A stretch of DNA of 64,000 nucleotides, taken from Camelus dromedarius. Its lineage: Eukaryota. Of this stretch, positions 1 through 64,000 are shown piece after piece. The translations under genes and the position numbers were made by a program. The stretch spans positions 1,364,001 to 1,428,000 of the forward strand of contig NC_087462.1 in the NCBI RefSeq assembly GCF_036321535.1, given 5' to 3'. Within the stretch, counting starts at the first letter, position 1, and the number at the start of each line of letters is the position of its first letter. The notes under the pieces are model-generated. The model searched no databases. It saw nothing but the letters and a program-made list of their open reading frames with translations, and was not told the origin of the DNA.

Positions 1-699
1 GCCTTTTCCTGAGAAGCATGCAGGAGGCCAAGGCACCGGGAGACGCCCCCACGCTGCCCCAGGTACCGTCTCTGGGGCTCCTTTCTCCTGGCTCTTCCTA
101 GAAAGCCCCCAAGGACGGCGCTGGGGAAAACCAGGACAGGCTTCTTGGAATCCAGCGCGAAGGGCTCCCTCCCCTAGGTTCTTCCTGGAGATGAGATGTG
201 TGTGGCACTTCGAAACTCCCAGAGTGGCCAAAGTTCAGATGACAAAGCTCCCCTGCCCCAGCACACACCCACCCTCCCTTCTTTTTCTGAAAACAAAACA
301 CAGTTCCTGTAAGCAACTGCCTTGGGGGGGGGGGGGCACGCCGCACCTTGGCCCAGTCGCCACTTCCTTCCGGTGCCTCCACATCCTGCCTGGGCTGCGA
401 CACTTACTCTCTGGGGACAGGCCCCAACCTCCGAGGTCGGTCCTACATGTTCCGGATCGATCGGCATGTAAACCTGGGCCCCTGGCCTGGCAGCCTGAGT
501 GTCTGGCTGGAAGATGCTCGAGGCCCAGGATCTGTCCTGTTAGAGGTGGTTGTGCCCCACGGCTGTCTCTCAACATCTAAATGTTTATTTTTATACACTG
601 CAACGGCTCCCTGGGTGGGGAGGCAGCCCACCGCCCTGCAGGACACACACGAAGACCAAGGTGCTCTGGAGGGGTTCTGTGTGTCCCAGCCTTCCTGTT

Positions 700-890
700 G
701 ATGGTTTTCTTTAAAAACAAAAACCAATTGAGACACAACTCACATACGATAGATTCCATCCTTTCAAAGCACACAGTCCAACGGGTTTTAGTCAGATCAG
801 AGTGTGTAACCGTCACCACTCTCTAATTCCAGGACATCCTCCTCGCCCCACAAGAAATGCCGTGCCCGTCAGCAGTCACCTCCTACCCCC
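700..890 (-). mobile_element. Old L1 (L1M) 3'-end fragment
   Basis: Resembles the recalled L1M 3' UTR terminus in antisense (..GTAACCGTCACCACTCTCTAATTCCAGGACAT..). Confidence 0.55.
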
Positions 891-892
891 CT

Positions 893-1320
893 TTTATGGG
901 CTGAGTCACGTCCCCCAGAAAGACATGTTCAAGTCTTAACCCTCAATCCCTGTGAGGGAACCCTGCTGAGAAACGGGGTCGTTGCAGATGCAATTAAGAC
1001 GAGGTCACACTGGAGGAGGGTGGGCGCTAAGCCACGGCTGCTGTCCCTACAAGAAGAGGGAGATGAGGACATGACACAGGGAGACAGCCATCTGACAGAG
1101 GCAGAGGCCGGGGACGTGTCTCCAGGTCAAGGAAGGACCACTCTGGCCGGCCGCGCCACAGGCTGGGAGAGCGGCGGCAAGGACCCCCCAGCAGGGCCTC
1201 CGGGAGCGCCGAGCCCACAGCAAGCGAGAGGGGCTGGGGTTCTGAATCTGGCTGTCTCCACTGAGACGGAGAGAGGGGTGCTGGGTGTGCCCCGGCCAGC
1301 GCTGCCGGTTCTCCTCCAAC
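893..1320 (+). mobile_element. MLT1 (ERVL-MaLR) solo LTR
   Basis: Diagnostic MLT1 motifs: TATGGGCTGAGTCACGTCCCCC, GGTCGTTGCAGATGCAATTAAGACGAGGTCACACTGG, CAGAGGCAGAGG. Confidence 0.7.
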
Positions 1321-1721
1321 CCCTCCCTCCGTCTCAGTTCCCCGTGCGGACCAGCACGGATTTAGTGCTCAACAAAACGGGGCCTCGGGGAGACCAGAAG
1401 GGGAGAAACAGGGGGAGGTCATGGGTGGTGTGTCCCCCCGCAGGAGTCGTAACTCTTCCTCCTGAGGACTCGGCCCAAGGCTGTAAGAGCTGCGGCTCTG
1501 CGCTGACCAGCGTCCTGCGTGTCACCGAGGGGAAGACAAGAGAAGCGGCACCCCATATGCACCCCCACTTGCTGGCTGTCCAAGCTTCCTTTTAACATCA
1601 GGGTCGTCGGCACTCGCACTGACCCCAGTCTGCGGGGAGGGCGTCCCTGCTCGGAGCGCCGTCCATCAAGCATCGCAGTCTCTCCAGGCGCTGAGAAGAG
1701 CCCCAGCCTCGCTCCGCTACA

Positions 1722-1900
1722 GCCCTGGGTCTCAACGGGGGCGACTCTGCCCCAGGGGCCACGTCTGGGGGGCATTTGTGGTTGTCACGACTAGGGGTTC
1801 TCCTGGCATTGGGGGGGCCAGGGAAGCTGCGCCACACCCCACAGTACACAGAATGGCCCCCCACAGAGGATGACTGGCCCCAGGCGTCTCATTTGGGACT
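1722..1900 (+). mobile_element. MER20-like hAT-Charlie DNA element
   Basis: TCTCAACGGGGGCGACTCTGCCCCAGGGG...TGGTTGTCACGACTAGGGG, matching the recalled MER20 core. Confidence 0.7.
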
Positions 1901-2584
1901 AAGGAGCTGCAGGAATGACCACTTCCCTCCCAGAACCCAGTTCCTGAAGTTGGATTCGCCTCTCTGGCTTAAGCAATCTCAACCTCGAAATTCCAGGAAG
2001 TCAGGAACAGGGCTCACCAGCTGGGGCATGTCCAAAATTTCCCAGAGTAAAAACCCAAGTTCCAGGTCGGCTGCTTGGGGAATTTTTGTTAAACTTCTGT
2101 TTCGAGAAGCCCCGGGGAAGGGAGAGAAGCTCCTGGGATGGGATGATAGTTAATGGCTGACTTTTCCATGAACTTGGCTGGCTCTGGAACGTCATCACAC
2201 ATGAAACAGACCACCTTAAACTTGTTAGGAATACGAATCATCTAAAAAGTCCTGAAACTGAAACAGCACTTCCGCGAACCCCCTCAGGGACTAAAATAAC
2301 CACTTCTGCTTTTGCTGAGAGAGGCGAACTTAGAACTCCACTTGTCGCAGCTATTTGGGGCGCCTGGTGTGCGAACACCACGCTCGAGAGTTTAAAGATG
2401 AGAAAAACAGTCTGTCCTTCAGGGAGGCTGAAGTAAAAAGTAAACCACCAAGCCACGGAAAGACACAAGGAACCGTAAAGGCGCGTCACCAAGGGGAAGT
2501 GGGAAAAGCCTTTCTGAGAGGGCAACGCTGTGCTTCCAACGCTGGGACGCTCTGGAAAGGTCGGAGCAGAGCTATGGGGCCAGC

Positions 2585-2945
2585 AAAAGGGCCGGTGGTT
2601 GCGGGGGTGGGGGGTTCGTGAGGGAGAGCTGGACAGGTGGAGCCCGGGGGTTTCTGGGGAAGTGAGACTACTCCGTGTGATGAAATGACGGATACACGTC
2701 CGTATACAGTTGTCCAGGCCCAGAGAACGCACGGCACCCAGAGGGACCCTAACGCACACGGATGCTGGCTGACAGCGATGTGACAGTGTGGGCTCACCCC
2801 TGTCACAGACGCCCGCTCAGGCGGGGGTGCTGGTAACGTGGGAGGCGGCGCACACGTGGGGGCAGGGGTTATACGGGAAGTCCCTGTGCCCCCTGCTCGG
2901 TTATACCGTGAGCATGAAATTGCTCTCAAAAAATTCAGTCTGTTG
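2585..2945 (+). mobile_element. L1MB-type 3' end, GC-shifted
   Basis: Colinear with the recalled L1MB 3' terminus, ending ..GAAATTGCTCTCAAAAAATTCAGTCTGTT. Confidence 0.65.
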
Positions 2946-3224
2946 AGAGAAAAACTACAGCTGACACGAATTCACCAATTACAACACACCAAGCCCTTGG
3001 CTAAATCCTTTGAGTTGCTCACCCCATTTAAGAAATAGCTAAAGCCACAGACAGGAAGCAGAAAATGACGAACGCTAAGAGAGCAGGAGTGGGACATCTA
3101 TTTGCCCAAAGACTAAATGCCGCGGAAGGCACTGAAGTGTAACGTACACCATGTGTGTAACTTCTTTTTGGTAGCCATGTTGGAAAGTAAAAAAAATGAA
3201 AAGAAACAGGTGGCTTTAACATTG

Positions 3225-3435
3225 CTAACAGTTTAACCCAAGAGCGCCAAAATATCATTTTAACACCATAACAAATATAGACAATATTAAAGAAATATTT
3301 TGTCCCCTCACCCCACACACACCGAGTCTCTGGAGACTGGTGCGGATTTTACACGGATGGCACATCCCGGTTTGGACCACTTTTCAGGCACTCCCTAGCA
3401 CGCGAGGCCAGGGGCTGCTGCACTGGACCGCTCAG
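3225..3435 (+). mobile_element. MER33/MER3-like hAT-Charlie element
   Basis: AAAATATCATTTTAACA...GATTTTACAC...GCACATC...CACTTTTCAGGCACTC...CTGGAC matches the MER33 right half. Confidence 0.6.
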
Positions 3436-4399
3436 CTCTGGAAGGTTTTAAAAGGGGGAAAACCCACCTGTTGGAGGACGAAGCAATGGGATGGGTGCTG
3501 TTTGAGGTGGGTGCTGGATTTGGACCCTGGGAAGGGGAGAGCAGGTTCCAGTTTCGTGGTGAACAAAGGGAGCCTCCGGAAGGGAGGAGAAAAACGGTGC
3601 CCTGGGGTGTGGGCAGGGGTGGAGCAGCCAGGACTTCCACTAGCTTCAGTCTGTAATCAGTACAACAGTCACTGACAGACTAAAACTTGGGGTGGGGAAG
3701 GGGGGGCGGATGGGCGCTCAGGACTTTGGTGGGGCGACTGCAGTGGCCCGTCCTGACATGGGCCAGGGCAGGATTCTTGGTATCGCTCAGCGCTGAGTCT
3801 GTAAAGTGGCCTCATAGGAGACTCTGAACTTTCTGCTGGGTGGAGGGAGAATGTAGAAGAAATGTAACAGAACAAGTCCAAAATCACAAAGTGCAGGCAG
3901 GCGGTTGGGTGTGAAATATGTGAGGTGCTTCTGTATCCTATGCCGAAATGTCATCCAACAGTGCGCTCTGAATGCATGCAGCTCACTGCAAATCAACCGA
4001 GTCTCTAAAAAATGGTTTAAAAAGAAAGATGCAAGGGGCAAAGAGCACAAGTGAATAAAGACTGGAGGACCCTCACCCACAAATGAGCGGTGGCTCTGGG
4101 TGGGAGCATCCCTGGCAATTTATTCTGCGCTTTGTGACCCTCTCCAGTGCGGAGATGCAGCCGTGAAGTCACCCAGCGGGCAGTGCGGACACGCCAACGC
4201 CTCCCGCCCAGCCCCTGCCCACTGCTCAGGGACTCTGGGGACCAAGAAGCAAGGGCCCTGCTTTCAAAGGGCTGGGGTCCGGTGGGCGTGGACCCTAAAA
4301 TCCTGTGGACTTTCCATCCAAACCAGGAGGTGGGGTCCCGGTTAGCGACACGGCGAGAGGGGGTGACCCTAAAGTGACATCTGTAACCACCAGTTCGAC

Positions 4400-5400
4400 C
4401 CAGGGCCGCCACAGCTCCTTCTCCTCCCCTCCTGAGCGCCCCGGCCTCCCGCCGCCCGCGTTCGTCCCGCGGAGGGACCCACCTGCCGCCCGCCGTTGGA
4501 AGGGCCAGGCCACGCTCGCCGCCGCCCAGCGTCCACGGATCTGTGCCCGGCCCGCCGGCCAGCCCCGCCTCGCCGAGCGCTGCGCGCGACCGCCCCGCCC
4601 CCCCGCCGGACCTGCTTCCGCTCCCGGCCGAGGCCTCCCCGGAAGCGGAGGAGCTTGTACGGGAGGTGGTCGCGGGCGAGGAGCGCAGGCGGGGGCGGGG
4701 CTAACAGAGGGGTGGAACCTTATCTGGGAGTGGTGGTTCGTGGGCGGGGCCTGGGAGAGCGCCTTCAGTTGTCCGTTGCGGAGGCGGGGCCTACGTCGGG
4801 GGCGGGGCGCGAGCGCGGCCCAGGAGGGCGCCGATGGCGGGTGCGCGGCGGGGGGCGTGGCGCGGGAGGCGCCGTCGGTTGGCCGGCGGCGGGCAGGGGC
4901 GGGCCATGGCCCTGCTGCTGTACCTGGGACTGACAGCGGCTCTGGCCCGCGGCTGCTTGCACTGCCACGGCAACTTCTCGGAGAAGTTCTCCTTCTACCG
5001 CCATCACGTGAACCTCAAGTCTTGGTGGGTGGGCGACATCCCCGTGTCGGGCTCGCTGCTCACCGACTGGAGTCAGGACACAATGAAGGAGCTGCACCTG
5101 GCCATCCCCGCGGAGATCAGTGAGTGCCGGGGCCCCGTCTGGGCGCGCCCCTGGCCCAGCCAGATCCAGGACCGCGCCGCTCACACGCCTCCTCCCGTCC
5201 CCAGCCAGGGAGAAGCTGAACCAAGTGGCAAATGCCGTGTACAAGAAGATGGATCAGCTGTACCAGGGGAAGATGTATTTCCCGGGTAAGGGGGCGGCCG
5301 TCACGTGCGGGACACTGAGGCAGAGCTCACCCGCCCTGTCTGAGGCTGACCTCTCTTCTGCCTCCCTACCCCGTTAGGGTATTTCCCCAACGAGCTGCGA
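4400..5400. promoter_or_regulatory. CpG island / bidirectional promoter (MOB3A-IZUMO4)
   Basis: Dense CpG, with several GGGCGG GC boxes (about 4742, 4800, 4897) immediately upstream of the IZUMO4 ATG at 4906. Confidence 0.8.
4483..4680 (-). other. Probable non-coding exon 1 of the gene head-to-head with IZUMO4 (MOB3A by synteny); 1-4482 would be its intron 1
   Basis: Minus-strand donor CAG|GTGGGT at 4483/4482 inside a CpG island. In human and mouse MOB3A starts head-to-head with IZUMO4. No MOB3A coding sequence is in the window, so identity is inferred and the upper boundary is approximate. Confidence 0.45.
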
Positions 5401-7331
5401 GCTATCTTCCGGGAGCAGGTGCACCTCATCCAGAATGCCATCATCGAAAGTGAGCAATTGAGGGCTGGGGGATGGAGAGTGCTGCCCAGGGCCTGAGGAC
5501 CCAGGGCCACCGGAGTATGTGTCTCCTTCCAGGCTGGGGGTCCCAGGGCCAGGGTATGGCTAGGGCTGGAGTAATATGAAGAGGGCATCTGGCTTGTTGC
5601 AGCTGGATGTCAGAACTCAGGACAGAAAGAAGGGATGACACCTTGGGGAAGGGACCTTTTCATCCCGTGGATACCAAGGGGGCACCTTGAGGGATAAATC
5701 CCACCCTCCCCAGCCACCTCCCCCCACTGGTCCCTGGAGGCCCTGAGCCGTGAGTGGCCTGGGTGGGCTAGAGCAGGGGACAGGATAGGCCTACTAAGAA
5801 GGCGCCATCTGTGCTCTGGTCCCCCACAGGCTACATCAACTGTCAGCGTCACTGTGGTGGGTGAGCCTCTGTTCGGGTTGTGAGGTGCAGCTCGCAGCCC
5901 TGGGGCCCAGAGGGTAAGAGCCTGCTGCCGCCTCTGCTGTGTTGCAGGCGTCTTCCAGTATGAGACCATCGCCTGCACCAACTGCACAGACTCGCACGTC
6001 ATCTGCTTTGGCTACAACTGCGAGTAGGGCTCAGGCGCAGGCAGATGTCTGTGCTGGGGGCCCCTGCCATGGGTTCCGAGACTCTCCATGGAGAGGCCCT
6101 CATCACCTGGGTGGGTGGATGGAAGCCCCCCAGCTGGACCCTGAACGTGGGCCATGCCCCCTCCACGTCCCGTGTTCCCGCAGGTCACCTGTGCAGTGGG
6201 AGACCGCAGTGCAGGGCCTCCTCCAGTACATGTGAGTTAGGGCAGCTGGGTTCTCGGAGGGGAGCCCCATCAAGGCCGCTTGGCCCGACTCCAAACGTGC
6301 TGTCATTGTAGGAATATGTGGCACAAGTAAGTTCCCCCTCCCCAAACCCAGCATGAGTTTTACGAGGCAGTGCGCGCTCGCACCCACAAGGGTGAGTATG
6401 GGCCAGGAGTCCTTGGGAGGGTCGCAGCCTCTTCCTCCGACAGTCTCTGAGCTCAGCCGGCACAAGGGGGCACATCCTGGTTAAAGGGACCCCACAGCCT
6501 GGTCCTAGCCCTCTCCCAGGTGGGTGGCAGGGCGGTGGTCAGAGCTGGGGAGGCCCCCGTGGTGCATGTGCACCTCCACAGAGAGGCCTGAGGCCACGGG
6601 CACAGCTCATTCCCAAAGCTTGGAGGTAACCGGGGCCCTGTCATGTCTTTCAGACAGGACACCAACACGAGGTAAGGTCCCCAGGCCCGTGACCCTGGAG
6701 GGGAGGGCAGGGTGGCGTGGGGTTGTCTGGGCCAGTGGGGTTGGGCAGGGGTGCTGGACGGGGTGGGGCCGCCAGGCAGGGCTCTCTCTGCACCTGGAAT
6801 CGTGCAGACATGGCCTCTGCCACCACACCCGTGCCATCACCTCACGATAAACACGAGCCCCCCCTCCTCCTCCCGGCCTGGATGCGAAGAACCACTCCAG
6901 CATTGTGAGTGATCCGCGGCGTGGGGCTGCGGGGGGCCGGGCGGGCCCTGGGGCAGAAGCTGTGCCCAAGCCAGAGACTAAAACCCCGACTACAGCCAAT
7001 TTACAGCCGGACCCCCCCACTGCCTTTTGCAGCGCCGGTGGTGGGAGCGTTGGGTGTAACCCTAATGCTGTCTTGAGGGTGTGAGCACGGGCAGGGCCCC
7101 CACAGGTGGCTTCGAGGGTCCGCCTGCGGCCCTGTCTCATGCCCCAGCTGGGAAGAGGGGCCCAGGCCCCCAGCAAAGACCCCCCCGGGGAGGGCAAGGT
7201 TGGGGAGAAGAAGGACTGGGGCACTCATATCTCCCTGCAGCCTGGTATCACCAAGCTTCATGTGTCTGGGGCGCCCGCATCTGGCCAACCTGACTCTGGA
7301 GAAGGCCTCCGAGTGCCTGATGCAGCACTGA
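4906..7331 (+). CDS. IZUMO4: Izumo sperm-egg fusion family member 4 (218 aa with exon 9)
   Basis: Exons 4906-5119, 5205-5285, 5378-5449, 5830-5856, 5948-6023, 6184-6231, 6312-6326, 6654-6671, 6890-6904, 7241-7331. All junctions are GT-AG and phase-consistent (657 nt). Translation MALLLYLGLTAALARGCLHC...KSWWVGDIPVSG...REKLNQVANAVY...YFPNELR...CHNCTDSHVICFGYNCE...HLANLTLEKASECLMQH* matches IZUMO4 (signal peptide plus Cys-rich Izumo domain). Exon 9 is the least certain (AAG acceptor). Confidence 0.95.
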
Positions 7332-7546
7332 GGGCCCGGGGCCAGCCAGACCTGCCCCAGCCGCGGGCAGGACCAGGACCCTGCCAGACCGTCTCAGCCT
7401 GACCCTGTGGAGCAGGCCTGCTGCTGCCTTGGGTGCCCCACGTGCCAGGAGCCCTGGCCGGGGCAGGGGGAGGATAAGAAGAGGCACGGGTTTGTATATA
7501 GTACAGAGCCGGCGCTGGGCACGATCCCAGCTGTTTTGATGGAATG

Positions 7547-7552
7547 ATTAAA
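7547..7552 (+). terminator. IZUMO4 poly(A) signal (ATTAAA)
   Basis: ATTAAA about 215 nt after the stop codon. Confidence 0.7.
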
Positions 7553-8702
7553 CATCCTTGACCTTTCTCACTGCGGCGGCAGTCCTTCTTGGGGGCTGGG
7601 GCCCCAGGCCAGGTGCGTCCAGGGTTGTGGCTGCAGGGCGTTCCACGCTGACAATTCATACCTGGGCAGGTGTGCAGGGAAACCAGCCTTGAGAACAAGT
7701 GGCTCTTCTGATGACTCAGTGAATCTGTCTGGTGATAACCAGGGCCAGCTTTGGGCACGGCGGGGCTCCTGTCACACCAGGCTGCCCTGGCTGAGGCTCA
7801 GGAACTGCTGACCCACTGCTTAGCTTCTGGAGAACATCTGACATGGGTGGTGAGGGAGACAGGCCCAAGCCAGCTGGATACAGGGATGAACCCTGTTCAG
7901 GAGATGGGAGGGAGGCCTAGGGGTGAAGGGACTGCCAGAGGTACCTCCTGGGCCTGCAGATGCTGCCACGAGCCCAGCTGTTTCCCGGCTTCCAGATGGC
8001 AGCTGAGCCCTCCTCTCGCTCCCCGTCCACGGGCGTCTTCCCGCTGAGGTGGGTCTCACACCACACTGGCCTCTGCTCACACAGGAATGTGGGTCAGGGC
8101 AGGGAAACGGGGAGCAGGAGACCCGGGAGGGACGTTCTGATGCCCCAGGACACGAGCCGGGTCCCACGTGCCGGAGCAGGCCGGGCTGATGACCGGGTAG
8201 GGGCACCCAAGGCCGCTCTGCCCACTCAGTGCGGAGGGGGTTTCGGTGCAGGGCTCCTCACCTGCCCACGTTTTAGGATTCAGATTGGAGTTGATTCAGG
8301 TTCTCCACCTGTTGGCACAACCCCTTTCCACAATGTGTCCATGAAGCCACCAGAAACGTGCGGAGTTAAAATGACAGCAGGGCCTTCTTTCCAGGCCGTG
8401 CTCCCGCTGCTCACCTCATACACCCCTTACCAGAGGGGTTCCCAGCCCAGGGGCCTGGACGGCGTGTGACGACCACGTCATCTCCCGAGGGGACAAGGGT
8501 GCACGGCAGGAGGGGGTGGGGCTCCCCAGCATGCTGCAACCTCCATGAGGGTGCCCGGTAGCCCTCTGACCCCAAGCAGTTCGGGGACAGTCCAGAGGCC
8601 CGGCTGGGTGACGTCCCCCTCGTACTGTGTGACAACTGCCCCAGTCAGGGGCACACACAGGCATGGGAAAAAGACCCACCAGGCGGCCATCTGTTTTGCA
8701 GA

Positions 8703-8708
8703 TTTATT
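8703..8708 (-). terminator. AP3D1 poly(A) signal (AATAAA on minus)
   Basis: TTTATT on + strand at the end of an AT-rich block about 960 nt past the AP3D1 stop codon. Confidence 0.7.
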
Positions 8709-9663
8709 TGATCATCTTGACACAAAATCATTCCAGCAGCGTGATATGTCTCTCCTTTATACGGGAATGTCGATAGCAAATAAATTCTTATATAACACAT
8801 CATACAATTTCGAGATTCTAGAATCACTGCACAGGATTCTGCAATAGATTACTCTACATGCTAAAGTGACAGTTTTCATCAAAAGGAAGTTAAAACGTCA
8901 TTGAGGACCATCATCTCTGAGGGAAGTTCAGTCTCCCTGCCCGAAAAGCACATTTCAGGGCCCCAGCTGCCCCGAGACACACGTTTCGCCGTCGAGGCCG
9001 AAAAGCCTGGGATAGGACCCTTCCACACGAGTGGGCAGGACGCAGGGACAAGACTGCAGAGCATCCAGCGACCAGAGGAGGGGGTGGGAACTGTGGTGCT
9101 CTACCACTCACCCCAACACCCCGCCTGGGCCACAAAAGCCACCGGGGCCATCCCCACTGCACGGGGATCCCCACCTGCACAGACGGACACGGTGGGGGAA
9201 CAACGGACAGCAGCCTACAGGGCCTCTCCCACCGTGCATCCTGGGGGGACCTGACCTTCAGTGTGAGGCGTGAAGGGAGTGTCTCCCTGGTGAGCAGCTG
9301 GCCCCCTCTTCACCCCCAGTTGCCACCGGGGAGGGGGTCTGGGGACTTGTGGGACCCGGACGACTTGACAGCAGCCGGACAGGCCGCCCCGCCGGTCCCT
9401 GCCAGGTTCCGGCCTAGGCAGTGGTCACCTCGCCCGTCCGGCAGCCCCTGCTGGTTTGGGGACTGGTATGGGGCTTCTCGCCAGAAGTGGAGAGAGTCAA
9501 AGTGAAAGGACGTGAGGATAAATCAACGCAACCCAGACCTCGGTGTCTACACAGTGGATGACAGTGGACTTCAATTACCTCCAGGCCAGTGCAGCCTGGG
9601 GACAGAGCAGCCACCCAGCACGTGGTGCCGCCTCCCATGAGCCCTCCGCGGCGGCCCTGGCGC

Positions 9664-12600
9664 TCAGCACTGGGCCAGGGTCCCCTTCATCTCCTCCAAC
9701 AAGTTGCTCAGCAGCGTTGAGTCGTTGCACTTCCCATCGACCGACACAGACTTCTCGCCCTGAAAAAGGGGGATGGCGACCAGGATGCTGAGACTGTGTG
9801 AAGGTGGGGCCTGGTGCTCGCATGCACCAGCAATGTTTCAAAATACTCCCCTATATGTTGGTGCTCTGATCCCCTTTAAAAGGGTTCCCAGGAAAGATGG
9901 AGCAGATACGGTGCCCGTGTCTCCCCCAGAAGCAGCTACAGAACCTGGGCAGAGGCCAGAACCAGAGGGACCAGAATGCGGGCTCCGGGAGAGAGTGGCA
10001 GAGCAAGTGACGGAAGCCCCCCGACCTGGACGGGAAGCTGGGGCCAGGCCAGGGAAGCCCCCAGTCCTTCCGCAACGAGTGTACCCAAGACGCAGGGAAC
10101 ACACAGCCCTGCCCAGCCCGGCCCCAGGCGCACGTGTGAGGCAGCTCTGGGATGAAGGCCGTGAGAATGGCTGGACACCAGACCCCAAGTCCTGCAGCTG
10201 GAACCTACGTATCCACCGTCCCCACCAGCTCTCAAGAAGACCCAGAGTCTCGTCTATTCAGAATGTGGGACACAGTCCAAAGTCATCTGGCACACCAAGG
10301 CCAGGGATACCTCAGCTCGACAGACACCCGAGATGAGGCGGATGTCAGAGCCATCTGACAAGCTTTCGAGCACTACTACAGGCCTCTCCAATTAGCAATC
10401 ACAAGCACTCTAGAAGCAAACAGAAAAACAGCATTTCAGCAAAGAAATGTAAGGACAAAAAAACCCAAATGGAACCTTTAGGTTGGAATACGCAGCCAGA
10501 ACTAGAAGCCCACGGGGTGGGCTTGGGAGCAGGACAGATGCGGCAGGAGGCAGTGAGCCGGGCAGGGCGGCGGGAGCGACCCGGTCCGGACAGATGGCAG
10601 AAGGGGCCGGGCTGCGGCTGGGCAGCCGGGCGCGCGAGGCTTGCAGCCCGCAGGGCAAGAACGTGCTTCAGTAGCAGCCGAAACTTCCCAGGGTTCGCAC
10701 ACAACGTACGCGCACAGACTCAGTACGTTCAGCAGGCTCCAAACAGCCACGATGAACCCAAGGACGTCAACGCCCAGACACGTCACAGACGGCCGGAGAC
10801 CCAAGACAAGGGTCTGCAGCGCCAGAGGGAAGCGGGGCGCTCCCCAGAGAGGAAGCATGATTCCCGTCGGAAACCACAGGTATCAAAAGGCAACGGCTTA
10901 TTTTTAAGATACTGAGTGAAAAGACTGGCGAAGCCAGAATTCTAGACCCAGCAAAAGTAGCCTTGAGAAAGACTGAAATAAATCATCAGATGAAGGAAAA
11001 CTAAGAGTTCCTAGCCAACAAGTATGATCTAGAAAGCTCTTTAGACAGAAGGGAAACGAGCCACAAGAAAACGTGGGACATGGGGAGTGGAGGGGCAAGG
11101 GAACGCGGCCATGTGGTGAGCGCAGCGGGCCCCACCCCGAGCTCCTGGGGGCCCGCACGCCCCCTGCGGCCTGCGGGCCTGCACTGTCGGTGCGGGCAAC
11201 GTGTTACGGCAACTCACGTGGGGAGGGGCAAGAGGCTGACACAGTGCGAGGTCTGTTTGTTCTCCCCCGAGTTCCAAGCAGACTGGAAACTAAGTGCGTA
11301 ATGGAACCCCGAGAGCCCGTCACCCCCCATCAGACACAAGAAGACAGGACTGCACAGCAGACACGAGGCACGGGGCACTGGTGGCGCTCGCACGCGCCAC
11401 AGGAGGCAGGAGGGCGAAGAGGCCTGAGAACCAGAAGGACAAGCAGATACACTGGGAGACAGAGCCAGACACAGGAGTGATGCTTTCAGTACAAACGGCG
11501 TGAACACAGCAGCAGGAAGGCAGAGGCTGACGGGATGGATGAGGACACATGGCCCGCACTCCATGGCGTCCACAGGAGCTCTCCCCAGAGGAAGGATAAA
11601 GGCAGATGCACGGTAAAGAGTACCGTGTGAGCGCCAACCACAGAAAAGCAGAAGTGGCTGGGCCGATACCACACTGGATTTCGCAGCAAAGGACGCAGCC
11701 CGGGACGGAGAGAACACACATACTGGTGAGACGCCTCAAGTGCCAAGATCCCACAACTCTCGCGGTCCGCACAGCCAACAGCAGAGCTCCCCACGCGGAG
11801 CGAAGCCTGAGGAAGTGAAAGGAAAGACCGGCTGGCGACATGGGCTCACGCACCTGGCTCACTCGCTGAGGGCCGGCAGAGGGGAACCTGCAGGCGCGCA
11901 GAAGAACCGAAAACGCCATCGCCCAGGGGGACCTAGGTGGCGTGCACCCAACATTCTAGGTGCCAGAAAAGCAACAGGAAACTCTCCAAGTGCTTGGAAA
12001 TTTGCGTGCTTCTAATTAACCCATGGGTCAAAGAGGAAGCCGTGATAGACATTAGAAAATATTCTGAACTGTATAGAAATGGAAACAAAACAAAAACTTG
12101 TGGGGTTCAGCTAAAGCAGCACTCAGAGGGAAGCCTATAACACTAAACGCTTGGAGACAGGTCTCTTGGAAAGGTCTAAGCTTTTGCCTTAAGGAACTCA
12201 CAAGAGAGCAAAATAAACCTGAACAGGCAGAAGGAAAGAGATGTGCAACAGAATGCAATCAAATTTTATTGTTTGAAAAACAGTAACTTAAAAAAAAAGT
12301 TAGTTTTTAAACTGATCTTTCAAAAGATCAACAAAACAGGTAAGCCTCCCAGCCGAGACAACCAAGGAAAACGGGAGAAGACACTGACTGCCAACGTGAG
12401 GGACGAGGCGGGCTGCCGCACTCGTCCCCTGGACACTGAAGGACACGGACTGGACGGACGGCTCGACCCACGTCCACAGCCTGGGGGACACGCACCAATT
12501 CTCTGAAAACCACAAACTACCAAAAGTCACCCCAGAAAAAAACAGATGAATCAAAGAGTCTTACAACTATTTAGGAAAGAAACTGAACTTGCAGATATAA

Positions 12601-15600
12601 AGCTTTCAAAAACCAGACCCAGATAATTTTCTTGGTGATTCCTCGTAAAGTCCAAGAAAGACACTATCTACACGCAGTCTTCTCCAGGAGACGCAGGAGG
12701 GGACGCTTCCCAGCTCAGCGGGTGAGGCCACTAGTGACCCAACATTCCTCAGGGACACAGGCGCAGAGGGAGGGGAGGGAGGGGCTCACCTTCTTCACCA
12801 GGAGGCAGACATGGTGGCCCTGGATGGAGCGGCTGTACATGGAGGCGCAGGAGTCCACTCGTTCCACAACTGTGACAGAGGGCAGGGGTGAGGCAGGCCA
12901 CCTGGGGGCAGGGGTGGGGGCAAGCCACTCAATGGGAAAGCTAGGCCATCCACTAGCCACGTCCAATCCCTTACCAGAAAAATGGTGATGGAAACAGATC
13001 TTTGCCAGAAGGTTCTGGAACGACATGCTGATGCCGTCAACTTTGATGGAGCTCATGCTCAGGTCCCCAGACTCCAGCAACTTGGCGAAGGCATCACTGT
13101 GGGAAGGACACAAGACAGGGAGGGTGATGATGGGGGGTGCCAAGCATCAATGCACACAGAGACCCCAGCCCCAGGGTTGGGACCCCCTTTATGTGCTGGT
13201 GGCTCAGGGTTTCAAAGGGTCTCATAAGAAGTCAAGAACTGAACTGTCCCCAAAACTCCTATGTTGAAGCCCTGACCCACAGGACGTCAGATTGGGACTG
13301 TATTTGGAGACAGAGCCCTAATCCAGCATGACCGAGGTCCCGATCAGGCAGATGTGCACAAAGGGACGGTCCTGTGAGGACACAGGGAGAGGGTGGCTGT
13401 CTGCAGGCCAGAGAGGCCTCAGAAGGACCCAGCCCTGGTGACACTTTGGTCTCGGACGCCCAGCCTCCAGCACTGAAGGGGACCAATGCCTGCTGCCCGA
13501 GCCCAAGCCAACCAGCCCAGCAGACGGGCTGGGCTTTCTGCGCCGACCACGCGCCGGCCACCTAGCACTGCGTGCCTGTTCATGCCTCGGGTCAGAGGAG
13601 AGACACAGGGGCAGGCGGACGGCGGCGCACCTGTAGCAGGGCGTGGTGATCAAGTATGAGGTGCAGGGGAAGTGAAGCTTGAAGTCCAGCTTCTCGTGGG
13701 TGGAGCCTTCATCGTTCTGCCGGGAGGGGGCACAGGTGAGGGGCGCGCCAGGCCTCGGGCCTGGGCACACAGCCAGCCCTCAGCGCCCGGCCCTGGGTCT
13801 GGGGCCCTCCCCGTACCTTGGCGATGAAGGACAGGGTGCCCTTGAGCTTCTGCGCCATAACGATGCTCTGAATGGTGAACACAAACTGGGCTTCGTTGGA
13901 GATGCCTGGTGAAGGAGGAGAAGGGGCCTGAGAAGCAGTGAGGGGCAGGCGGGGGGCGGGGGCAGCGTGTGGCCAGGCAGCCGAGGCAGCACTCACCAGG
14001 CGGCAGCTGGAAAGGCACAGGGACGCCGTCGTGGACAGAGGAGCCCTCTGGCCGGGCCAGCCGGGCGTTGAGTGAGTCCAGCACGTTGAGCTCCATGCTC
14101 TTGAGGAAGCTGCTGCTCTGGTTCTCCAGGACCATGGACACTGTGACCCGGCTGTCCTCCTGAAGGCTGCCCTGGATGTCGTATGTCTGCACACAGAAGG
14201 CTGGGGTTGGTGGTGCAGGGGGCGCCAACCACAGACCTCTGTGGGCTGGACGAGAGGCCCGAGGGCAGGTGAGCAACATCCAGTCTCCTGGTGCAGACCC
14301 AGGGGACAGCGGTCTGTTTCCTCCCACGAGGAACCTGAGCTCCAGACTCCTCTGCAGCTTCCGGCTGTACCGGGGCTGAATGCAGCGAGTAGGCCGAGCC
14401 TCTAGCCCCCGCACAGCCAGAGAAAGGACCCTGAGCCTTCCCCAGCCCCTCCCTCTGAGACACCCAGGTCACTCACCATTTTAATGTAAGAATTTTCAGC
14501 CAGAAGGCAGTAGCTGGACATGGGCTAGGAACAAAAGGGAAACGTTTCAGTTTCAGGTAGCAGGGACCCGAGGGTGACGCCCGCTTACAGGACGAGGCCT
14601 GCTGTGAGCTGCCGAGTGCTCCGGGTGGAACACCAGGACCTCGGGGATGTCAGCCCGGTAGGCGGGCCAGACTGCGGGTGGGGCGCGGCCCTGCCGCCCG
14701 GCCCAGGCTCCGGCGTGGGCAGCACCCTCACCGGGAGAGGCTCCTCGTCCAGCGCGCCGTTCTCCACGGGCTCGGCAGCCCCTTCCCTCGATGCCTTCTT
14801 CCTGGATTTCTTCTTGTCTTTGGGCCTCTCCTCTTTGTCCTTCTTATGTTTCTTCTTCTTATGCTTGGAAGGTTTCTGAAATAGGAAGAGGCTCAAGTCA
14901 ACGCCACACGTCCGAACGAGCGCTGCACGGCCACACTCCCACCTCGAGACATGGGACCGAGTGTGCCCAGCTACGGGGCACACGTGCCAGGGTGAGCGGG
15001 CCAGCAGTCCCCGGGAGCTCACTGCTCCACCAGATGGTCCCTGCCGACTGCGGCCAAAGCACACAAGGGAAACCAGGAGAACTGAGACCGGACGGCCCGG
15101 CAACCACAAAACTTCTCAGCGTCCACTCAGGCCGACCAAGCACACACGTGCACATAACTCACGTGCTAAGCATGATTCACGGAGGCCAAAGTGTGGCAGC
15201 AGTGCAACACCCACAAACACCACATGTCCCTCCACACGCGCGAGCATCACTCAGCCGTGACCAGGAGAGCAGCCCTGACACCCGCCACCACAGGGACGGA
15301 CCCTGAGAGCGCGGTGCTCAGTGAGAGAAGCAGACACAGAAGGACACGCAGCGTGTGAGTCCATGGATGTGAGACGTCCAGAACAGGCCAGTCCCCAGAC
15401 ACAGGGAGGGGGTTCCTGGTTGTCAGGGGCTGGGGGGGGGACGGGACAGGGGTGATTGCTGATGGGATGGGGTTCTCTTTTGGGGCATGGAATGTTCTGG
15501 AACTAGAGATGATGGTGACCCCACTCTGTGAATGTACCACATACACATCAGCAAATGGCTTACTTTGAAGAGGTGAACGTCACAGCGTAAGAGTCACAAA

Positions 15601-18600
15601 GCCGCAGAAACCAGAGCACCACGAGCACAGCCACAGGAGACCCCCCGTCAGAAGTGCCCAGCGCACCCGACGTTGGGATGCGGGCAGCGGGTAGGCACCT
15701 CCCCCAAACCTGGCTCTCCGCGCATGGCGCCCCCACCTTCTCTGGGTCCTGTTCCCCCTCATCAGCAGCCTGCTCCTCTCCCTGGGGCTCCTCGCGCTCC
15801 TCCTCAGGGGCAGTGACCGAGGCCTTCACCCCGGGCTCTTCCTGCAGGGAGCCAGGTCAGGGGCTGGAAGGGCAGCTGGAGCCCAGACGAGGAGACCCGC
15901 CCTCGTTCCAGGGACGCCCCTCAGGGACAAGCCTCCCTTGCTCCAACAAGCGTGTTGTAGCCCGTGGGCACGACTCCCAGCAGGTGAGATTGGCCAGTAG
16001 AGGGGAAAGGGGCCTGGCCTAAGACCGGCTGGCACTGACTGTGGTCCCGGCACCAGACCCCAGAGCCACCAGACTCTGGCCACTAACACGAAGTGGCTGC
16101 TCAGGGTTGCTGCCCGGCTCTGGGGGACCAGGCTGTGCCGAGGGCCGGCCATGCAGCCAGTGCCTGGGTGAGACCTAGGGCACAGGACCAAGCTGGCCCA
16201 AACCTGGCTCGTCTTGCCAGGGTCCCCCCACATCCTTCTAGTGCGGGGGCTCAGGAGACTGGAAGGGCTGTAGACGATGGAAGGGAAGGCGCAGGGCCAG
16301 TGGGGAACCGAGGGGGCGGCCCTGATGCCTTCGAGAAGCAGCCCTTCACAGCTGGGAAACATGCCCAGCCAAGGAGCACTGGGGTCAGTGCAGGCTGCTG
16401 CAGGCTCTTACCGGGGCCGGGGCAGCAGCAGGCGGCGTGGTGGACAGCCAGAAGTCTAGGTCCTCACCCTGAAACCACAGGAATCGGGGCTTTTGGCCAG
16501 AGCAGCAGGACAGGCCCTGCCAGGAGCAGACACTGCAGCTCTGCCAAGTGTGCAGGCAGCCGGCGGCGTCTCCAGCGCTGGGAGGACGCTGCAGCCCTGC
16601 CGGTACCAGGCCACCAGGTGGACTCACGCTGCTACGTGGCGAAGGGACACGACCAACGCACGGCACTTCTGTTAAGGCCCTTCCCCCTCACGTGTGCAAC
16701 AGGCCGCGACGCAGGAGGCGGCCCCAGCAGCCCCGGCCGGCAGTGCCCGGGAGCTGTGGACAGCCTGCCCGCCGCCCACTCACCCTCCCCGCCGCCTCCT
16801 TCTTCCCCCTCCCCCGCTCTTTCTCCTTGTGCTGCTTCTCCTTCTTTTTGGGTTTCTTGCTCTTCTTTTCCACGACGGGGACGTCCTCTTTCTCAGGGGA
16901 CTTGGAGGTCTCGGCGTTTCTGTGTTTCTGGACGGGCAGCTTCTCGCTGTCAGCTAGGGGCCTGGCAGGGGGCAGGGGCGGGTCAGGAGGAGCATCCTGG
17001 GACGGGGCCTGGAGGGAGCCCCTCTGCCCCGCCACAGGCCATGCTGCGCAGTGAACAGGACAGAATGCAGGCTCCGGCTCAGCCCTGTGCTTACTTATCT
17101 AAGTCGATGTCCAGGGCCCTGTAGGGATCATTGGGGTCTTTGTCGTCCTCGTCGCTGGGCAGGGCGTTCTGCGGGACGAGAGAAACCCTGCGTCCAGTCC
17201 GACCCACACTGCCTGCGACCCTGCCCAGCCTTATGGGCCCGCAGAGCCCCCACTCCTTGCAAACGGACCACCAGATCACACCCAGGAGGGCATCTGACCT
17301 GGGGCTGGGTGCTCGGCACAGGCAGTGAGGTCAGGACATGAGACAGAGTGGGAGTGGGGGGACACCGCTTACAGCCACAGGACAGAGCTGGCCCCAGACA
17401 CAGAGGCAGCAGGGACCGGCAGGCCTCTGTGAGGACGGCCACAGAGCCAGGAAGCCAGTCCTCATGGGGGTGGCCCCCTTCCTCGGTGGAGGGAGTCCTG
17501 GCACGCGCACAGGCAGCAGCTGACCTCCGGCATCTCCTCAGTGACGATGTCCACGCGCTGGGCTGGCGCGATGTCCTCGTCGCTCTCCGTGTGCAGCGAG
17601 CTGTGGCGCCGGGTGCCCCGCCTCTCCCGCTCTCTCTTCTTCTTCCTCTTCCTGTCCTTCTCTAGCCTCTGCTGGTGCCGCCGCTCCTCCTCCAGCTTCA
17701 CGTACTGGTCCGACATGGGCATCCCTGCCACCGGGCGCACACCCCACGCTCAGCCCAGAGCCGCGACACATTCTGCCCGCCAGCACCCCACAGCCCTGGA
17801 AGCCACGCTTGGGCCGAAGGGACATGTGGGCACCGTGCTCCAGGCCCCTGGATGTGGGCAGAGGCTTTCTGAAGGCAGTGGGGACGGTGTGGGTAGAACC
17901 TGGGGAAGCAGGGTGTGCATCCCTCCCTGCTCAGATGGGGAGGTGGGACGAGGTTCAGGGAAGAGCTGGAGCGCAGGCCTGAGGCTGCATCTGCACTGTG
18001 CCTGGGGCCCCGCCCCCTTGCCCTGGGCTGGTGCACACACTTGCCTGGCACCTTCAGGGGCACCGAGAGGTCAATCTGCACCACGGGAATGTGGTCCACA
18101 CCTGGCGTGTCCTGGTACCGCTGGAGAGGAAACACCAAGGTGCCTGTCACTAAGCAGGGTGGCCGGCACGGTGGGAAGTGCCGATGCCCCGGAGCAAGGA
18201 GTCACAACGGCGGGGCGGGGGTTGTCAGCCCAAACCAGCACAGGGCAGATGCGAGACTTCAATTGGATCCCATATCAATCATCTTTTTCCCAAGTGGGAA
18301 AAGTAGTGCAGGCTTGGAGCCCGGTGACGGCGCTCCAGCCCCCAGGACTGCTCAGCTCAGAAAAGCCAACACGCAGGTCTGGGCCTCAGAGAGCAGCACC
18401 TGCCACATGGAGCCACGTCTCCCCGGGAGCCCAGTGTGGTGATGGGGTCCGCTGGGCTCCCGTCGGTGGGGGGGGTGCGGAAGAAGGTGGTGGCGTCCCC
18501 ATGTGTCCACTCCCTCCAAGCCAGGGTGCCACCTCTGCAGCTCCCCGACCCACAGGGAAGCCCACCCACGGGTGAGTGCAGGACTTGTGCCCCGGGTCTG

Positions 18601-21600
18601 GGTGTCGGGAAGCCCCTCTTGATACTACCTGTGGAACTGACCAGACAGCCCAGTGCTACCTGTGGACAGAGCGCAGACATGGCCCTGGGGGAGCACCCCT
18701 CAAGGATGGGCGGCCGGGCTCACCTTCTGGGGGGACGGGGAGCTCTTGATGTAGAATGGGTTGTTGGCCTGCTCCTGCTTCCGGGCCTCCCTGCGCTGTG
18801 GGGTGGGGTTCAGCGAGCACATGAGCAGACACACAGAACACGGGCCCTCCACGCACCAAGCTCAGGTGGGGCGGGGGTCCCTCACTGTTTTCACCGTTGC
18901 CCTTGGACCCACAGAAGGCCGGCGCAGGGCAGGTGCAGGTGTGGAGACAGGCACGAGAACCCAGGAGGTCTGAGACGGGGGTTCAGAGAGGCCAGGTACT
19001 CTGGGACAAAGGATGGGCGTGGCTGGGCAGAAAGGCCCTGCGGGGACAGGGGTGGGGTTGCAGCATCTCTGCTTCTGTCCTCTGCAGAAGGAGGGCGGGG
19101 AGGAGGGGCAGGCAGGTGCTGTGTGTCGCAGGCATCACGGGCCCTGAGCTCGTGGTCAGGCCCCACAGCCCTCCCTGGGAAGAAGCTCCTGGCTCAAGAA
19201 GCCAGTTCTCGTTTCAACCAAACCCAACCTGAGGTTGAAGGTCAACTCGGCACTGCCCGGAGGATAGCAGGACACTGAGCCCAGGCTCCCCACCAGTGCT
19301 CACCCGGGCCAGCTCCTGCTCGTCTGCCTCGGGCGGCCGCTGCTTGGCCGGTCGCTGCTCCTCGTCGTGGAAGATGGCCTTGGGCGCCTCGTCCTCAGAC
19401 TCGCTGTCTGAAAGTGGCTCGTTGATCCAGGCATCCAGGTCCAGGCTGCAGGACACAGTGAGGTCACACGGCGGCTCCGGCCTGTGCGCCTGGACCTGGA
19501 TGCTGCCGTCCCCTTGGAGACAAGGACATGAAGACTGGGCAGCTGCTTGAGGTCATAGCGGGCAAGGCAGACTATGGACCGTGGGGTCTGGGCCTCTCCA
19601 CATTCTCACGCTGCCCCCAAGGTCTGCAGCGAAGACCTGTTTTCCTGGGGTGGCGTCAGAACCAGCAAGTGCCCCCTTGTACAGCCCACGCGAGGTGGCC
19701 TGTCCCGTTGCCAGGGGCTCAGGCCTCAGGGGGCCTCCCTCCAACCCTCTTGCTTCTCACACGGATGTCCTTCTGATCCCACTGGCCCTCTTGTCCCCCT
19801 GGCTGTGTCCTCTGATGGGTCACACGGCTCACCCTTCGGGGACTGGAACCTTCTTCTGTGCCTTGGGAGCCACAGGGTTCAGCTCCCCAGCAAACAGGGC
19901 ACTCACTTCTTCTGCCACCGGCATGTCCTTGGCCTGAAGCTTCTGGACGTGCTTGACCAGCTGTAAGATGCAGGATGCCTGCGGGGCCATGAGGCAGTCA
20001 AGGGGGAATCAGAGCACCAGCCCTGAAGGCCACTCAGCCACTGGGGGCATTGCTCAGACTGTGCGGACACCCCACTCCTCCTTGCCAAAGTGGCACCAGG
20101 AGGTTCCGTAAGGAGCCGCTGGCTGGGGCAGGCCCCAGCCAGGAAGAAACCAGCCCAGCTGCAATCTCCTTTACGAGGAAGACATAAAAACAGGCTCACG
20201 TGGAAGACGAGAGGTCAGGGGCAGAGGGAGCGCCGCCCCACATGACAATTGCCCCAAGGACCAGCAGTGCCTATTTCCAGGAGGCACCTGGGCTCCGCCA
20301 GAGCACGGCCCCCAGCCAGCAGGCAGGCTCAAGTCAACACTTGCCTGAGACAGCAGGGGCGCCCAGGCCACTGAGTGCTGGCGAGGGGTGGGGGTCTGGG
20401 TAGTTGAAGACCCCCCATCACAGAGGGCACAAAGAGCAGGATGCCAAGCCACCAATGCCAATGTTAACACCTCAAGTTCCCCACAATCAGTTTTCCGCCA
20501 CCACCCGTCCAGTGCCCTCCGGACACCTGTCACCTCTGACACTTCCTGCTCTGGGCAATGGATCCCGGAGTCAGGCCAATCACGAACTCCGATAGGGTCT
20601 TCCATCTGCTCACTGTCTCCTGCCTCTCCGCCCACTCACTAGATTCCACCCGCAGACGACCACCCAGGGCCTCCCTGGGACACTGACTCCGAAACTGCCC
20701 ATGCTCCAGGGCGGGGGCGCATTCACAAAAAAGCATTTGCTGAGCTGCTTCCTGGGAAGAGAAAAGCCAGCGCTCCGGGGGCTGACCGGCTCCCTGAGAC
20801 ATGCTGACGGGCCCGTACTCACCCGCTCCTGGACCTCCAAGTCTGCACTCTGCACGAACTGGGGCAACCGCTCCACCAGGAGCTGGGTGGCCTCCTGGGC
20901 CGCCTGCGAGTCCCCGGCCTGCTCCTTCTGCTGCAGGATGGCCGCATACAGCTTGACCACATTCTGCACGTACACAGCCTGGATGTGGCCTGGCAGGGTG
21001 GTGACTCTGGGCCGCAACATGGCCTCCAGGGTCCGCTGGGGCTCCTGCAGGTGCCTGAGAAGGGGGGGGGTGAGCACCTGTTCCAGGGTCTGCAGTGGTC
21101 ACTGCGTCCCTCTCCCCCAGACCTCCCCTCCGCGCCAGGGGCTGAGGGAAGGGATCTGAGGGAAAAACACAACGGTCAGGAACAACTGGACAGGAAAAGT
21201 TGAGAAAAAAAGAGAAGAAAACCAAATTAACAGCATGAGTTTGGGAAGGAACAACCCGTGGCAGCAACGTGCAAGGATGACAGGTCAGCTGGGAACAGAC
21301 CCAACCGTCTGGGGGACAGAGGTGGGTCCAGGTCACACAGACTTCTCACTGGTTCTCGTGATAGGAAGCGTTCGTGGTGAGAGCAGCTTTGTCCCAAAAA
21401 GCAGGTGAGGGGGGGAGGCACGGCCAGTTGGCATGGCAGCTGTTGGAGCGCGAGGCCCCAGGGCCGGGTCTGTGGGTACACCCCCCGCCCCCACCGGAGC
21501 AGGAGGCCCGCTGGTGCCCACTCACTCAGAGAACTCGCCGCAGATCCAGGCGGCTGCGTAGAGCACCTCGCAGATGCCGTTGCGCTGGGTGCTGCTGGCC

Positions 21601-24600
21601 ACCAGGTGTGCACTGTCGAGCAGCGCGGACATCTGTGACACGGCGAACCTGCGGATGGCCTTCACGCGGATGGCCACGTCCAGCATCTGCGCGGCGATGA
21701 GGTGACCATGGCGGGTGCCTTCCAGCCGAGTCAGCTCTACCAGGATGCTAATGTACCTGCGGGACAGAGGAGATGAGGACACAGCGGGGCACCCGCCCCC
21801 CTCGCCCTTGCCAGGCTGGGCCACACCGCTTGAAGTTGGTGACGTGCTGGTAGTCCCCCTACTCCCCCCCGGACCCCCCGCCCCCACCAGGCTGGGCCGC
21901 ACCACTCGAAGTTGGTGATGTGCTGGTAGTTGGACTGGCTGCAGATGTCGATGATCTTCGTGAGCAGCTCATCGCGGTAGGCCGTGCCCTCGGCCTTGTC
22001 CACGTGCATCATCAGCTTCTTGACGATCTCCATTAAGTTCTTCTTGGACACCTGGGGGCGGGGGCTGGTGAGGGAGGGGCTGGCTGGGCACGCGGGGGCC
22101 GCTGCGCCTGGGGGGAGGGCACGCACCATTCCGTACAGGAGGTCCAGGGCCCGCAGCCGGATGGACTCGTCCTTGTCGTCCAGGCACTGCAGGACGAGGT
22201 CCTTGTGGGCCTGCACAGACTTGGGATGCGTCCTCAGGATCTTGGACATGGCCAGTAGCCCCAGGTACTTTACTGCAGGGACAGGGGGCCACCATTAAAC
22301 CTGGATGTGGCCAGGAGAGAGCGAGGCCTGCAGCCCCAGCCTGCTGCGCGGACCTGACCACCTGGGCACCGCTGGCACGTGTCTCTCGGGCACCAGATGC
22401 CACTGCCCACCTCGATCAGCCCCAAGGCACGATCATCTAAACCAGCAGCAGCTAGTGTGCTGCAGGCCCAGTCCAGCCACAGCCCGCCTTCTGTAAGGAG
22501 GTCTATGGGCGCGACACATCTGTCACCTACCCTGTGCGTACCAGGCGGCTTCTGCACTACAACGGCAGAGACCGCAGCCCACATAGCTTGTTAAGTTACC
22601 GAAAAGCAGTACCAGCAGCACCGTGCACCGCCCTGTCTGATAACCTCAGGGAGCCCAGAGCAGCCCCGTGGGAACGCCCCCTCTGCCTGCTGTGCCCCTC
22701 CCGGTCTGAGCACTCCCTTCACATCAGCCCCTCCCCCGGCTCCTCCCTGCAGCTGGGGCTCAAAGAGCAAGCTGGGGCCTTCCAAGGACCTCGGCTGGGT
22801 TCCCACCTCCCCGTGGCAATGGGCGCGTGGCCCAGTGCCTGAAGACCTTGCCAGCTGGACAGGGCTGAGCACAGGCTAAGACGCTAGCAGGAAGGAGCCC
22901 GTCACGCAGACCAAGGGCAGTTTTCACGGAGGAAGCTGTCGGTAAGCCTGGTACCCGCCTTCCGCCCAGGAAGGGAAGAGCCTGACTCATGGGAGCTGAG
23001 GCTGCAGGAACTGCAGGGCTCGGAGGGAGAAGGACTCACGGTTCTGATCGGAGTCTTCTATTAGTATCCTTAGCTTCTGAACACAGAGCTGCCGAGTGGG
23101 GAGAACACTGGTCATGCCCTTTAAACCAGCGGTGGAGCCAGCCAGCCCGGGCCTGCCTCACACCCGTCCCCCGAGTCCCGAGGGCCTGGCGGTCAGTCGA
23201 GAGGGAGGCAAGGAGCACTGAGGCCAAAGAGGGGGCAGCCCCAGGTGCCTGGGCAGGGGAGAGGCTGGTGGAGCACCCACTACACAGAGAAGGGGTGCCC
23301 GTCCATGCTGAGTACAGAGAGCAGGCCGCCCGACATCGACGCAGACAGGGCCCACAGAAACGCGCCAGGGCTGCGGCGGGCGCCACGTGTCCACCCTTCA
23401 GACATGTGCTGCGGGGCCATGGTTGCACCCTCCCAGGGCTAAGGGTGGGCCAATATCTGTCAGAATTGGGCAGAGGGGAGCAGGGCCCACGGTCGTACCT
23501 GGATGCTGGCGCTGTGGTTGGGCATGCCGGAGGACAGGGAGATGAGCACTGGAACAGAGCAGTCAGTGAGGAGCGCGGCGCACACAGCCCGCACCCATGT
23601 CCACCGGGGGCATCGCCTCTGGGCCCAGGGGAGGGACCCGAGCCGGAAACGCACTGGTGGGAACTGATTGTGAACAACGGGTTAATACAGCAGGTCTGAC
23701 TGCTAGCCTGGGGAGGTGGGTGTCCAGAACCAGACCTGGGGCTCCCATCCCTATACTGCCTGTGCAGACATGGGGTCCAAATGGGCACCTCCTCTCCTCC
23801 TGGAGACTGGGGTCTCAGCCCTGCCAGGCAGAGGTGCCTGCATGACCGACCCCAGTGAGAAACCAGGCTGGGTCTCTGGGGCCAAGAGAGCAGAGCAGAG
23901 CAGAGTCCCCAGGCACCAGGGGTCCTAGTCCAGGGTAGGTCCATGGGCCACAGCCCACTGAGGCCCAAGGGCCCCAAGGAGGACCAGCCCCGCCTCCTCT
24001 CCGCATGCCCACTCACTCCAGCCATCGCCAGGGCCATGAGTCACTCTGCCATGCCCCGGTCTGCCCCACGGACCTTTCTGGACACAGGGGCCGCCCCCAA
24101 GTCCCATGCTTGCCCTTTCCCTCCCTGCTCCTGTCGCTGACCCTCAGGGACGCTCGTGGCCCGCACAGCAGTCACGAGCATGGACCCCCGGCCAGTGTCG
24201 TCTGCACTGCTGAACCTGACACTGCCTGTGGCCCTGCAAGGAGCATCCCAACAGTCCTGGGCAGGGACAGGCAGGCAGCAAGAAGCCGAACCCCTCAGGT
24301 TGCCAGTAACTCCCCGCGTCTACAAGAACCCGGGCTGCAGGGACACGCAACCCAGGCAGGCCAACTCCAACTAACGGCCTCTACGGAGACCTTCTGGGGA
24401 GCGTGTGCTGACTAAGGCTCGCAAAGGCTCTCTGCTGTAGGTCTACACTTCAGACTTCACAGGGGAAGTGGAACAATGCCTGAGATCTGCTCTGAAATGC
24501 TCAAGAAGATGGGTCTTGCTGGTGGGTGTGGCAGACGCCAAGGCACAGGAAAAACGCTGGAGCCAGGGCCAGCTGGGGGCTTCCAAAGGGACTGCGGACA

Positions 24601-27600
24601 GGCTGGGCCACCGTGCGTCTCCCTGGAGGGAGTCAACGCCTGGCGCTTGTGGTGGGAAGGAGGTCGCGAAGCCTGACTCGGGGTGCTGGCCCCACACGGG
24701 GACCAGCACCCCCTGCTGGAGACAGCCGCCCGTTACAGAGTCAGGGAACCCTGGGCGCTCACCTGCGATGACTGTGTTCACGCACTCATACAGGAGGGAC
24801 ATGGCAGACGTGCTAGAGGAGGAAACAGAGGAAAGGGAAGACAAGGCCACCTGCCTCCTATCTCACCAAGACCCCTGGGGGCACCGCCTCGAGGAAAACG
24901 CAGTCGTCAGGGCAACTGAGCCGTGAAGCCTCCCACGGGAGGGCCACGCAGGTGATGCCCCTAGGCCTGGCCTGGTCAGCACGGCCATCAGAATCCCCCG
25001 AGGAACAGAAGCACCCCTCCTCACCCCCACTCCTCCTCACCCCCAAAGTCTGCCTGAATGCTCTGCCACTGCAGCCCACGCCCTAACCTCCCAATTCTCT
25101 GACAGCTGTGAAGAAAAGCCAAGTTCCCCACATGCCTCTACCACCCAGACCACCCCGCCTGGCTCCCCGGACGGGTCAGTCGGCCGTGGCTGTGTGCAGG
25201 CGAGCTGAACACGGTGGTTGTGACCCACGCCAGCCCCCGGGGTCACCAAGGGGCAGCAGTGACACAGCCCAGGAAGACCAAGGGCGGGCACCAGGCCATC
25301 TACTCCAATCCAACGTTCTCTGGTGACAGTCCCGGGCCCACATCACCCAAACCCGAGGGTGCGGACACAGTGAGCCCCAAGGAGCATAGGCCACCAGAGC
25401 CCATCCACGGGAACCACCACGGGGCCGACAGCTTCTTGTTGACGCTCTGAAAACCGCAGCTACATCCTAAGCCTGGTGACTGGTTCTTTGTTTAAAACCA
25501 ACAACATCCTGAACCCAAACACCTGATATATATAATTATTTTTAATGTGGGACCCACTTGTGAGCCTGGACACTGAACCCCAGGGGATGGCAGGGCCCAG
25601 CCCATGGCCTGGGCCTCACCCGTAGCAGCCACAGCTCTAACATCCAACGCGGCCTCAAGGCCCCCAGGACCCCCAATGCCCAGAGGACCCCAGTCCAGGA
25701 TTCCCTAGCACCCAATGCTTGGCCCCCAGGATTCAACCATAGGCACCCAAAGCAGCATGGACACTCCTAGAACACCCCAGAACTGGGGGGGGCAGTGAGA
25801 CACAGCTCTTCAATTAGACCCCTTGGGTCTACCAGGGAACCAGGGGCTGCGTGGGGCAGCTTTCTCCACCTTGTTGTAACTCTGCTGTTCGCAGAATGAA
25901 GGGGAGAGTCCGCCCAGACACACGGCCCCTCTGTGGCGGCAGCCCCCGTCCCTACCCTTGAGGCCACAGGGCCCCTGGGAACCGAGGGCCTACCTGTGGA
26001 TCAGGTTGGTGAGAGGCTCAATCAACTTCTTGCCCAACCTTGGCTCCAAGGGGGTGAGAGCACCAAACTAGGGGACAAGAGATGCCAGGGTCACTGGAGC
26101 CTGGCCCCGTGTGCCACGCGCGCTCACAACAGCCCTGGAGCCCTCCGGGAGGCGGGGGGGGGGGGCACGAGCAGGTCACTTGCCAGCTTGATAATCTTAA
26201 TGAGGACCCAGTTGTTGGTGGAGGAGGTCATGAGCTTGAAGAAGAGAGGGGCGAGGGAAAGGTAGTTCTTGGGGTTGCGTCTGGCCAGCTCGCAGATGAC
26301 GTTGACAGCCGCCGACTGGACCCCTGAGAAGAAAGGGGCCTCCATCAGTGAGGGGGGCCCCCTCAGCAGGCTGCTAGCGCATGTGTGGGGGCCCTGCCTG
26401 GGCCAGGGTGTGCCATGGCCTGTGGGCAGGGCTCAAACCCACCCGCTCGGGGTGTGTCCCCAGCAGGATCAAAGTGACTCTGGGCGCAGCACACCCACCC
26501 GCAGAACGGCTCTGTTCGCCCCTGCCCACAGGAGGGCCCCACGGTGTGAGTGTACTGTCCGCTGAGGGCCTAGAGGCTACAACGCCCTAGCAGGAGCGGG
26601 CACACCCTGTACCCGGGTCTTGGTTTCCAAATCCTGAACCAACTAACAGAACCAGGGCTGCCTGGAGAAGCCGCGGGTCCCAGGGCTACTGGAAAGAAGG
26701 TGAATCCAGCATCTCGTGGTGGCAGATGGTAAAGAGGTGCCCTACTGGGGAGGTTCCAGGACAGGGTCCCGGAACCTTGTGCCCCTCAACTCCTCCCTTC
26801 AACACCCTCCACCAGGCCCTCACAGATGCGGCAGAGCCCCTCGGCCCTGCGTCTGCCCCTTGATGACTCAAATCAACAAACCAGGATCGGGGTCCTCTAG
26901 CTTCTCCTTCAGGCGCGGAAAAGCAGGGCGGAGCGACTCGGGGTACTTCAGGAACACCTTGTACATGATCAGCACCGCCTTCTTCCGGATGTAAGGCTTG
27001 GTGTGCGACATCTGCGGGGGCAGAGGGCCGTCAGTCTCCCTGATGAAGCCGCCGTGCCCCACGCCTCCCCGCTCACCTCCAGCGCCCGGGACGACCCTCT
27101 CTCCAGCTCACTGGCTCCTGGCTCGGAGCCCAGCACGCACACCTACTCCACTGCCCCCTGAGCCCAGGATCACACAACAGAGTCTTGGCCGGGATCGAAA
27201 CCTGCCTCCCAGTGTCTGTGACTCCAACCTGCCCTCCGGAGGCTGAGACCTGCCTCCTGGATGAACTGGGGCCCCTGAGCGACGGGAGGAAGGACAGAGA
27301 CCCCAAATAAAAGGTCACAATGGAGACAGCCTCCAGCTCTTTGGCCTGCCAAGGCCTGTCCCCAGAGCCAGATGCTGAGGGGTGTCCCAGGCCCCCCTCG
27401 CCCAGGCCTCAGCACCCCCTGCACCCCAACCTGGGGCCCTGGAGCTCCTGACCGCCCTCGGGACTGTGCTCTGGCCAGGAGGGCCTCTCGTTGCCAGGAA
27501 TGCACGCTGCCCACCTGGCAGGGCCCAGGGGAGCCCTGCCCCCACCCCAGGACCAGCACCAGCACGGTCTGAGCAGCTCACTGACACCCCGGAGGGCTCG

Positions 27601-30600
27601 GGGCGCTTTCACGCACGCGGGCCCACACACTGCCTGGTGGGGGCCTGACGGTGGGCAGCCCAGAAACACTGCAGGGATGAAGGCGCGGGGCCGCGGGTGG
27701 ACAAAACCATCTACAACAGGCGGCGACTGGCTGTGGCCTGGGCCGCGCTGTGCTGGCCCTGATCTAGAAGCCAAGTGCATGAGTTTTCAAGACCACCAGC
27801 CAAGACCTGACCATCTGCACAGCAAACAGGCCACGTCCGGACAGAGCCCTCCCAAGGGGAACACACCTCCCTTCCACGCCACTGCTTTACTTAATGCGGC
27901 CAGACGGGGAGAGCCCTGGAGAACACAGCGTGCAGTCGACCCACCAAGGTGAGGGCCGTGATTTCTAAGAGGATGTCCGTGTTTCAGAACAAGGTTCTGC
28001 ACACCCCGGAGACCAGGGCTGGCTGGGGTTTTTGCCTTCCGGGTGGACTGAGCCATAAGAAGTCAAATTGTGCTCTGGTGAAAATAAAAGGCGCCCTGCC
28101 CTGGTCAAAGCAGGCAGGCAGGACCGCCCTGACCTGCCGGGACCGCTACCGCACCGCCACGACTCAGCAAAAACGTAGACGGCAAGTCACGTGCTCAGAC
28201 TGGGTAACAGTCCCCGGCCAGACTCCGTCCCGCCCTCACAGGACCGGCTCAGGAGGTGAAGTAAGAATGCAGGGCCCACCAGGTGCCCGGAGAAGGTGAA
28301 GACGCGGTGCCCAGCTCGCCCGGGACCCAGGTCATTTCCGCATGCCCAAGGCTCTCTGTGTGATATCACCACTTCAGTTTTCCGGGTACCTGTGCGGCCC
28401 TGGCACACTGGGGAGCAAAGGCCAAGGGGGCGGGCGCACTCACAGACTCACCAGTGTCATGATGTCGTTGGCCAAGTCTCTGGCAAGATCTGGGGTAACA
28501 AAACAGGACAGGCCAGTCAGCGCAACGCCAGTGTCGTACTGGCTGGGGCTGCTCAGGTCCTGGAAAGGGAGGGACAGGGTTAGAGGTGGGCGAGGAACGT
28601 ACCTTGCTGGGTCCCACTGTGCCCGCCAGGCCTGCTCTGGGGTGGGAGACGGGCTAGGACGAGGACTCACAAGGAGCAGCCAGGCCCACGTGCCATCACA
28701 GAGAAAGCCTGGCACGGCCGTAAGGGGAGAGCCACACCCGCGTCCCAGGGGTGTGCTGTGCAGAGCCGGTGCCACCCACGGGCCCCAGGTGGCTCCACTG
28801 GAGGAGCCCTGGGCTGAGAAGGTATAGCCAGCCAGCCCCAAGAGCCCAATGGCACATGGCGGGGAGCCCCCAGAGTAGAACCCTGGAACCTCCGTTTCCA
28901 CGGGTTATCTCCCCCAGGAGAGCCAGGAACAACTCCTCGGGCCCCTCCCAAAAGCAGAAAGAAGCTTCGCCCTGAGCTTCAGCCCTCAGGGGAGCAGGAA
29001 AACCAGCCGCGAGAAGCACGCACCGGCCCTGACCTCCAACGTTGCTCACCTGTGCCCTCACCAAACCTGACCGCGGAAGCCCAGTCTCACTAGCAGGGGA
29101 CTGTGTGCGTCACACACTTGCTCTGGGGAGAGATTTTCCTAAGGAACCTCCCCAAACCTTACATATGTGGTAAGAGATACACCGAAAGGTATTTTAAGAG
29201 TCAACCTTCTAGACCACAGTAACAAAATGAAAATACAGGCTTTTAAACTAACTCCAGCCCAGGCTGAGGAGACAAAGCCACCAGGGCACAGGATGAAGTC
29301 CCCCAGCACAGTGTGACTTACAAAGGGTCAGAGGGCAGCGGCAGGCGCCTTGGGTGCTGCCACGGAGCTTGCAGAAATGGGGGACACTCAGATTGTCCCT
29401 AAGCAGCCTGCCTGCCCCGCAGCGCCTGCCAGGAGCCCAGTCACCAGGTCACCTGCAAAGCAACCACAGCTCACAGGCTCTGATGCGTGGTCTGGGCTGA
29501 GAGAGGGTACCTCTGACACCAAATCCCCCCCCCCCCGACCACTTGCAATAAGGTGGGAAACAAGAGATGTTCAAAGTACACTGGGGCCAAGGAGACACTT
29601 ATTACTCAGTGCTCCCCAGAGACCACTGTGACATAAAAACACACGGGGCTGAGAGGCCATGTGGCGTGACTCACAAGATCCAGGGGGCAGACAGCCCCCT
29701 GCACCAGGAGGGCTGGACCTCAGCAGGTGGCCCCACAAGGGGAGAAGGGCAGGAAGGAGGAGTGAATGCGGAGGCAGCCCTCCGACGCCAAGACGGGAAA
29801 TCGAGATAGGAGTCCTGCAACACCCCACCTCCGCCATCATCTCTGGGCATTTGGAGAACACGACCCGAGTGCTTCCTCCTGCGAGGGGCCTACCTTGCGG
29901 ATCTGGTTGGTGGTCAGCATGATGACGTCGGTCCCCTCGTGAAAGCACTGGGAAGCCGCGAGGTAGCCGATGCGCTGGGAGTGGAACAAAAGGAGGTGTC
30001 AGAGGCCAGATGGGACCCGGTGCCAGGAGGAAGCGCCCAGCTGTCCCCATCACGAGTCAGCACAGGATGGGGCCTCCAGGAGGAAGGCCTCCCCTCCCAG
30101 GGTGCTAGGGTGAGAGACTGTGGCGCCGGCACCAGTCCATCAGGACCGAGCGCGGCCTCACTGCCACCTGGCCATGGGATGGAAAAAGCCATCACAAGTG
30201 CTGGCTAAACTCAACTCACATCTCTCTGCCCCCTGACGGGGCACCTACAGTCACACTCGCACGCGCCTGAGATACTTTAACATCCACACAGAGCACCAGC
30301 CAATTCTGACAAATACGGCATTTCCTTTCTTTGCCGACAGTTAACAGGCGGGCAGGATGACCGTGTCCTTCAGAAGAGCCGGAGCCTGGTCTGCAGGCAG
30401 GAAACAGCCGGGCACCCAGCCGGTGCGTGGAAAATTAAGCCAACCCAGGAAATTCAAGGAAACCCACAATGGGCTGTGGGCGCTGAAAACCGCGTTTCAG
30501 GGCAATTACTAAAGCGAGAGATGTGCCTGTTTGTTACAGTACCAAGTAAGCAGCAGGCAACGTCTCAAACTGCTCCTGAGTAGGCCCCTGCGACACAGAA

Positions 30601-33600
30601 AGAACGCTTGCAAGGTGACTGAGGCCCTGGGACATGGTGAGAAGCGTGGCCTCTGACGGGGAGGGTCAGTGCCTGCTAGTCTTTTTTTTGGAAAAGTTAG
30701 AAATTTATTTTAATTTGTATTAATACACAGTCAATCCTACAAACCCTTAGCTCACTGGCCTACTTAAAACTGAAAGATAAAGGTGATGTAAGGGGTGCCG
30801 GCGCCGAGCACAACAGTAGCTGTGAAGCGCGGAGGACCAGCGGTTGGTGTCTGTCGCCCTGTGCCCGGCGGTGGTGCCTCTGCCCCAGGGCGGGCGCCGC
30901 CCCTAGCCCTGCCCCCGCAGGCTGGCTCCCCTCACCTTGAACGTGAACTTGGGGGCACTCATCACCTCCACGACGTTGAAGGCGGCCCAGCTGATGTCGT
31001 AGCCTAGCATCTGCAGCTGTCGGCGAGAAAGGGCGATCCTCACCCACACGCCCGGGCGCCGCCGGCCCCAGCAGCCCCCCTGCCCCGGGGCGGTTCACTT
31101 CTGCTCCTGACTAGTGAGTCCCCACATTTAAAACCACAGCCACAGGGTAACAACACATGCTAAAGTAGTGTCTGGCAAACAGAAACACCAGCTGAAACCC
31201 AAGCAGCGCACGCGTCTCCCTTCTCTGACCAAGAGAGGCCGGAGCAGGTTGCCCGGCCCAGGCCCACCCCACACTGGACCAGGAAGCTCCCTACCCCCGG
31301 CAGGCTTCAGGGCCCAGCTGGCAGGGCAGCTGTGACTGCAGGGGGCGCTCCTGCCCCTCCACGTGGGAAAGGGTCACGGGGCAAGGGCTTCAGCACACCT
31401 CTCCCTCCACCCGGAGTGCCCCAGTGGTGTCCACCAGTCGCAGTGGGACAGATGGACGGAAAGAGGGAGGGACGGTGGAGTCAGACCCAGCCTGAAGGGC
31501 CAGGTGGCCCGGTACTCACGTAGGTCAGCTTGCAGACCGCGTTGGCCTTCACCGCGATGTTGTCTTGCTTCAGTTCTTGCTTGATTTCATCAATACACTG
31601 AGAGATGTATTTTGCCTAAAAAGGAAAAAAAAAAAAAAAAAAAAAAAAAAGCTCCAAGAGTTCGGCTAAAACTTAAAGAAGTCAGACACAGACTGTGTGA
31701 TTCCATAGAAGTGAAACGTCCAGAACAGGCCAGTCCACAGACACAGAGAGGAGGCTCCTGGTGCTAGGGACTGGGCTGGGGAAGGGGGTAACTGCTGCTG
31801 GGGACAGGTTTTCATTTTGGGGTGATGGGGTGTTCTGCATTCAGGCAGAACAATTCCATGAACGTACAGACCCCACCAACCAGTGCACACGAAGGGGCGC
31901 GCTGTGTGCGTGAGGTCCGTTTGCAAGGTGCCCCGGCCTCCCGGCCTCCGGGCCTCCGGCAGCGCCCCACAGGAGGATGGCTGCGGACGACAGGCGGTCG
32001 GGGTGATGCAGCTGAGGCAGGCACACCGCGCTCTGTGAACTGCTTCCTCTACTTGTGTGTTTACCTGGCATTTTATACACTGAAAAGTTTTAAAACTTAA
32101 AAAAAAGAATAATCATTTCAACATAGAGTATCAAGGTACGGAAAATTTCTTCGTCTTCTATTAGCCTGTTAGCCAGCTGCAGACAAGAAAGCACAAAGCC
32201 AGGAAGACAGCCCATGTCCCAGCGCCGCCCCAGCGGCAGGTCCACCTCGGCCCGTGCTGCAGCCGCGCAGGGAGCCCAGCGCAGGCAGCCGGGGCGGAGG
32301 TCCAGATTGGCACGGCCCCTCACCGGGCCCACCGCTCCGGCTCCCGGGTAAGAAGGGCCGGCCGGCCAGCAACCTCGCCATCCAGGCCCCTTCCCGCCCA
32401 ACCCCACGAGACCCAGGCCTGCTGCTGGCCCTGAACGGCTGTGAGGAGCCCCTCGGCCCTCGGAGCTGAAGGCACCAGGCCCTCTCGGACACCAGCCACC
32501 CCATGGGCGTCTCTGAGCCCGGCCCGCTCTCGGCAGCCCCTCCGGCGAGCCTGCCGAGGGTCTGTGTGCAGCTCCCCGCCTATCAGTGAGGTTCAGCCCC
32601 CCTCACACCCTGACTCCCGGACGGGCGTCCGTGCGCAGGTGTTTGTGGGGACAGAGGTTTCCAGTTCCCTGGGGTTCCTCACTAACTCAGCACGTCTGCT
32701 AAGACCCCAATCCCAAGGTCGGGACCCATACACCAGGTCCAGAGCAACCAACGTGCCCTTGGGCCGGACGCCGTGAACCAGCACAGGGCCGGGAGCGCCC
32801 GCCTGCCCGCCCTCCCTGCAGCCCTGCTTCTAAGTGGGCAACAGCGAGCGGGCTGCCGGGCCTCTGACAGGACTCAACGGCTCCCGACCCCACCCGGGGG
32901 ACCCTGCCCAGTGCTCACACCCTCCCTTCACGTCACTGCGGCCACTCGGCCACCCCAGCGCAGACACACGGGGATGGCGCCACCCGAGCGCTCCGGCAGC
33001 CCGAGTGTGATGAATATTCCATGACCAAGGGGCGCGTGATAGAACACGTGTCACGTCACTGGATCCTTCCAGCGGGCTTCCAGTTACTAATCCCCACACA
33101 TGGTGACCCCTCCCGCACCTGGGAGCTGCCGTTAATGATTTAAAAGGGAAGCAACAGAGGGACGAATACTGCTGTGGGAGGGTCAGGCAGCTCTGGGGTG
33201 GGCGCACGCCCAGGACACCCAAACAGCTGACACCTGAATGTGAGGTGTCTGTCAGCCCACGAGCAGCCAAGGCACCGTGGTCTCCGTGCGACTCTGGGCA
33301 GAGTCCATTCCCGGTAACGTGTGTGCGCTCCTGTCAGGCCAAGCCTCCCCAGCTCATCTGAAGACCACTACTGGGCAGACCCCACAAGACCCCTGGGTCC
33401 TGTCCGGCTGTGACCGTGGGCGCCGTGCAGAGCACAGAGGGGTGAACACAGCCGTTGGGAACGAAGGGGGGAGTAGGGTCCACACCCTCACATGAACGCC
33501 GTCCTGATGGAACTCGAAGTCCAGACGCAGCCGCGTTCCAGCTTCCTCCGGCCACTGCTGGAGTTTCAGCCCAGGCAAGACCACCACCCCGAAAACAAGC

Positions 33601-36600
33601 CCCTCCCTGCAGAGCAACACTTCTCCGAGAGCGCAACACAGCCCAGGGTCCCCGCAGCACCGCCCTCGCTCTGTCCAGGACACAGAGTGTGGCCATCCAC
33701 GTGAGAGCCACAGGGACACGCCCGCACCCAAGGGGAAGGACACCCACCGGAGACAAGCTCACTCCATCCAGGACACGAGGCACAGCTGTTCAGATTAGAG
33801 ACGGGAGGACACAACCTGCACCCAAGGGGAAGAACGCCCACCGAAGGCCAGCTCTGAGACAGCCCCGGTGATGGAGCTGACACGCGGACTTCAATCCAGC
33901 AACTGCCACCATGCTCTTGTGACCAAAGAGAAAATACGCTCACGATGAAGAGAAAGAGGAAATCTCAGCAGAGAAAGGCAAGCGACATAAAACAACCCGA
34001 TGGAAACTCTAGAGTGAAAAGTAATTTCTGAAGTAAACATGCCCTGGATGGACTGGACAGGGAGCTGGAGGAGGAAGCGAGCCAGGTGAAGGCGGATCAG
34101 CCGGACGTGCCGCTGTGCAGGCAGTCAAGGCAGGACGCGGGGCCAGCGTGCCTGCCCGCGCTGTGAGGTCGGGGGCACGGCGAGCATAGCACTGGGCTCC
34201 CGGGGACGGAAGGCGTGGGTGAAGATCTGAAAAACCAATGGCTGAAACGTCCCCAAATTTGGTGGAAGACATAAGTCTACAGATTCAAGATGCCCAGCGT
34301 CTCCCACAAACAGGAGATACAAAAGAAAATCACGCCCAGACGTATGGTAAACAGACTACTGAAAACCGAAATACGAGAAAATCTGAAAAGCAGCCAGAGG
34401 AACACGGCCCGTGGCTATAGGGTGGCAAGGACTTGGGCGGCCCCACTTATCCCCGGAGGCCACGAGTGGTGGGGGAACAGCGGGCCCTGGTGCTCTAGCC
34501 CGGAATACAGCCCTGGGGAGTGGTGGCAGAGCGACAGCCCAAGGACAGAGTCCCCACCCCCAGCACACACACTGGGCCGACAAATGGGACCCCAGGAAGG
34601 GGCCGACCTTCGCAAAGACCCTGCCTCAACACTAGCTTTTAGCTATAAAAAGGGTGCATGGGCTCGTGGCTCAACAGACAGGAAAGGAAGGAAAGGCTGT
34701 AAAATACTGCCCTGTCCCCCACTCCCTCGGGAGTGCTTAAACATTCATCTAAAGCAGAGCTCTAGGTGCGGAGCCCAGGCAAGGAGCGCGGGAGAGGACG
34801 ACCTCGTGAGGCTTTCCAGGTCTTTATTTTCACACAGCACTGCCGACAAGGAAGTATTTATTCTCCTTCTCAGAGAAGAAAAAAAACTGGTCAGGGTATG
34901 CAGACATGATGGTGATCAGGCAGACCCGAGACACTGCAGGGTGGGTTCCAGAGAACAGCGATACGGCGGACATGTGCCACCGCGAGCTGCGTGTGAAGTC
35001 ACGCCTGCGTCACGCTGTCATCTGTTAAGCTCGCCACAGCATTACGTCTAAACAAAAAAGTACGTGCCTTACTTAAATCCACTTTATTGCTAAGAAACAC
35101 TAACCATCATCAGAGCCACCAGTCAGTCAGCTTTGGCTGGGGAGGAGGGGGAGCCCCGCCTGAAAGGTGCCAATGAGGTGACCCTGCGCGACCTCGCAGG
35201 CGACAGTGAAGCCTGCTGACCGGACGACAACGGCTCCTGCCCTGGCGGCGTCCCCCCCACAGCGGGGTGGCTGTTGGAGGCACTGTGCCCGCAGGGCGCT
35301 CCCTTCACAGCTGGCTCTGTCCTCCGGGGCCGCACTGCTCTACCCCCAGGCCGTGTTGCATTCTCAGCCCGTCTCTTCAGCAATCAATTGTGTCCACATC
35401 TCACGCGGACGAGGTTCGTGGACCCCAGAACAATCACAACACTAAAATGAAAGATCCCTGACTACAGATCACCATAACAAATGCAGTTGTGACGAGGAAG
35501 TTTTAAAATCTGTGAGAATTACCCAAATGTGACACAAACACCAAGTGAGCAAATGCTGCTGGAGGCAGTGTCACCACAGACCTTCCATTTGTGAAAAATG
35601 GGTATCTGCAAAGCATGATGAAGTGAGGTGTCTGTATTAAAAATGTCAAAGTATTTTAAGACCTGAAGTATAAACAACTACGTATCGCCGACACTTTTCA
35701 AAAAGCGAAGTCAGAGGTGCAAGCAGGCCAAAGCTGTTAAACGCTGCGGCCTGGTTCAGGCTGACTCACACCTCAGCACAGGGCAAGGACGCTGGCACCA
35801 GGTCCCTAAGTCTTTCTCTCGCCACAGAACTTAAGAGAGAACAAAGGATACAAACTTCCTGCACATACGAGCCCTGCAGGCGATCATAAAATAACCATTT
35901 ATAAACATTTCCACTGGCTGCTCAGTAGAGCTCCCGAGACGCTTAAAAAACAGAAACACCCAAGACTCCCAGGCCCTCCCCCGAAGTGGAGTCAGGCCTC
36001 CAGGGTGAGGCCCGGGGCCCTGCGCTCGTTCAGAGGTGCTGGCAAACTCAAAATCCTCGGAGCTGGACCGTGCACTTTTGTTTTTAAAGACTTCTTTTTA
36101 AGAGCAGTTTTAGGTTCACAGCAAAATTGAGTGGAAGGTGGATTCCCACCTCTTTGGCCCCACGTGTGCACGGCCTCCCCCACTGTCAACATCCCCCACC
36201 AGTGGGGCATTTGTGACAATCAATGAACCTGCACAGACACGTCACAATCCCCCAGGATCCCTAGCTGACATCGGGGTTCACCCTGTGGGCCTGGACAAAT
36301 GCACAGAGACCCGTGCCCACCACCACAGCATCACACAGAGTGTCTCACTGCCCTCATGTCCCCTGGGCTCCATCTCCTCACCCCCTCCCAACCCCTGCCC
36401 CACGACCATGGATCCGTCCACATCTCCAAAGCGCTGCCCTTCCAGAGCTGGCTCACAGTGCGCAGCCTCCTGCCGGCTTCCCTCACTTAGTCGTGTGCAC
36501 TCGGGGCTCCTCGTGTCTTCTCGTGGCACGACGGCCCCTCTCTTCTCAGCACTGAGTGATGTTCCGACGTCTGGAGGATTCAACCGCTCATCACCTCAGC

Positions 36601-39600
36601 TGCTCCATCCCTTGACGTCCCCACGAGGTGCTCTCTGGACCTTCCCACGGCACACGGGCTCCCCGGCTCAGGCCCTGAGCCCCAGGAGTCCTCAGAGCTC
36701 TGGATGCTTGGCCGTGGTTAAGGCCGCCATCACCACCAGTGAGGGCTCTCCAGGGCACTTAACCCCATCTCTCAGAAGTCGCTGTGGGACCAGGGAGAGC
36801 ACGCTCAGTGACTCCATCCACCCTGCCAAAAACAAGCCGACTGACATCCACCATCATCTCTTCAACAGCAAAATGCATTTGAACCCCAAAGCAGGCAAGT
36901 CAACGTCAAAGTGAACTTCAATTGATGACATCCAAGGGTGACCTCCAACAAGGACGCCCTCCTGGTGGTCACCTGGCCATGGGTAGGCTCCAGCGCCTCT
37001 GTGCCAGGAGGAGCTGGGCCCCCGCAGAAGCGCGAGCCCGAGGCCCAGCCAGGGCTCAGACCCCAGCCACGGACACGGCGTGGTGCTGGGCAGAGACGGC
37101 GACGGCAGGGACCCGGGCCACAGCTCTGGCCAGATGCCCCCTGCCCACCTGCGAGCCCTCCTCCACGTGAGCCCCCAGGACCCACGTGCGCACGTCAGAC
37201 AGCTCCCACAACGGCCAGTCACGGCCCTTGCCATCACCCACACCACCCTCAGCTCAGCCCGGAGGCCCATGAGACGACACACCCACCCGAAGGGTGGGAA
37301 CAGCCTTAGAAAGCCTTTACCTTGACCCCAGAGACAGAAGCCAGTCAGTGAGGCCAGGGCTCAGGGAGGGAGGGGAGGGACCGTGACGCGGGCCTGGGGT
37401 TTCGTGTGCGGGTCATGGAAATGCTCTACAGTTAGACTGTGCTGACGGCCCCACAGCTTTGTAAATGCACTAAAATAGTCGCTGGATTTCAAGCTTAAAG
37501 CAGGTGGATGCTAAGATACATAAATCGTATCTTAATAAAACCACCTAAAACCACCACTTCAGTGAAACTGGAACCGCAAGATGTCATTCAGCACGCGAGG
37601 GCCCAGCCTGCGGTCTCTGCTCCTGCAGACACCACGTGGCTGCGCCCACACTGGGGCGGCAGCCCACTTCAGGGCCCGAGTCGTTCAAGTGGGTGCAGGA
37701 GGGGACCCTAAGCACCAGGGTTCCACAGTAGTGGACGGCGGTCTGGGCACTGGCTGCCTGAAAGGACAGACGGGACAACTTGTAGGTCCCACAGGTGGCC
37801 CGCATCAGCAGCTCTGGGGAGGCCAAGATCAGAGAGACAGCGAGGCAGGAGCGCCTGTGCCCCCTCCCCCGGCCCACCCTGGACCAGCCGGGGAGGGGCT
37901 CAGGACTCGGTCTTGGACTGGGGACCGCAGTCAACTCAGGCTTCCTGACCTTCGGCCTCCCGCCTCCCTCTGTCAGCAGAGCTCCTGGAGCAAGGGTCTC
38001 AGTGGGGCATCTGTGCCCCCAGGGGATGCCGGGCTACGCCTGACATCAGTGGTTGTCACAACTTGGGGGGGCTCGTGGCACCCAGTGAGCTGGGCCAGGG
38101 AGGCTGCTCCACATGCCCCTCCCAAGGGGACGACCAGGCCCCAGCATCCACAGTGTGGAGAGGGGACTCTGGCCTCGAGCCTCCTTCAGTCATCTCTCCC
38201 TCCTTCCTTCCAACCTACTAGATCTTCACACAAATGGGCATCACCAGGAGCCGGTTACCAGCGCGGATCACCCATCGCAGAGACCCCTCCCAGACTGGGT
38301 CCAGCCACCCACTCTGCCCGGGACATGGAGCTGCCCTTTCAAAAACCCCTGCGCATCAGTAAGACAAAGAGAAAAAGGCCGAGAAGAGATGGCCTCACAA
38401 AGAACACAGATGGCTCGGCACCAGGAAAGAGGACTCACCTGCACCAGGCGGCTCATAAACCCCCCAGGCGGAAACCAGCCAGGCGCCCAGCTCCCGCCCA
38501 CCGGGTAAGCGCAGACAGACGGCAGACTGCTGTCCGCGGAGGGCGGGGTGCAGCCAGCAGAGCAGCAGTCAGCCGGGCCGCGCAGGGCCGCGTGTGGCGG
38601 TGACAAGACTGTGGGCAGAGCAAGGAAATTACACTCGGGAGAGCTCACCGTAATACTTCAGCTGTACGACGTGCAATCAAGTCCATGCGCCTTATACACT
38701 CAACTAGTAAGGACCAGGAAAAGAGCCAAGCTGGAAGACATCCTCTGGGCTGCCCAGGAAAAACTCAGGTTCCTTTCACTCTCACACCCGCTGTGGGGGG
38801 ACCAACTCGGTGATGTCAGCTGGGTGTGGCACAACTCAGTCCAGTTCTGACACTCTGCCCGGAGTCGTGCAGACCCTGCAGGGTGACGACCCAGGCCTGC
38901 AGGACCGCCCCCACCTCACACACTGGTTCCAAGTCCAGGCTGTCCCCTGAGCTTCTGAGGGACCATCTCTAATCCAGGCCCCACGGCCCCCTTCTCCTCA
39001 GGGAAGCACTGACCCGTGTCCTCCGGCTTACTCCGCAGTAAAGGGCATGGCAGAGGCACACAGGGCGAGTCCACGGCGCCCCGAGCGCGGGGCCTCTGTC
39101 CTCATGGTGTTGGGACCCTCCTGGCACACGGATGCTTCCACCACCTGAGCTTCTCCCTGAGCCCCACACTCTAGAGACCTTTACGGAGGCTTCATCACAG
39201 AGGCGTGATCCATCATTTACTCCATCTGCAGCCCCTCACCCTCCAAAGATTGGGGGTAGGGTGTGGGTCTGAAAGTTCCAAGCTTCAGATCATGGCCTGG
39301 CCTTTCTGGTGACCATCCCCAGCCAGGAGCCCACCCAGAGCCATCTCATCAGAACAAAAGACGCTCCCCTCACCCAGGACACCCCAAGAGATCTAGAAGC
39401 TCAGTGTCAGGAACTGGGGGCAGAGACCAACCCTGTCAACAAGGATGCCCTGGGTACCTTTGTTGCTTAGGAAGCTACAAAGATTCCAGGAGCTCTGCGA
39501 CAGGAGGCAGGGACAAAGGCCTTCTGATATCACAGTATGACAGGGTCCAGCAACAGTGACAAGACAGGGACAAAGGACGTGGATGAAGCGGGGAGCACTA

Positions 39601-42600
39601 AGGAATGCTGGGAATGGTTCTTACCAATCTGGGTCAGGGGTTCTCCCCTGGGCGATCCCCCCAGGGGACACTGGGCAACACCTGGGGACGTCCGTGGCTG
39701 TCACGACTGCGGATGCCCCGGCATCAAGTGGGCAGGGTCAGGGGTGCCGGTCCGCCGGCCACAGTGCCCGGGACGCCCCCAGAGAGGGACCTGCTCGACG
39801 TCAGCAGTTTTGACGGGGAGACCCTCACTTAGGGAACAGCCCATTTGTTAAACTTCAGATCTCAGTCTTCTCAGAAGTTGTTAGGGCGAAAGGAATCCTA
39901 CAGGAAGAGCCAAAAAGCACTGAGTGCTTACCCAAGCCTGTCGTGACACTGGCTCGGGAACCGTCCCTAGCGCGGAAGCCAGCCACGCACACACCTCGCA
40001 GCCCGACGGGCCCCACAGCGTGGCGCTGGGTCTGACCGCAGGGAACTGCCATTTCTGAGGTCAGCAGCACTAGAGCACCCGCATCCCACACAGTTCAATC
40101 CTAACCACAGCTCACGTCCAGTTTCAAAGCATTACTCTACTGTTAGCCCTTGCTACCTGTGCGGGGCGCTGCTTCCGTGACCCCCGAAGATACCAAAGTC
40201 CTCAGATGCTCTAGTCCCTCGTATAAAAATGGCACAGATTTGCACACAACCTACACGCATCCACCCCTACACTTTATATCACCTCCAGATCACTGACCAT
40301 CCCGATACAACGCAAGTGCTATGTAAACAGCGGCCTGCATGCAGCGAATTCAAGTTTTGCTTTTTGGAATTTTCTGGAATTTTTTTCAGAAATATTTTCA
40401 TTCCACAGTTGGTGAATGCAGAACCCACAGGGACACACAGCTGACAGTACACAATTTAAACTGAATTTGTTTTTACAGTTCAGAAACTTCAGTTAAATAG
40501 GGTTGGAAATTTTGAGACCCAAGGGAAAACTCTCAGACATACCCCGGTACTGCCGGACCCAGCAGAGCCACGCCCGAGGGGAGGGCACCAGTCAGTACAC
40601 ACTGGAAGCCACCTCACTGCCATGGGCGGAGTAAAATAAACCGCGGCGCCTGCGCGCCCACTCGGGAGGGCTGGCAGCCCTGCGCCCCGTGCGCGCGGGC
40701 GGCGGCGGCGCTGCTGCGCCCCCAGGCAGGATGTGGGGCAGAACCCCAGCCTGTCCCTCGAGTTCTGCACGAGGAAAAAGTTCTCGAACTGATTCACCAG
40801 GAGAAGTATTTTCCCTTTTTCTTTAATAAACACTAGGCTTATCACAAAAAGTGATGGGTATAATTCTACAACTTAAAAAGACGGAAAGAAAAGGCTTTCC
40901 CCAAAATTCCAAAGGTACTCATAAGAACAGAATGTTAAGGGGGCAGGTGTAGCTCAGTGGTAGAGCGGGTGTTTAGCATGCATGAATGAGGTCATGGGTT
41001 CAATCCCCAGAACCACCATTAAAAAACAAACAAACCTAATTACCATCCCCAAAAATAAAAAAAAAAGGAAATGTTAAAACTGTTTGGTCTTTTTCCTAGT
41101 CATACGCAAGTTTTAGAAGCAAGGACATTAGCAAGTGAATTTCCTCTACCTGCCAACACGATTCCTGCCCCATCTTAAGGATTAAAAAAACTCAAGCACC
41201 AAGAAAAACACGTGAATTAGACCACTGTTAAAGTCTGTTCTCCATGGTAACCCAACTCATACACACGCACACACCTGGTATCATAAGCTGAAACAAGAGT
41301 TTCAAAAACAAGTTATTCTGCCTGCAGTCCTGGGTTTTCTAGTTTCTTCTTTGGGGCACCCACAGAAGCCTACAGCAGTCACTCTTGCACTCTCATAAAG
41401 CCCTCAGCAAGGTGGGGAGGCTGGTGGCTGCTGCCTGCACTTTCCATTGGGGGCTCTCCCCAGGTCACCCAAACAGGCCCAAGAACTTGGACTTGGCTCT
41501 CCCAAACATCATACACTAAATCACCCTGCCTTTCCACTGGGCTTTTAAAGTCATAATTAAGCCTCATCTCTTCGGTGCCACATAGAAGTTTCAAGCTAAA
41601 ATCCACTACAAAAAGTAAACTTTGGGGGAAAACTATACTGCTGCCAGTAGCCTTTCCTGGGGCTCGGCGGGGGTGGGGGGGATCTCAGAGAGAAGGGAGC
41701 CAGAAGAGAAACTCAATAGCCATGGCCGAGCATCTGCAACCAGAAGGGACACCCCAGCAAGGATTCTCCATGGCACAACTCTTCTATTGAGGAAACCACG
41801 CCAGCCGGCACCCAGAGGCACCTCCTGCGGCCATCATCAACAGGCCAAGGGCAGGACTCACGTGGAAACCTGGCCTTGAGGACTTGCAGCATCCCCCACC
41901 TCCACCACCCAAAGCCCCCTCAATGGGCTCCCAGCCTGGGGGCGATGACGCCACCAGTTCCCACCAATTCCAGGGGGAGGAGGGTACAGCTCAGCAGGAG
42001 AGTGAGTGCTCAGTATGCACAAGGTCCTGGGTTCAACCACTAAAAATAATAACTAAATAAACCTAATTACCTCCTCCCCCAAAATATTTAAATAAAAATA
42101 AAAATTCCCACTAATTCCACATGAATAAAGCTCGGCTCAGGGCACTACCAGGGAGAATGGGCCAATGTTCCTGAAAAAACAGATGCCCCACCTGAGTGTG
42201 CGATTCTCGCCTGAAAAGACCCCTTGGCCCCTCCTCAAAATACCCACAACAGTCTGCTCAGTACATCCGCTGACAGAGGGGACATCAGGAGGTCAACCAG
42301 GGCAGAAAAAAATCTAAGGGTGCAAACATCACCCAAACTCACTTAGCCACACTCAGTAACCAAAATGCAGGCCAACCACATACTCTTCCAACTCACAAAG
42401 AAACTAAAGGCCAGGGTAAGTGTGAGCTATAGCCAACGCAGCTGGCCAGAGCTTCCAACACAATGCAAAACCCAGGTGTTGCCAGAAGACAATGGGGGAT
42501 GGAAATGAACTAAAATAACCTAATTACATTTCAGCGAGGTCACACCCATTCTGAAAAAGTGCAACAAAGAAGCAAGAATTCAGGTTCCCGGCACAAGGGC

Positions 42601-43719
42601 AGAGCCAGGGGCTCTCGGTGCCTCCCAGCAAATTCCTGAACTTCTCTGCACCTCCACCCAGTGATGCTGGACCCCCGGGGGCGCCCTTGTGAAGAGGGCC
42701 GGGTGACATCTGGCAGTGGGACCTGCACCACATCAAACAGCTGCTCTCCACCAAAGAGAGGACTCCAGCCGAGAAAGGGGACTTGTGCAGCCATCGGCCT
42801 CCTTCCATGGAAGCTGGCAGCCTGGTGGCCACTAACTGTCCCCATTCCCCCTAAATCTAGGTCACACGTTGGGGGTGGGGGTGGGGGAGGGAGAAAAATG
42901 GTGCCCACCATTGCATTATTACTTCTGTAAAACCTTTCCTCCCCGGCTTCGAGTTTCTAGTTGAAGTTGGCTTCCCTATTCCAGGACCCCTGAGCAGCTT
43001 CCTTATTTTGGCCTAGGATGTCTGCCGCCCTCCTCCCAATAAGAGGGGTGGCCGCACCTTCCGGGGGACACGGGCCCAGGAGGCAAGACCCAGTTCCGGG
43101 CCAGGCATCAGGGAGTGACCTGAACGTGGGTTTAACCCATAAGGGGTTCCGTCCGGGGGCGGCCCGCGGAGAGGAGGGTCCCCCCAACCAGGTGCCCAGG
43201 GCCTGGGGCGTGGCCCCTTAGACATCCAGCAACACACTCAATATTGGAGAGCCGCCGCTCCGGGGTGGGGGGGCCTGCCAAGTCGTCCGAGGCCATCCGC
43301 GGGGAGGAGGCGGCGAGCCCCCATCGCCGAGCGGGTAAACCGAGGTTCGGGGAGGCAGCCCACTCAGCGGCAGGCTCCCCAGGCGCTCCGATACATACGT
43401 GGGTCCAAAACCCGCGGCTCGGGTGCCTTCGGGCCTCGGGGATAAACCGAGCCTCGGGGAGGGCGCGGGCGTGCGGAAGCCCAGGCCGCGGGCAGGCGGG
43501 GCTCGAGTCTGGAGCGGAGCCTCGGGGACGGGCTGGGGGCCAGAGTCAGGGGCAGAGAGGGGATCGGGAACCGAGTCGCGGTCAGGGTGGGGGTCCGGGC
43601 CGCGGTCGGCGCGCCGAGCTCACCTCGTCCTCCTTGTGGTTGCGGATACCGCGCACCAGATCCTGCAGATTCTTGTCAAACATGCGGTCGATGCTGCCCT
43701 TGACCATCTTGAGGGCCAT
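9664..43719 (-). CDS. AP3D1: AP-3 complex subunit delta-1 (1205 aa, 32 coding exons)
   Basis: Exons in transcript order: 43624-43719, 31520-31615, 30936-31016, 29894-29974, 28452-28559, 26882-27011, 26184-26323, 25994-26067, 24763-24812, 23499-23548, 23040-23088, 22127-22272, 21903-22051, 21526-21756, 20823-21054, 19833-19978, 19304-19445, 18724-18795, 18045-18120, 17525-17724, 17095-17168, 16784-16961, 16412-16468, 15737-15841, 14732-14875, 14477-14524, 13997-14186, 13817-13905, 13631-13716, 12975-13096, 12790-12869, 9664-9759. Total 3618 nt with an open frame. Translation MALKMVKGSIDRMFDKNLQDLVRGIRNHKEDE...adaptin N-terminal trunk...LLEEMKGTLAQC* matches delta-adaptin. Confidence 0.97.
10860..12700 (+). 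mobile_element. Degenerate L1 fragment (ORF2 5' region) in the last AP3D1 intron
   Basis: A-rich purine strand with L1 ORF2-like motifs (AATTAACCCATGGGTCAAAGAGGAA..TAGAAAATATTCTGAACTG; AAAAGATCAACAAAA..AAGCCTC); no intact ORF. Confidence 0.65.
13235..13565 (+). mobile_element. MLT1A/B solo LTR
   Basis: TATGTTGAAGCCCTGACCC...GACTGTATTTGGAGACAG..CCCTAATCCAGCATGAC...GAGAGGCCTCAGAAGGA..CAGCCTCCAG. Confidence 0.75.
15130..15610 (+). mobile_element. L1MB-type 3' fragment (copy A)
   Basis: GC-shifted version of the L1MB 'agccagacacaaaaggac...gtccagaataggc...gttctggaactagatagtggtgatggttgcacaactctgtgaat' segment. Confidence 0.75.
31625..31650 (+). repeat. A26 homopolymer (T26 polypyrimidine tract of the AP3D1 exon 2 acceptor)
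   Basis: Directly visible; begins 9 nt from the exon 2 boundary at 31615. Confidence 0.9.
31680..31860 (+). mobile_element. L1MB-type 3' fragment
   Basis: Same L1MB segment (ACGTCCAGAACAGGCCAGTCCACAGACACAG...TTTTGGGGTGATG). Confidence 0.65.
33900..34400 (+). mobile_element. Degenerate L1 ORF1 fragment
   Basis: Translation AETSPNLVEDISLQIQDAQRLPQT resembles the L1 ORF1p motif ENFPNL.KD..IQIQEAQRTP. Confidence 0.65.
34980..35640 (+). mobile_element. Tigger2-like TcMar DNA transposon remnant
   Basis: CTTTATTGCTAAGAAACACTAACCATCATCAGAGCC and GAGAATTACCCAAATGTGACAC...TATCTGCAAAGC...GAGGTGTCTGTA terminus. Confidence 0.6.
36085..36760 (-). mobile_element. L1MB-type 3' end, GC-shifted
   Basis: TTTTAAGAGCAGTTTTAGGTTCACAGCAAAATTGAG...CATCCCCCACCAG...GATGAACC matches the recalled L1MB3 terminus in antisense. 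Confidence 0.75.
37990..38170 (+). mobile_element. MER20-like element
   Basis: GTGCCCCCAGGGGA...CAGTGGTTGTCACAACTTGGGGGG core. Confidence 0.6.
38760..39545. mobile_element. MER21-like ERV LTR remnant
   Basis: CAGCTGGGTGTGGCACAACTCAGTCCAGTTCTGACACT; TTTACGGAGGCTTCATCAC; GGGTCTGAAAGTTCCAA; CAGGAACTGGGGGCAGAGACCAA resemble the recalled MER21 family. Confidence 0.5.
39628..39830 (+). mobile_element. MER20-like element
   Basis: CAGGGGTTCTC...CCCCCCAGGGGACACTGGGCAACACCTGGGGAC..GGCTGTCACGACT..GGCATCAAGTGG. Confidence 0.7.
40145..40450 (-). mobile_element. Tigger4/MER46-like TcMar MITE
   Basis: AATTCAAGTTTTGCTTTTTGGAATTTTCTGGAATTTTTTTCAGAAATATTTT and TTTGCACACAACCTACACGCATCC match the recalled Tigger4b in antisense. 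Confidence 0.65.
40939..41069 (+). mobile_element. Vic-1-type tRNA-Ala-derived SINE
   Basis: A box TAGCTCAGTGGTAGAG, B box GGTTCAATCCC, AAACCTAATTACC tail, A-rich end, target-site duplication AATGTTAA (40931-40938 / 41070-41077). Confidence 0.85.
41973..42104 (+). mobile_element. Vic-1-type SINE
   Basis: tRNA-like head, AAATAAACCTAATTACCTCC tail, target-site duplication TTCCCAC(C/T)AATTCCA (41958-41972 / 42105-42119). Confidence 0.85.
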
Positions 43720-44260
43720 CGCGGCGGCTGCCGCCCGGCTCGAGCCCCGGGAGGCCCGCGGCCGGGAGCCCTGAGGGGGCCCGGTGGCCGCGCCTTCCGC
43801 CCGAGAAAGCGCTGCGCTGCCGGCCGCCGCGGCGGGGCGGGCTCCCAGGCCAGGTCGGCGGCGGTCAGCAGGGCAGCGGCGGCGGCGGCGGGGACCGCTC
43901 GGCAGGCCGCGTTCCCCTTCTCTCCGGCTCCGCGCCGCTCCGCTTGCAAATGGCGGACAAGATGGCGGCCAGTCAGCTGACGGCAGGAGCCCCGGCCGGC
44001 CCGCCCGCCCCCGGAAGCCCCGCCTCCCGGGAAACCCCGCCCCTCCACCGGGACCCCGCGTTTCCCTGACGACGCCAGACCGCCCAATGGAAACGCAGAC
44101 AACGGCCTCAGTGCCCACTAGGCCGCGCCCCCTCCGGCACAATCCTCTTTCACCTCATTGGTCAGTGGCCTTTGGAACTCCACCCACTTCCTGGTTCCGG
44201 CCTGTAACCACGCCTGCTAGGAGGCACCCTCCCTGCCCTGCTAAGTGACAGGTGTGGGCG
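43240..44260 (-). promoter_or_regulatory. AP3D1 CpG-island promoter with YY1, CCAAT and ETS-like motifs
   Basis: CpG-dense block around exon 1. Tandem AAATGGCG and AAGATGGCGGC (YY1 consensus) at about 43948-43969, CCAAT at about 44084, ATTGG at about 44158, CACTTCC at about 44185. Confidence 0.8.
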
Positions 44261-44349
44261 GGCCTATCTATGGGAGGGCCCTGCTATGGGCGGGGCGCCC
44301 ACGTGGAGCTTCCAAGGCAAGATTCCTGGTGGAAGAACCCAGCTCCGCC

Positions 44350-44580
44350 CCTTTCTTTTCTTTTCTTTTCTTTTTTTTTCTTTTTCTTTCTTTATTATTT
44401 TTAATTGAAGTAAATGTTGTAATGAAAGTACATGAAGTAAATGTTACAATGTTGTGTTAGTTTCTGGTGTACAGCATAGTGATTCAGTTACACATACATA
44501 TTCCTTTTCATTATAGGTTATCGCAGGATATTAATATAGTTCTCTGTGCTCTAACGTAGGGCCTTGTTGTTTATTAGCTC
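44350..44580 (-). mobile_element. Laurasiatherian/artiodactyl L1 3' end with poly(A) tail
   Basis: T-rich tail followed by TTAATTGAAGTA..ACAATGTTGTGTTAGTTTCTGGTGTACAGCATAGTGATTCAG..ATAGGTTAT..AATATAGTTC. Confidence 0.75.
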
Positions 44581-44734
44581 CACCCTTTCTGATTCCAAAA
44601 GCTGAGGGTGTCTGAGCACCGCCAAATCCGACTCTGCAGCAAATCCATCCTGTGTCTCTGGCATGTTGCACAAAATCCTGTGAGATGAGCAGCACGGGGA
44701 TTAACATGCCCACGTGGGGTAACTGAGCCCAGTC

Positions 44735-44835
44735 ATTCATTCAACGAATATTTATTGAGAGCCTACTATGTGCCAGGCCTGGCAAGTGAATGAGATACGC
44801 TTGGTTCCTGCCTTCCCGGATCCACCTTTAAGAGA
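44735..44835 (-). mobile_element. L2 3' end
   Basis: TTCATTCAACGAATATTTATTGAGAGCCTACTATGTGCCAGGC. Confidence 0.75.
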
Positions 44836-44839
44836 GTGA

Positions 44840-47800
44840 AGAATCAAGCCACAAACTAGGATAAGATATTAGCAAGACATATATCTGACAAAGGACTTAT
44901 AGCCACAATATAGTTAAACAGTAAATAAAACAGAACCAAACAAAAATTCCTACAAATTACAAAGAAAAAGACAACCCAGTTAAAATGTGGCAAAAGATTG
45001 TGAATACACACTTCACCAAAGAAGACACTCAAATGGCCAATAAGTATAGTAAAAGATGCTCTACCTCAGTCATCAGAGAAATGTAAGCTTAAACCACACT
45101 GAGCAGGGAGGGTATAGCTCGGTGGTAGAGTGTGTGCTCAGCATGCACAAGGTCCTGGGTTCAATCCCCAGCACCTCCTCTAAAAATAAATAAATCTAAT
45201 TACCTCCCTCCCTGACAAAATAAAAATAACTAAATAATACAATGATAAATAAACCTAGTTACCTCCTCAGAAAAACACACTGAGATATTTCTGTAACCCA
45301 AAAGAATGGCTAAAATTAGAAAGATTGATGGTATCAAGTTTTACAAAGATATGGAGCTCTCCTCTTTTACCCTTCAGGTGGGAACGTAAAACCACACAGC
45401 TACATTGGAAGCCTGTCTGACCGTATCTTTTAAAGTTAATATATGTATACCCTCTGACCCAGCAACTCCATCACTGTCCTCAACAAAAATGCATAAATTC
45501 ATCCACCGAAGACTTGGACAAGAATGTTCACAGTAGCTGTCTTTGTATGAGCCAAAAACTCAAAACGACTGACATGTCCATCAACAAAAAATGGATATGT
45601 AATTAGTGGTCTACCCAAAACACAGAATACCGTGCAGCATTAGAACAAAATACTAAGACACAGAACCAAATGCATGAATTACACAGACACAATGTTGACC
45701 ATAATAAGCCAAACACAAGAGTGTACACAGCATGATTCTATAACGTGATGTTCAATTGCAGGCAAGATTAACCTATGGTGATGGACAAAGTAACTCATCA
45801 AAGGTTACACACCATACCAGAGTGAACTGGAAACTGCAGAAATAAATTCTGGCATATCCACGCAGTGGATTCCTGACCAGCTGTTTAAGAGAATGCAGTA
45901 GGTAGGTAACTCTATGGCAATTGCCCCCCTACTTTTAACAGCTGGACAAAACATATGAAACAATGGTTTTCAGAAAGCATACAGTGCAGAGAGAAGGGAC
46001 ACAAACAAGATGAGCCCTACAGCTGCCCCAGAATTCTGCCTGTAGGTGATACCCAGGCTGCAGGTCAGGGAGGGGAAACCTAAGCAGAACACAGAGGGTT
46101 TGTGGATTGAGGGAACAGAGATGGAAGACTGTGAGACTGGGAGATGAGGGGAGACAAGGTAGCTAGAATTTGGAGGGCAGAGTTCTGGAGAGCAGGGACC
46201 TATTCTGAGAAAGCACTCAAGTTTCCATAGGGTTCCTCTTGAGTCTTTGGATGAATGTCAGACAGTGCATGCATAAGCGGCCAGATAAAGAACGATGCTG
46301 GGGGAAGGGACAATCACTGAGCACTCACACAACGTGGGACTGCTTGGAGAACCTACTAGCAAAGGTGGAGAGAATTCATTGAGTATGAGGGGCGTTCTGC
46401 AGAAACCTCAGAAGACTCATGCCTCATTGTAGGGCTAAGCTAGCCCTAGAGTGAAATCTATTCCCAGTATTTTAAGTGGGTGACAGACTGGATCAGCAGA
46501 CACTTCCCCAGAGAAGATCCTGAATGACCAACAAGCACATGAAGAGATACTTAACATAATTAGTTATTAAGGAAATGCTCCCCAGTGGGATACCACAGTA
46601 TATGTATCAGAGAGATTAAATGAAAAAGTCTGTTAACACCAAGAATTGGTGAAGATGAGAGCAATTGAAACTTTGATGCATGGCTGGAATAAATGCAAAA
46701 TGGGACAATAACTTTGGAAAACAGTTTGGCAATTTGTTACAAAGTTAAAAATACATTTTCCATGTGATTTGGCCATTCTACTTTGGAGTATTTACCGAAG
46801 AGAAAGAAAACCTATTTCCAAACAGACTTGTATGCAAATGATCATATCACCTTTATTTACAAAAACCTCAAACTGGAAACAATTCAAATATCTATCAACA
46901 GGTGAATGGATTCAAAAAACAACACAAAAACTGTGTTATATCCATCCAGTGGAATAATACTCAACAACAAAAAGAGTGGAACTACTGGTACACCTAACAA
47001 CTTGGACGAATCTCAAAAGCTTCATACAAAGGGAAAGAGGCCAGACTCAAAACTCTACATGGTATGATTCCACTCTACAAAATTTTACGAAAAGGAAAAC
47101 AACACTGATAGAAAACGTAACAATGGTGGCCTAGAGGCAGGAGTGAGGGGAGTGTTGACTGCAGAGGGAGATAAGAACTTTGGGGTGGTGGAAATGTTCT
47201 GTAGTGTGTTCGTGGTGTAGTTACACAACCATTAAAAAAATTGCCAAAGCTCATCAAACCATAACCTAACAAGAAGTGAATTTAATGGCATGAAAGTATG
47301 CTGCAATAAAGCTGAGGGGGAAGTGCTATAAGTGGGGAAAAGGTGGAAAAAGATACACCATCCAAACACTAATCATAAGCAAGCTGGACTGGCTATGTTT
47401 CTATCAGGAAAGAACAGAATTCAAAACAAGAAATATTACTACGGACAAAGAAGGGCATTACACAATGTTGGAGGAGTCAGTTCATCCAGAGGACATCGTA
47501 ATCCTAAACACATAGGCCCCTAACAACGAGGTTCGAAATACACAAAGCAAAATTTGATAAAACTGAAAAGACAAGAGAGTCAAATCCACAATGATGGTTA
47601 GAGATTTCAACACCCCTTTCTCAATAATTAGTAGAATAAGTAGAAAATCAGTAAGGATATGGAAGACTCGAACAACACTATCAGCCGACCTGGTGTTTAC
47701 AGAGCACTCTGCCCCAAAACAGCGGTATGTACATTCTCTTCAAGTGCACGTGGAATATTCATCAAGATGGAGAGATAATATACTAGGTTATGAAATAAAA

Positions 47801-47900
47801 AGATTGAAATCATACAGAAGATGTTTCCTGACCACAGTGGAATTAAATTAGAAATCGTTAACATAAAGGTATCTGGAAAACCCAAAATATCCCTTTGTAA
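44840..47900 (+). mobile_element. Stack of L1 fragments (3' ends, 5' region, ORF2 endonuclease)
   Basis: L1 3'-region motifs at 44870-45790 and 46480-47310. Translations KRWKKIHHPNTNHKQAGLAMFLS and MVRDFNTPFS at 47330-47650 match the ORF2 endonuclease (GWKKI.HAN..QK.AGVAILIS; VGDFNTPL). Interrupted and degenerate. Confidence 0.75.
45104..45270 (+). mobile_element. Vic-1-type SINE with duplicated tail, nested in an L1 3' fragment
   Basis: GGGAGGGTATAGCTCGGTGGTAGAG...GGTTCAATCCCC; the tail motif occurs twice; flanking direct repeat CACACTGAG; the L1 sequence resumes after it. Confidence 0.88.
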
Positions 47901-48254
47901 TTAATACCTCAGGGGAGATAGTTTGGAAGTGTTTAACATCTGGCTTCTCCTTGTAGTTTGCTCTTAGATTTTAGTGTCTGTTGCATCTGTTGGTTTCAGA
48001 CTTGCTGGGACACTGCATACATTCTGGCTTTCGAATCTCATGGCCTTCTCCAAAACTCCTCAACCCCAGGCCCCATATCCCCTACCTGGAGGAAGCCACT
48101 GTTAACAATTAGGGGATGTCTTCTTCCAGACCATTCTCTTTGCATTACCACAGTTTAGTCTCTCCCTGTTCTATTTATGGGTAACTGCATTTTCATATAA
48201 ATGGGATCCACACTCTTGTCTTGTTTGCCTTCACTTATCTATACGTCTCGGATG

Positions 48255-48700
48255 CTGTGGTCGCCGGGATAACAGCCCTCAAATATGCCCACATCCTGGT
48301 CCTGGGACCTGTGGATGTGTCACCTCACAGGGGAGAGGGGACTTTGCAGGTGGGATTAAGTTAAGGCGCTGGGATGAGGGTGACCCTGGATTCCCAGGAG
48401 GTCCCGTGTCATCACAGGGTCCTCATCAGAGGGAGGTGGGAGGTCAGTCAGAGAGAAACGGGAGATGCCGCGCTGCTGGCGGTGAGGATGGAGGGAGGGG
48501 CCGCAAGCCAGGGATGTGGGGCCTCTAGAAGCTGGAGAAGGCGGGACCTGATTCTTCCCTGGAGCCTCCGGAGGGACTAGCCCTGCCCATGCCTGGATTG
48601 AGCCCAGGTCAGACTTGTGCCTTCAGAACTGTGCGAGGGTATTACGTACTGTTTTAAACCACTACGTTCGTGTGAATTCATTGCAGCAGCAATTCAGCCC
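48255..48700 (+). mobile_element. MLT1D-like solo LTR
   Basis: GGGACTTTGCAGGTGGGATTAAGTTAAGG...GTCATCACAGGGTCCTCA..GCCGCAAGCCAGGGATGTGGGG.CCTCTAGAAGCTGGAGAAGG..TGTTTTAAACCACT. Confidence 0.8.
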
Positions 48701-49315
48701 CATACAGATGGTTTTCTGCAATGGTTTGTGAGGCTGTCTGGTTTTCCGGTTTCACTGCTTTACTGACATTTTCTTACTTAACCTCTGGGTGCAAAAATAA
48801 GTTGTCTCCACGTTTCCCGCTTACCACCATTGTGGTATCACGACACAAGGGTGAGGGCTGTTCTGGGCAGAGGGGAAAGGAAAGCAAAGGCGGGAGGTGC
48901 TGAGCATCCTGGCAGGTCTGAGGCCACTCTGTGTGTCAGGGAAGTGGGGGGGCAAGAGGTGGGATCTGGGAGGGCAGCAGGGAAGGGGCTCTGGGTCCTG
49001 CAAAGAGGCATTGGGGGGGCAGGGTTTGTCCCCCTTGCCAAGCCCCAACAGGGCGGCACAAAGTCTCCTTCCTCCTTCATCCCAGACCCTCAGTGCAGGA
49101 TTTGGCATGTGATACAAGTCTGTGATGGATGGATGGGCATTTAGATGAGTGGTGCATTCGTTCCAGCCTGGCCGTCTAGGGCAGTGCCACCCCGTGGGGT
49201 CTCTGAACCCTGCTCTCCACCTGCCCCTTCCAGTGTGGCAGCCACTTGAAATGTGGCCGGGGGACAGAGAAACTGAATTTGAAACCTTACTTAAAATAGA
49301 ATATGATATTATTTA

Positions 49316-49456
49316 ATTTTTTATTTGGCTTTTTTTGGGGGGTGGGGAGAGGAAGTAATTAGGTTTATTTATTTATTTAATGGAAGTACTGGGCGCTGAA
49401 CCCAGGACCTCGTGCCTGCTAAGAACACGCTCTACCACTGAGGTATGCCCTCCCCC
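49316..49456 (-). mobile_element. Vic-1-type SINE
   Basis: Reverse complement of the same head and tail; flanking repeat AAAATAGAATAT; follows a MER3/MER33-like fragment (about 49212-49300). Confidence 0.85.
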
Positions 49457-49479
49457 TCAAAATAGAATATATTATTTAA

Positions 49480-50200
49480 AAAAAAACCCAGACAACAACA
49501 AGAGTGGGCAAGGATGTGAACGAATCAGAACCGTTGTGCACAGCAGGCGGGGATGAAAATGACGCAGCCGTGGTGGAGCACTCCTCAAACAGTTAAGCGT
49601 AAACTCCCCATATGACCCAGTGGGACCCAGTCCCGCTCCTGGTACGGACCCAGGAGAATCAAAAGCAAGGACAGGAAGAGACGTTTGCACACCTGTGTCC
49701 ACAGCGGCATGACTCACAGCAGCTTAAGGTGGAAACACCCCAAGTGTCCATAGACGGGTGAATATGCAAGCAGAGTGTGGAGCATCCCTGTAATGAAGCA
49801 CCACTCAGCCTCAGAAAGAAGGCGGTTCCGGCACCTGCTGCAGCGTGGATGGACCTTGAGGACGTGGAGCTCAGCGGGAGAACCCAGCGCAGAAGGACAC
49901 GCACTGACTGAGCCCACTCACAGGAGGTCCCTGGAGGAGTCACATCCACAGAGACAGAGAGCAGACGGTGGGGCTGGGGCTGGGGGAGGGGCTGGGGAGT
50001 CAGTGTTTCACGGGGACAGAGTTTCAGTTTGGGAAGATGAGGAAGCTCTGGAGACGGTGGTGGGGATGGGGGCACACCAGTGTGAGTGTGCTTAACGCCG
50101 CTGAGCTGTGCTCTCACAAACGGTTAAGATGGTAAATTTTATGTTTTTTTTTTCCTTTGGTAAATTTTATGTTTATGTATATTTTACCACATTAAAAATT
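49480..50200 (+). mobile_element. L1MA/MB 3' fragment, GC-shifted
   Basis: TGGCAAGGATGTG..CTCCCCATATGACCCAG..CCCAAGTGTCCAT..GAGTTTCAGTTTGGGAAGATGA..GGTTAAGATGGTAAATTTTATG. Confidence 0.75.
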
Positions 50201-50289
50201 AATGCATAAAAGTCTACAATGAATAAAATATCAACATGTTACTTGAAGACAGGCTCTGTACCTGCACTTGACCAATTCACCTCCTCTCC

Positions 50290-50720
50290 TCCCCCAATCC
50301 CAGCCGTGTGAGAGGCTGGTGAATGGACACACACAAATGTGTCCCTCCACACAGGGGAGCATTGCTCGGCCGTGAAAAGGAGAGAAGCCCTGACACTTGC
50401 TACCACGTGGACGGACCCTGAGAACACGACGCTCAGTGAGAGAAGCAGACACAGAAGGACACGCAGTGTGTGAGTCCATGGATGTGAGGCGTCCAGAACA
50501 GGCCAGTCCCCAGACACAGGGAGGGGGCTCCTGGCTGTCAGGGGCTGGGGAGGGGGATGGGAGGGTGATTATCAACGGGGACAGGGCTTCTTTTTGGGAT
50601 GTTCTGGAATTAGAGGTGCTGGTGGCACAACTGTGAGAATGTACTAAATACTCCTGAATTGTACACTTTACAGACTGTATTATATGGTACATAAACTGTA
50701 TCTCAAAAACCTCATTTAAA
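50290..50720 (+). mobile_element. L1MB-type 3' fragment (copy B)
   Basis: Same segment as copy A at 15.1-15.6 kb. Confidence 0.75.
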
Positions 50721-50730
50721 AAAATGACAG

Positions 50731-50815
50731 GCAGGTGGGTATAGCTCAGTGTTAGAGCGTGTGCTTAGCATACACAAGGTCCTGGGTTCAGTCCCCAGTA
50801 CCTCCATTAAAGAAA
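50731..50815 (+). mobile_element. Vic-1-type SINE (short form without extended tail)
   Basis: TATAGCTCAGTGTTAGAGCGTGTGCTTAGCA...GGTTCAGTCCCCAGTACCTCCATTAAAG; flanks AAAAAATGACA / AAAAAAGTGACA. Confidence 0.82.
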
Positions 50816-52503
50816 AAAGTGACAAACTTATTTCCCATACAGCTGGGCTGTGTTGGTGGTGTGTGTTTGATGACTGACTAAACAAAGGCGTGAACGCGTG
50901 ACTAGATGGGATGACACAAAAGCAGTCCATACTTATCAAGTGGTTGTTTAACCCGGATTAACTCCTTCTGACCTTACTGCCCCCCTGGGAGGAAATGACC
51001 CCACTTTCCAGATGAGGAAGCTGAGCCAGCAGAGCCTGGCTTCCCCTCAGCGGAGTCGTCCTCCTCCGGGAAGCCCCTCCTGACGGCCCTGGGCTCCGCA
51101 GGGGCGTGGTTGTTTAGCTCAGGATGGCTGACCAGACCCAAGACCAAAGGCAAGCTGACCACGTTCTGTGGGAGTTTTCACCCCCGAGACCCTCTTTTCT
51201 GAGGCTGAGAGACAGGAAGCAATGCTCCCAGGGTCACTGTGGCCAGCCTGGAGGTGGCGCCACGCTGGTGGGGGTGGGGCCGCCCCCGGGCCCAATGCCT
51301 GGTCCTGCTCCAAGGCGGGGGTGTGCCCAGCTGGGATCTCCAGCGAGGCCTCCTCCCCCTCCCACTGCAACCAGTGAGCTGATTGGCCCACCCTGTGGCC
51401 TCTGGCCACCTGTTGCTGTCTGTCATGGGGCCACCCTCCTCATGATCCATCCTGTGCACCAGGCCCAACACCGCAGCGGTGAGGTAAGATAGGCAGGGGG
51501 CGGCCTGGACAGAGGGGGTCCCTGGGGTCTGGGAGGGCATCCCTGAGGTCCACGGGGATCCCCAGCTCCGGTGGATGCCCCCAAACACACCTAGGGGCAT
51601 TGCCCCCCTGCCCATTGGGCCCCTCCCCCATGGCCTGCTCTGGCCCCAGGGAAGGGTCCTCTTTCTGCCCAGGGATGGGTCACACTGACACTGGAGCTAG
51701 AGGCACTGGTGACCCAGAAAAGCAAGGCTGTGGGGGCCAACAGACAGGTTTGACTCAAGCTCTGCACAACCTCTGGCTCCAGCTCTAGCCTCAGTTTCTT
51801 CATCTGTGAGATGGAAGCAGAGACAGTCAGAGGGGCGGGGACCCCAGCTTTGGGATCGGGAGGTCTGGGATCCCCTGCCCCTGTCCCTGCCTGTCACGGC
51901 CAGAGTGAGGCTGATCCTGGCTGCTGGGGCTTGAGCTCCTAGACTTAGGGGGTCCAGGGGGAGTGTGGGTGCCGGGAATGGCCGGTGAGGATGGTCCAGA
52001 GGGAGACCCCAGGGGGGGCAAAGGCCTGGGAGGGGCTGGGCCCCATGTTGGCCTGTCCTGCTGGCCTCAGGCACCAGATAAAAATAGTCCCTGGTCTCAG
52101 AGAACATGAGCCGACCCTGGGGCCAAGGGTTCTGGTTTGGGCTCCTTGCTCATCTCTGTGACCACGCGCAGGACCCAGCCCTCCCTGGGGCCCCAGCAGC
52201 CTCCCCATCCTGAATGCTCAGGGATGCTGGGGCCCCAAGGAGGCTGGCCTATCAGGAGGGGTCCTGGGGGGGTCAGGGAGAGTGCCTGGCAGAGGCTGCT
52301 GGCCTTGCCTTGCGTGAGTATGAATTTACCAAGTGAATGGGGCTCCAGGAAGGGGGCCAAGCAAGGCCTGTTGGGAGGGGCAGGTCGGAGCCCCCTCTCC
52401 CCAGGTCAGGCCCAGGCCCATAGCAGGAGCTCAGCAAATGTAGGCCGCCTCTTCCCCGTTCCCTCCAGCCTGACTCTGGACCTGCTGTTTCTCAGACGTC
52501 TCC

Positions 52504-55202
52504 ATGACAACCAGGGCCCTGGAGGAGCTGGATGGAGGCCTGGGCAGCTGCCAAGTGGACGAGGGCCTCTCTGCACTGGCTGACCCCTGCCCAGGCCAGC
52601 CGCGGGAGGACAGGGCTCCAGGTACCCCAGAGGGCGCCACAGAGTGCAGCCCACTTTCTGTTGAGCCAGGTGGCTCACCTTCAGAGACCAGGCCTTGGAC
52701 TCCCACCTTAGACTGGCTTAAACCGTGCTCTCCATTTCCACACTCTGTGCCCATTAAAGTCTTGGGGGGTGCCCATTAAAGCCTTGGGGGTTCATAAGGA
52801 GCCCAAAGAACACAGGTGCCGGGCCGCAGAGGTCAGGTTTAGAATCCCAGCTTGTCAGTGAAGTGCCGTGCACCTGTGTGCAAGTCTCAGTCTGTCTACT
52901 TTCAAATCTGTAAAACGGGAGCAGTTACCCAGCCCTCACCCAGCAGAACCCGGGGCAGGGTGGGGTCAGCCCGGGGGTTCCCATGACCTTCACTCTCCCT
53001 CTTTTCCCACCAACAGTGACACCCAGTCTGGCCGACTCCAACAGCTGGCCTCAGGTGAGTAGCCTGGGCCCTTGGGGTTCAGCCCAGGGTGCCCCTGGAG
53101 GACAGGATGTGCTGGCACTGACGGTGGATGTCTGCAGCCCATGGGAAGGGTTTGGTCCCCCTCGGAGGAAAGACTGGAAGGAAACTGCCAGGATGACATG
53201 TCGCTCTGCATAGGATTCTCAGGAGCCGGTAGCTGAGGGCAGCCCCGCAGGCGGTGTGGATGCCAGGCCCAAGAAGACAGAAAAGGAGCCGGTGGCCAAA
53301 GTGGCCTCAGGACACGGGAAGGAGAGGCTGAAAACAGGAGCAAGTGGGTTTGCCGGAGACAGGGGTGAGGCGGGGGGTGGGCTTGGACCAGTATTGGGTT
53401 GGGGGTCGATCCTGGGCCGGGTCCTTAGATGGGGAGTCAGTACCGTGCACGGGGCTCCTGGTGGAGTGACGTAACGAAACGGGCTGTGAGCCTCTGTAAT
53501 TCATGCTAACACCAGCTCAGGTGCTACTAAGCTTCAGCGAGTTATCTTTTAGAATATTTTCGGTATCCCAGCGGAGGTGCCAAGCCGGCAGAGCTTAGCT
53601 CCTCCGCGCAGGGCCGCACAGCCGGGCAGGGCGGGGCCGAGCGCAGCCGGGGCTCCGCCCCTGGCAGCCCGCGCCCATCCCGCACCCGCTCCCGCAGCCC
53701 CCCGGAGCCCCGCGCGGAAGAAGACGCAGGCCGTGCCGCCCCCGCAGCCGCCGCCGCCGCCCCCGGCCCTGAGCGAGGAGCTGCCCTGGGGAGAGCTGTC
53801 GCTCAACAAGTGCCTGGTGCTCGCCTCGCTCGTGGCGCTGCTGGGCTCCGCCTTCCAGCTGTGCCGCGGTGAGCTGCGCCCCACGCGTGGCTTCTTCCGG
53901 GGGGCCGGTCTGTGCGCCTCCCCTTCAGAGTTGGGTCTTGGACCCCCACCCCAGGCAGTGCGCGCCCCCTGCCCCCTAGTATGGACCTTGGGACCCGCCC
54001 CCTGCACTTCCTGCTCCGGCCTTATGCGCCCCCAGGGTGGCGTCTGAGACCCACTATTCAGGACCGGCTTTGAGCCTCGCGCGCGTCCCCAACACGGACC
54101 TTCCGCGGAGCCCTTCCCGTCGCAGTAGGGGCCTTGGTGCACCTCCCTCCCTGAGAAGAGGCCCTCAGCCCCGCCCCCACCGGCCTTGCACGCCCAGGAT
54201 GGGCTGTGTGCACCCCCACTCGGTAGTGTGCCGCTTTCCTTGCGCCGTGGCGCTCCTACCGCCCTCGGAGAAACGGGGAGCATCCTTTTGCTACCTGAAT
54301 GAGGGAGCTTTGAAGGAAAGGCCTCCGCCGTAGTGGAGACCCGGAGCCCCTTCCCAGGGCTCGGACGGATTCAGTCCAGCCTCAGGGTACCTGGTGGAGT
54401 CTGGCTTGGCTGAGCCCCCTTGCCTGTCCCCAGGAAGAGGGGGCTCTAGGGGAAAGGGCTGGGATGGACCGTGTGGTCGGCTCTCCGGCTCAGGCTGACT
54501 CACATCCCCTCCTGGCCCTTCCCAGAGGCCGTGGCTGGGGAAGCGGAAGCCCCTGTGCCTGTCCTTGAACCGTGCGTCCCGCCAAGCTCAGCCCCGAAGG
54601 GTCCTGCATCGGCCCTGGTAAGCACGTCCTTCAAGTGACCCGTCAGTGGGGCTCTCATTGGGGGAAGGGGCCTGGGCCCCCGTGGCATTCTGCTCTGACC
54701 CCACCACCCCACACTGTCCGCATTGCAGCCAAAGCCCGTGACCTGGGCTCCCCCACTGGGACCGCCTGCACCCCAGATGAAGGTAGAGGAAAGGGCCAAG
54801 GTCCCCGGGAGCAGGGAGGCTGCAGGGAAGGACAAAGGGGAGTCTGAGGAGGCCGCTGGGGAGGAGCCCGCGCCCCTTGCAGACCGAGGGCCCAAGGAGA
54901 GGTTGAAGGAGGGGCCGAAGAAGGAGAGGCTGCGGAAGGAGAGGCCTCAGAAAGAGGAGAGGCCAAGAAGGGAAGAGAGACCACGGAGGGAGAAGCCACG
55001 GAAAGAGGAGAGGCCACGGGCTGCCGGGGAGCCCCGGAGAGCCCTACCGCGGCATTGGGAGGCACGCAAAGGGGGCCATCAGCCATGGGCGCGAGACTCC
55101 GGAGACCCGGAGTACAGGAAGAAGCAGGCCTGGGCCTCCCCAGAGGAGGAGGACCGGCCTCCGGGCCGCCGGAAGCACCGCGCAGGCAAGGGGCGGGACT
55201 GA
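52504..55202 (+). CDS. JSRP1: Junctional sarcoplasmic reticulum protein 1 (JP-45), 340 aa
   Basis: Coding exons 52504-52621, 53017-53054, 53214-53343, 53698-53868, 54526-54617, 54729-55202 (1023 nt, GT-AG, in phase). Translation MTTRALEELDGGLGSCQ...ALSEELPWGELSLNKCLVLASLVALLGSAFQLCR (transmembrane segment)...KEERPR repeats...RAGKGRD* matches JSRP1. An acceptor at 52495 implies a non-coding upstream exon. Confidence 0.93.
52835..52950 (+). mobile_element. MIR fragment (others at about 50990-51030, 51785-51815, 63170-63270)
   Basis: GAATCCCAGCT...TCTCAGT..TTTCAAATCTGTAAAACGGG MIR core. Confidence 0.55.
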
Positions 55203-55265
55203 GCCAAGTCTGGCCCCACACGGGAGTTCCTGGGCCTCCGCTCGTCCGTCCCGTGGTTACAGCAA

Positions 55266-55271
55266 AATAAA
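55266..55271 (+). terminator. JSRP1 poly(A) signal AATAAA
   Basis: AATAAA 64 nt after the JSRP1 stop codon. Confidence 0.8.
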
Positions 55272-55466
55272 GTCAGTGCTGGGGCCCTCTTCATTGTCTG
55301 CTCTTTTGCGCCCGAACCCCAGAACCCACCCGGGGCCTGAGTAACAGGGATTGGGAGCTTCAGGTGGGGGTGGGGGCCAGAGTGCTGAGGGGGATGACAA
55401 CTGGCGGAAGGAAGCCCTGGCCTGTCTCCAACCACCACAGACACCCCAGCCACGTGCTTTCTGGTC

Positions 55467-55472
55467 TTTATT
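55467..55472 (-). terminator. AMH poly(A) signal AATAAA (minus)
   Basis: TTTATT on + strand, 57 nt past the AMH stop codon. Confidence 0.8.
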
Positions 55473-55528
55473 GGGGTGATGAAGGGGTCCAAATAAATAT
55501 GGGCCAGTGCGCCACTTGGGGCACAGGG

Positions 55529-58179
55529 TCACCGGCAGCCGCACTCGGTGGCCACCATGTTTGGCACATGGTGTGCACTGATGCGCTCCTCCGACAGGCT
55601 GATGAGGAGCTTGCCGGCGTAGGCTGTGGGCACGCAGCAGGGCGGGCGCGCCAGGGCCACGCCGCGGGCCTGCATCTTCAGCAGGAGCACCACATGGTTG
55701 CCGTACCGTGGGTTGCGGTCCGACTGCGGCCAGCCGCACGCGCCCTGGCAGTTGTTGGCCTGGTACGTCTCAGGGATGAGTACCGAGCGCTCGGCGCGCA
55801 GGTCCACGCGCAGCTCGCGCAGCGCACACGGCCCGTCGGCGGCTGGGGCCCCCGCACTGCGCTGCGCCCGGGCAGGGCCGCTCCGCTCCCGCCCGTGCCA
55901 CTCGGCGCGCAGGCCCTGCAGCGCCTTTAGTAGCAGCAGCGCGCGCAGCGGGCCGCCGGGGCCGCTCGGGTCCCCCGGGCACAGCGCGAGGAGGCGTGCC
56001 AGCAGTGGCGTGGCGGCTGGCGGCAGCCCGGGGAGGCCGCGCAGCTCCTCGGCCGCCCTCTGAAGCTTGGCGGTCACCCGGCGCGTGAGGCCCTCAGCCC
56101 AGAGCGCGGAGGCAGGATCCTGCAGCGGCGCGGGGCCCCCGGCGGTGGCTGCGGTGGGCGGCAGGAGCAGCAGCAGAGGCTCCTCGCCGTCCAGCAGGCG
56201 CTCCAGCGCCGCGGGGTCCGACAGGTTGACCTGGCCCTGCGGGAAACCGGCCAGCGCTCCGGGGTCCAGGGCCAGACGCGGGGGCGAGGCTCGGGCCGGG
56301 GGACCCCGCACCGCGCGCACCAGGCGCATGAGAGTTTCCAGGAAGGGGTCAGCGCTGGGGAGCGGCTCCTCGGGCTCCGGGGATGCCCTGGACAGTGGAG
56401 TGGAGGGTCACGAGGAGGTCGTGAAGGTGCAGGGTCCCTCTGCCCCCACTCCCCCACTCCAGGTCTGCGCCTGCGCGCACCTGGGCTGTGGAAAGGGCAC
56501 CGAGTCCAGCTGGCCTCGCGCAGACAGAGGCACAGGCCCTTGTGGGGGCAGCAGCAACAGGGCCGGGGTCATCCGTGTGAAGCAGCGGGAATCCGAGCCA
56601 AACAGCAGGGCCTGCAGCTGGGCAGTGCTCAGGGGGGCACCTGCGGGGTGGGGGGGTGACACGTGTGTGCTGGCTCAGCAGCTTGGGGTTTTGGGGTAGG
56701 GGTCAGCTGCCCGACAGGTCCCTGTCAGGGGGGCCTACCGTTTCCGCGACGCCGCAGGGTCAGGGCGAGCCCAGGGCCGCGCCAGGCCACCTCCGGGCGG
56801 TCCACAGACAGCACCAGGTAACTGGAGTCCGGAGCTGGACAGAGACTCTGCGGAGATGGGAGCTCAGCCAGGCAGGGCTGCTGGGTTCCAGCCCTGCTCA
56901 GCCTACTGCTCTTAATACCCCTTCAGGATTCCAGCCTGGACCCTGGTGGCCTTTCTGTTAAGCAGTTAGAAAACCCCATCGCCCTCCCTTGCCAGGAGTG
57001 AGGGCTCCTGGGGCCCAGGGACAGCCCCCTCAACTCCCTGGTACCTGGGTGCCAGGCAGCCCAGTCCCGGTGACGGTGACCTCCGGGCCGGTTCCTGGGT
57101 ACAACACCAGCAGGGCCAGCTCCAGGGGACTGGCTCCTCCAGGTGGAGGCTCCTGGAACTTCAGCGAGGGCGTCAGCTCCCACATCACTGTGGCCAGAAC
57201 AATGGAGGAAGGACACCTGAGCCACGGAAGCTGGAGCCCCTCCTGCCAAGCCTGTCTTGTCCTGCAGGCGGGAGAGGCCCCACCTGAGCAGCAGCTGGTC
57301 TGATGCCCCTGGGACACAGGTGGCCTGAGAGGAGTGTCAGACAAACAGGGTGGGCGATCGGGCTGCCACCTGTCACCTCTGAGCCCTTGGTAATGGGTTT
57401 GAGGCCAGTGGCCCCTGAGGACAGGCCACACACACCCCTACCAGGGGTCTTTTGTGGAGGGGAGGGGCCGTCCTCTGCTGGACCTTCAGGCTGTGCTGGC
57501 CTCACCCCTGAGGCTCCTTCATGGGTGGAGGGGCAGGTCTGGGAATGGGAGGTCTTCCAGCCCCTAGATGTGGCAAACATCAGGTCACCCACCTTTCTGG
57601 CCATCAGTCTCAACTTCTGGAAGAGGCCTGGAGGGGGCTGGGCTGGGGGCTCTGGCAGAACCCAGTCTCTGGAGAATGGTGGCTGCCTCCCATCCCTGCT
57701 CCCGGCTATAGCCCCCACATACCTTCCTCCAGGTGCAGGACCACCAGCCGCCGCCCCCCGGCCTCCCCCAGCCACGCCTGCAGCTGCTGTAGGTGGGGCA
57801 GGGCAGCCTGCCTACCGCTGGGGGGGCAGACCCCGAAGGTCGCCAGGTCGCGAGGGCCCCAGCGGGCATGCTGCACAGCCTCCAGGAAGGCCTGCTCGTA
57901 GCCACTCAAGGCCCCCACCACCCGCAGGAGAGCACTGCTCCCATTGCCACCCCCACCCAGGGTCACCAGGCACAGAGGATCCCCAGGGCTGCCTGGTGGC
58001 CGGATGCTGGGGGGGGGCCATTCCCAGTCTTGGTGGAAGATGAGCCCCCCAGTGTCTGTAGTTGGCTCCCCAGGCAAGGTTGGGGTGCTGGAGGTCTCTT
58101 CCCTGGGGGTCCCGGCCCTCAGCAGAGCCCCCAGCACCGACAGCACCAGGGCCAGCCGAGAGAGGGGCGGGCCCTGCAT
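55529..58179 (-). CDS. AMH: Anti-Mullerian hormone precursor (575 aa)
   Basis: Exons 57723-58179, 57045-57187, 56739-56847, 56481-56640, 55529-56387 (1728 nt). Exons 2-4 are 143/109/160 nt, as recalled for human. Signal peptide [17 protein letters not shown] and NLS sequons, RAQR|SAGA processing site (55851-55870), and TGF-beta domain [10 protein letters not shown]...CCVPTAY...ECGCR*. Confidence 0.98.
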
Positions 58180-58209
58180 TCTGGGTGCTTCCAGGGGCTG
58201 GGCTGCCCT

Positions 58210-58495
58210 GGCTTATATGGGCGAGCAGGGCTGTTTGTGCAGGAGAGCAGCCCCTATCTCTCGGGATGTGACCTTGGGGGCCAGCACCCGCTGGGAGCTT
58301 GGGCAGGCCAGGCGGCCTTCTCAAAGCTCCTTCTGTTCTGACCTGGCTAGCTATCTCCTCCTGACCAGTGATAGAAACTGTGGCCTGTGACCCACTTGTC
58401 AACAGCTGTCCTTGACAAGTTTTCCCCTTTGGAGACAGGAGTCTCTGGGACTGTGAGCAGCGAGTGAGTAGCCCAGACGGACCAGACTATCAACA
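58210..58495 (-). promoter_or_regulatory. AMH proximal promoter
   Basis: Read on the minus strand: TATA-like ATATAA 58213-58218; GATA AGATAG 58254-58259; SF-1/NR5A1 CCAAGGTCA 58269-58277; SOX9 site CTTTGAGA 58319-58326; further GATA motifs at 58351-58356, 58369-58374 (+) and 58487-58492; distal SF-1 TCAAGGACA 58407-58415. The order matches the established mammalian AMH promoter. Confidence 0.85.
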
Positions 58496-58872
58496 GCCCC
58501 CAGGTCAGGGGTGGGGGCGGAGAGGGCCAGCGCTCCTGCCCCAGACGGCCGCGCACCAGCCCGAGGAAAACACATCACCCTCGCTCAGACCGCAGCCAGG
58601 CGCGCCTGGCGGGCCCCGCCCCTGCGTGCTGGCCCCCCACGCGCCCCAAAGGGGAGCGAGCAGCTACTGCTTTCCTCTGAGGAGAGCCCCAGACGCGCTG
58701 CTGGCTCGCAGGCTGCCCCACCCAGGGGCCACCCACTTGTGTCCTGCTGGTGTCCTGACCCTGGGCCACCTCCGAAGGTGCAGGAGGACACCTGTGTGTA
58801 TTCAGTCACTGCAAGCCCTTGCCCCGGCCTGCCCACTGACACAGCAGAACACTCCAGGGTCGGCACGGACTC

Positions 58873-58878
58873 TTTAAT
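58873..58878 (-). terminator. SF3A2 poly(A) signal (ATTAAA on minus)
   Basis: TTTAAT on + strand about 100 nt past the SF3A2 stop codon. Confidence 0.7.
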
Positions 58879-58976
58879 GGGCTCTGGGGGCCCAGCCCTG
58901 TACAAAAGCACCCAACTGCACTCCGGGGGGAAGCACAGGAAAACAAAAGCAGACTTGCTAGGACAGGGGCAGCTTT

Positions 58977-61900
58977 TCAGTTGGTTGGGGGAGGGGGAGG
59001 AATGTTCCCAGGCCCTTCGGAGGGCAGTGGGGGCCTCAGCATCGGGGGCATGGGAGTCGGGGGATGAACCCCAGGATTGGAGGGGTGAACTCCAGGAGGC
59101 TGGGGATGGACCCCAGGAGCCGGAGGATGGACCCCAGGAGCTGATGGGTGGACCCCAGGAGGTGGGGGGTGGACTCCAGGAGGCTGGGGGTGGATCCCAG
59201 GGGCTGCTGGGTGGACCCCAGGAGCTGGTGGATGGACCCCCGGGGCCTGGGGGTGAACTGCAGGAGCTGGTGGATGGACCCCCGGGGCCTGGGGGTGAAC
59301 TGCAGGAGCTGGTGGGTGCACCCCTGGGGCCTGGGGGTGAACCCCAGCAGATGGGGGAGGATGGACCCCTGGTGCTGGAGGGTGGACTCCTGGCGCTGGA
59401 GGATGGACTCCCGGGGCTGGAGGGTGGACTCCAGGAGCAGGGGGGTGAACCCCAGATGCTGGTGGGTGGACCACTGGTGCTGGTGGGTGGACCCCAGGAG
59501 CTGGGGGATGCACCCCAGATGTTGGAGGATGGACTACTGGTGCTGGGGGATGGACACCGGGAGCTGGTGGGGGCAGCTGGGGAGGGCCTGGGGGCCCTGA
59601 GGGTGCAGGCCCGCTGGGTGGCATGGGCGGCAGGGGTAGGCCTCCCGGCGGGGGCGGTGGCAAAGACTCAGGCAGTGGCGGCCGAGGAGGCAGGCCATTC
59701 ATCAGTGGGGGTGGGGGCCGTTTCACCCCTGGAGGCCCGGCGGGGAGGCTCGGTGGGGCCGGCGGCTTCTCCATCTTAAAGTGGAACTGGAGGAAAAACT
59801 AGAAAAAAAAGAAGGGGCTGAATGGGACCCCTTGGGGCCCTGGCTGGGAGAAGGTTCTGGAGTTGCCCAGACTTGGAGTGACTCACCTGTTTGGTTTCCC
59901 GGTTCCAGTGAGTCCAAAACTTGCCTTCAGCCTTGTCAATCTCCCTGCTCGGCACCTGTGTGGGGTGGGGGCGGGCAGAAGCGGGGCTTCAGGACCCCGA
60001 GGAGGCCCCCTGTCAGGGCAGGGTTGAGGTTTCAGGATAACAGTCGCTGACGCCGCTGCTTGGCAACCCGTGGGCCATCCTGCCCCGCCCCGCCCGGCGC
60101 CAGGCCTCTGCTTCTTGGCAGGCACCCAGCCTTCAACTCGTGCGCTGCGTTGTCCTTGGCCACCCCCTCAGCAGGCCAGGCCCGAAGGGACACCTCCAGC
60201 CTGGTCAGGAGGGGGCACCCCGAGTGGGCCCGAGGCCACCTGCCTGGATGGAGCAGACCCTCTGGCTGGCTCCCCACCTCACAAGATCCTGGACTCGCTA
60301 CCTTGAAGGCGATGGTCTCGTAGGGCTCAGCGGCCATGAGCAGGTATTGCCAGCGCCGGTCCGGTGGCTCGATCCTCTGCTCGTAGGCGGACATGAAGCG
60401 GTGGCGTGGCATGATGCCCTCGGCGATCTCGGGGTAGTCGATCTGTGGGGACACAGCAGGGTGGCAGCACTGCTTTTTGGGGCCCCTCCCCTCAGGACAG
60501 GGTCCCCGTGGCCTCAGCTCACCTGGAAGAGGAGGCTCTGCTGGCCCACCTCCGTGTCCCTCTGCTTGGTCACTGCAACAAGGGCGGGTCTCAGGACCAG
60601 GTCGGCTCATCTCCCCCGAAGACAAGGGACCCTGGTGCTGGCCGAACACCACCCACAAACAGGAGCGCGTGCCCTGGGGGCCGCTGCCTGGCTGGCAAAC
60701 GCCCATGGCCCTCCCTCCGCAGCTGGATGGGCACTGTCCACGGGTGGGGGCTGTGCCGCAGAGGCCCCCATCCCAGACCTGGCAGCACCGAGTGTGCGGG
60801 TTGAGGCAGCAGCCCTGCTTCTGGGAGAGGGTGCCCCTCGCTTCAGAGCTCTGCAGCTCCTGGCTGCTCTTCACGCAGCTCCTGGGCACACTGGACTCCC
60901 CGAGGCCCCAGTGCCCCCCCCCGACACCCAGAAGAGGCACGATGGCCCATCGTGGCCAAGAGGCCTTTGGTGGCCTCCTTGGGTGGATGCTGCCACCTTA
61001 GCCCTGGTTCACCAAGCAGGCCCACCCCAGGGCCTCTGCCAGCCACACACAGCACGTCTCCACTTTGGGAGGAACACCTGCCAGGCAGCCTGCCTCCCTT
61101 TCTCCCAGGAACACAGTCCTGGGCTCCAGTCGGGCCACCTGCCCAGCTTTCTGCTTCAGGTGACCCAGGCGCTGCTGCTGACACAGACCCTCACGCTAAC
61201 ATCCTCCTTCTTGTTGGATTAGGAGGACCCAGTACTGGTTCCCAGGTCACAGGCAGGGCCATGCCAGGGCTCGCTGTCCCCTCTCACACGCTCACCCACC
61301 TTCACTAGGACCTCCCAAGACACCCCAACGGGTATGGAGAAGACACTTAACTCCCCCGTCGTGTGGGGAGGGTGATCCCTGGCTCCCAGGGGAGGAACCC
61401 TTCCGACAGGAAATGAACAGACTCCCCAGAAGGCGGATGGAGGGGGCGTGGCTCAGGGCCAGGGCCGCCCTCACCTTTGTAGCCTGGGCGGCCGATCTTC
61501 ACGAACTTCTTCACCTCCACCTTGACCTTCTCTGGCGCTGGCTGGGCAGGGGCCTCCTTGGCCTCCTTGGCCGCTCGCCGGGCCCTGTAGGCAGGATGGA
61601 CACAGTGCCGCGGCCCCTCCACACGGGCCGCCAAGGCCACAGGCCCAGGTGCCAAGAGTGGCCTCCGCCTGACCTTGGAGCTGGTCTGGGAGGTGAGGGG
61701 GGCAGGGAATTAGGTGGGGTGATGGGGGGCGGGGTTGGGAGGTACTCACAAGTTGGTCTGATGCTTCTTCCCCTGGGTGTGTGCCAGGTAACTCCCCTGC
61801 AACAGGAGAGGGACACACAGTTCAAGACACGGGTAGAGGTGCCTGGGGGCCCTGATGGCGGCTGAGTAAACGTGGTCTAGAGGGTCTGCACAGAGGGGGA

Positions 61901-62657
61901 CGAGCGCCCGTAAAGGCGGAGAAGATGAAGGTCCCAGATGTCTGCGACACAGGAAGTCTCGCCGAGGCTGCAGGTGCAGGTGTGGGCCCAGCTGGACTGT
62001 GGGCGCCGCCAGGCACCTGGCAGTGAGTCCACCTCCGTGATGCCCAGAGAGGGGATGCGCACACCAGCGGTTCTCAACTAGGGTTCTTCTGGCCCCCCGG
62101 GGAAACCGTGCCCACGGTGGCCCCCCAGAGGACAGCCAGCCCAGTGCCGCAGGGCAGACCCGCACACGTGAGACTGTTTAATTCAGTGCTGCAGCCCGCA
62201 GCTGAGAGCTGGACATAAACCAAGTCCTCACCGGCATGGTAGAGGACAGAGGAGACCAAATCTTAACCGAGGTAAGGAGCCCAGCGTGAGCGTGAGCGGT
62301 CATCAGACCACCCTGGGTGCTCAGAATGCTGACTAGGGCCAGAGCCACACCATGCAGGACAGAGGCTGGGGACAGCGGGGCTTGGGCCTCTGTCTGGAGT
62401 GACAGTGTCTCTCCTAGAAAGACACGTTTGAGCCGGGCCCCGCTGTGTCAGTGGCCACTTTCAGGCCACCCGCGCCTCACTGGGTAGTGACCCACATCTC
62501 AGGAGTGACAAGGCCAGCGGGGCAGAGCCAGGCTGTATGGGGAGGGGAGGGGACGGGCAGGGGGGACAGGGACGGGCAGACACACCTCATTGTTGTGCAG
62601 TGTCAGGCACAACTTGCACTCATACGAGCCCAGGTGGTTTTTCATGAAGTAAGGGTC
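58977..62657 (-). CDS. SF3A2: Splicing factor 3A subunit 2 (SAP62), 5'-partial; first coding exon lies beyond the window
   Basis: Exons 62586-62657 ([24 protein letters not shown]), 61750-61796 ([15 protein letters not shown]; U1C-type zinc finger), 61475-61584, 60523-60572, 60302-60442, 59887-59955, 58977-59798 (Pro-rich tail with 24 GVHPPAP-like heptads). All GT-AG and phase-consistent. Confidence 0.97.
59055..59570 (-). repeat. Coding 21-bp tandem repeat (24 GVHPPAP-type heptads) of SF3A2
   Basis: Counted in the translation; contains a perfect 42-bp duplication at 59219-59302. Boundaries approximate. Confidence 0.9.
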
Positions 62658-63273
62658 CTGAAAGGAAAGTACGTTTGTCAGACAAAGGGAGGTGGCCCTG
62701 CCGTGCTGGGTCCGCGGCGCCAAGGCCTCTTTCTGTCCGAGACGCATGGCTCACCCTTGGCTGGCACTGGGGGTCGTCCTCGAGGAGAGGGACAAGCAGG
62801 AGCCCTTAAGGCAGCAGCATGGCCCCTGGGATCCTGCAGAAACCTGGAGTCTACCCTGCCTGTCTGCACCCACAGCAAGCTCCAGGAGGGGGGTCCCCCA
62901 GGGAGCCCCTGACCCCACACTCATGGCGACCTGGGGTCAAGAAGGAGGCGGAGCTGAAACAGCACCGTGGCTCATCACCTCCCCCCAGGACAGGCCAGCA
63001 CTCCAAGTGCTGCAGCACAAGCCCGACATGGGCAGAGAGAAGCAACCAGGTCAAAGGCTGGAGAAGGCCCGCGTCCCTGCGTGCCCTGTCAGTGGGGTCG
63101 GGCTCCAGGGCTGACCAGTGGCGCCCCTGAGAGGGGCGGCGGGGCAGGCACTTCTGACCTCAGGTGTGGAGCTGACACCAGGGGTTCAAGTCCTCATTCC
63201 CCAACCCAGTGGCTGTACCATCTGTGCAATGACAGTCCCACCCCACCTAACTCTGTTTCCTCATCTAGAAAAT

Positions 63274-63452
63274 GGGGAGAGGGGATAGCTCAAGTGGTAG
63301 AGTGTGTGCTTAGCATGCCCGAGGTCCTGGGTTCAACCCCTAGTACCTCCTCTGAAAGAAAATAAATCTAATTACCTCCCCCGACCCCCACCACAATAAA
63401 ATAATTACATGATACAATAACAAATAAAATCTATAAAAAAAGAAAAAAAAAG
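63274..63452 (+). mobile_element. Vic-1-type SINE nested in a MIR
   Basis: Same head and tail. The flanking MIR core (CTCTGTTTCCTCATCTAGAAAATGGGG ... GTAACAGAACCAGCCTCACAGG) is split by the insertion. Confidence 0.85.
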
Positions 63453-64000
63453 AGTAACAGAACCAGCCTCACAGGCCAGGCCTGCAAGAGGCCTGGGGGG
63501 TGCCTGGCACACAGAGAGGGCCCGACACATCTCAAAGTGTAAGGGGCCACTGCACACAACACTGGGGGTCGCTCTGGCGGCTCTGCCCCCAGGGGACACC
63601 GGGCGTCGCCTGGGGCCTCTGCGTCCAGCGTACTGGGGCTGCTCCTGGCATGAGTGGGCAGGCACCAGGGACGCTGCTCACCCCCCCACCTGAGGAATGA
63701 CCTGGCCCCGCAGCTACACTGAGGCTTAGAAACCCTTAGTCAATCATCTGGGAAAATCCTGAGTCTGACCTCTGCTCATATCACACACCAGAATAAACTC
63801 CAGACGGCACAAACCAGGGTAACCCCAGAATCTAAATCCCCACCCCCACTCAGGTGTGACGTGTGCAGCATCCCAGGACCTCAGAGGTCAGAGGGTCATG
63901 GAGTGCGTGTTGGGGCTGGTCCGTGGAACCCCTAAGCCAGGGGTCTCACCAGGGGAGGTCTGCCCCCAAGGCTGCCCCACCCCCCCAGTGCCTGGGACGC

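What the first reader, a model, noticed from the sequence alone, without database searches (positions are those of the whole stretch)
44260..52400. Gene order implies an inversion of the DOT1L-PLEKHJ1-SF3A2-AMH-JSRP1 block, with a breakpoint in this L1-dense interval
Seen in the sequence: IZUMO4(+), AP3D1(-), JSRP1(+), AMH(-), SF3A2(-), with no DOT1L sequence between AP3D1 and JSRP1. Recalled human and mouse order: IZUMO4(+), AP3D1(-), DOT1L(+), PLEKHJ1(-), SF3A2(+), AMH(+), JSRP1(-), OAZ1(+). A single inversion of DOT1L..JSRP1 explains the difference. Inference: both breakpoints fall between head-to-head gene pairs, so promoter partners are swapped. Housekeeping AP3D1 now faces muscle-specific JSRP1 about 8 kb away, and DOT1L should face OAZ1. 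The interval holding the junction is an AT-richer stack of L1, MLT1 and SINE fragments unlike its flanks. I cannot tell whether the inversion is camelid-specific, shared across artiodactyls, or whether this order is the ancestral one.
Basis: partly seen in the sequence, partly recalled or inferred. Interest (0 to 1): 0.7.

Follow-up and report, generated by a model that had tools for sequence, protein, structure and literature searches.

The report
Old inversion shared by even-toed ungulates
In the dromedary, the DNA block holding DOT1L, SF3A2, AMH and JSRP1 lies flipped compared with human; the flip is real but ordinary, because pig, deer and whale share it, while a bat and a badger keep the human-like order.

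Summary
The window is dromedary CM070336.1:1,364,001-1,428,000. It carries IZUMO4(+), AP3D1(-), JSRP1(+), AMH(-) and SF3A2(-). The AP3D1 and JSRP1 start codons are 8.8 kb apart, across an AT-rich stretch of L1 and SINE fragments.

- **Not camelid-specific, not an assembly error.** Gap-free loci from a deer, the pig reference and a baleen whale show the same head-to-head JSRP1/AP3D1 adjacency. They are collinear with the window at DNA level, including an old 5'-truncated L1 next to the AP3D1 CpG island.
- **Derived, not ancestral.** A bat and a badger have OAZ1 head-to-head with JSRP1, 7 kb apart, as in a human gene list. None of six outgroup loci contains the AP3D1 5' region.
- **Age.** The flip arose once, on the stem of Cetartiodactyla.
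- **Breakpoint.** The junction in this window lies between 44,357 and about 49,850.
- **Other junction.** DOT1L beside OAZ1 was not seen as sequence. Only a positional pig gene list supports it.

This is a new example of a known kind of event, visible in public annotations but, as far as I found, undescribed. Interest is low to moderate.

The parts
4705..5374 (+). IZUMO4 5' coding exons. The rest of the gene, to about 7 kb, was not mapped.
   Evidence: Pfam IZUMO PF15005, E 1.6e-4, on ORF 4705-5286(+). ORF 5087-5374(+) reads like IZUMO4 (by eye). The deer gene model fuses IZUMO and JSRP domains on one strand.
12718..43719 (-). AP3D1, from the exon encoding residues about 1099-1145 to the start codon. 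The last exons lie further left and were not mapped.
   Evidence: PDB 9rtx_d residues 1099-1145. PDB 9c58_D residues 1-33, with the ATG at 43,719-43,717.
43100..44356 (.). AP3D1 CpG island and promoter. It is conserved up to position 44,356 in deer, pig and whale.
   Evidence: GC 0.72 and CpG observed/expected 0.84 at 43-44 kb. Identity is 80-82.5% to L001 and L006; the alignments to L001, L005 and L006 all end at 44,356. No hit in six outgroup loci.
44357..44575 (.). Camel-only insertion: a pyrimidine microsatellite plus a short dispersed repeat.
   Evidence: Read. Absent at the orthologous point in whale, where L006 21690 and 21704 abut. Inverted copies occur elsewhere in L001 and L006.
44576..46374 (+). 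Old 5'-truncated L1 (C-terminal end of ORF2 plus 3' region), orthologous in camel, pig, deer and whale. Places 44730-44782 were not analysed.
   Evidence: PDB L1 ORF2p residues 1060-1104 at 44925-45083. Collinear matches to L001, L005 and L006. No match in the bat or badger OAZ1-JSRP1 interval.
45104..45271 (+). tRNA-derived SINE inserted into the old L1. Absent at this position in whale, pig and deer.
   Evidence: ARAGORN and Rfam tRNA hits at 45108-45180. The whale alignment is continuous across the gap 45103/45272.
46375..48269 (+). Further L1 ORF2 fragments with no counterpart in the other species' loci. These look like lineage-specific insertions.
   Evidence: PDB L1 ORF2p residues 1153-1223 at 46712-46954. 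ORFs at 47294-47848 read as the L1 endonuclease region by eye only (no hit). No matches.
48270..48602 (.). Dispersed repeat, MLT1-like from memory. It may be the positional counterpart of a badger element in the OAZ1-JSRP1 spacer.
   Evidence: 70% identity to L011 6334-6572 in collinear orientation. 85.6% identity to a second camel copy at L007 2101-2364, and 83% to whale L006 2562-2828.
49662..52503 (+). JSRP1-proximal part of the ancestral OAZ1-JSRP1 spacer, including the JSRP1 promoter (CpG-poor). Homology to outgroups ends at its left edge.
   Evidence: Collinear with rhino from 49,662, meerkat from 49,802, badger from 49,846 and whale from about 49,830-49,950. CpG observed/expected 0.2 at 51-53 kb.
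52504..55202 (+). JSRP1
   Evidence: Pfam JSRP, E 2.3e-17. First-exon ORF with MTTRALEELDGG.... Identical to the annotated 340-aa gene in L007.
55529..58179 (-). AMH
   Evidence: Pfam AMH_N and TGF_beta. PDB 9ban and 7l0j.
58977..63054 (-). SF3A2. The last exon and the zinc-finger exon were mapped; the 5' end was not.
   Evidence: PDB 6qx9 and 5z56 residues 24-67. Collinear with the SF3A2 models in L001 and L003-L007.

Best explanation
The window shows one junction of a fixed chromosomal inversion of roughly 90 kb that flipped the block DOT1L-PLEKHJ1-SF3A2-AMH-JSRP1. It arose once, on the stem lineage of Cetartiodactyla, before camels, pigs, ruminants and whales separated.

It broke two spacers between head-to-head gene pairs: AP3D1|DOT1L and JSRP1|OAZ1. 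They were rejoined as AP3D1|JSRP1, seen here, and DOT1L|OAZ1, inferred. No gene was cut.

The junction in this window lies between 44,357 and about 49,850. Right of about 49.7 kb is the old JSRP1-side spacer. Left of 44,357 is the AP3D1 CpG-island promoter. Most of what lies between is retrotransposon sequence: one old L1 shared by all cetartiodactyls, and later L1 and SINE insertions not found in the pig, deer and whale loci, which stretch the camel spacer to 8.8 kb against about 6.5 kb in whale, deer and pig.

Shown: the adjacency, its collinearity across species, and the ancestral state in outgroups. Inferred: a single event, the second junction, the block size, and neutrality.
For: **Gene identities and strands.**

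**Source of the window.** It is 100% identical over 18,472 bp to Camelus dromedarius GCA_036321535.1 CM070336.1.

**Same adjacency in other cetartiodactyls.**
- Deer L001: SF3A2(+), AMH(+), JSRP(-), then an AP3D1(+) model starting 9.8 kb after AMH.
- Whale L006: an AP3D1(+) model 6.5 kb from JSRP1(-).
- Pig L005 reaches the edge of the AP3D1 promoter: window 44178-44356 matches L005 22654-22472.

**DNA collinearity.** AP3D1 island, old L1, JSRP1 upstream region and JSRP1 follow in the same order in all three. There are no N runs in L001, L005, L006 or L007.

**Ancestral state.**
- Bat L008: OAZ1 (PF02100, -) lies 7.2 kb from JSRP1(+).
- Badger L011: OAZ1(-), with Antizyme_FSE at 86.5 bits, lies 6.9 kb from JSRP1(+).
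- Bat and badger are collinear across the whole spacer.
- Cetartiodactyl homology stops at badger about 7754, while badger 4230-5527 stays conserved with bat but is absent from the cetartiodactyl loci.
- The AP3D1 5' region is absent from six outgroup loci.

**Gene lists.** Human PMC5110597; pig PMC9375371, which is positional.

**Reproducibility in camel.** 20 runs from 9 studies hold at least 93% of the sampled 31-mers of 43600-52600.
Against: - The second junction (DOT1L|OAZ1) was never seen as sequence. The pig list omits OAZ1, PLEKHJ1 and SF3A2.
- The sheep list (PMC8085236) is interleaved with other genes and is not strictly positional.
- No outgroup AP3D1 upstream sequence could be fetched, so the AP3D1-side limit of the breakpoint is unknown.
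- Rhino and vole loci show no OAZ1 within 10 kb of JSRP1, so their state is inferred from collinearity only.
Confidence: 0.9

Rival explanations
1. Assembly artefact: the dromedary contig was misjoined or a segment misoriented inside the repeat-rich 44-52 kb interval.
For: The interval is full of L1 and SINE repeats. Read-level spanning evidence could not be obtained.
Against: The same adjacency appears in gap-free sequence of three other species' independent assemblies, collinear through the junction and including a shared old L1. The window has no Ns. 20 runs from 9 studies hold at least 93% of its 31-mers.
Confidence: 0.01
2. The camel order is ancestral for placental mammals, and the human, mouse, bat and carnivore order is the derived one.
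For: None directly. Only a few outgroups were sampled, and no afrotherian, xenarthran or marsupial locus was examined.
Against: Cetartiodactyla is nested inside Scrotifera (established phylogeny). Bat, carnivore and human share OAZ1|JSRP1. This polarity would therefore need at least three independent identical inversions against one.
Confidence: 0.03
3. A more complex history than one inversion: two overlapping inversions, or an inversion plus transposition or duplication, that happens to give the same AP3D1|JSRP1 junction.
For: Only one junction was seen. The repeat at 48.27-48.60 kb is oddly similar (85.6%) to a copy upstream of SF3A2 inside the block, which could hint at local duplication or gene conversion.
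Against: The positional pig list shows the whole block simply reversed between PEAK3 and AP3D1, with the flanking genes in unchanged order. The internal order and orientation SF3A2>AMH<JSRP1 is intact in every species.
Confidence: 0.06

Closest known systems
Clade-specific fixed microinversions in mammalian genomes, used as rare genomic changes (for example the class surveyed by Chaisson, Raphael and Pevzner 2006; recalled from memory, not read here)
   Same: A sub-megabase segment is flipped and fixed in a whole clade. The breakpoints lie in intergenic, repeat-rich DNA. Gene content is unchanged and the outgroups keep the other orientation.
   Different: At about 90 kb it lies between the classic microinversions (typically far smaller, by my recollection) and cytogenetically visible rearrangements. 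Both breaks fall between divergently transcribed gene pairs, so four promoters change neighbours.
Cetartiodactyl and ruminant evolutionary breakpoint regions from chromosome-scale comparisons (for example the Farré et al. work on ruminant breakpoints; recalled from memory, not read here)
   Same: A lineage-specific rearrangement dated to the cetartiodactyl stem, with transposable elements enriched at the junction.
   Different: Those maps use synteny blocks of hundreds of kilobases, by my recollection, so an event of this size would be below their resolution. I found no paper naming it.
Inversions made by recombination between inverted repeats (L1-L1 or segmental-duplication mediated)
   Same: An L1 sits directly at the junction.
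   Different: No matching L1 was found in the ancestral OAZ1-JSRP1 spacer of bat or badger. The second junction is unseen, so the defining pair of inverted repeats is not shown.

Membership tests
Fixed lineage-specific chromosomal inversion | Order and strand of a contiguous gene block are reversed relative to the flanking genes when compared with outgroups | tested here: met
   Camel: AP3D1(-), JSRP1(+), AMH(-), SF3A2(-). Bat and badger: OAZ1(-), JSRP1(+), AMH(-), SF3A2(-). Human list.
Fixed lineage-specific chromosomal inversion | The same junction is present and orthologous in several species of the clade, in independent assemblies | tested here: met
   Deer L001, pig L005 and whale L006 are collinear with the window through the AP3D1 island, a shared L1 and the JSRP1 upstream region. 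All are gap-free.
Fixed lineage-specific chromosomal inversion | Outgroups carry the uninverted junction at the orthologous place | tested here: met
   OAZ1|JSRP1 spacer in bat L008 and badger L011. Cetartiodactyl homology ends inside it at L011 about 7754.
Fixed lineage-specific chromosomal inversion | The reciprocal second junction (DOT1L|OAZ1) exists in the clade | not testable with these tools
   No cetartiodactyl OAZ1 or DOT1L locus could be fetched. The search for OAZ1 representatives returned only bird, fish, rodent or unnamed clusters. The only support is the pig gene list PMC9375371.
Assembly misjoin or misorientation | A gap or N run at the junction, or an arrangement unique to one assembly | tested here: not met
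   No N in the window. The arrangement is shared by four assemblies.
Inversion by recombination between inverted repeats | Homologous repeats in opposite orientation at both ancestral breakpoints | tested here: inconclusive
   An old L1 lies at the junction, but nothing like it is found in the bat or badger OAZ1-JSRP1 spacer. The AP3D1-DOT1L spacer of outgroups and the second junction were not available.

The most novel reading that the evidence does not exclude
The inversion is a clean molecular synapomorphy of Cetartiodactyla. By exchanging divergent-promoter partners (AP3D1 with JSRP1, DOT1L with OAZ1) and moving the AMH-SF3A2-DOT1L block relative to its flanking regulatory landscape, it changed the expression of one of these genes in the clade. 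One possibility is muscle JSRP1 or AP3D1 sharing elements across the 6-9 kb spacer.
Probability: 0.08. Interest if true: 0.5.

Novelty: new member of a known kind. Interest (0 to 1): 0.3.

Why it matters
- **Clade marker.** It is a rare genomic change present in camel, pig, deer and whale and absent in bat, badger and human. That makes it an independent character for cetartiodactyl monophyly that includes camelids.
- **Annotation and liftover.** Projecting human or mouse gene order onto this locus fails in livestock genomes. The deer annotation already fuses IZUMO4 and JSRP1 into one model across AP3D1.
- **Livestock genetics.** The locus holds AMH, a fertility marker in cattle, and DOT1L, so fine-mapping work there should know that the neighbourhood differs from human.
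- **Limits.** Functionally it is probably neutral. No gene is interrupted, and each gene keeps its own proximal promoter.

Tried and rejected
- **Read laying on 44001-50000 with four runs from four studies.** They were replaced by N in my local scripts, and the Rfam search started at 44783.
- **Earlier scan notes.** The words DOT1L and OAZ1 occur in none. The tool does not take places beyond the window. A word search gave only unrelated inversions.
- **Look-ups that found nothing.** Hippo AMH isoform and Myotis AMH are not on record.
- **Reaching the second junction through OAZ1.** I searched with a bat OAZ1 exon for representatives and then listed cluster members. This gave only bird, fish, rodent or unnamed clusters and no cetartiodactyl OAZ1 id.
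- **Pfam on L1 fragments.** No hit. PDB sequence search identified two of three pieces.
- **PLEKHJ1 just right of the window (L007 1-4600).** No recalled motif and no CpG island were found, so the rightward prediction stays untested by sequence.
- **Sheep gene list.** It is compatible, but interleaved with 5q31 genes, so I do not use it as positional evidence.
- **Literature.** Four searches found no description of the inversion.
Full report
**1. What is in the window**

The window has no assembly gaps. From 45,529 to 64,000 it is 100% identical to Camelus dromedarius GCA_036321535.1, CM070336.1 (locus L007). That places the window at 1,364,001-1,428,000 of that record, in record orientation.

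- **IZUMO4(+).** A weak Pfam IZUMO match (E 1.6e-4, below the gathering score) on 4705-5286.
- **AP3D1(-).** The start codon is at 43,719; residues 1-33 match PDB 9c58_D. Residues 1099-1145 lie at 12.7-13.1 kb and match PDB 9rtx_d.
- **JSRP1(+).** Pfam JSRP, E 2e-17, on 53553-54044. From the ORFs I read the ATG at 52,504 and the stop at 55,200-55,202.
- **AMH(-).** It runs from 58,179 to 55,529, with AMH_N and TGF_beta domains and matches to PDB 9ban and 7l0j.
- **SF3A2(-).** The zinc-finger exon is at about 62.6 kb (PDB 6qx9) and the Pro-rich last exon at 58,980-59,798.

The two start codons that face each other, AP3D1 and JSRP1, are 8,785 bp apart.

**2. The interval between them**

AP3D1 sits in a CpG island (GC 0.72, CpG observed/expected 0.84 at 43-44 kb). 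The JSRP1 promoter is CpG-poor (0.2). GC falls to 0.40-0.44 at 44-48 kb, against about 0.60-0.68 on both sides. The pieces are:
- two L1 ORF2 fragments on the + strand, at 44925-45083 (ORF2p residues 1060-1104) and 46712-46954 (residues 1153-1223);
- further L1-like ORFs at 47.3-47.85 kb, recognised by eye only (no hit);
- tRNA-derived SINE heads at 45108-45180 and 50735-50806, and a further SINE copy at 49338-49463;
- a dispersed repeat at 48,270-48,602 that I take for MLT1 from memory.

**3. Is the arrangement real, and who shares it?**

I fetched the AMH or JSRP1 neighbourhoods of other mammals from public assemblies (for protein ids; for loci).

| Species | Locus | What is seen |
|---|---|---|
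| Yarkand deer | L001 | SF3A2(+), AMH(+), JSRP(-), then an AP3D1 model (+) that starts 9.8 kb after AMH |
| Rice's whale | L006 | An AP3D1 model starts 6.5 kb from JSRP1, head-to-head |
| Pig reference | L005, NC_010444.4:76,405,575-76,428,235 | The locus ends just as it reaches the AP3D1 promoter edge (DNA match) |

At DNA level all three are collinear with the window through the junction:
- Window 43443-44356, the AP3D1 island, is 82.5% identical to whale and 80% to deer. Pig covers 44178-44356.
- All three alignments stop at exactly 44,356.
- They resume at 44,576 with an old 5'-truncated L1: 44576-45730 in whale and pig, and to 46,374 in deer.
- They continue from about 49.95 kb in whale, 50.2 kb in pig and 50.0 kb in deer into JSRP1, AMH and SF3A2.

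The following have no counterpart in the pig, deer or whale loci:
- the 219-bp insert at 44357-44575;
- the SINE at 45104-45271;
- most of 46.4-49.7 kb.

These explain why the spacer is 8.8 kb here and about 6.5 kb in the others.

None of the four cetartiodactyl loci contains an N. This rules out a dromedary misassembly. The adjacency predates the split of camels, pigs, ruminants and whales.

In addition, 20 sequencing runs from 9 studies of the same organism hold at least 93% of the sampled 31-mers of 43600-52600. That shows the content is reproducible, not that it is contiguous.

**4. Which state is ancestral?**

- In the bat Molossus molossus (L008), an antizyme gene (Pfam ODC_AZ; its first exon reads [21 protein letters not shown]...) lies on the opposite strand 7.2 kb upstream of JSRP1. 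AMH and SF3A2 follow as usual.
- In the badger Meles meles (L011), the same antizyme gene lies 6.9 kb upstream of JSRP1. It carries the Rfam antizyme frameshift element at 86.5 bits.
- Bat and badger are collinear across the whole OAZ1-JSRP1 spacer.
- Cetartiodactyl homology to the badger runs from JSRP1 only as far as L011 about 7754, which corresponds to window 49,846 and whale 18,893.
- The OAZ1-proximal part of the spacer, badger 4230-5527, is conserved with bat but absent from the cetartiodactyl loci.
- Meerkat (L003) and rhino (L004) stay collinear with each other beyond the point where cetartiodactyl homology stops. In window coordinates that point is 49,802 for meerkat and 49,662 for rhino. 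Meerkat also stays collinear with the badger up to the end of L003.
- The AP3D1 5' region (43400-44356) hits only the three cetartiodactyl loci and none of six outgroup loci.
- A human CNV table lists AP3D1, DOT1L... PLEKHJ1... SF3A2, AMH, JSRP1, OAZ1, LINGO3 (PMC5110597).

Cetartiodactyla is nested within the group that also holds bats, carnivores and perissodactyls (established phylogeny). One inversion on the cetartiodactyl stem therefore explains everything. The opposite polarity needs at least three identical events.

**5. Is it a single inversion?**

Inside the block, the order and orientation SF3A2>AMH<JSRP1 is unchanged in every species examined.

A pig CNV table that is otherwise strictly positional reads GADD45B, LMNB2, TMPRSS9, SPPL2B, LSM7, LINGO3, PEAK3, DOT1L, AMH, JSRP1, AP3D1, IZUMO4, MOB3A, MKNK2 (SSC2 76.01-76.54 Mb; PMC9375371). 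This is the human order with only DOT1L..JSRP1 reversed, and it agrees with the coordinates of L005.

A sheep list is compatible but not strictly positional (PMC8085236).

I could not obtain the DOT1L|OAZ1 junction as sequence (look-ups exhausted). 'DOT1L now faces OAZ1' therefore remains a well-supported inference, not an observation.

**6. Where is the breakpoint, and how did it form?**

The junction lies between 44,357 (end of the conserved AP3D1 island) and about 49,660-49,850 (start of outgroup-conserved JSRP1 upstream sequence).

The repeat at 48,270-48,602 matches a badger element at L011 6334-6572 in collinear order at 70% identity. If the two are orthologous, the limit moves left to about 48.27 kb. 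However, the camel copy is 85.6% identical to another camel copy upstream of SF3A2, so orthology is uncertain.

I recall that the canonical human AP3D1 and DOT1L starts are about 12 kb apart, not a tight bidirectional promoter. On that recollection, part of 44.4-48 kb may be old AP3D1-side spacer. That cannot be tested without an outgroup AP3D1 upstream sequence.

The shared L1 abuts the AP3D1 island in all cetartiodactyls. No similar L1 exists in the bat or badger OAZ1-JSRP1 spacer. Nothing here shows that L1-L1 recombination made the inversion. Simple breakage and rejoining, with the L1 present before or inserted after, is at least as likely.

**7. Consequences**

No gene is interrupted, and each keeps its proximal promoter. 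AP3D1 keeps its CpG island and JSRP1 its CpG-poor promoter. What changed is the neighbour across each divergent spacer and the position of the block relative to the flanking landscape.

A regulatory effect is possible but untested. My default reading is a neutral, fixed rearrangement.

**8. Novelty and verdict**

The event is visible in public annotations and implicit in published gene lists. Four literature searches found no description of it. It is a new example of a well-known kind of event, useful as a clade marker and as a caution for annotation transfer. Interest is low to moderate.

**9. Limits of this work**

I worked beside those places afterwards and sent none of their letters to any search tool.
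- No afrotherian, xenarthran or marsupial locus was examined.
- The state in rhino and vole is only 'no OAZ1 and no AP3D1 within 10 kb'.
- The size of the inverted block (about 90 kb) is recalled from human coordinates, not measured here.

Noticed in passing
window 48312-48579; L007 2101-2364 (about window 65.8-66.1 kb, beyond the right end): The MLT1-like repeat in the junction interval is 85.6% identical to a second camel copy upstream of SF3A2, and 83% to the whale copy at that second place. It is only 70% identical to the badger element at the collinear position. That is closer than two independent ancient copies should be, which hints at a local duplication or gene conversion.
   Followed up: partly
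L001 11338-20990 (Cervus hanglu yarkandensis CM021200.1): The deer annotation has one 511-aa gene model carrying both IZUMO and JSRP Pfam domains and spanning AP3D1 on the other strand. It is a fusion artefact of IZUMO4 with JSRP1, possible only because the inversion put the two genes on the same strand.
   Followed up: no
L004 17.8-18.4 kb, 21.46-21.88 kb and 22.57-22.85 kb (white rhinoceros JH767828.1): Parts of the JSRP1 upstream segment occur up to three times in rhino, in direct and inverted orientation. One copy is 91% identical to whale. This is either a rhino-specific local duplication or inversion, or a problem in that older assembly.
   Followed up: no
window 59050-59600 (-): The SF3A2 last exon contains a long, internally repetitive proline-rich array. 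It aligns to itself and to the other species in many registers.
   Followed up: no
window 43945-43975: The AP3D1 core promoter carries the sequence 'caaatggcggacaagatggcggcc', which looks like tandem YY1-type AAGATGGCGGC motifs. This is recalled from memory and not tested.
   Followed up: no
window 44444-44574; L006 17352-17498; L001 15712-15865: The camel-only insert next to the AP3D1 island belongs to a repeat family. Whale and deer have a copy of it, in the opposite orientation, just upstream of JSRP1. These are independent insertions of the same family on both sides of the spacer.
   Followed up: no
They lie inside the old L1 and were left out of all later searches.
   Followed up: no
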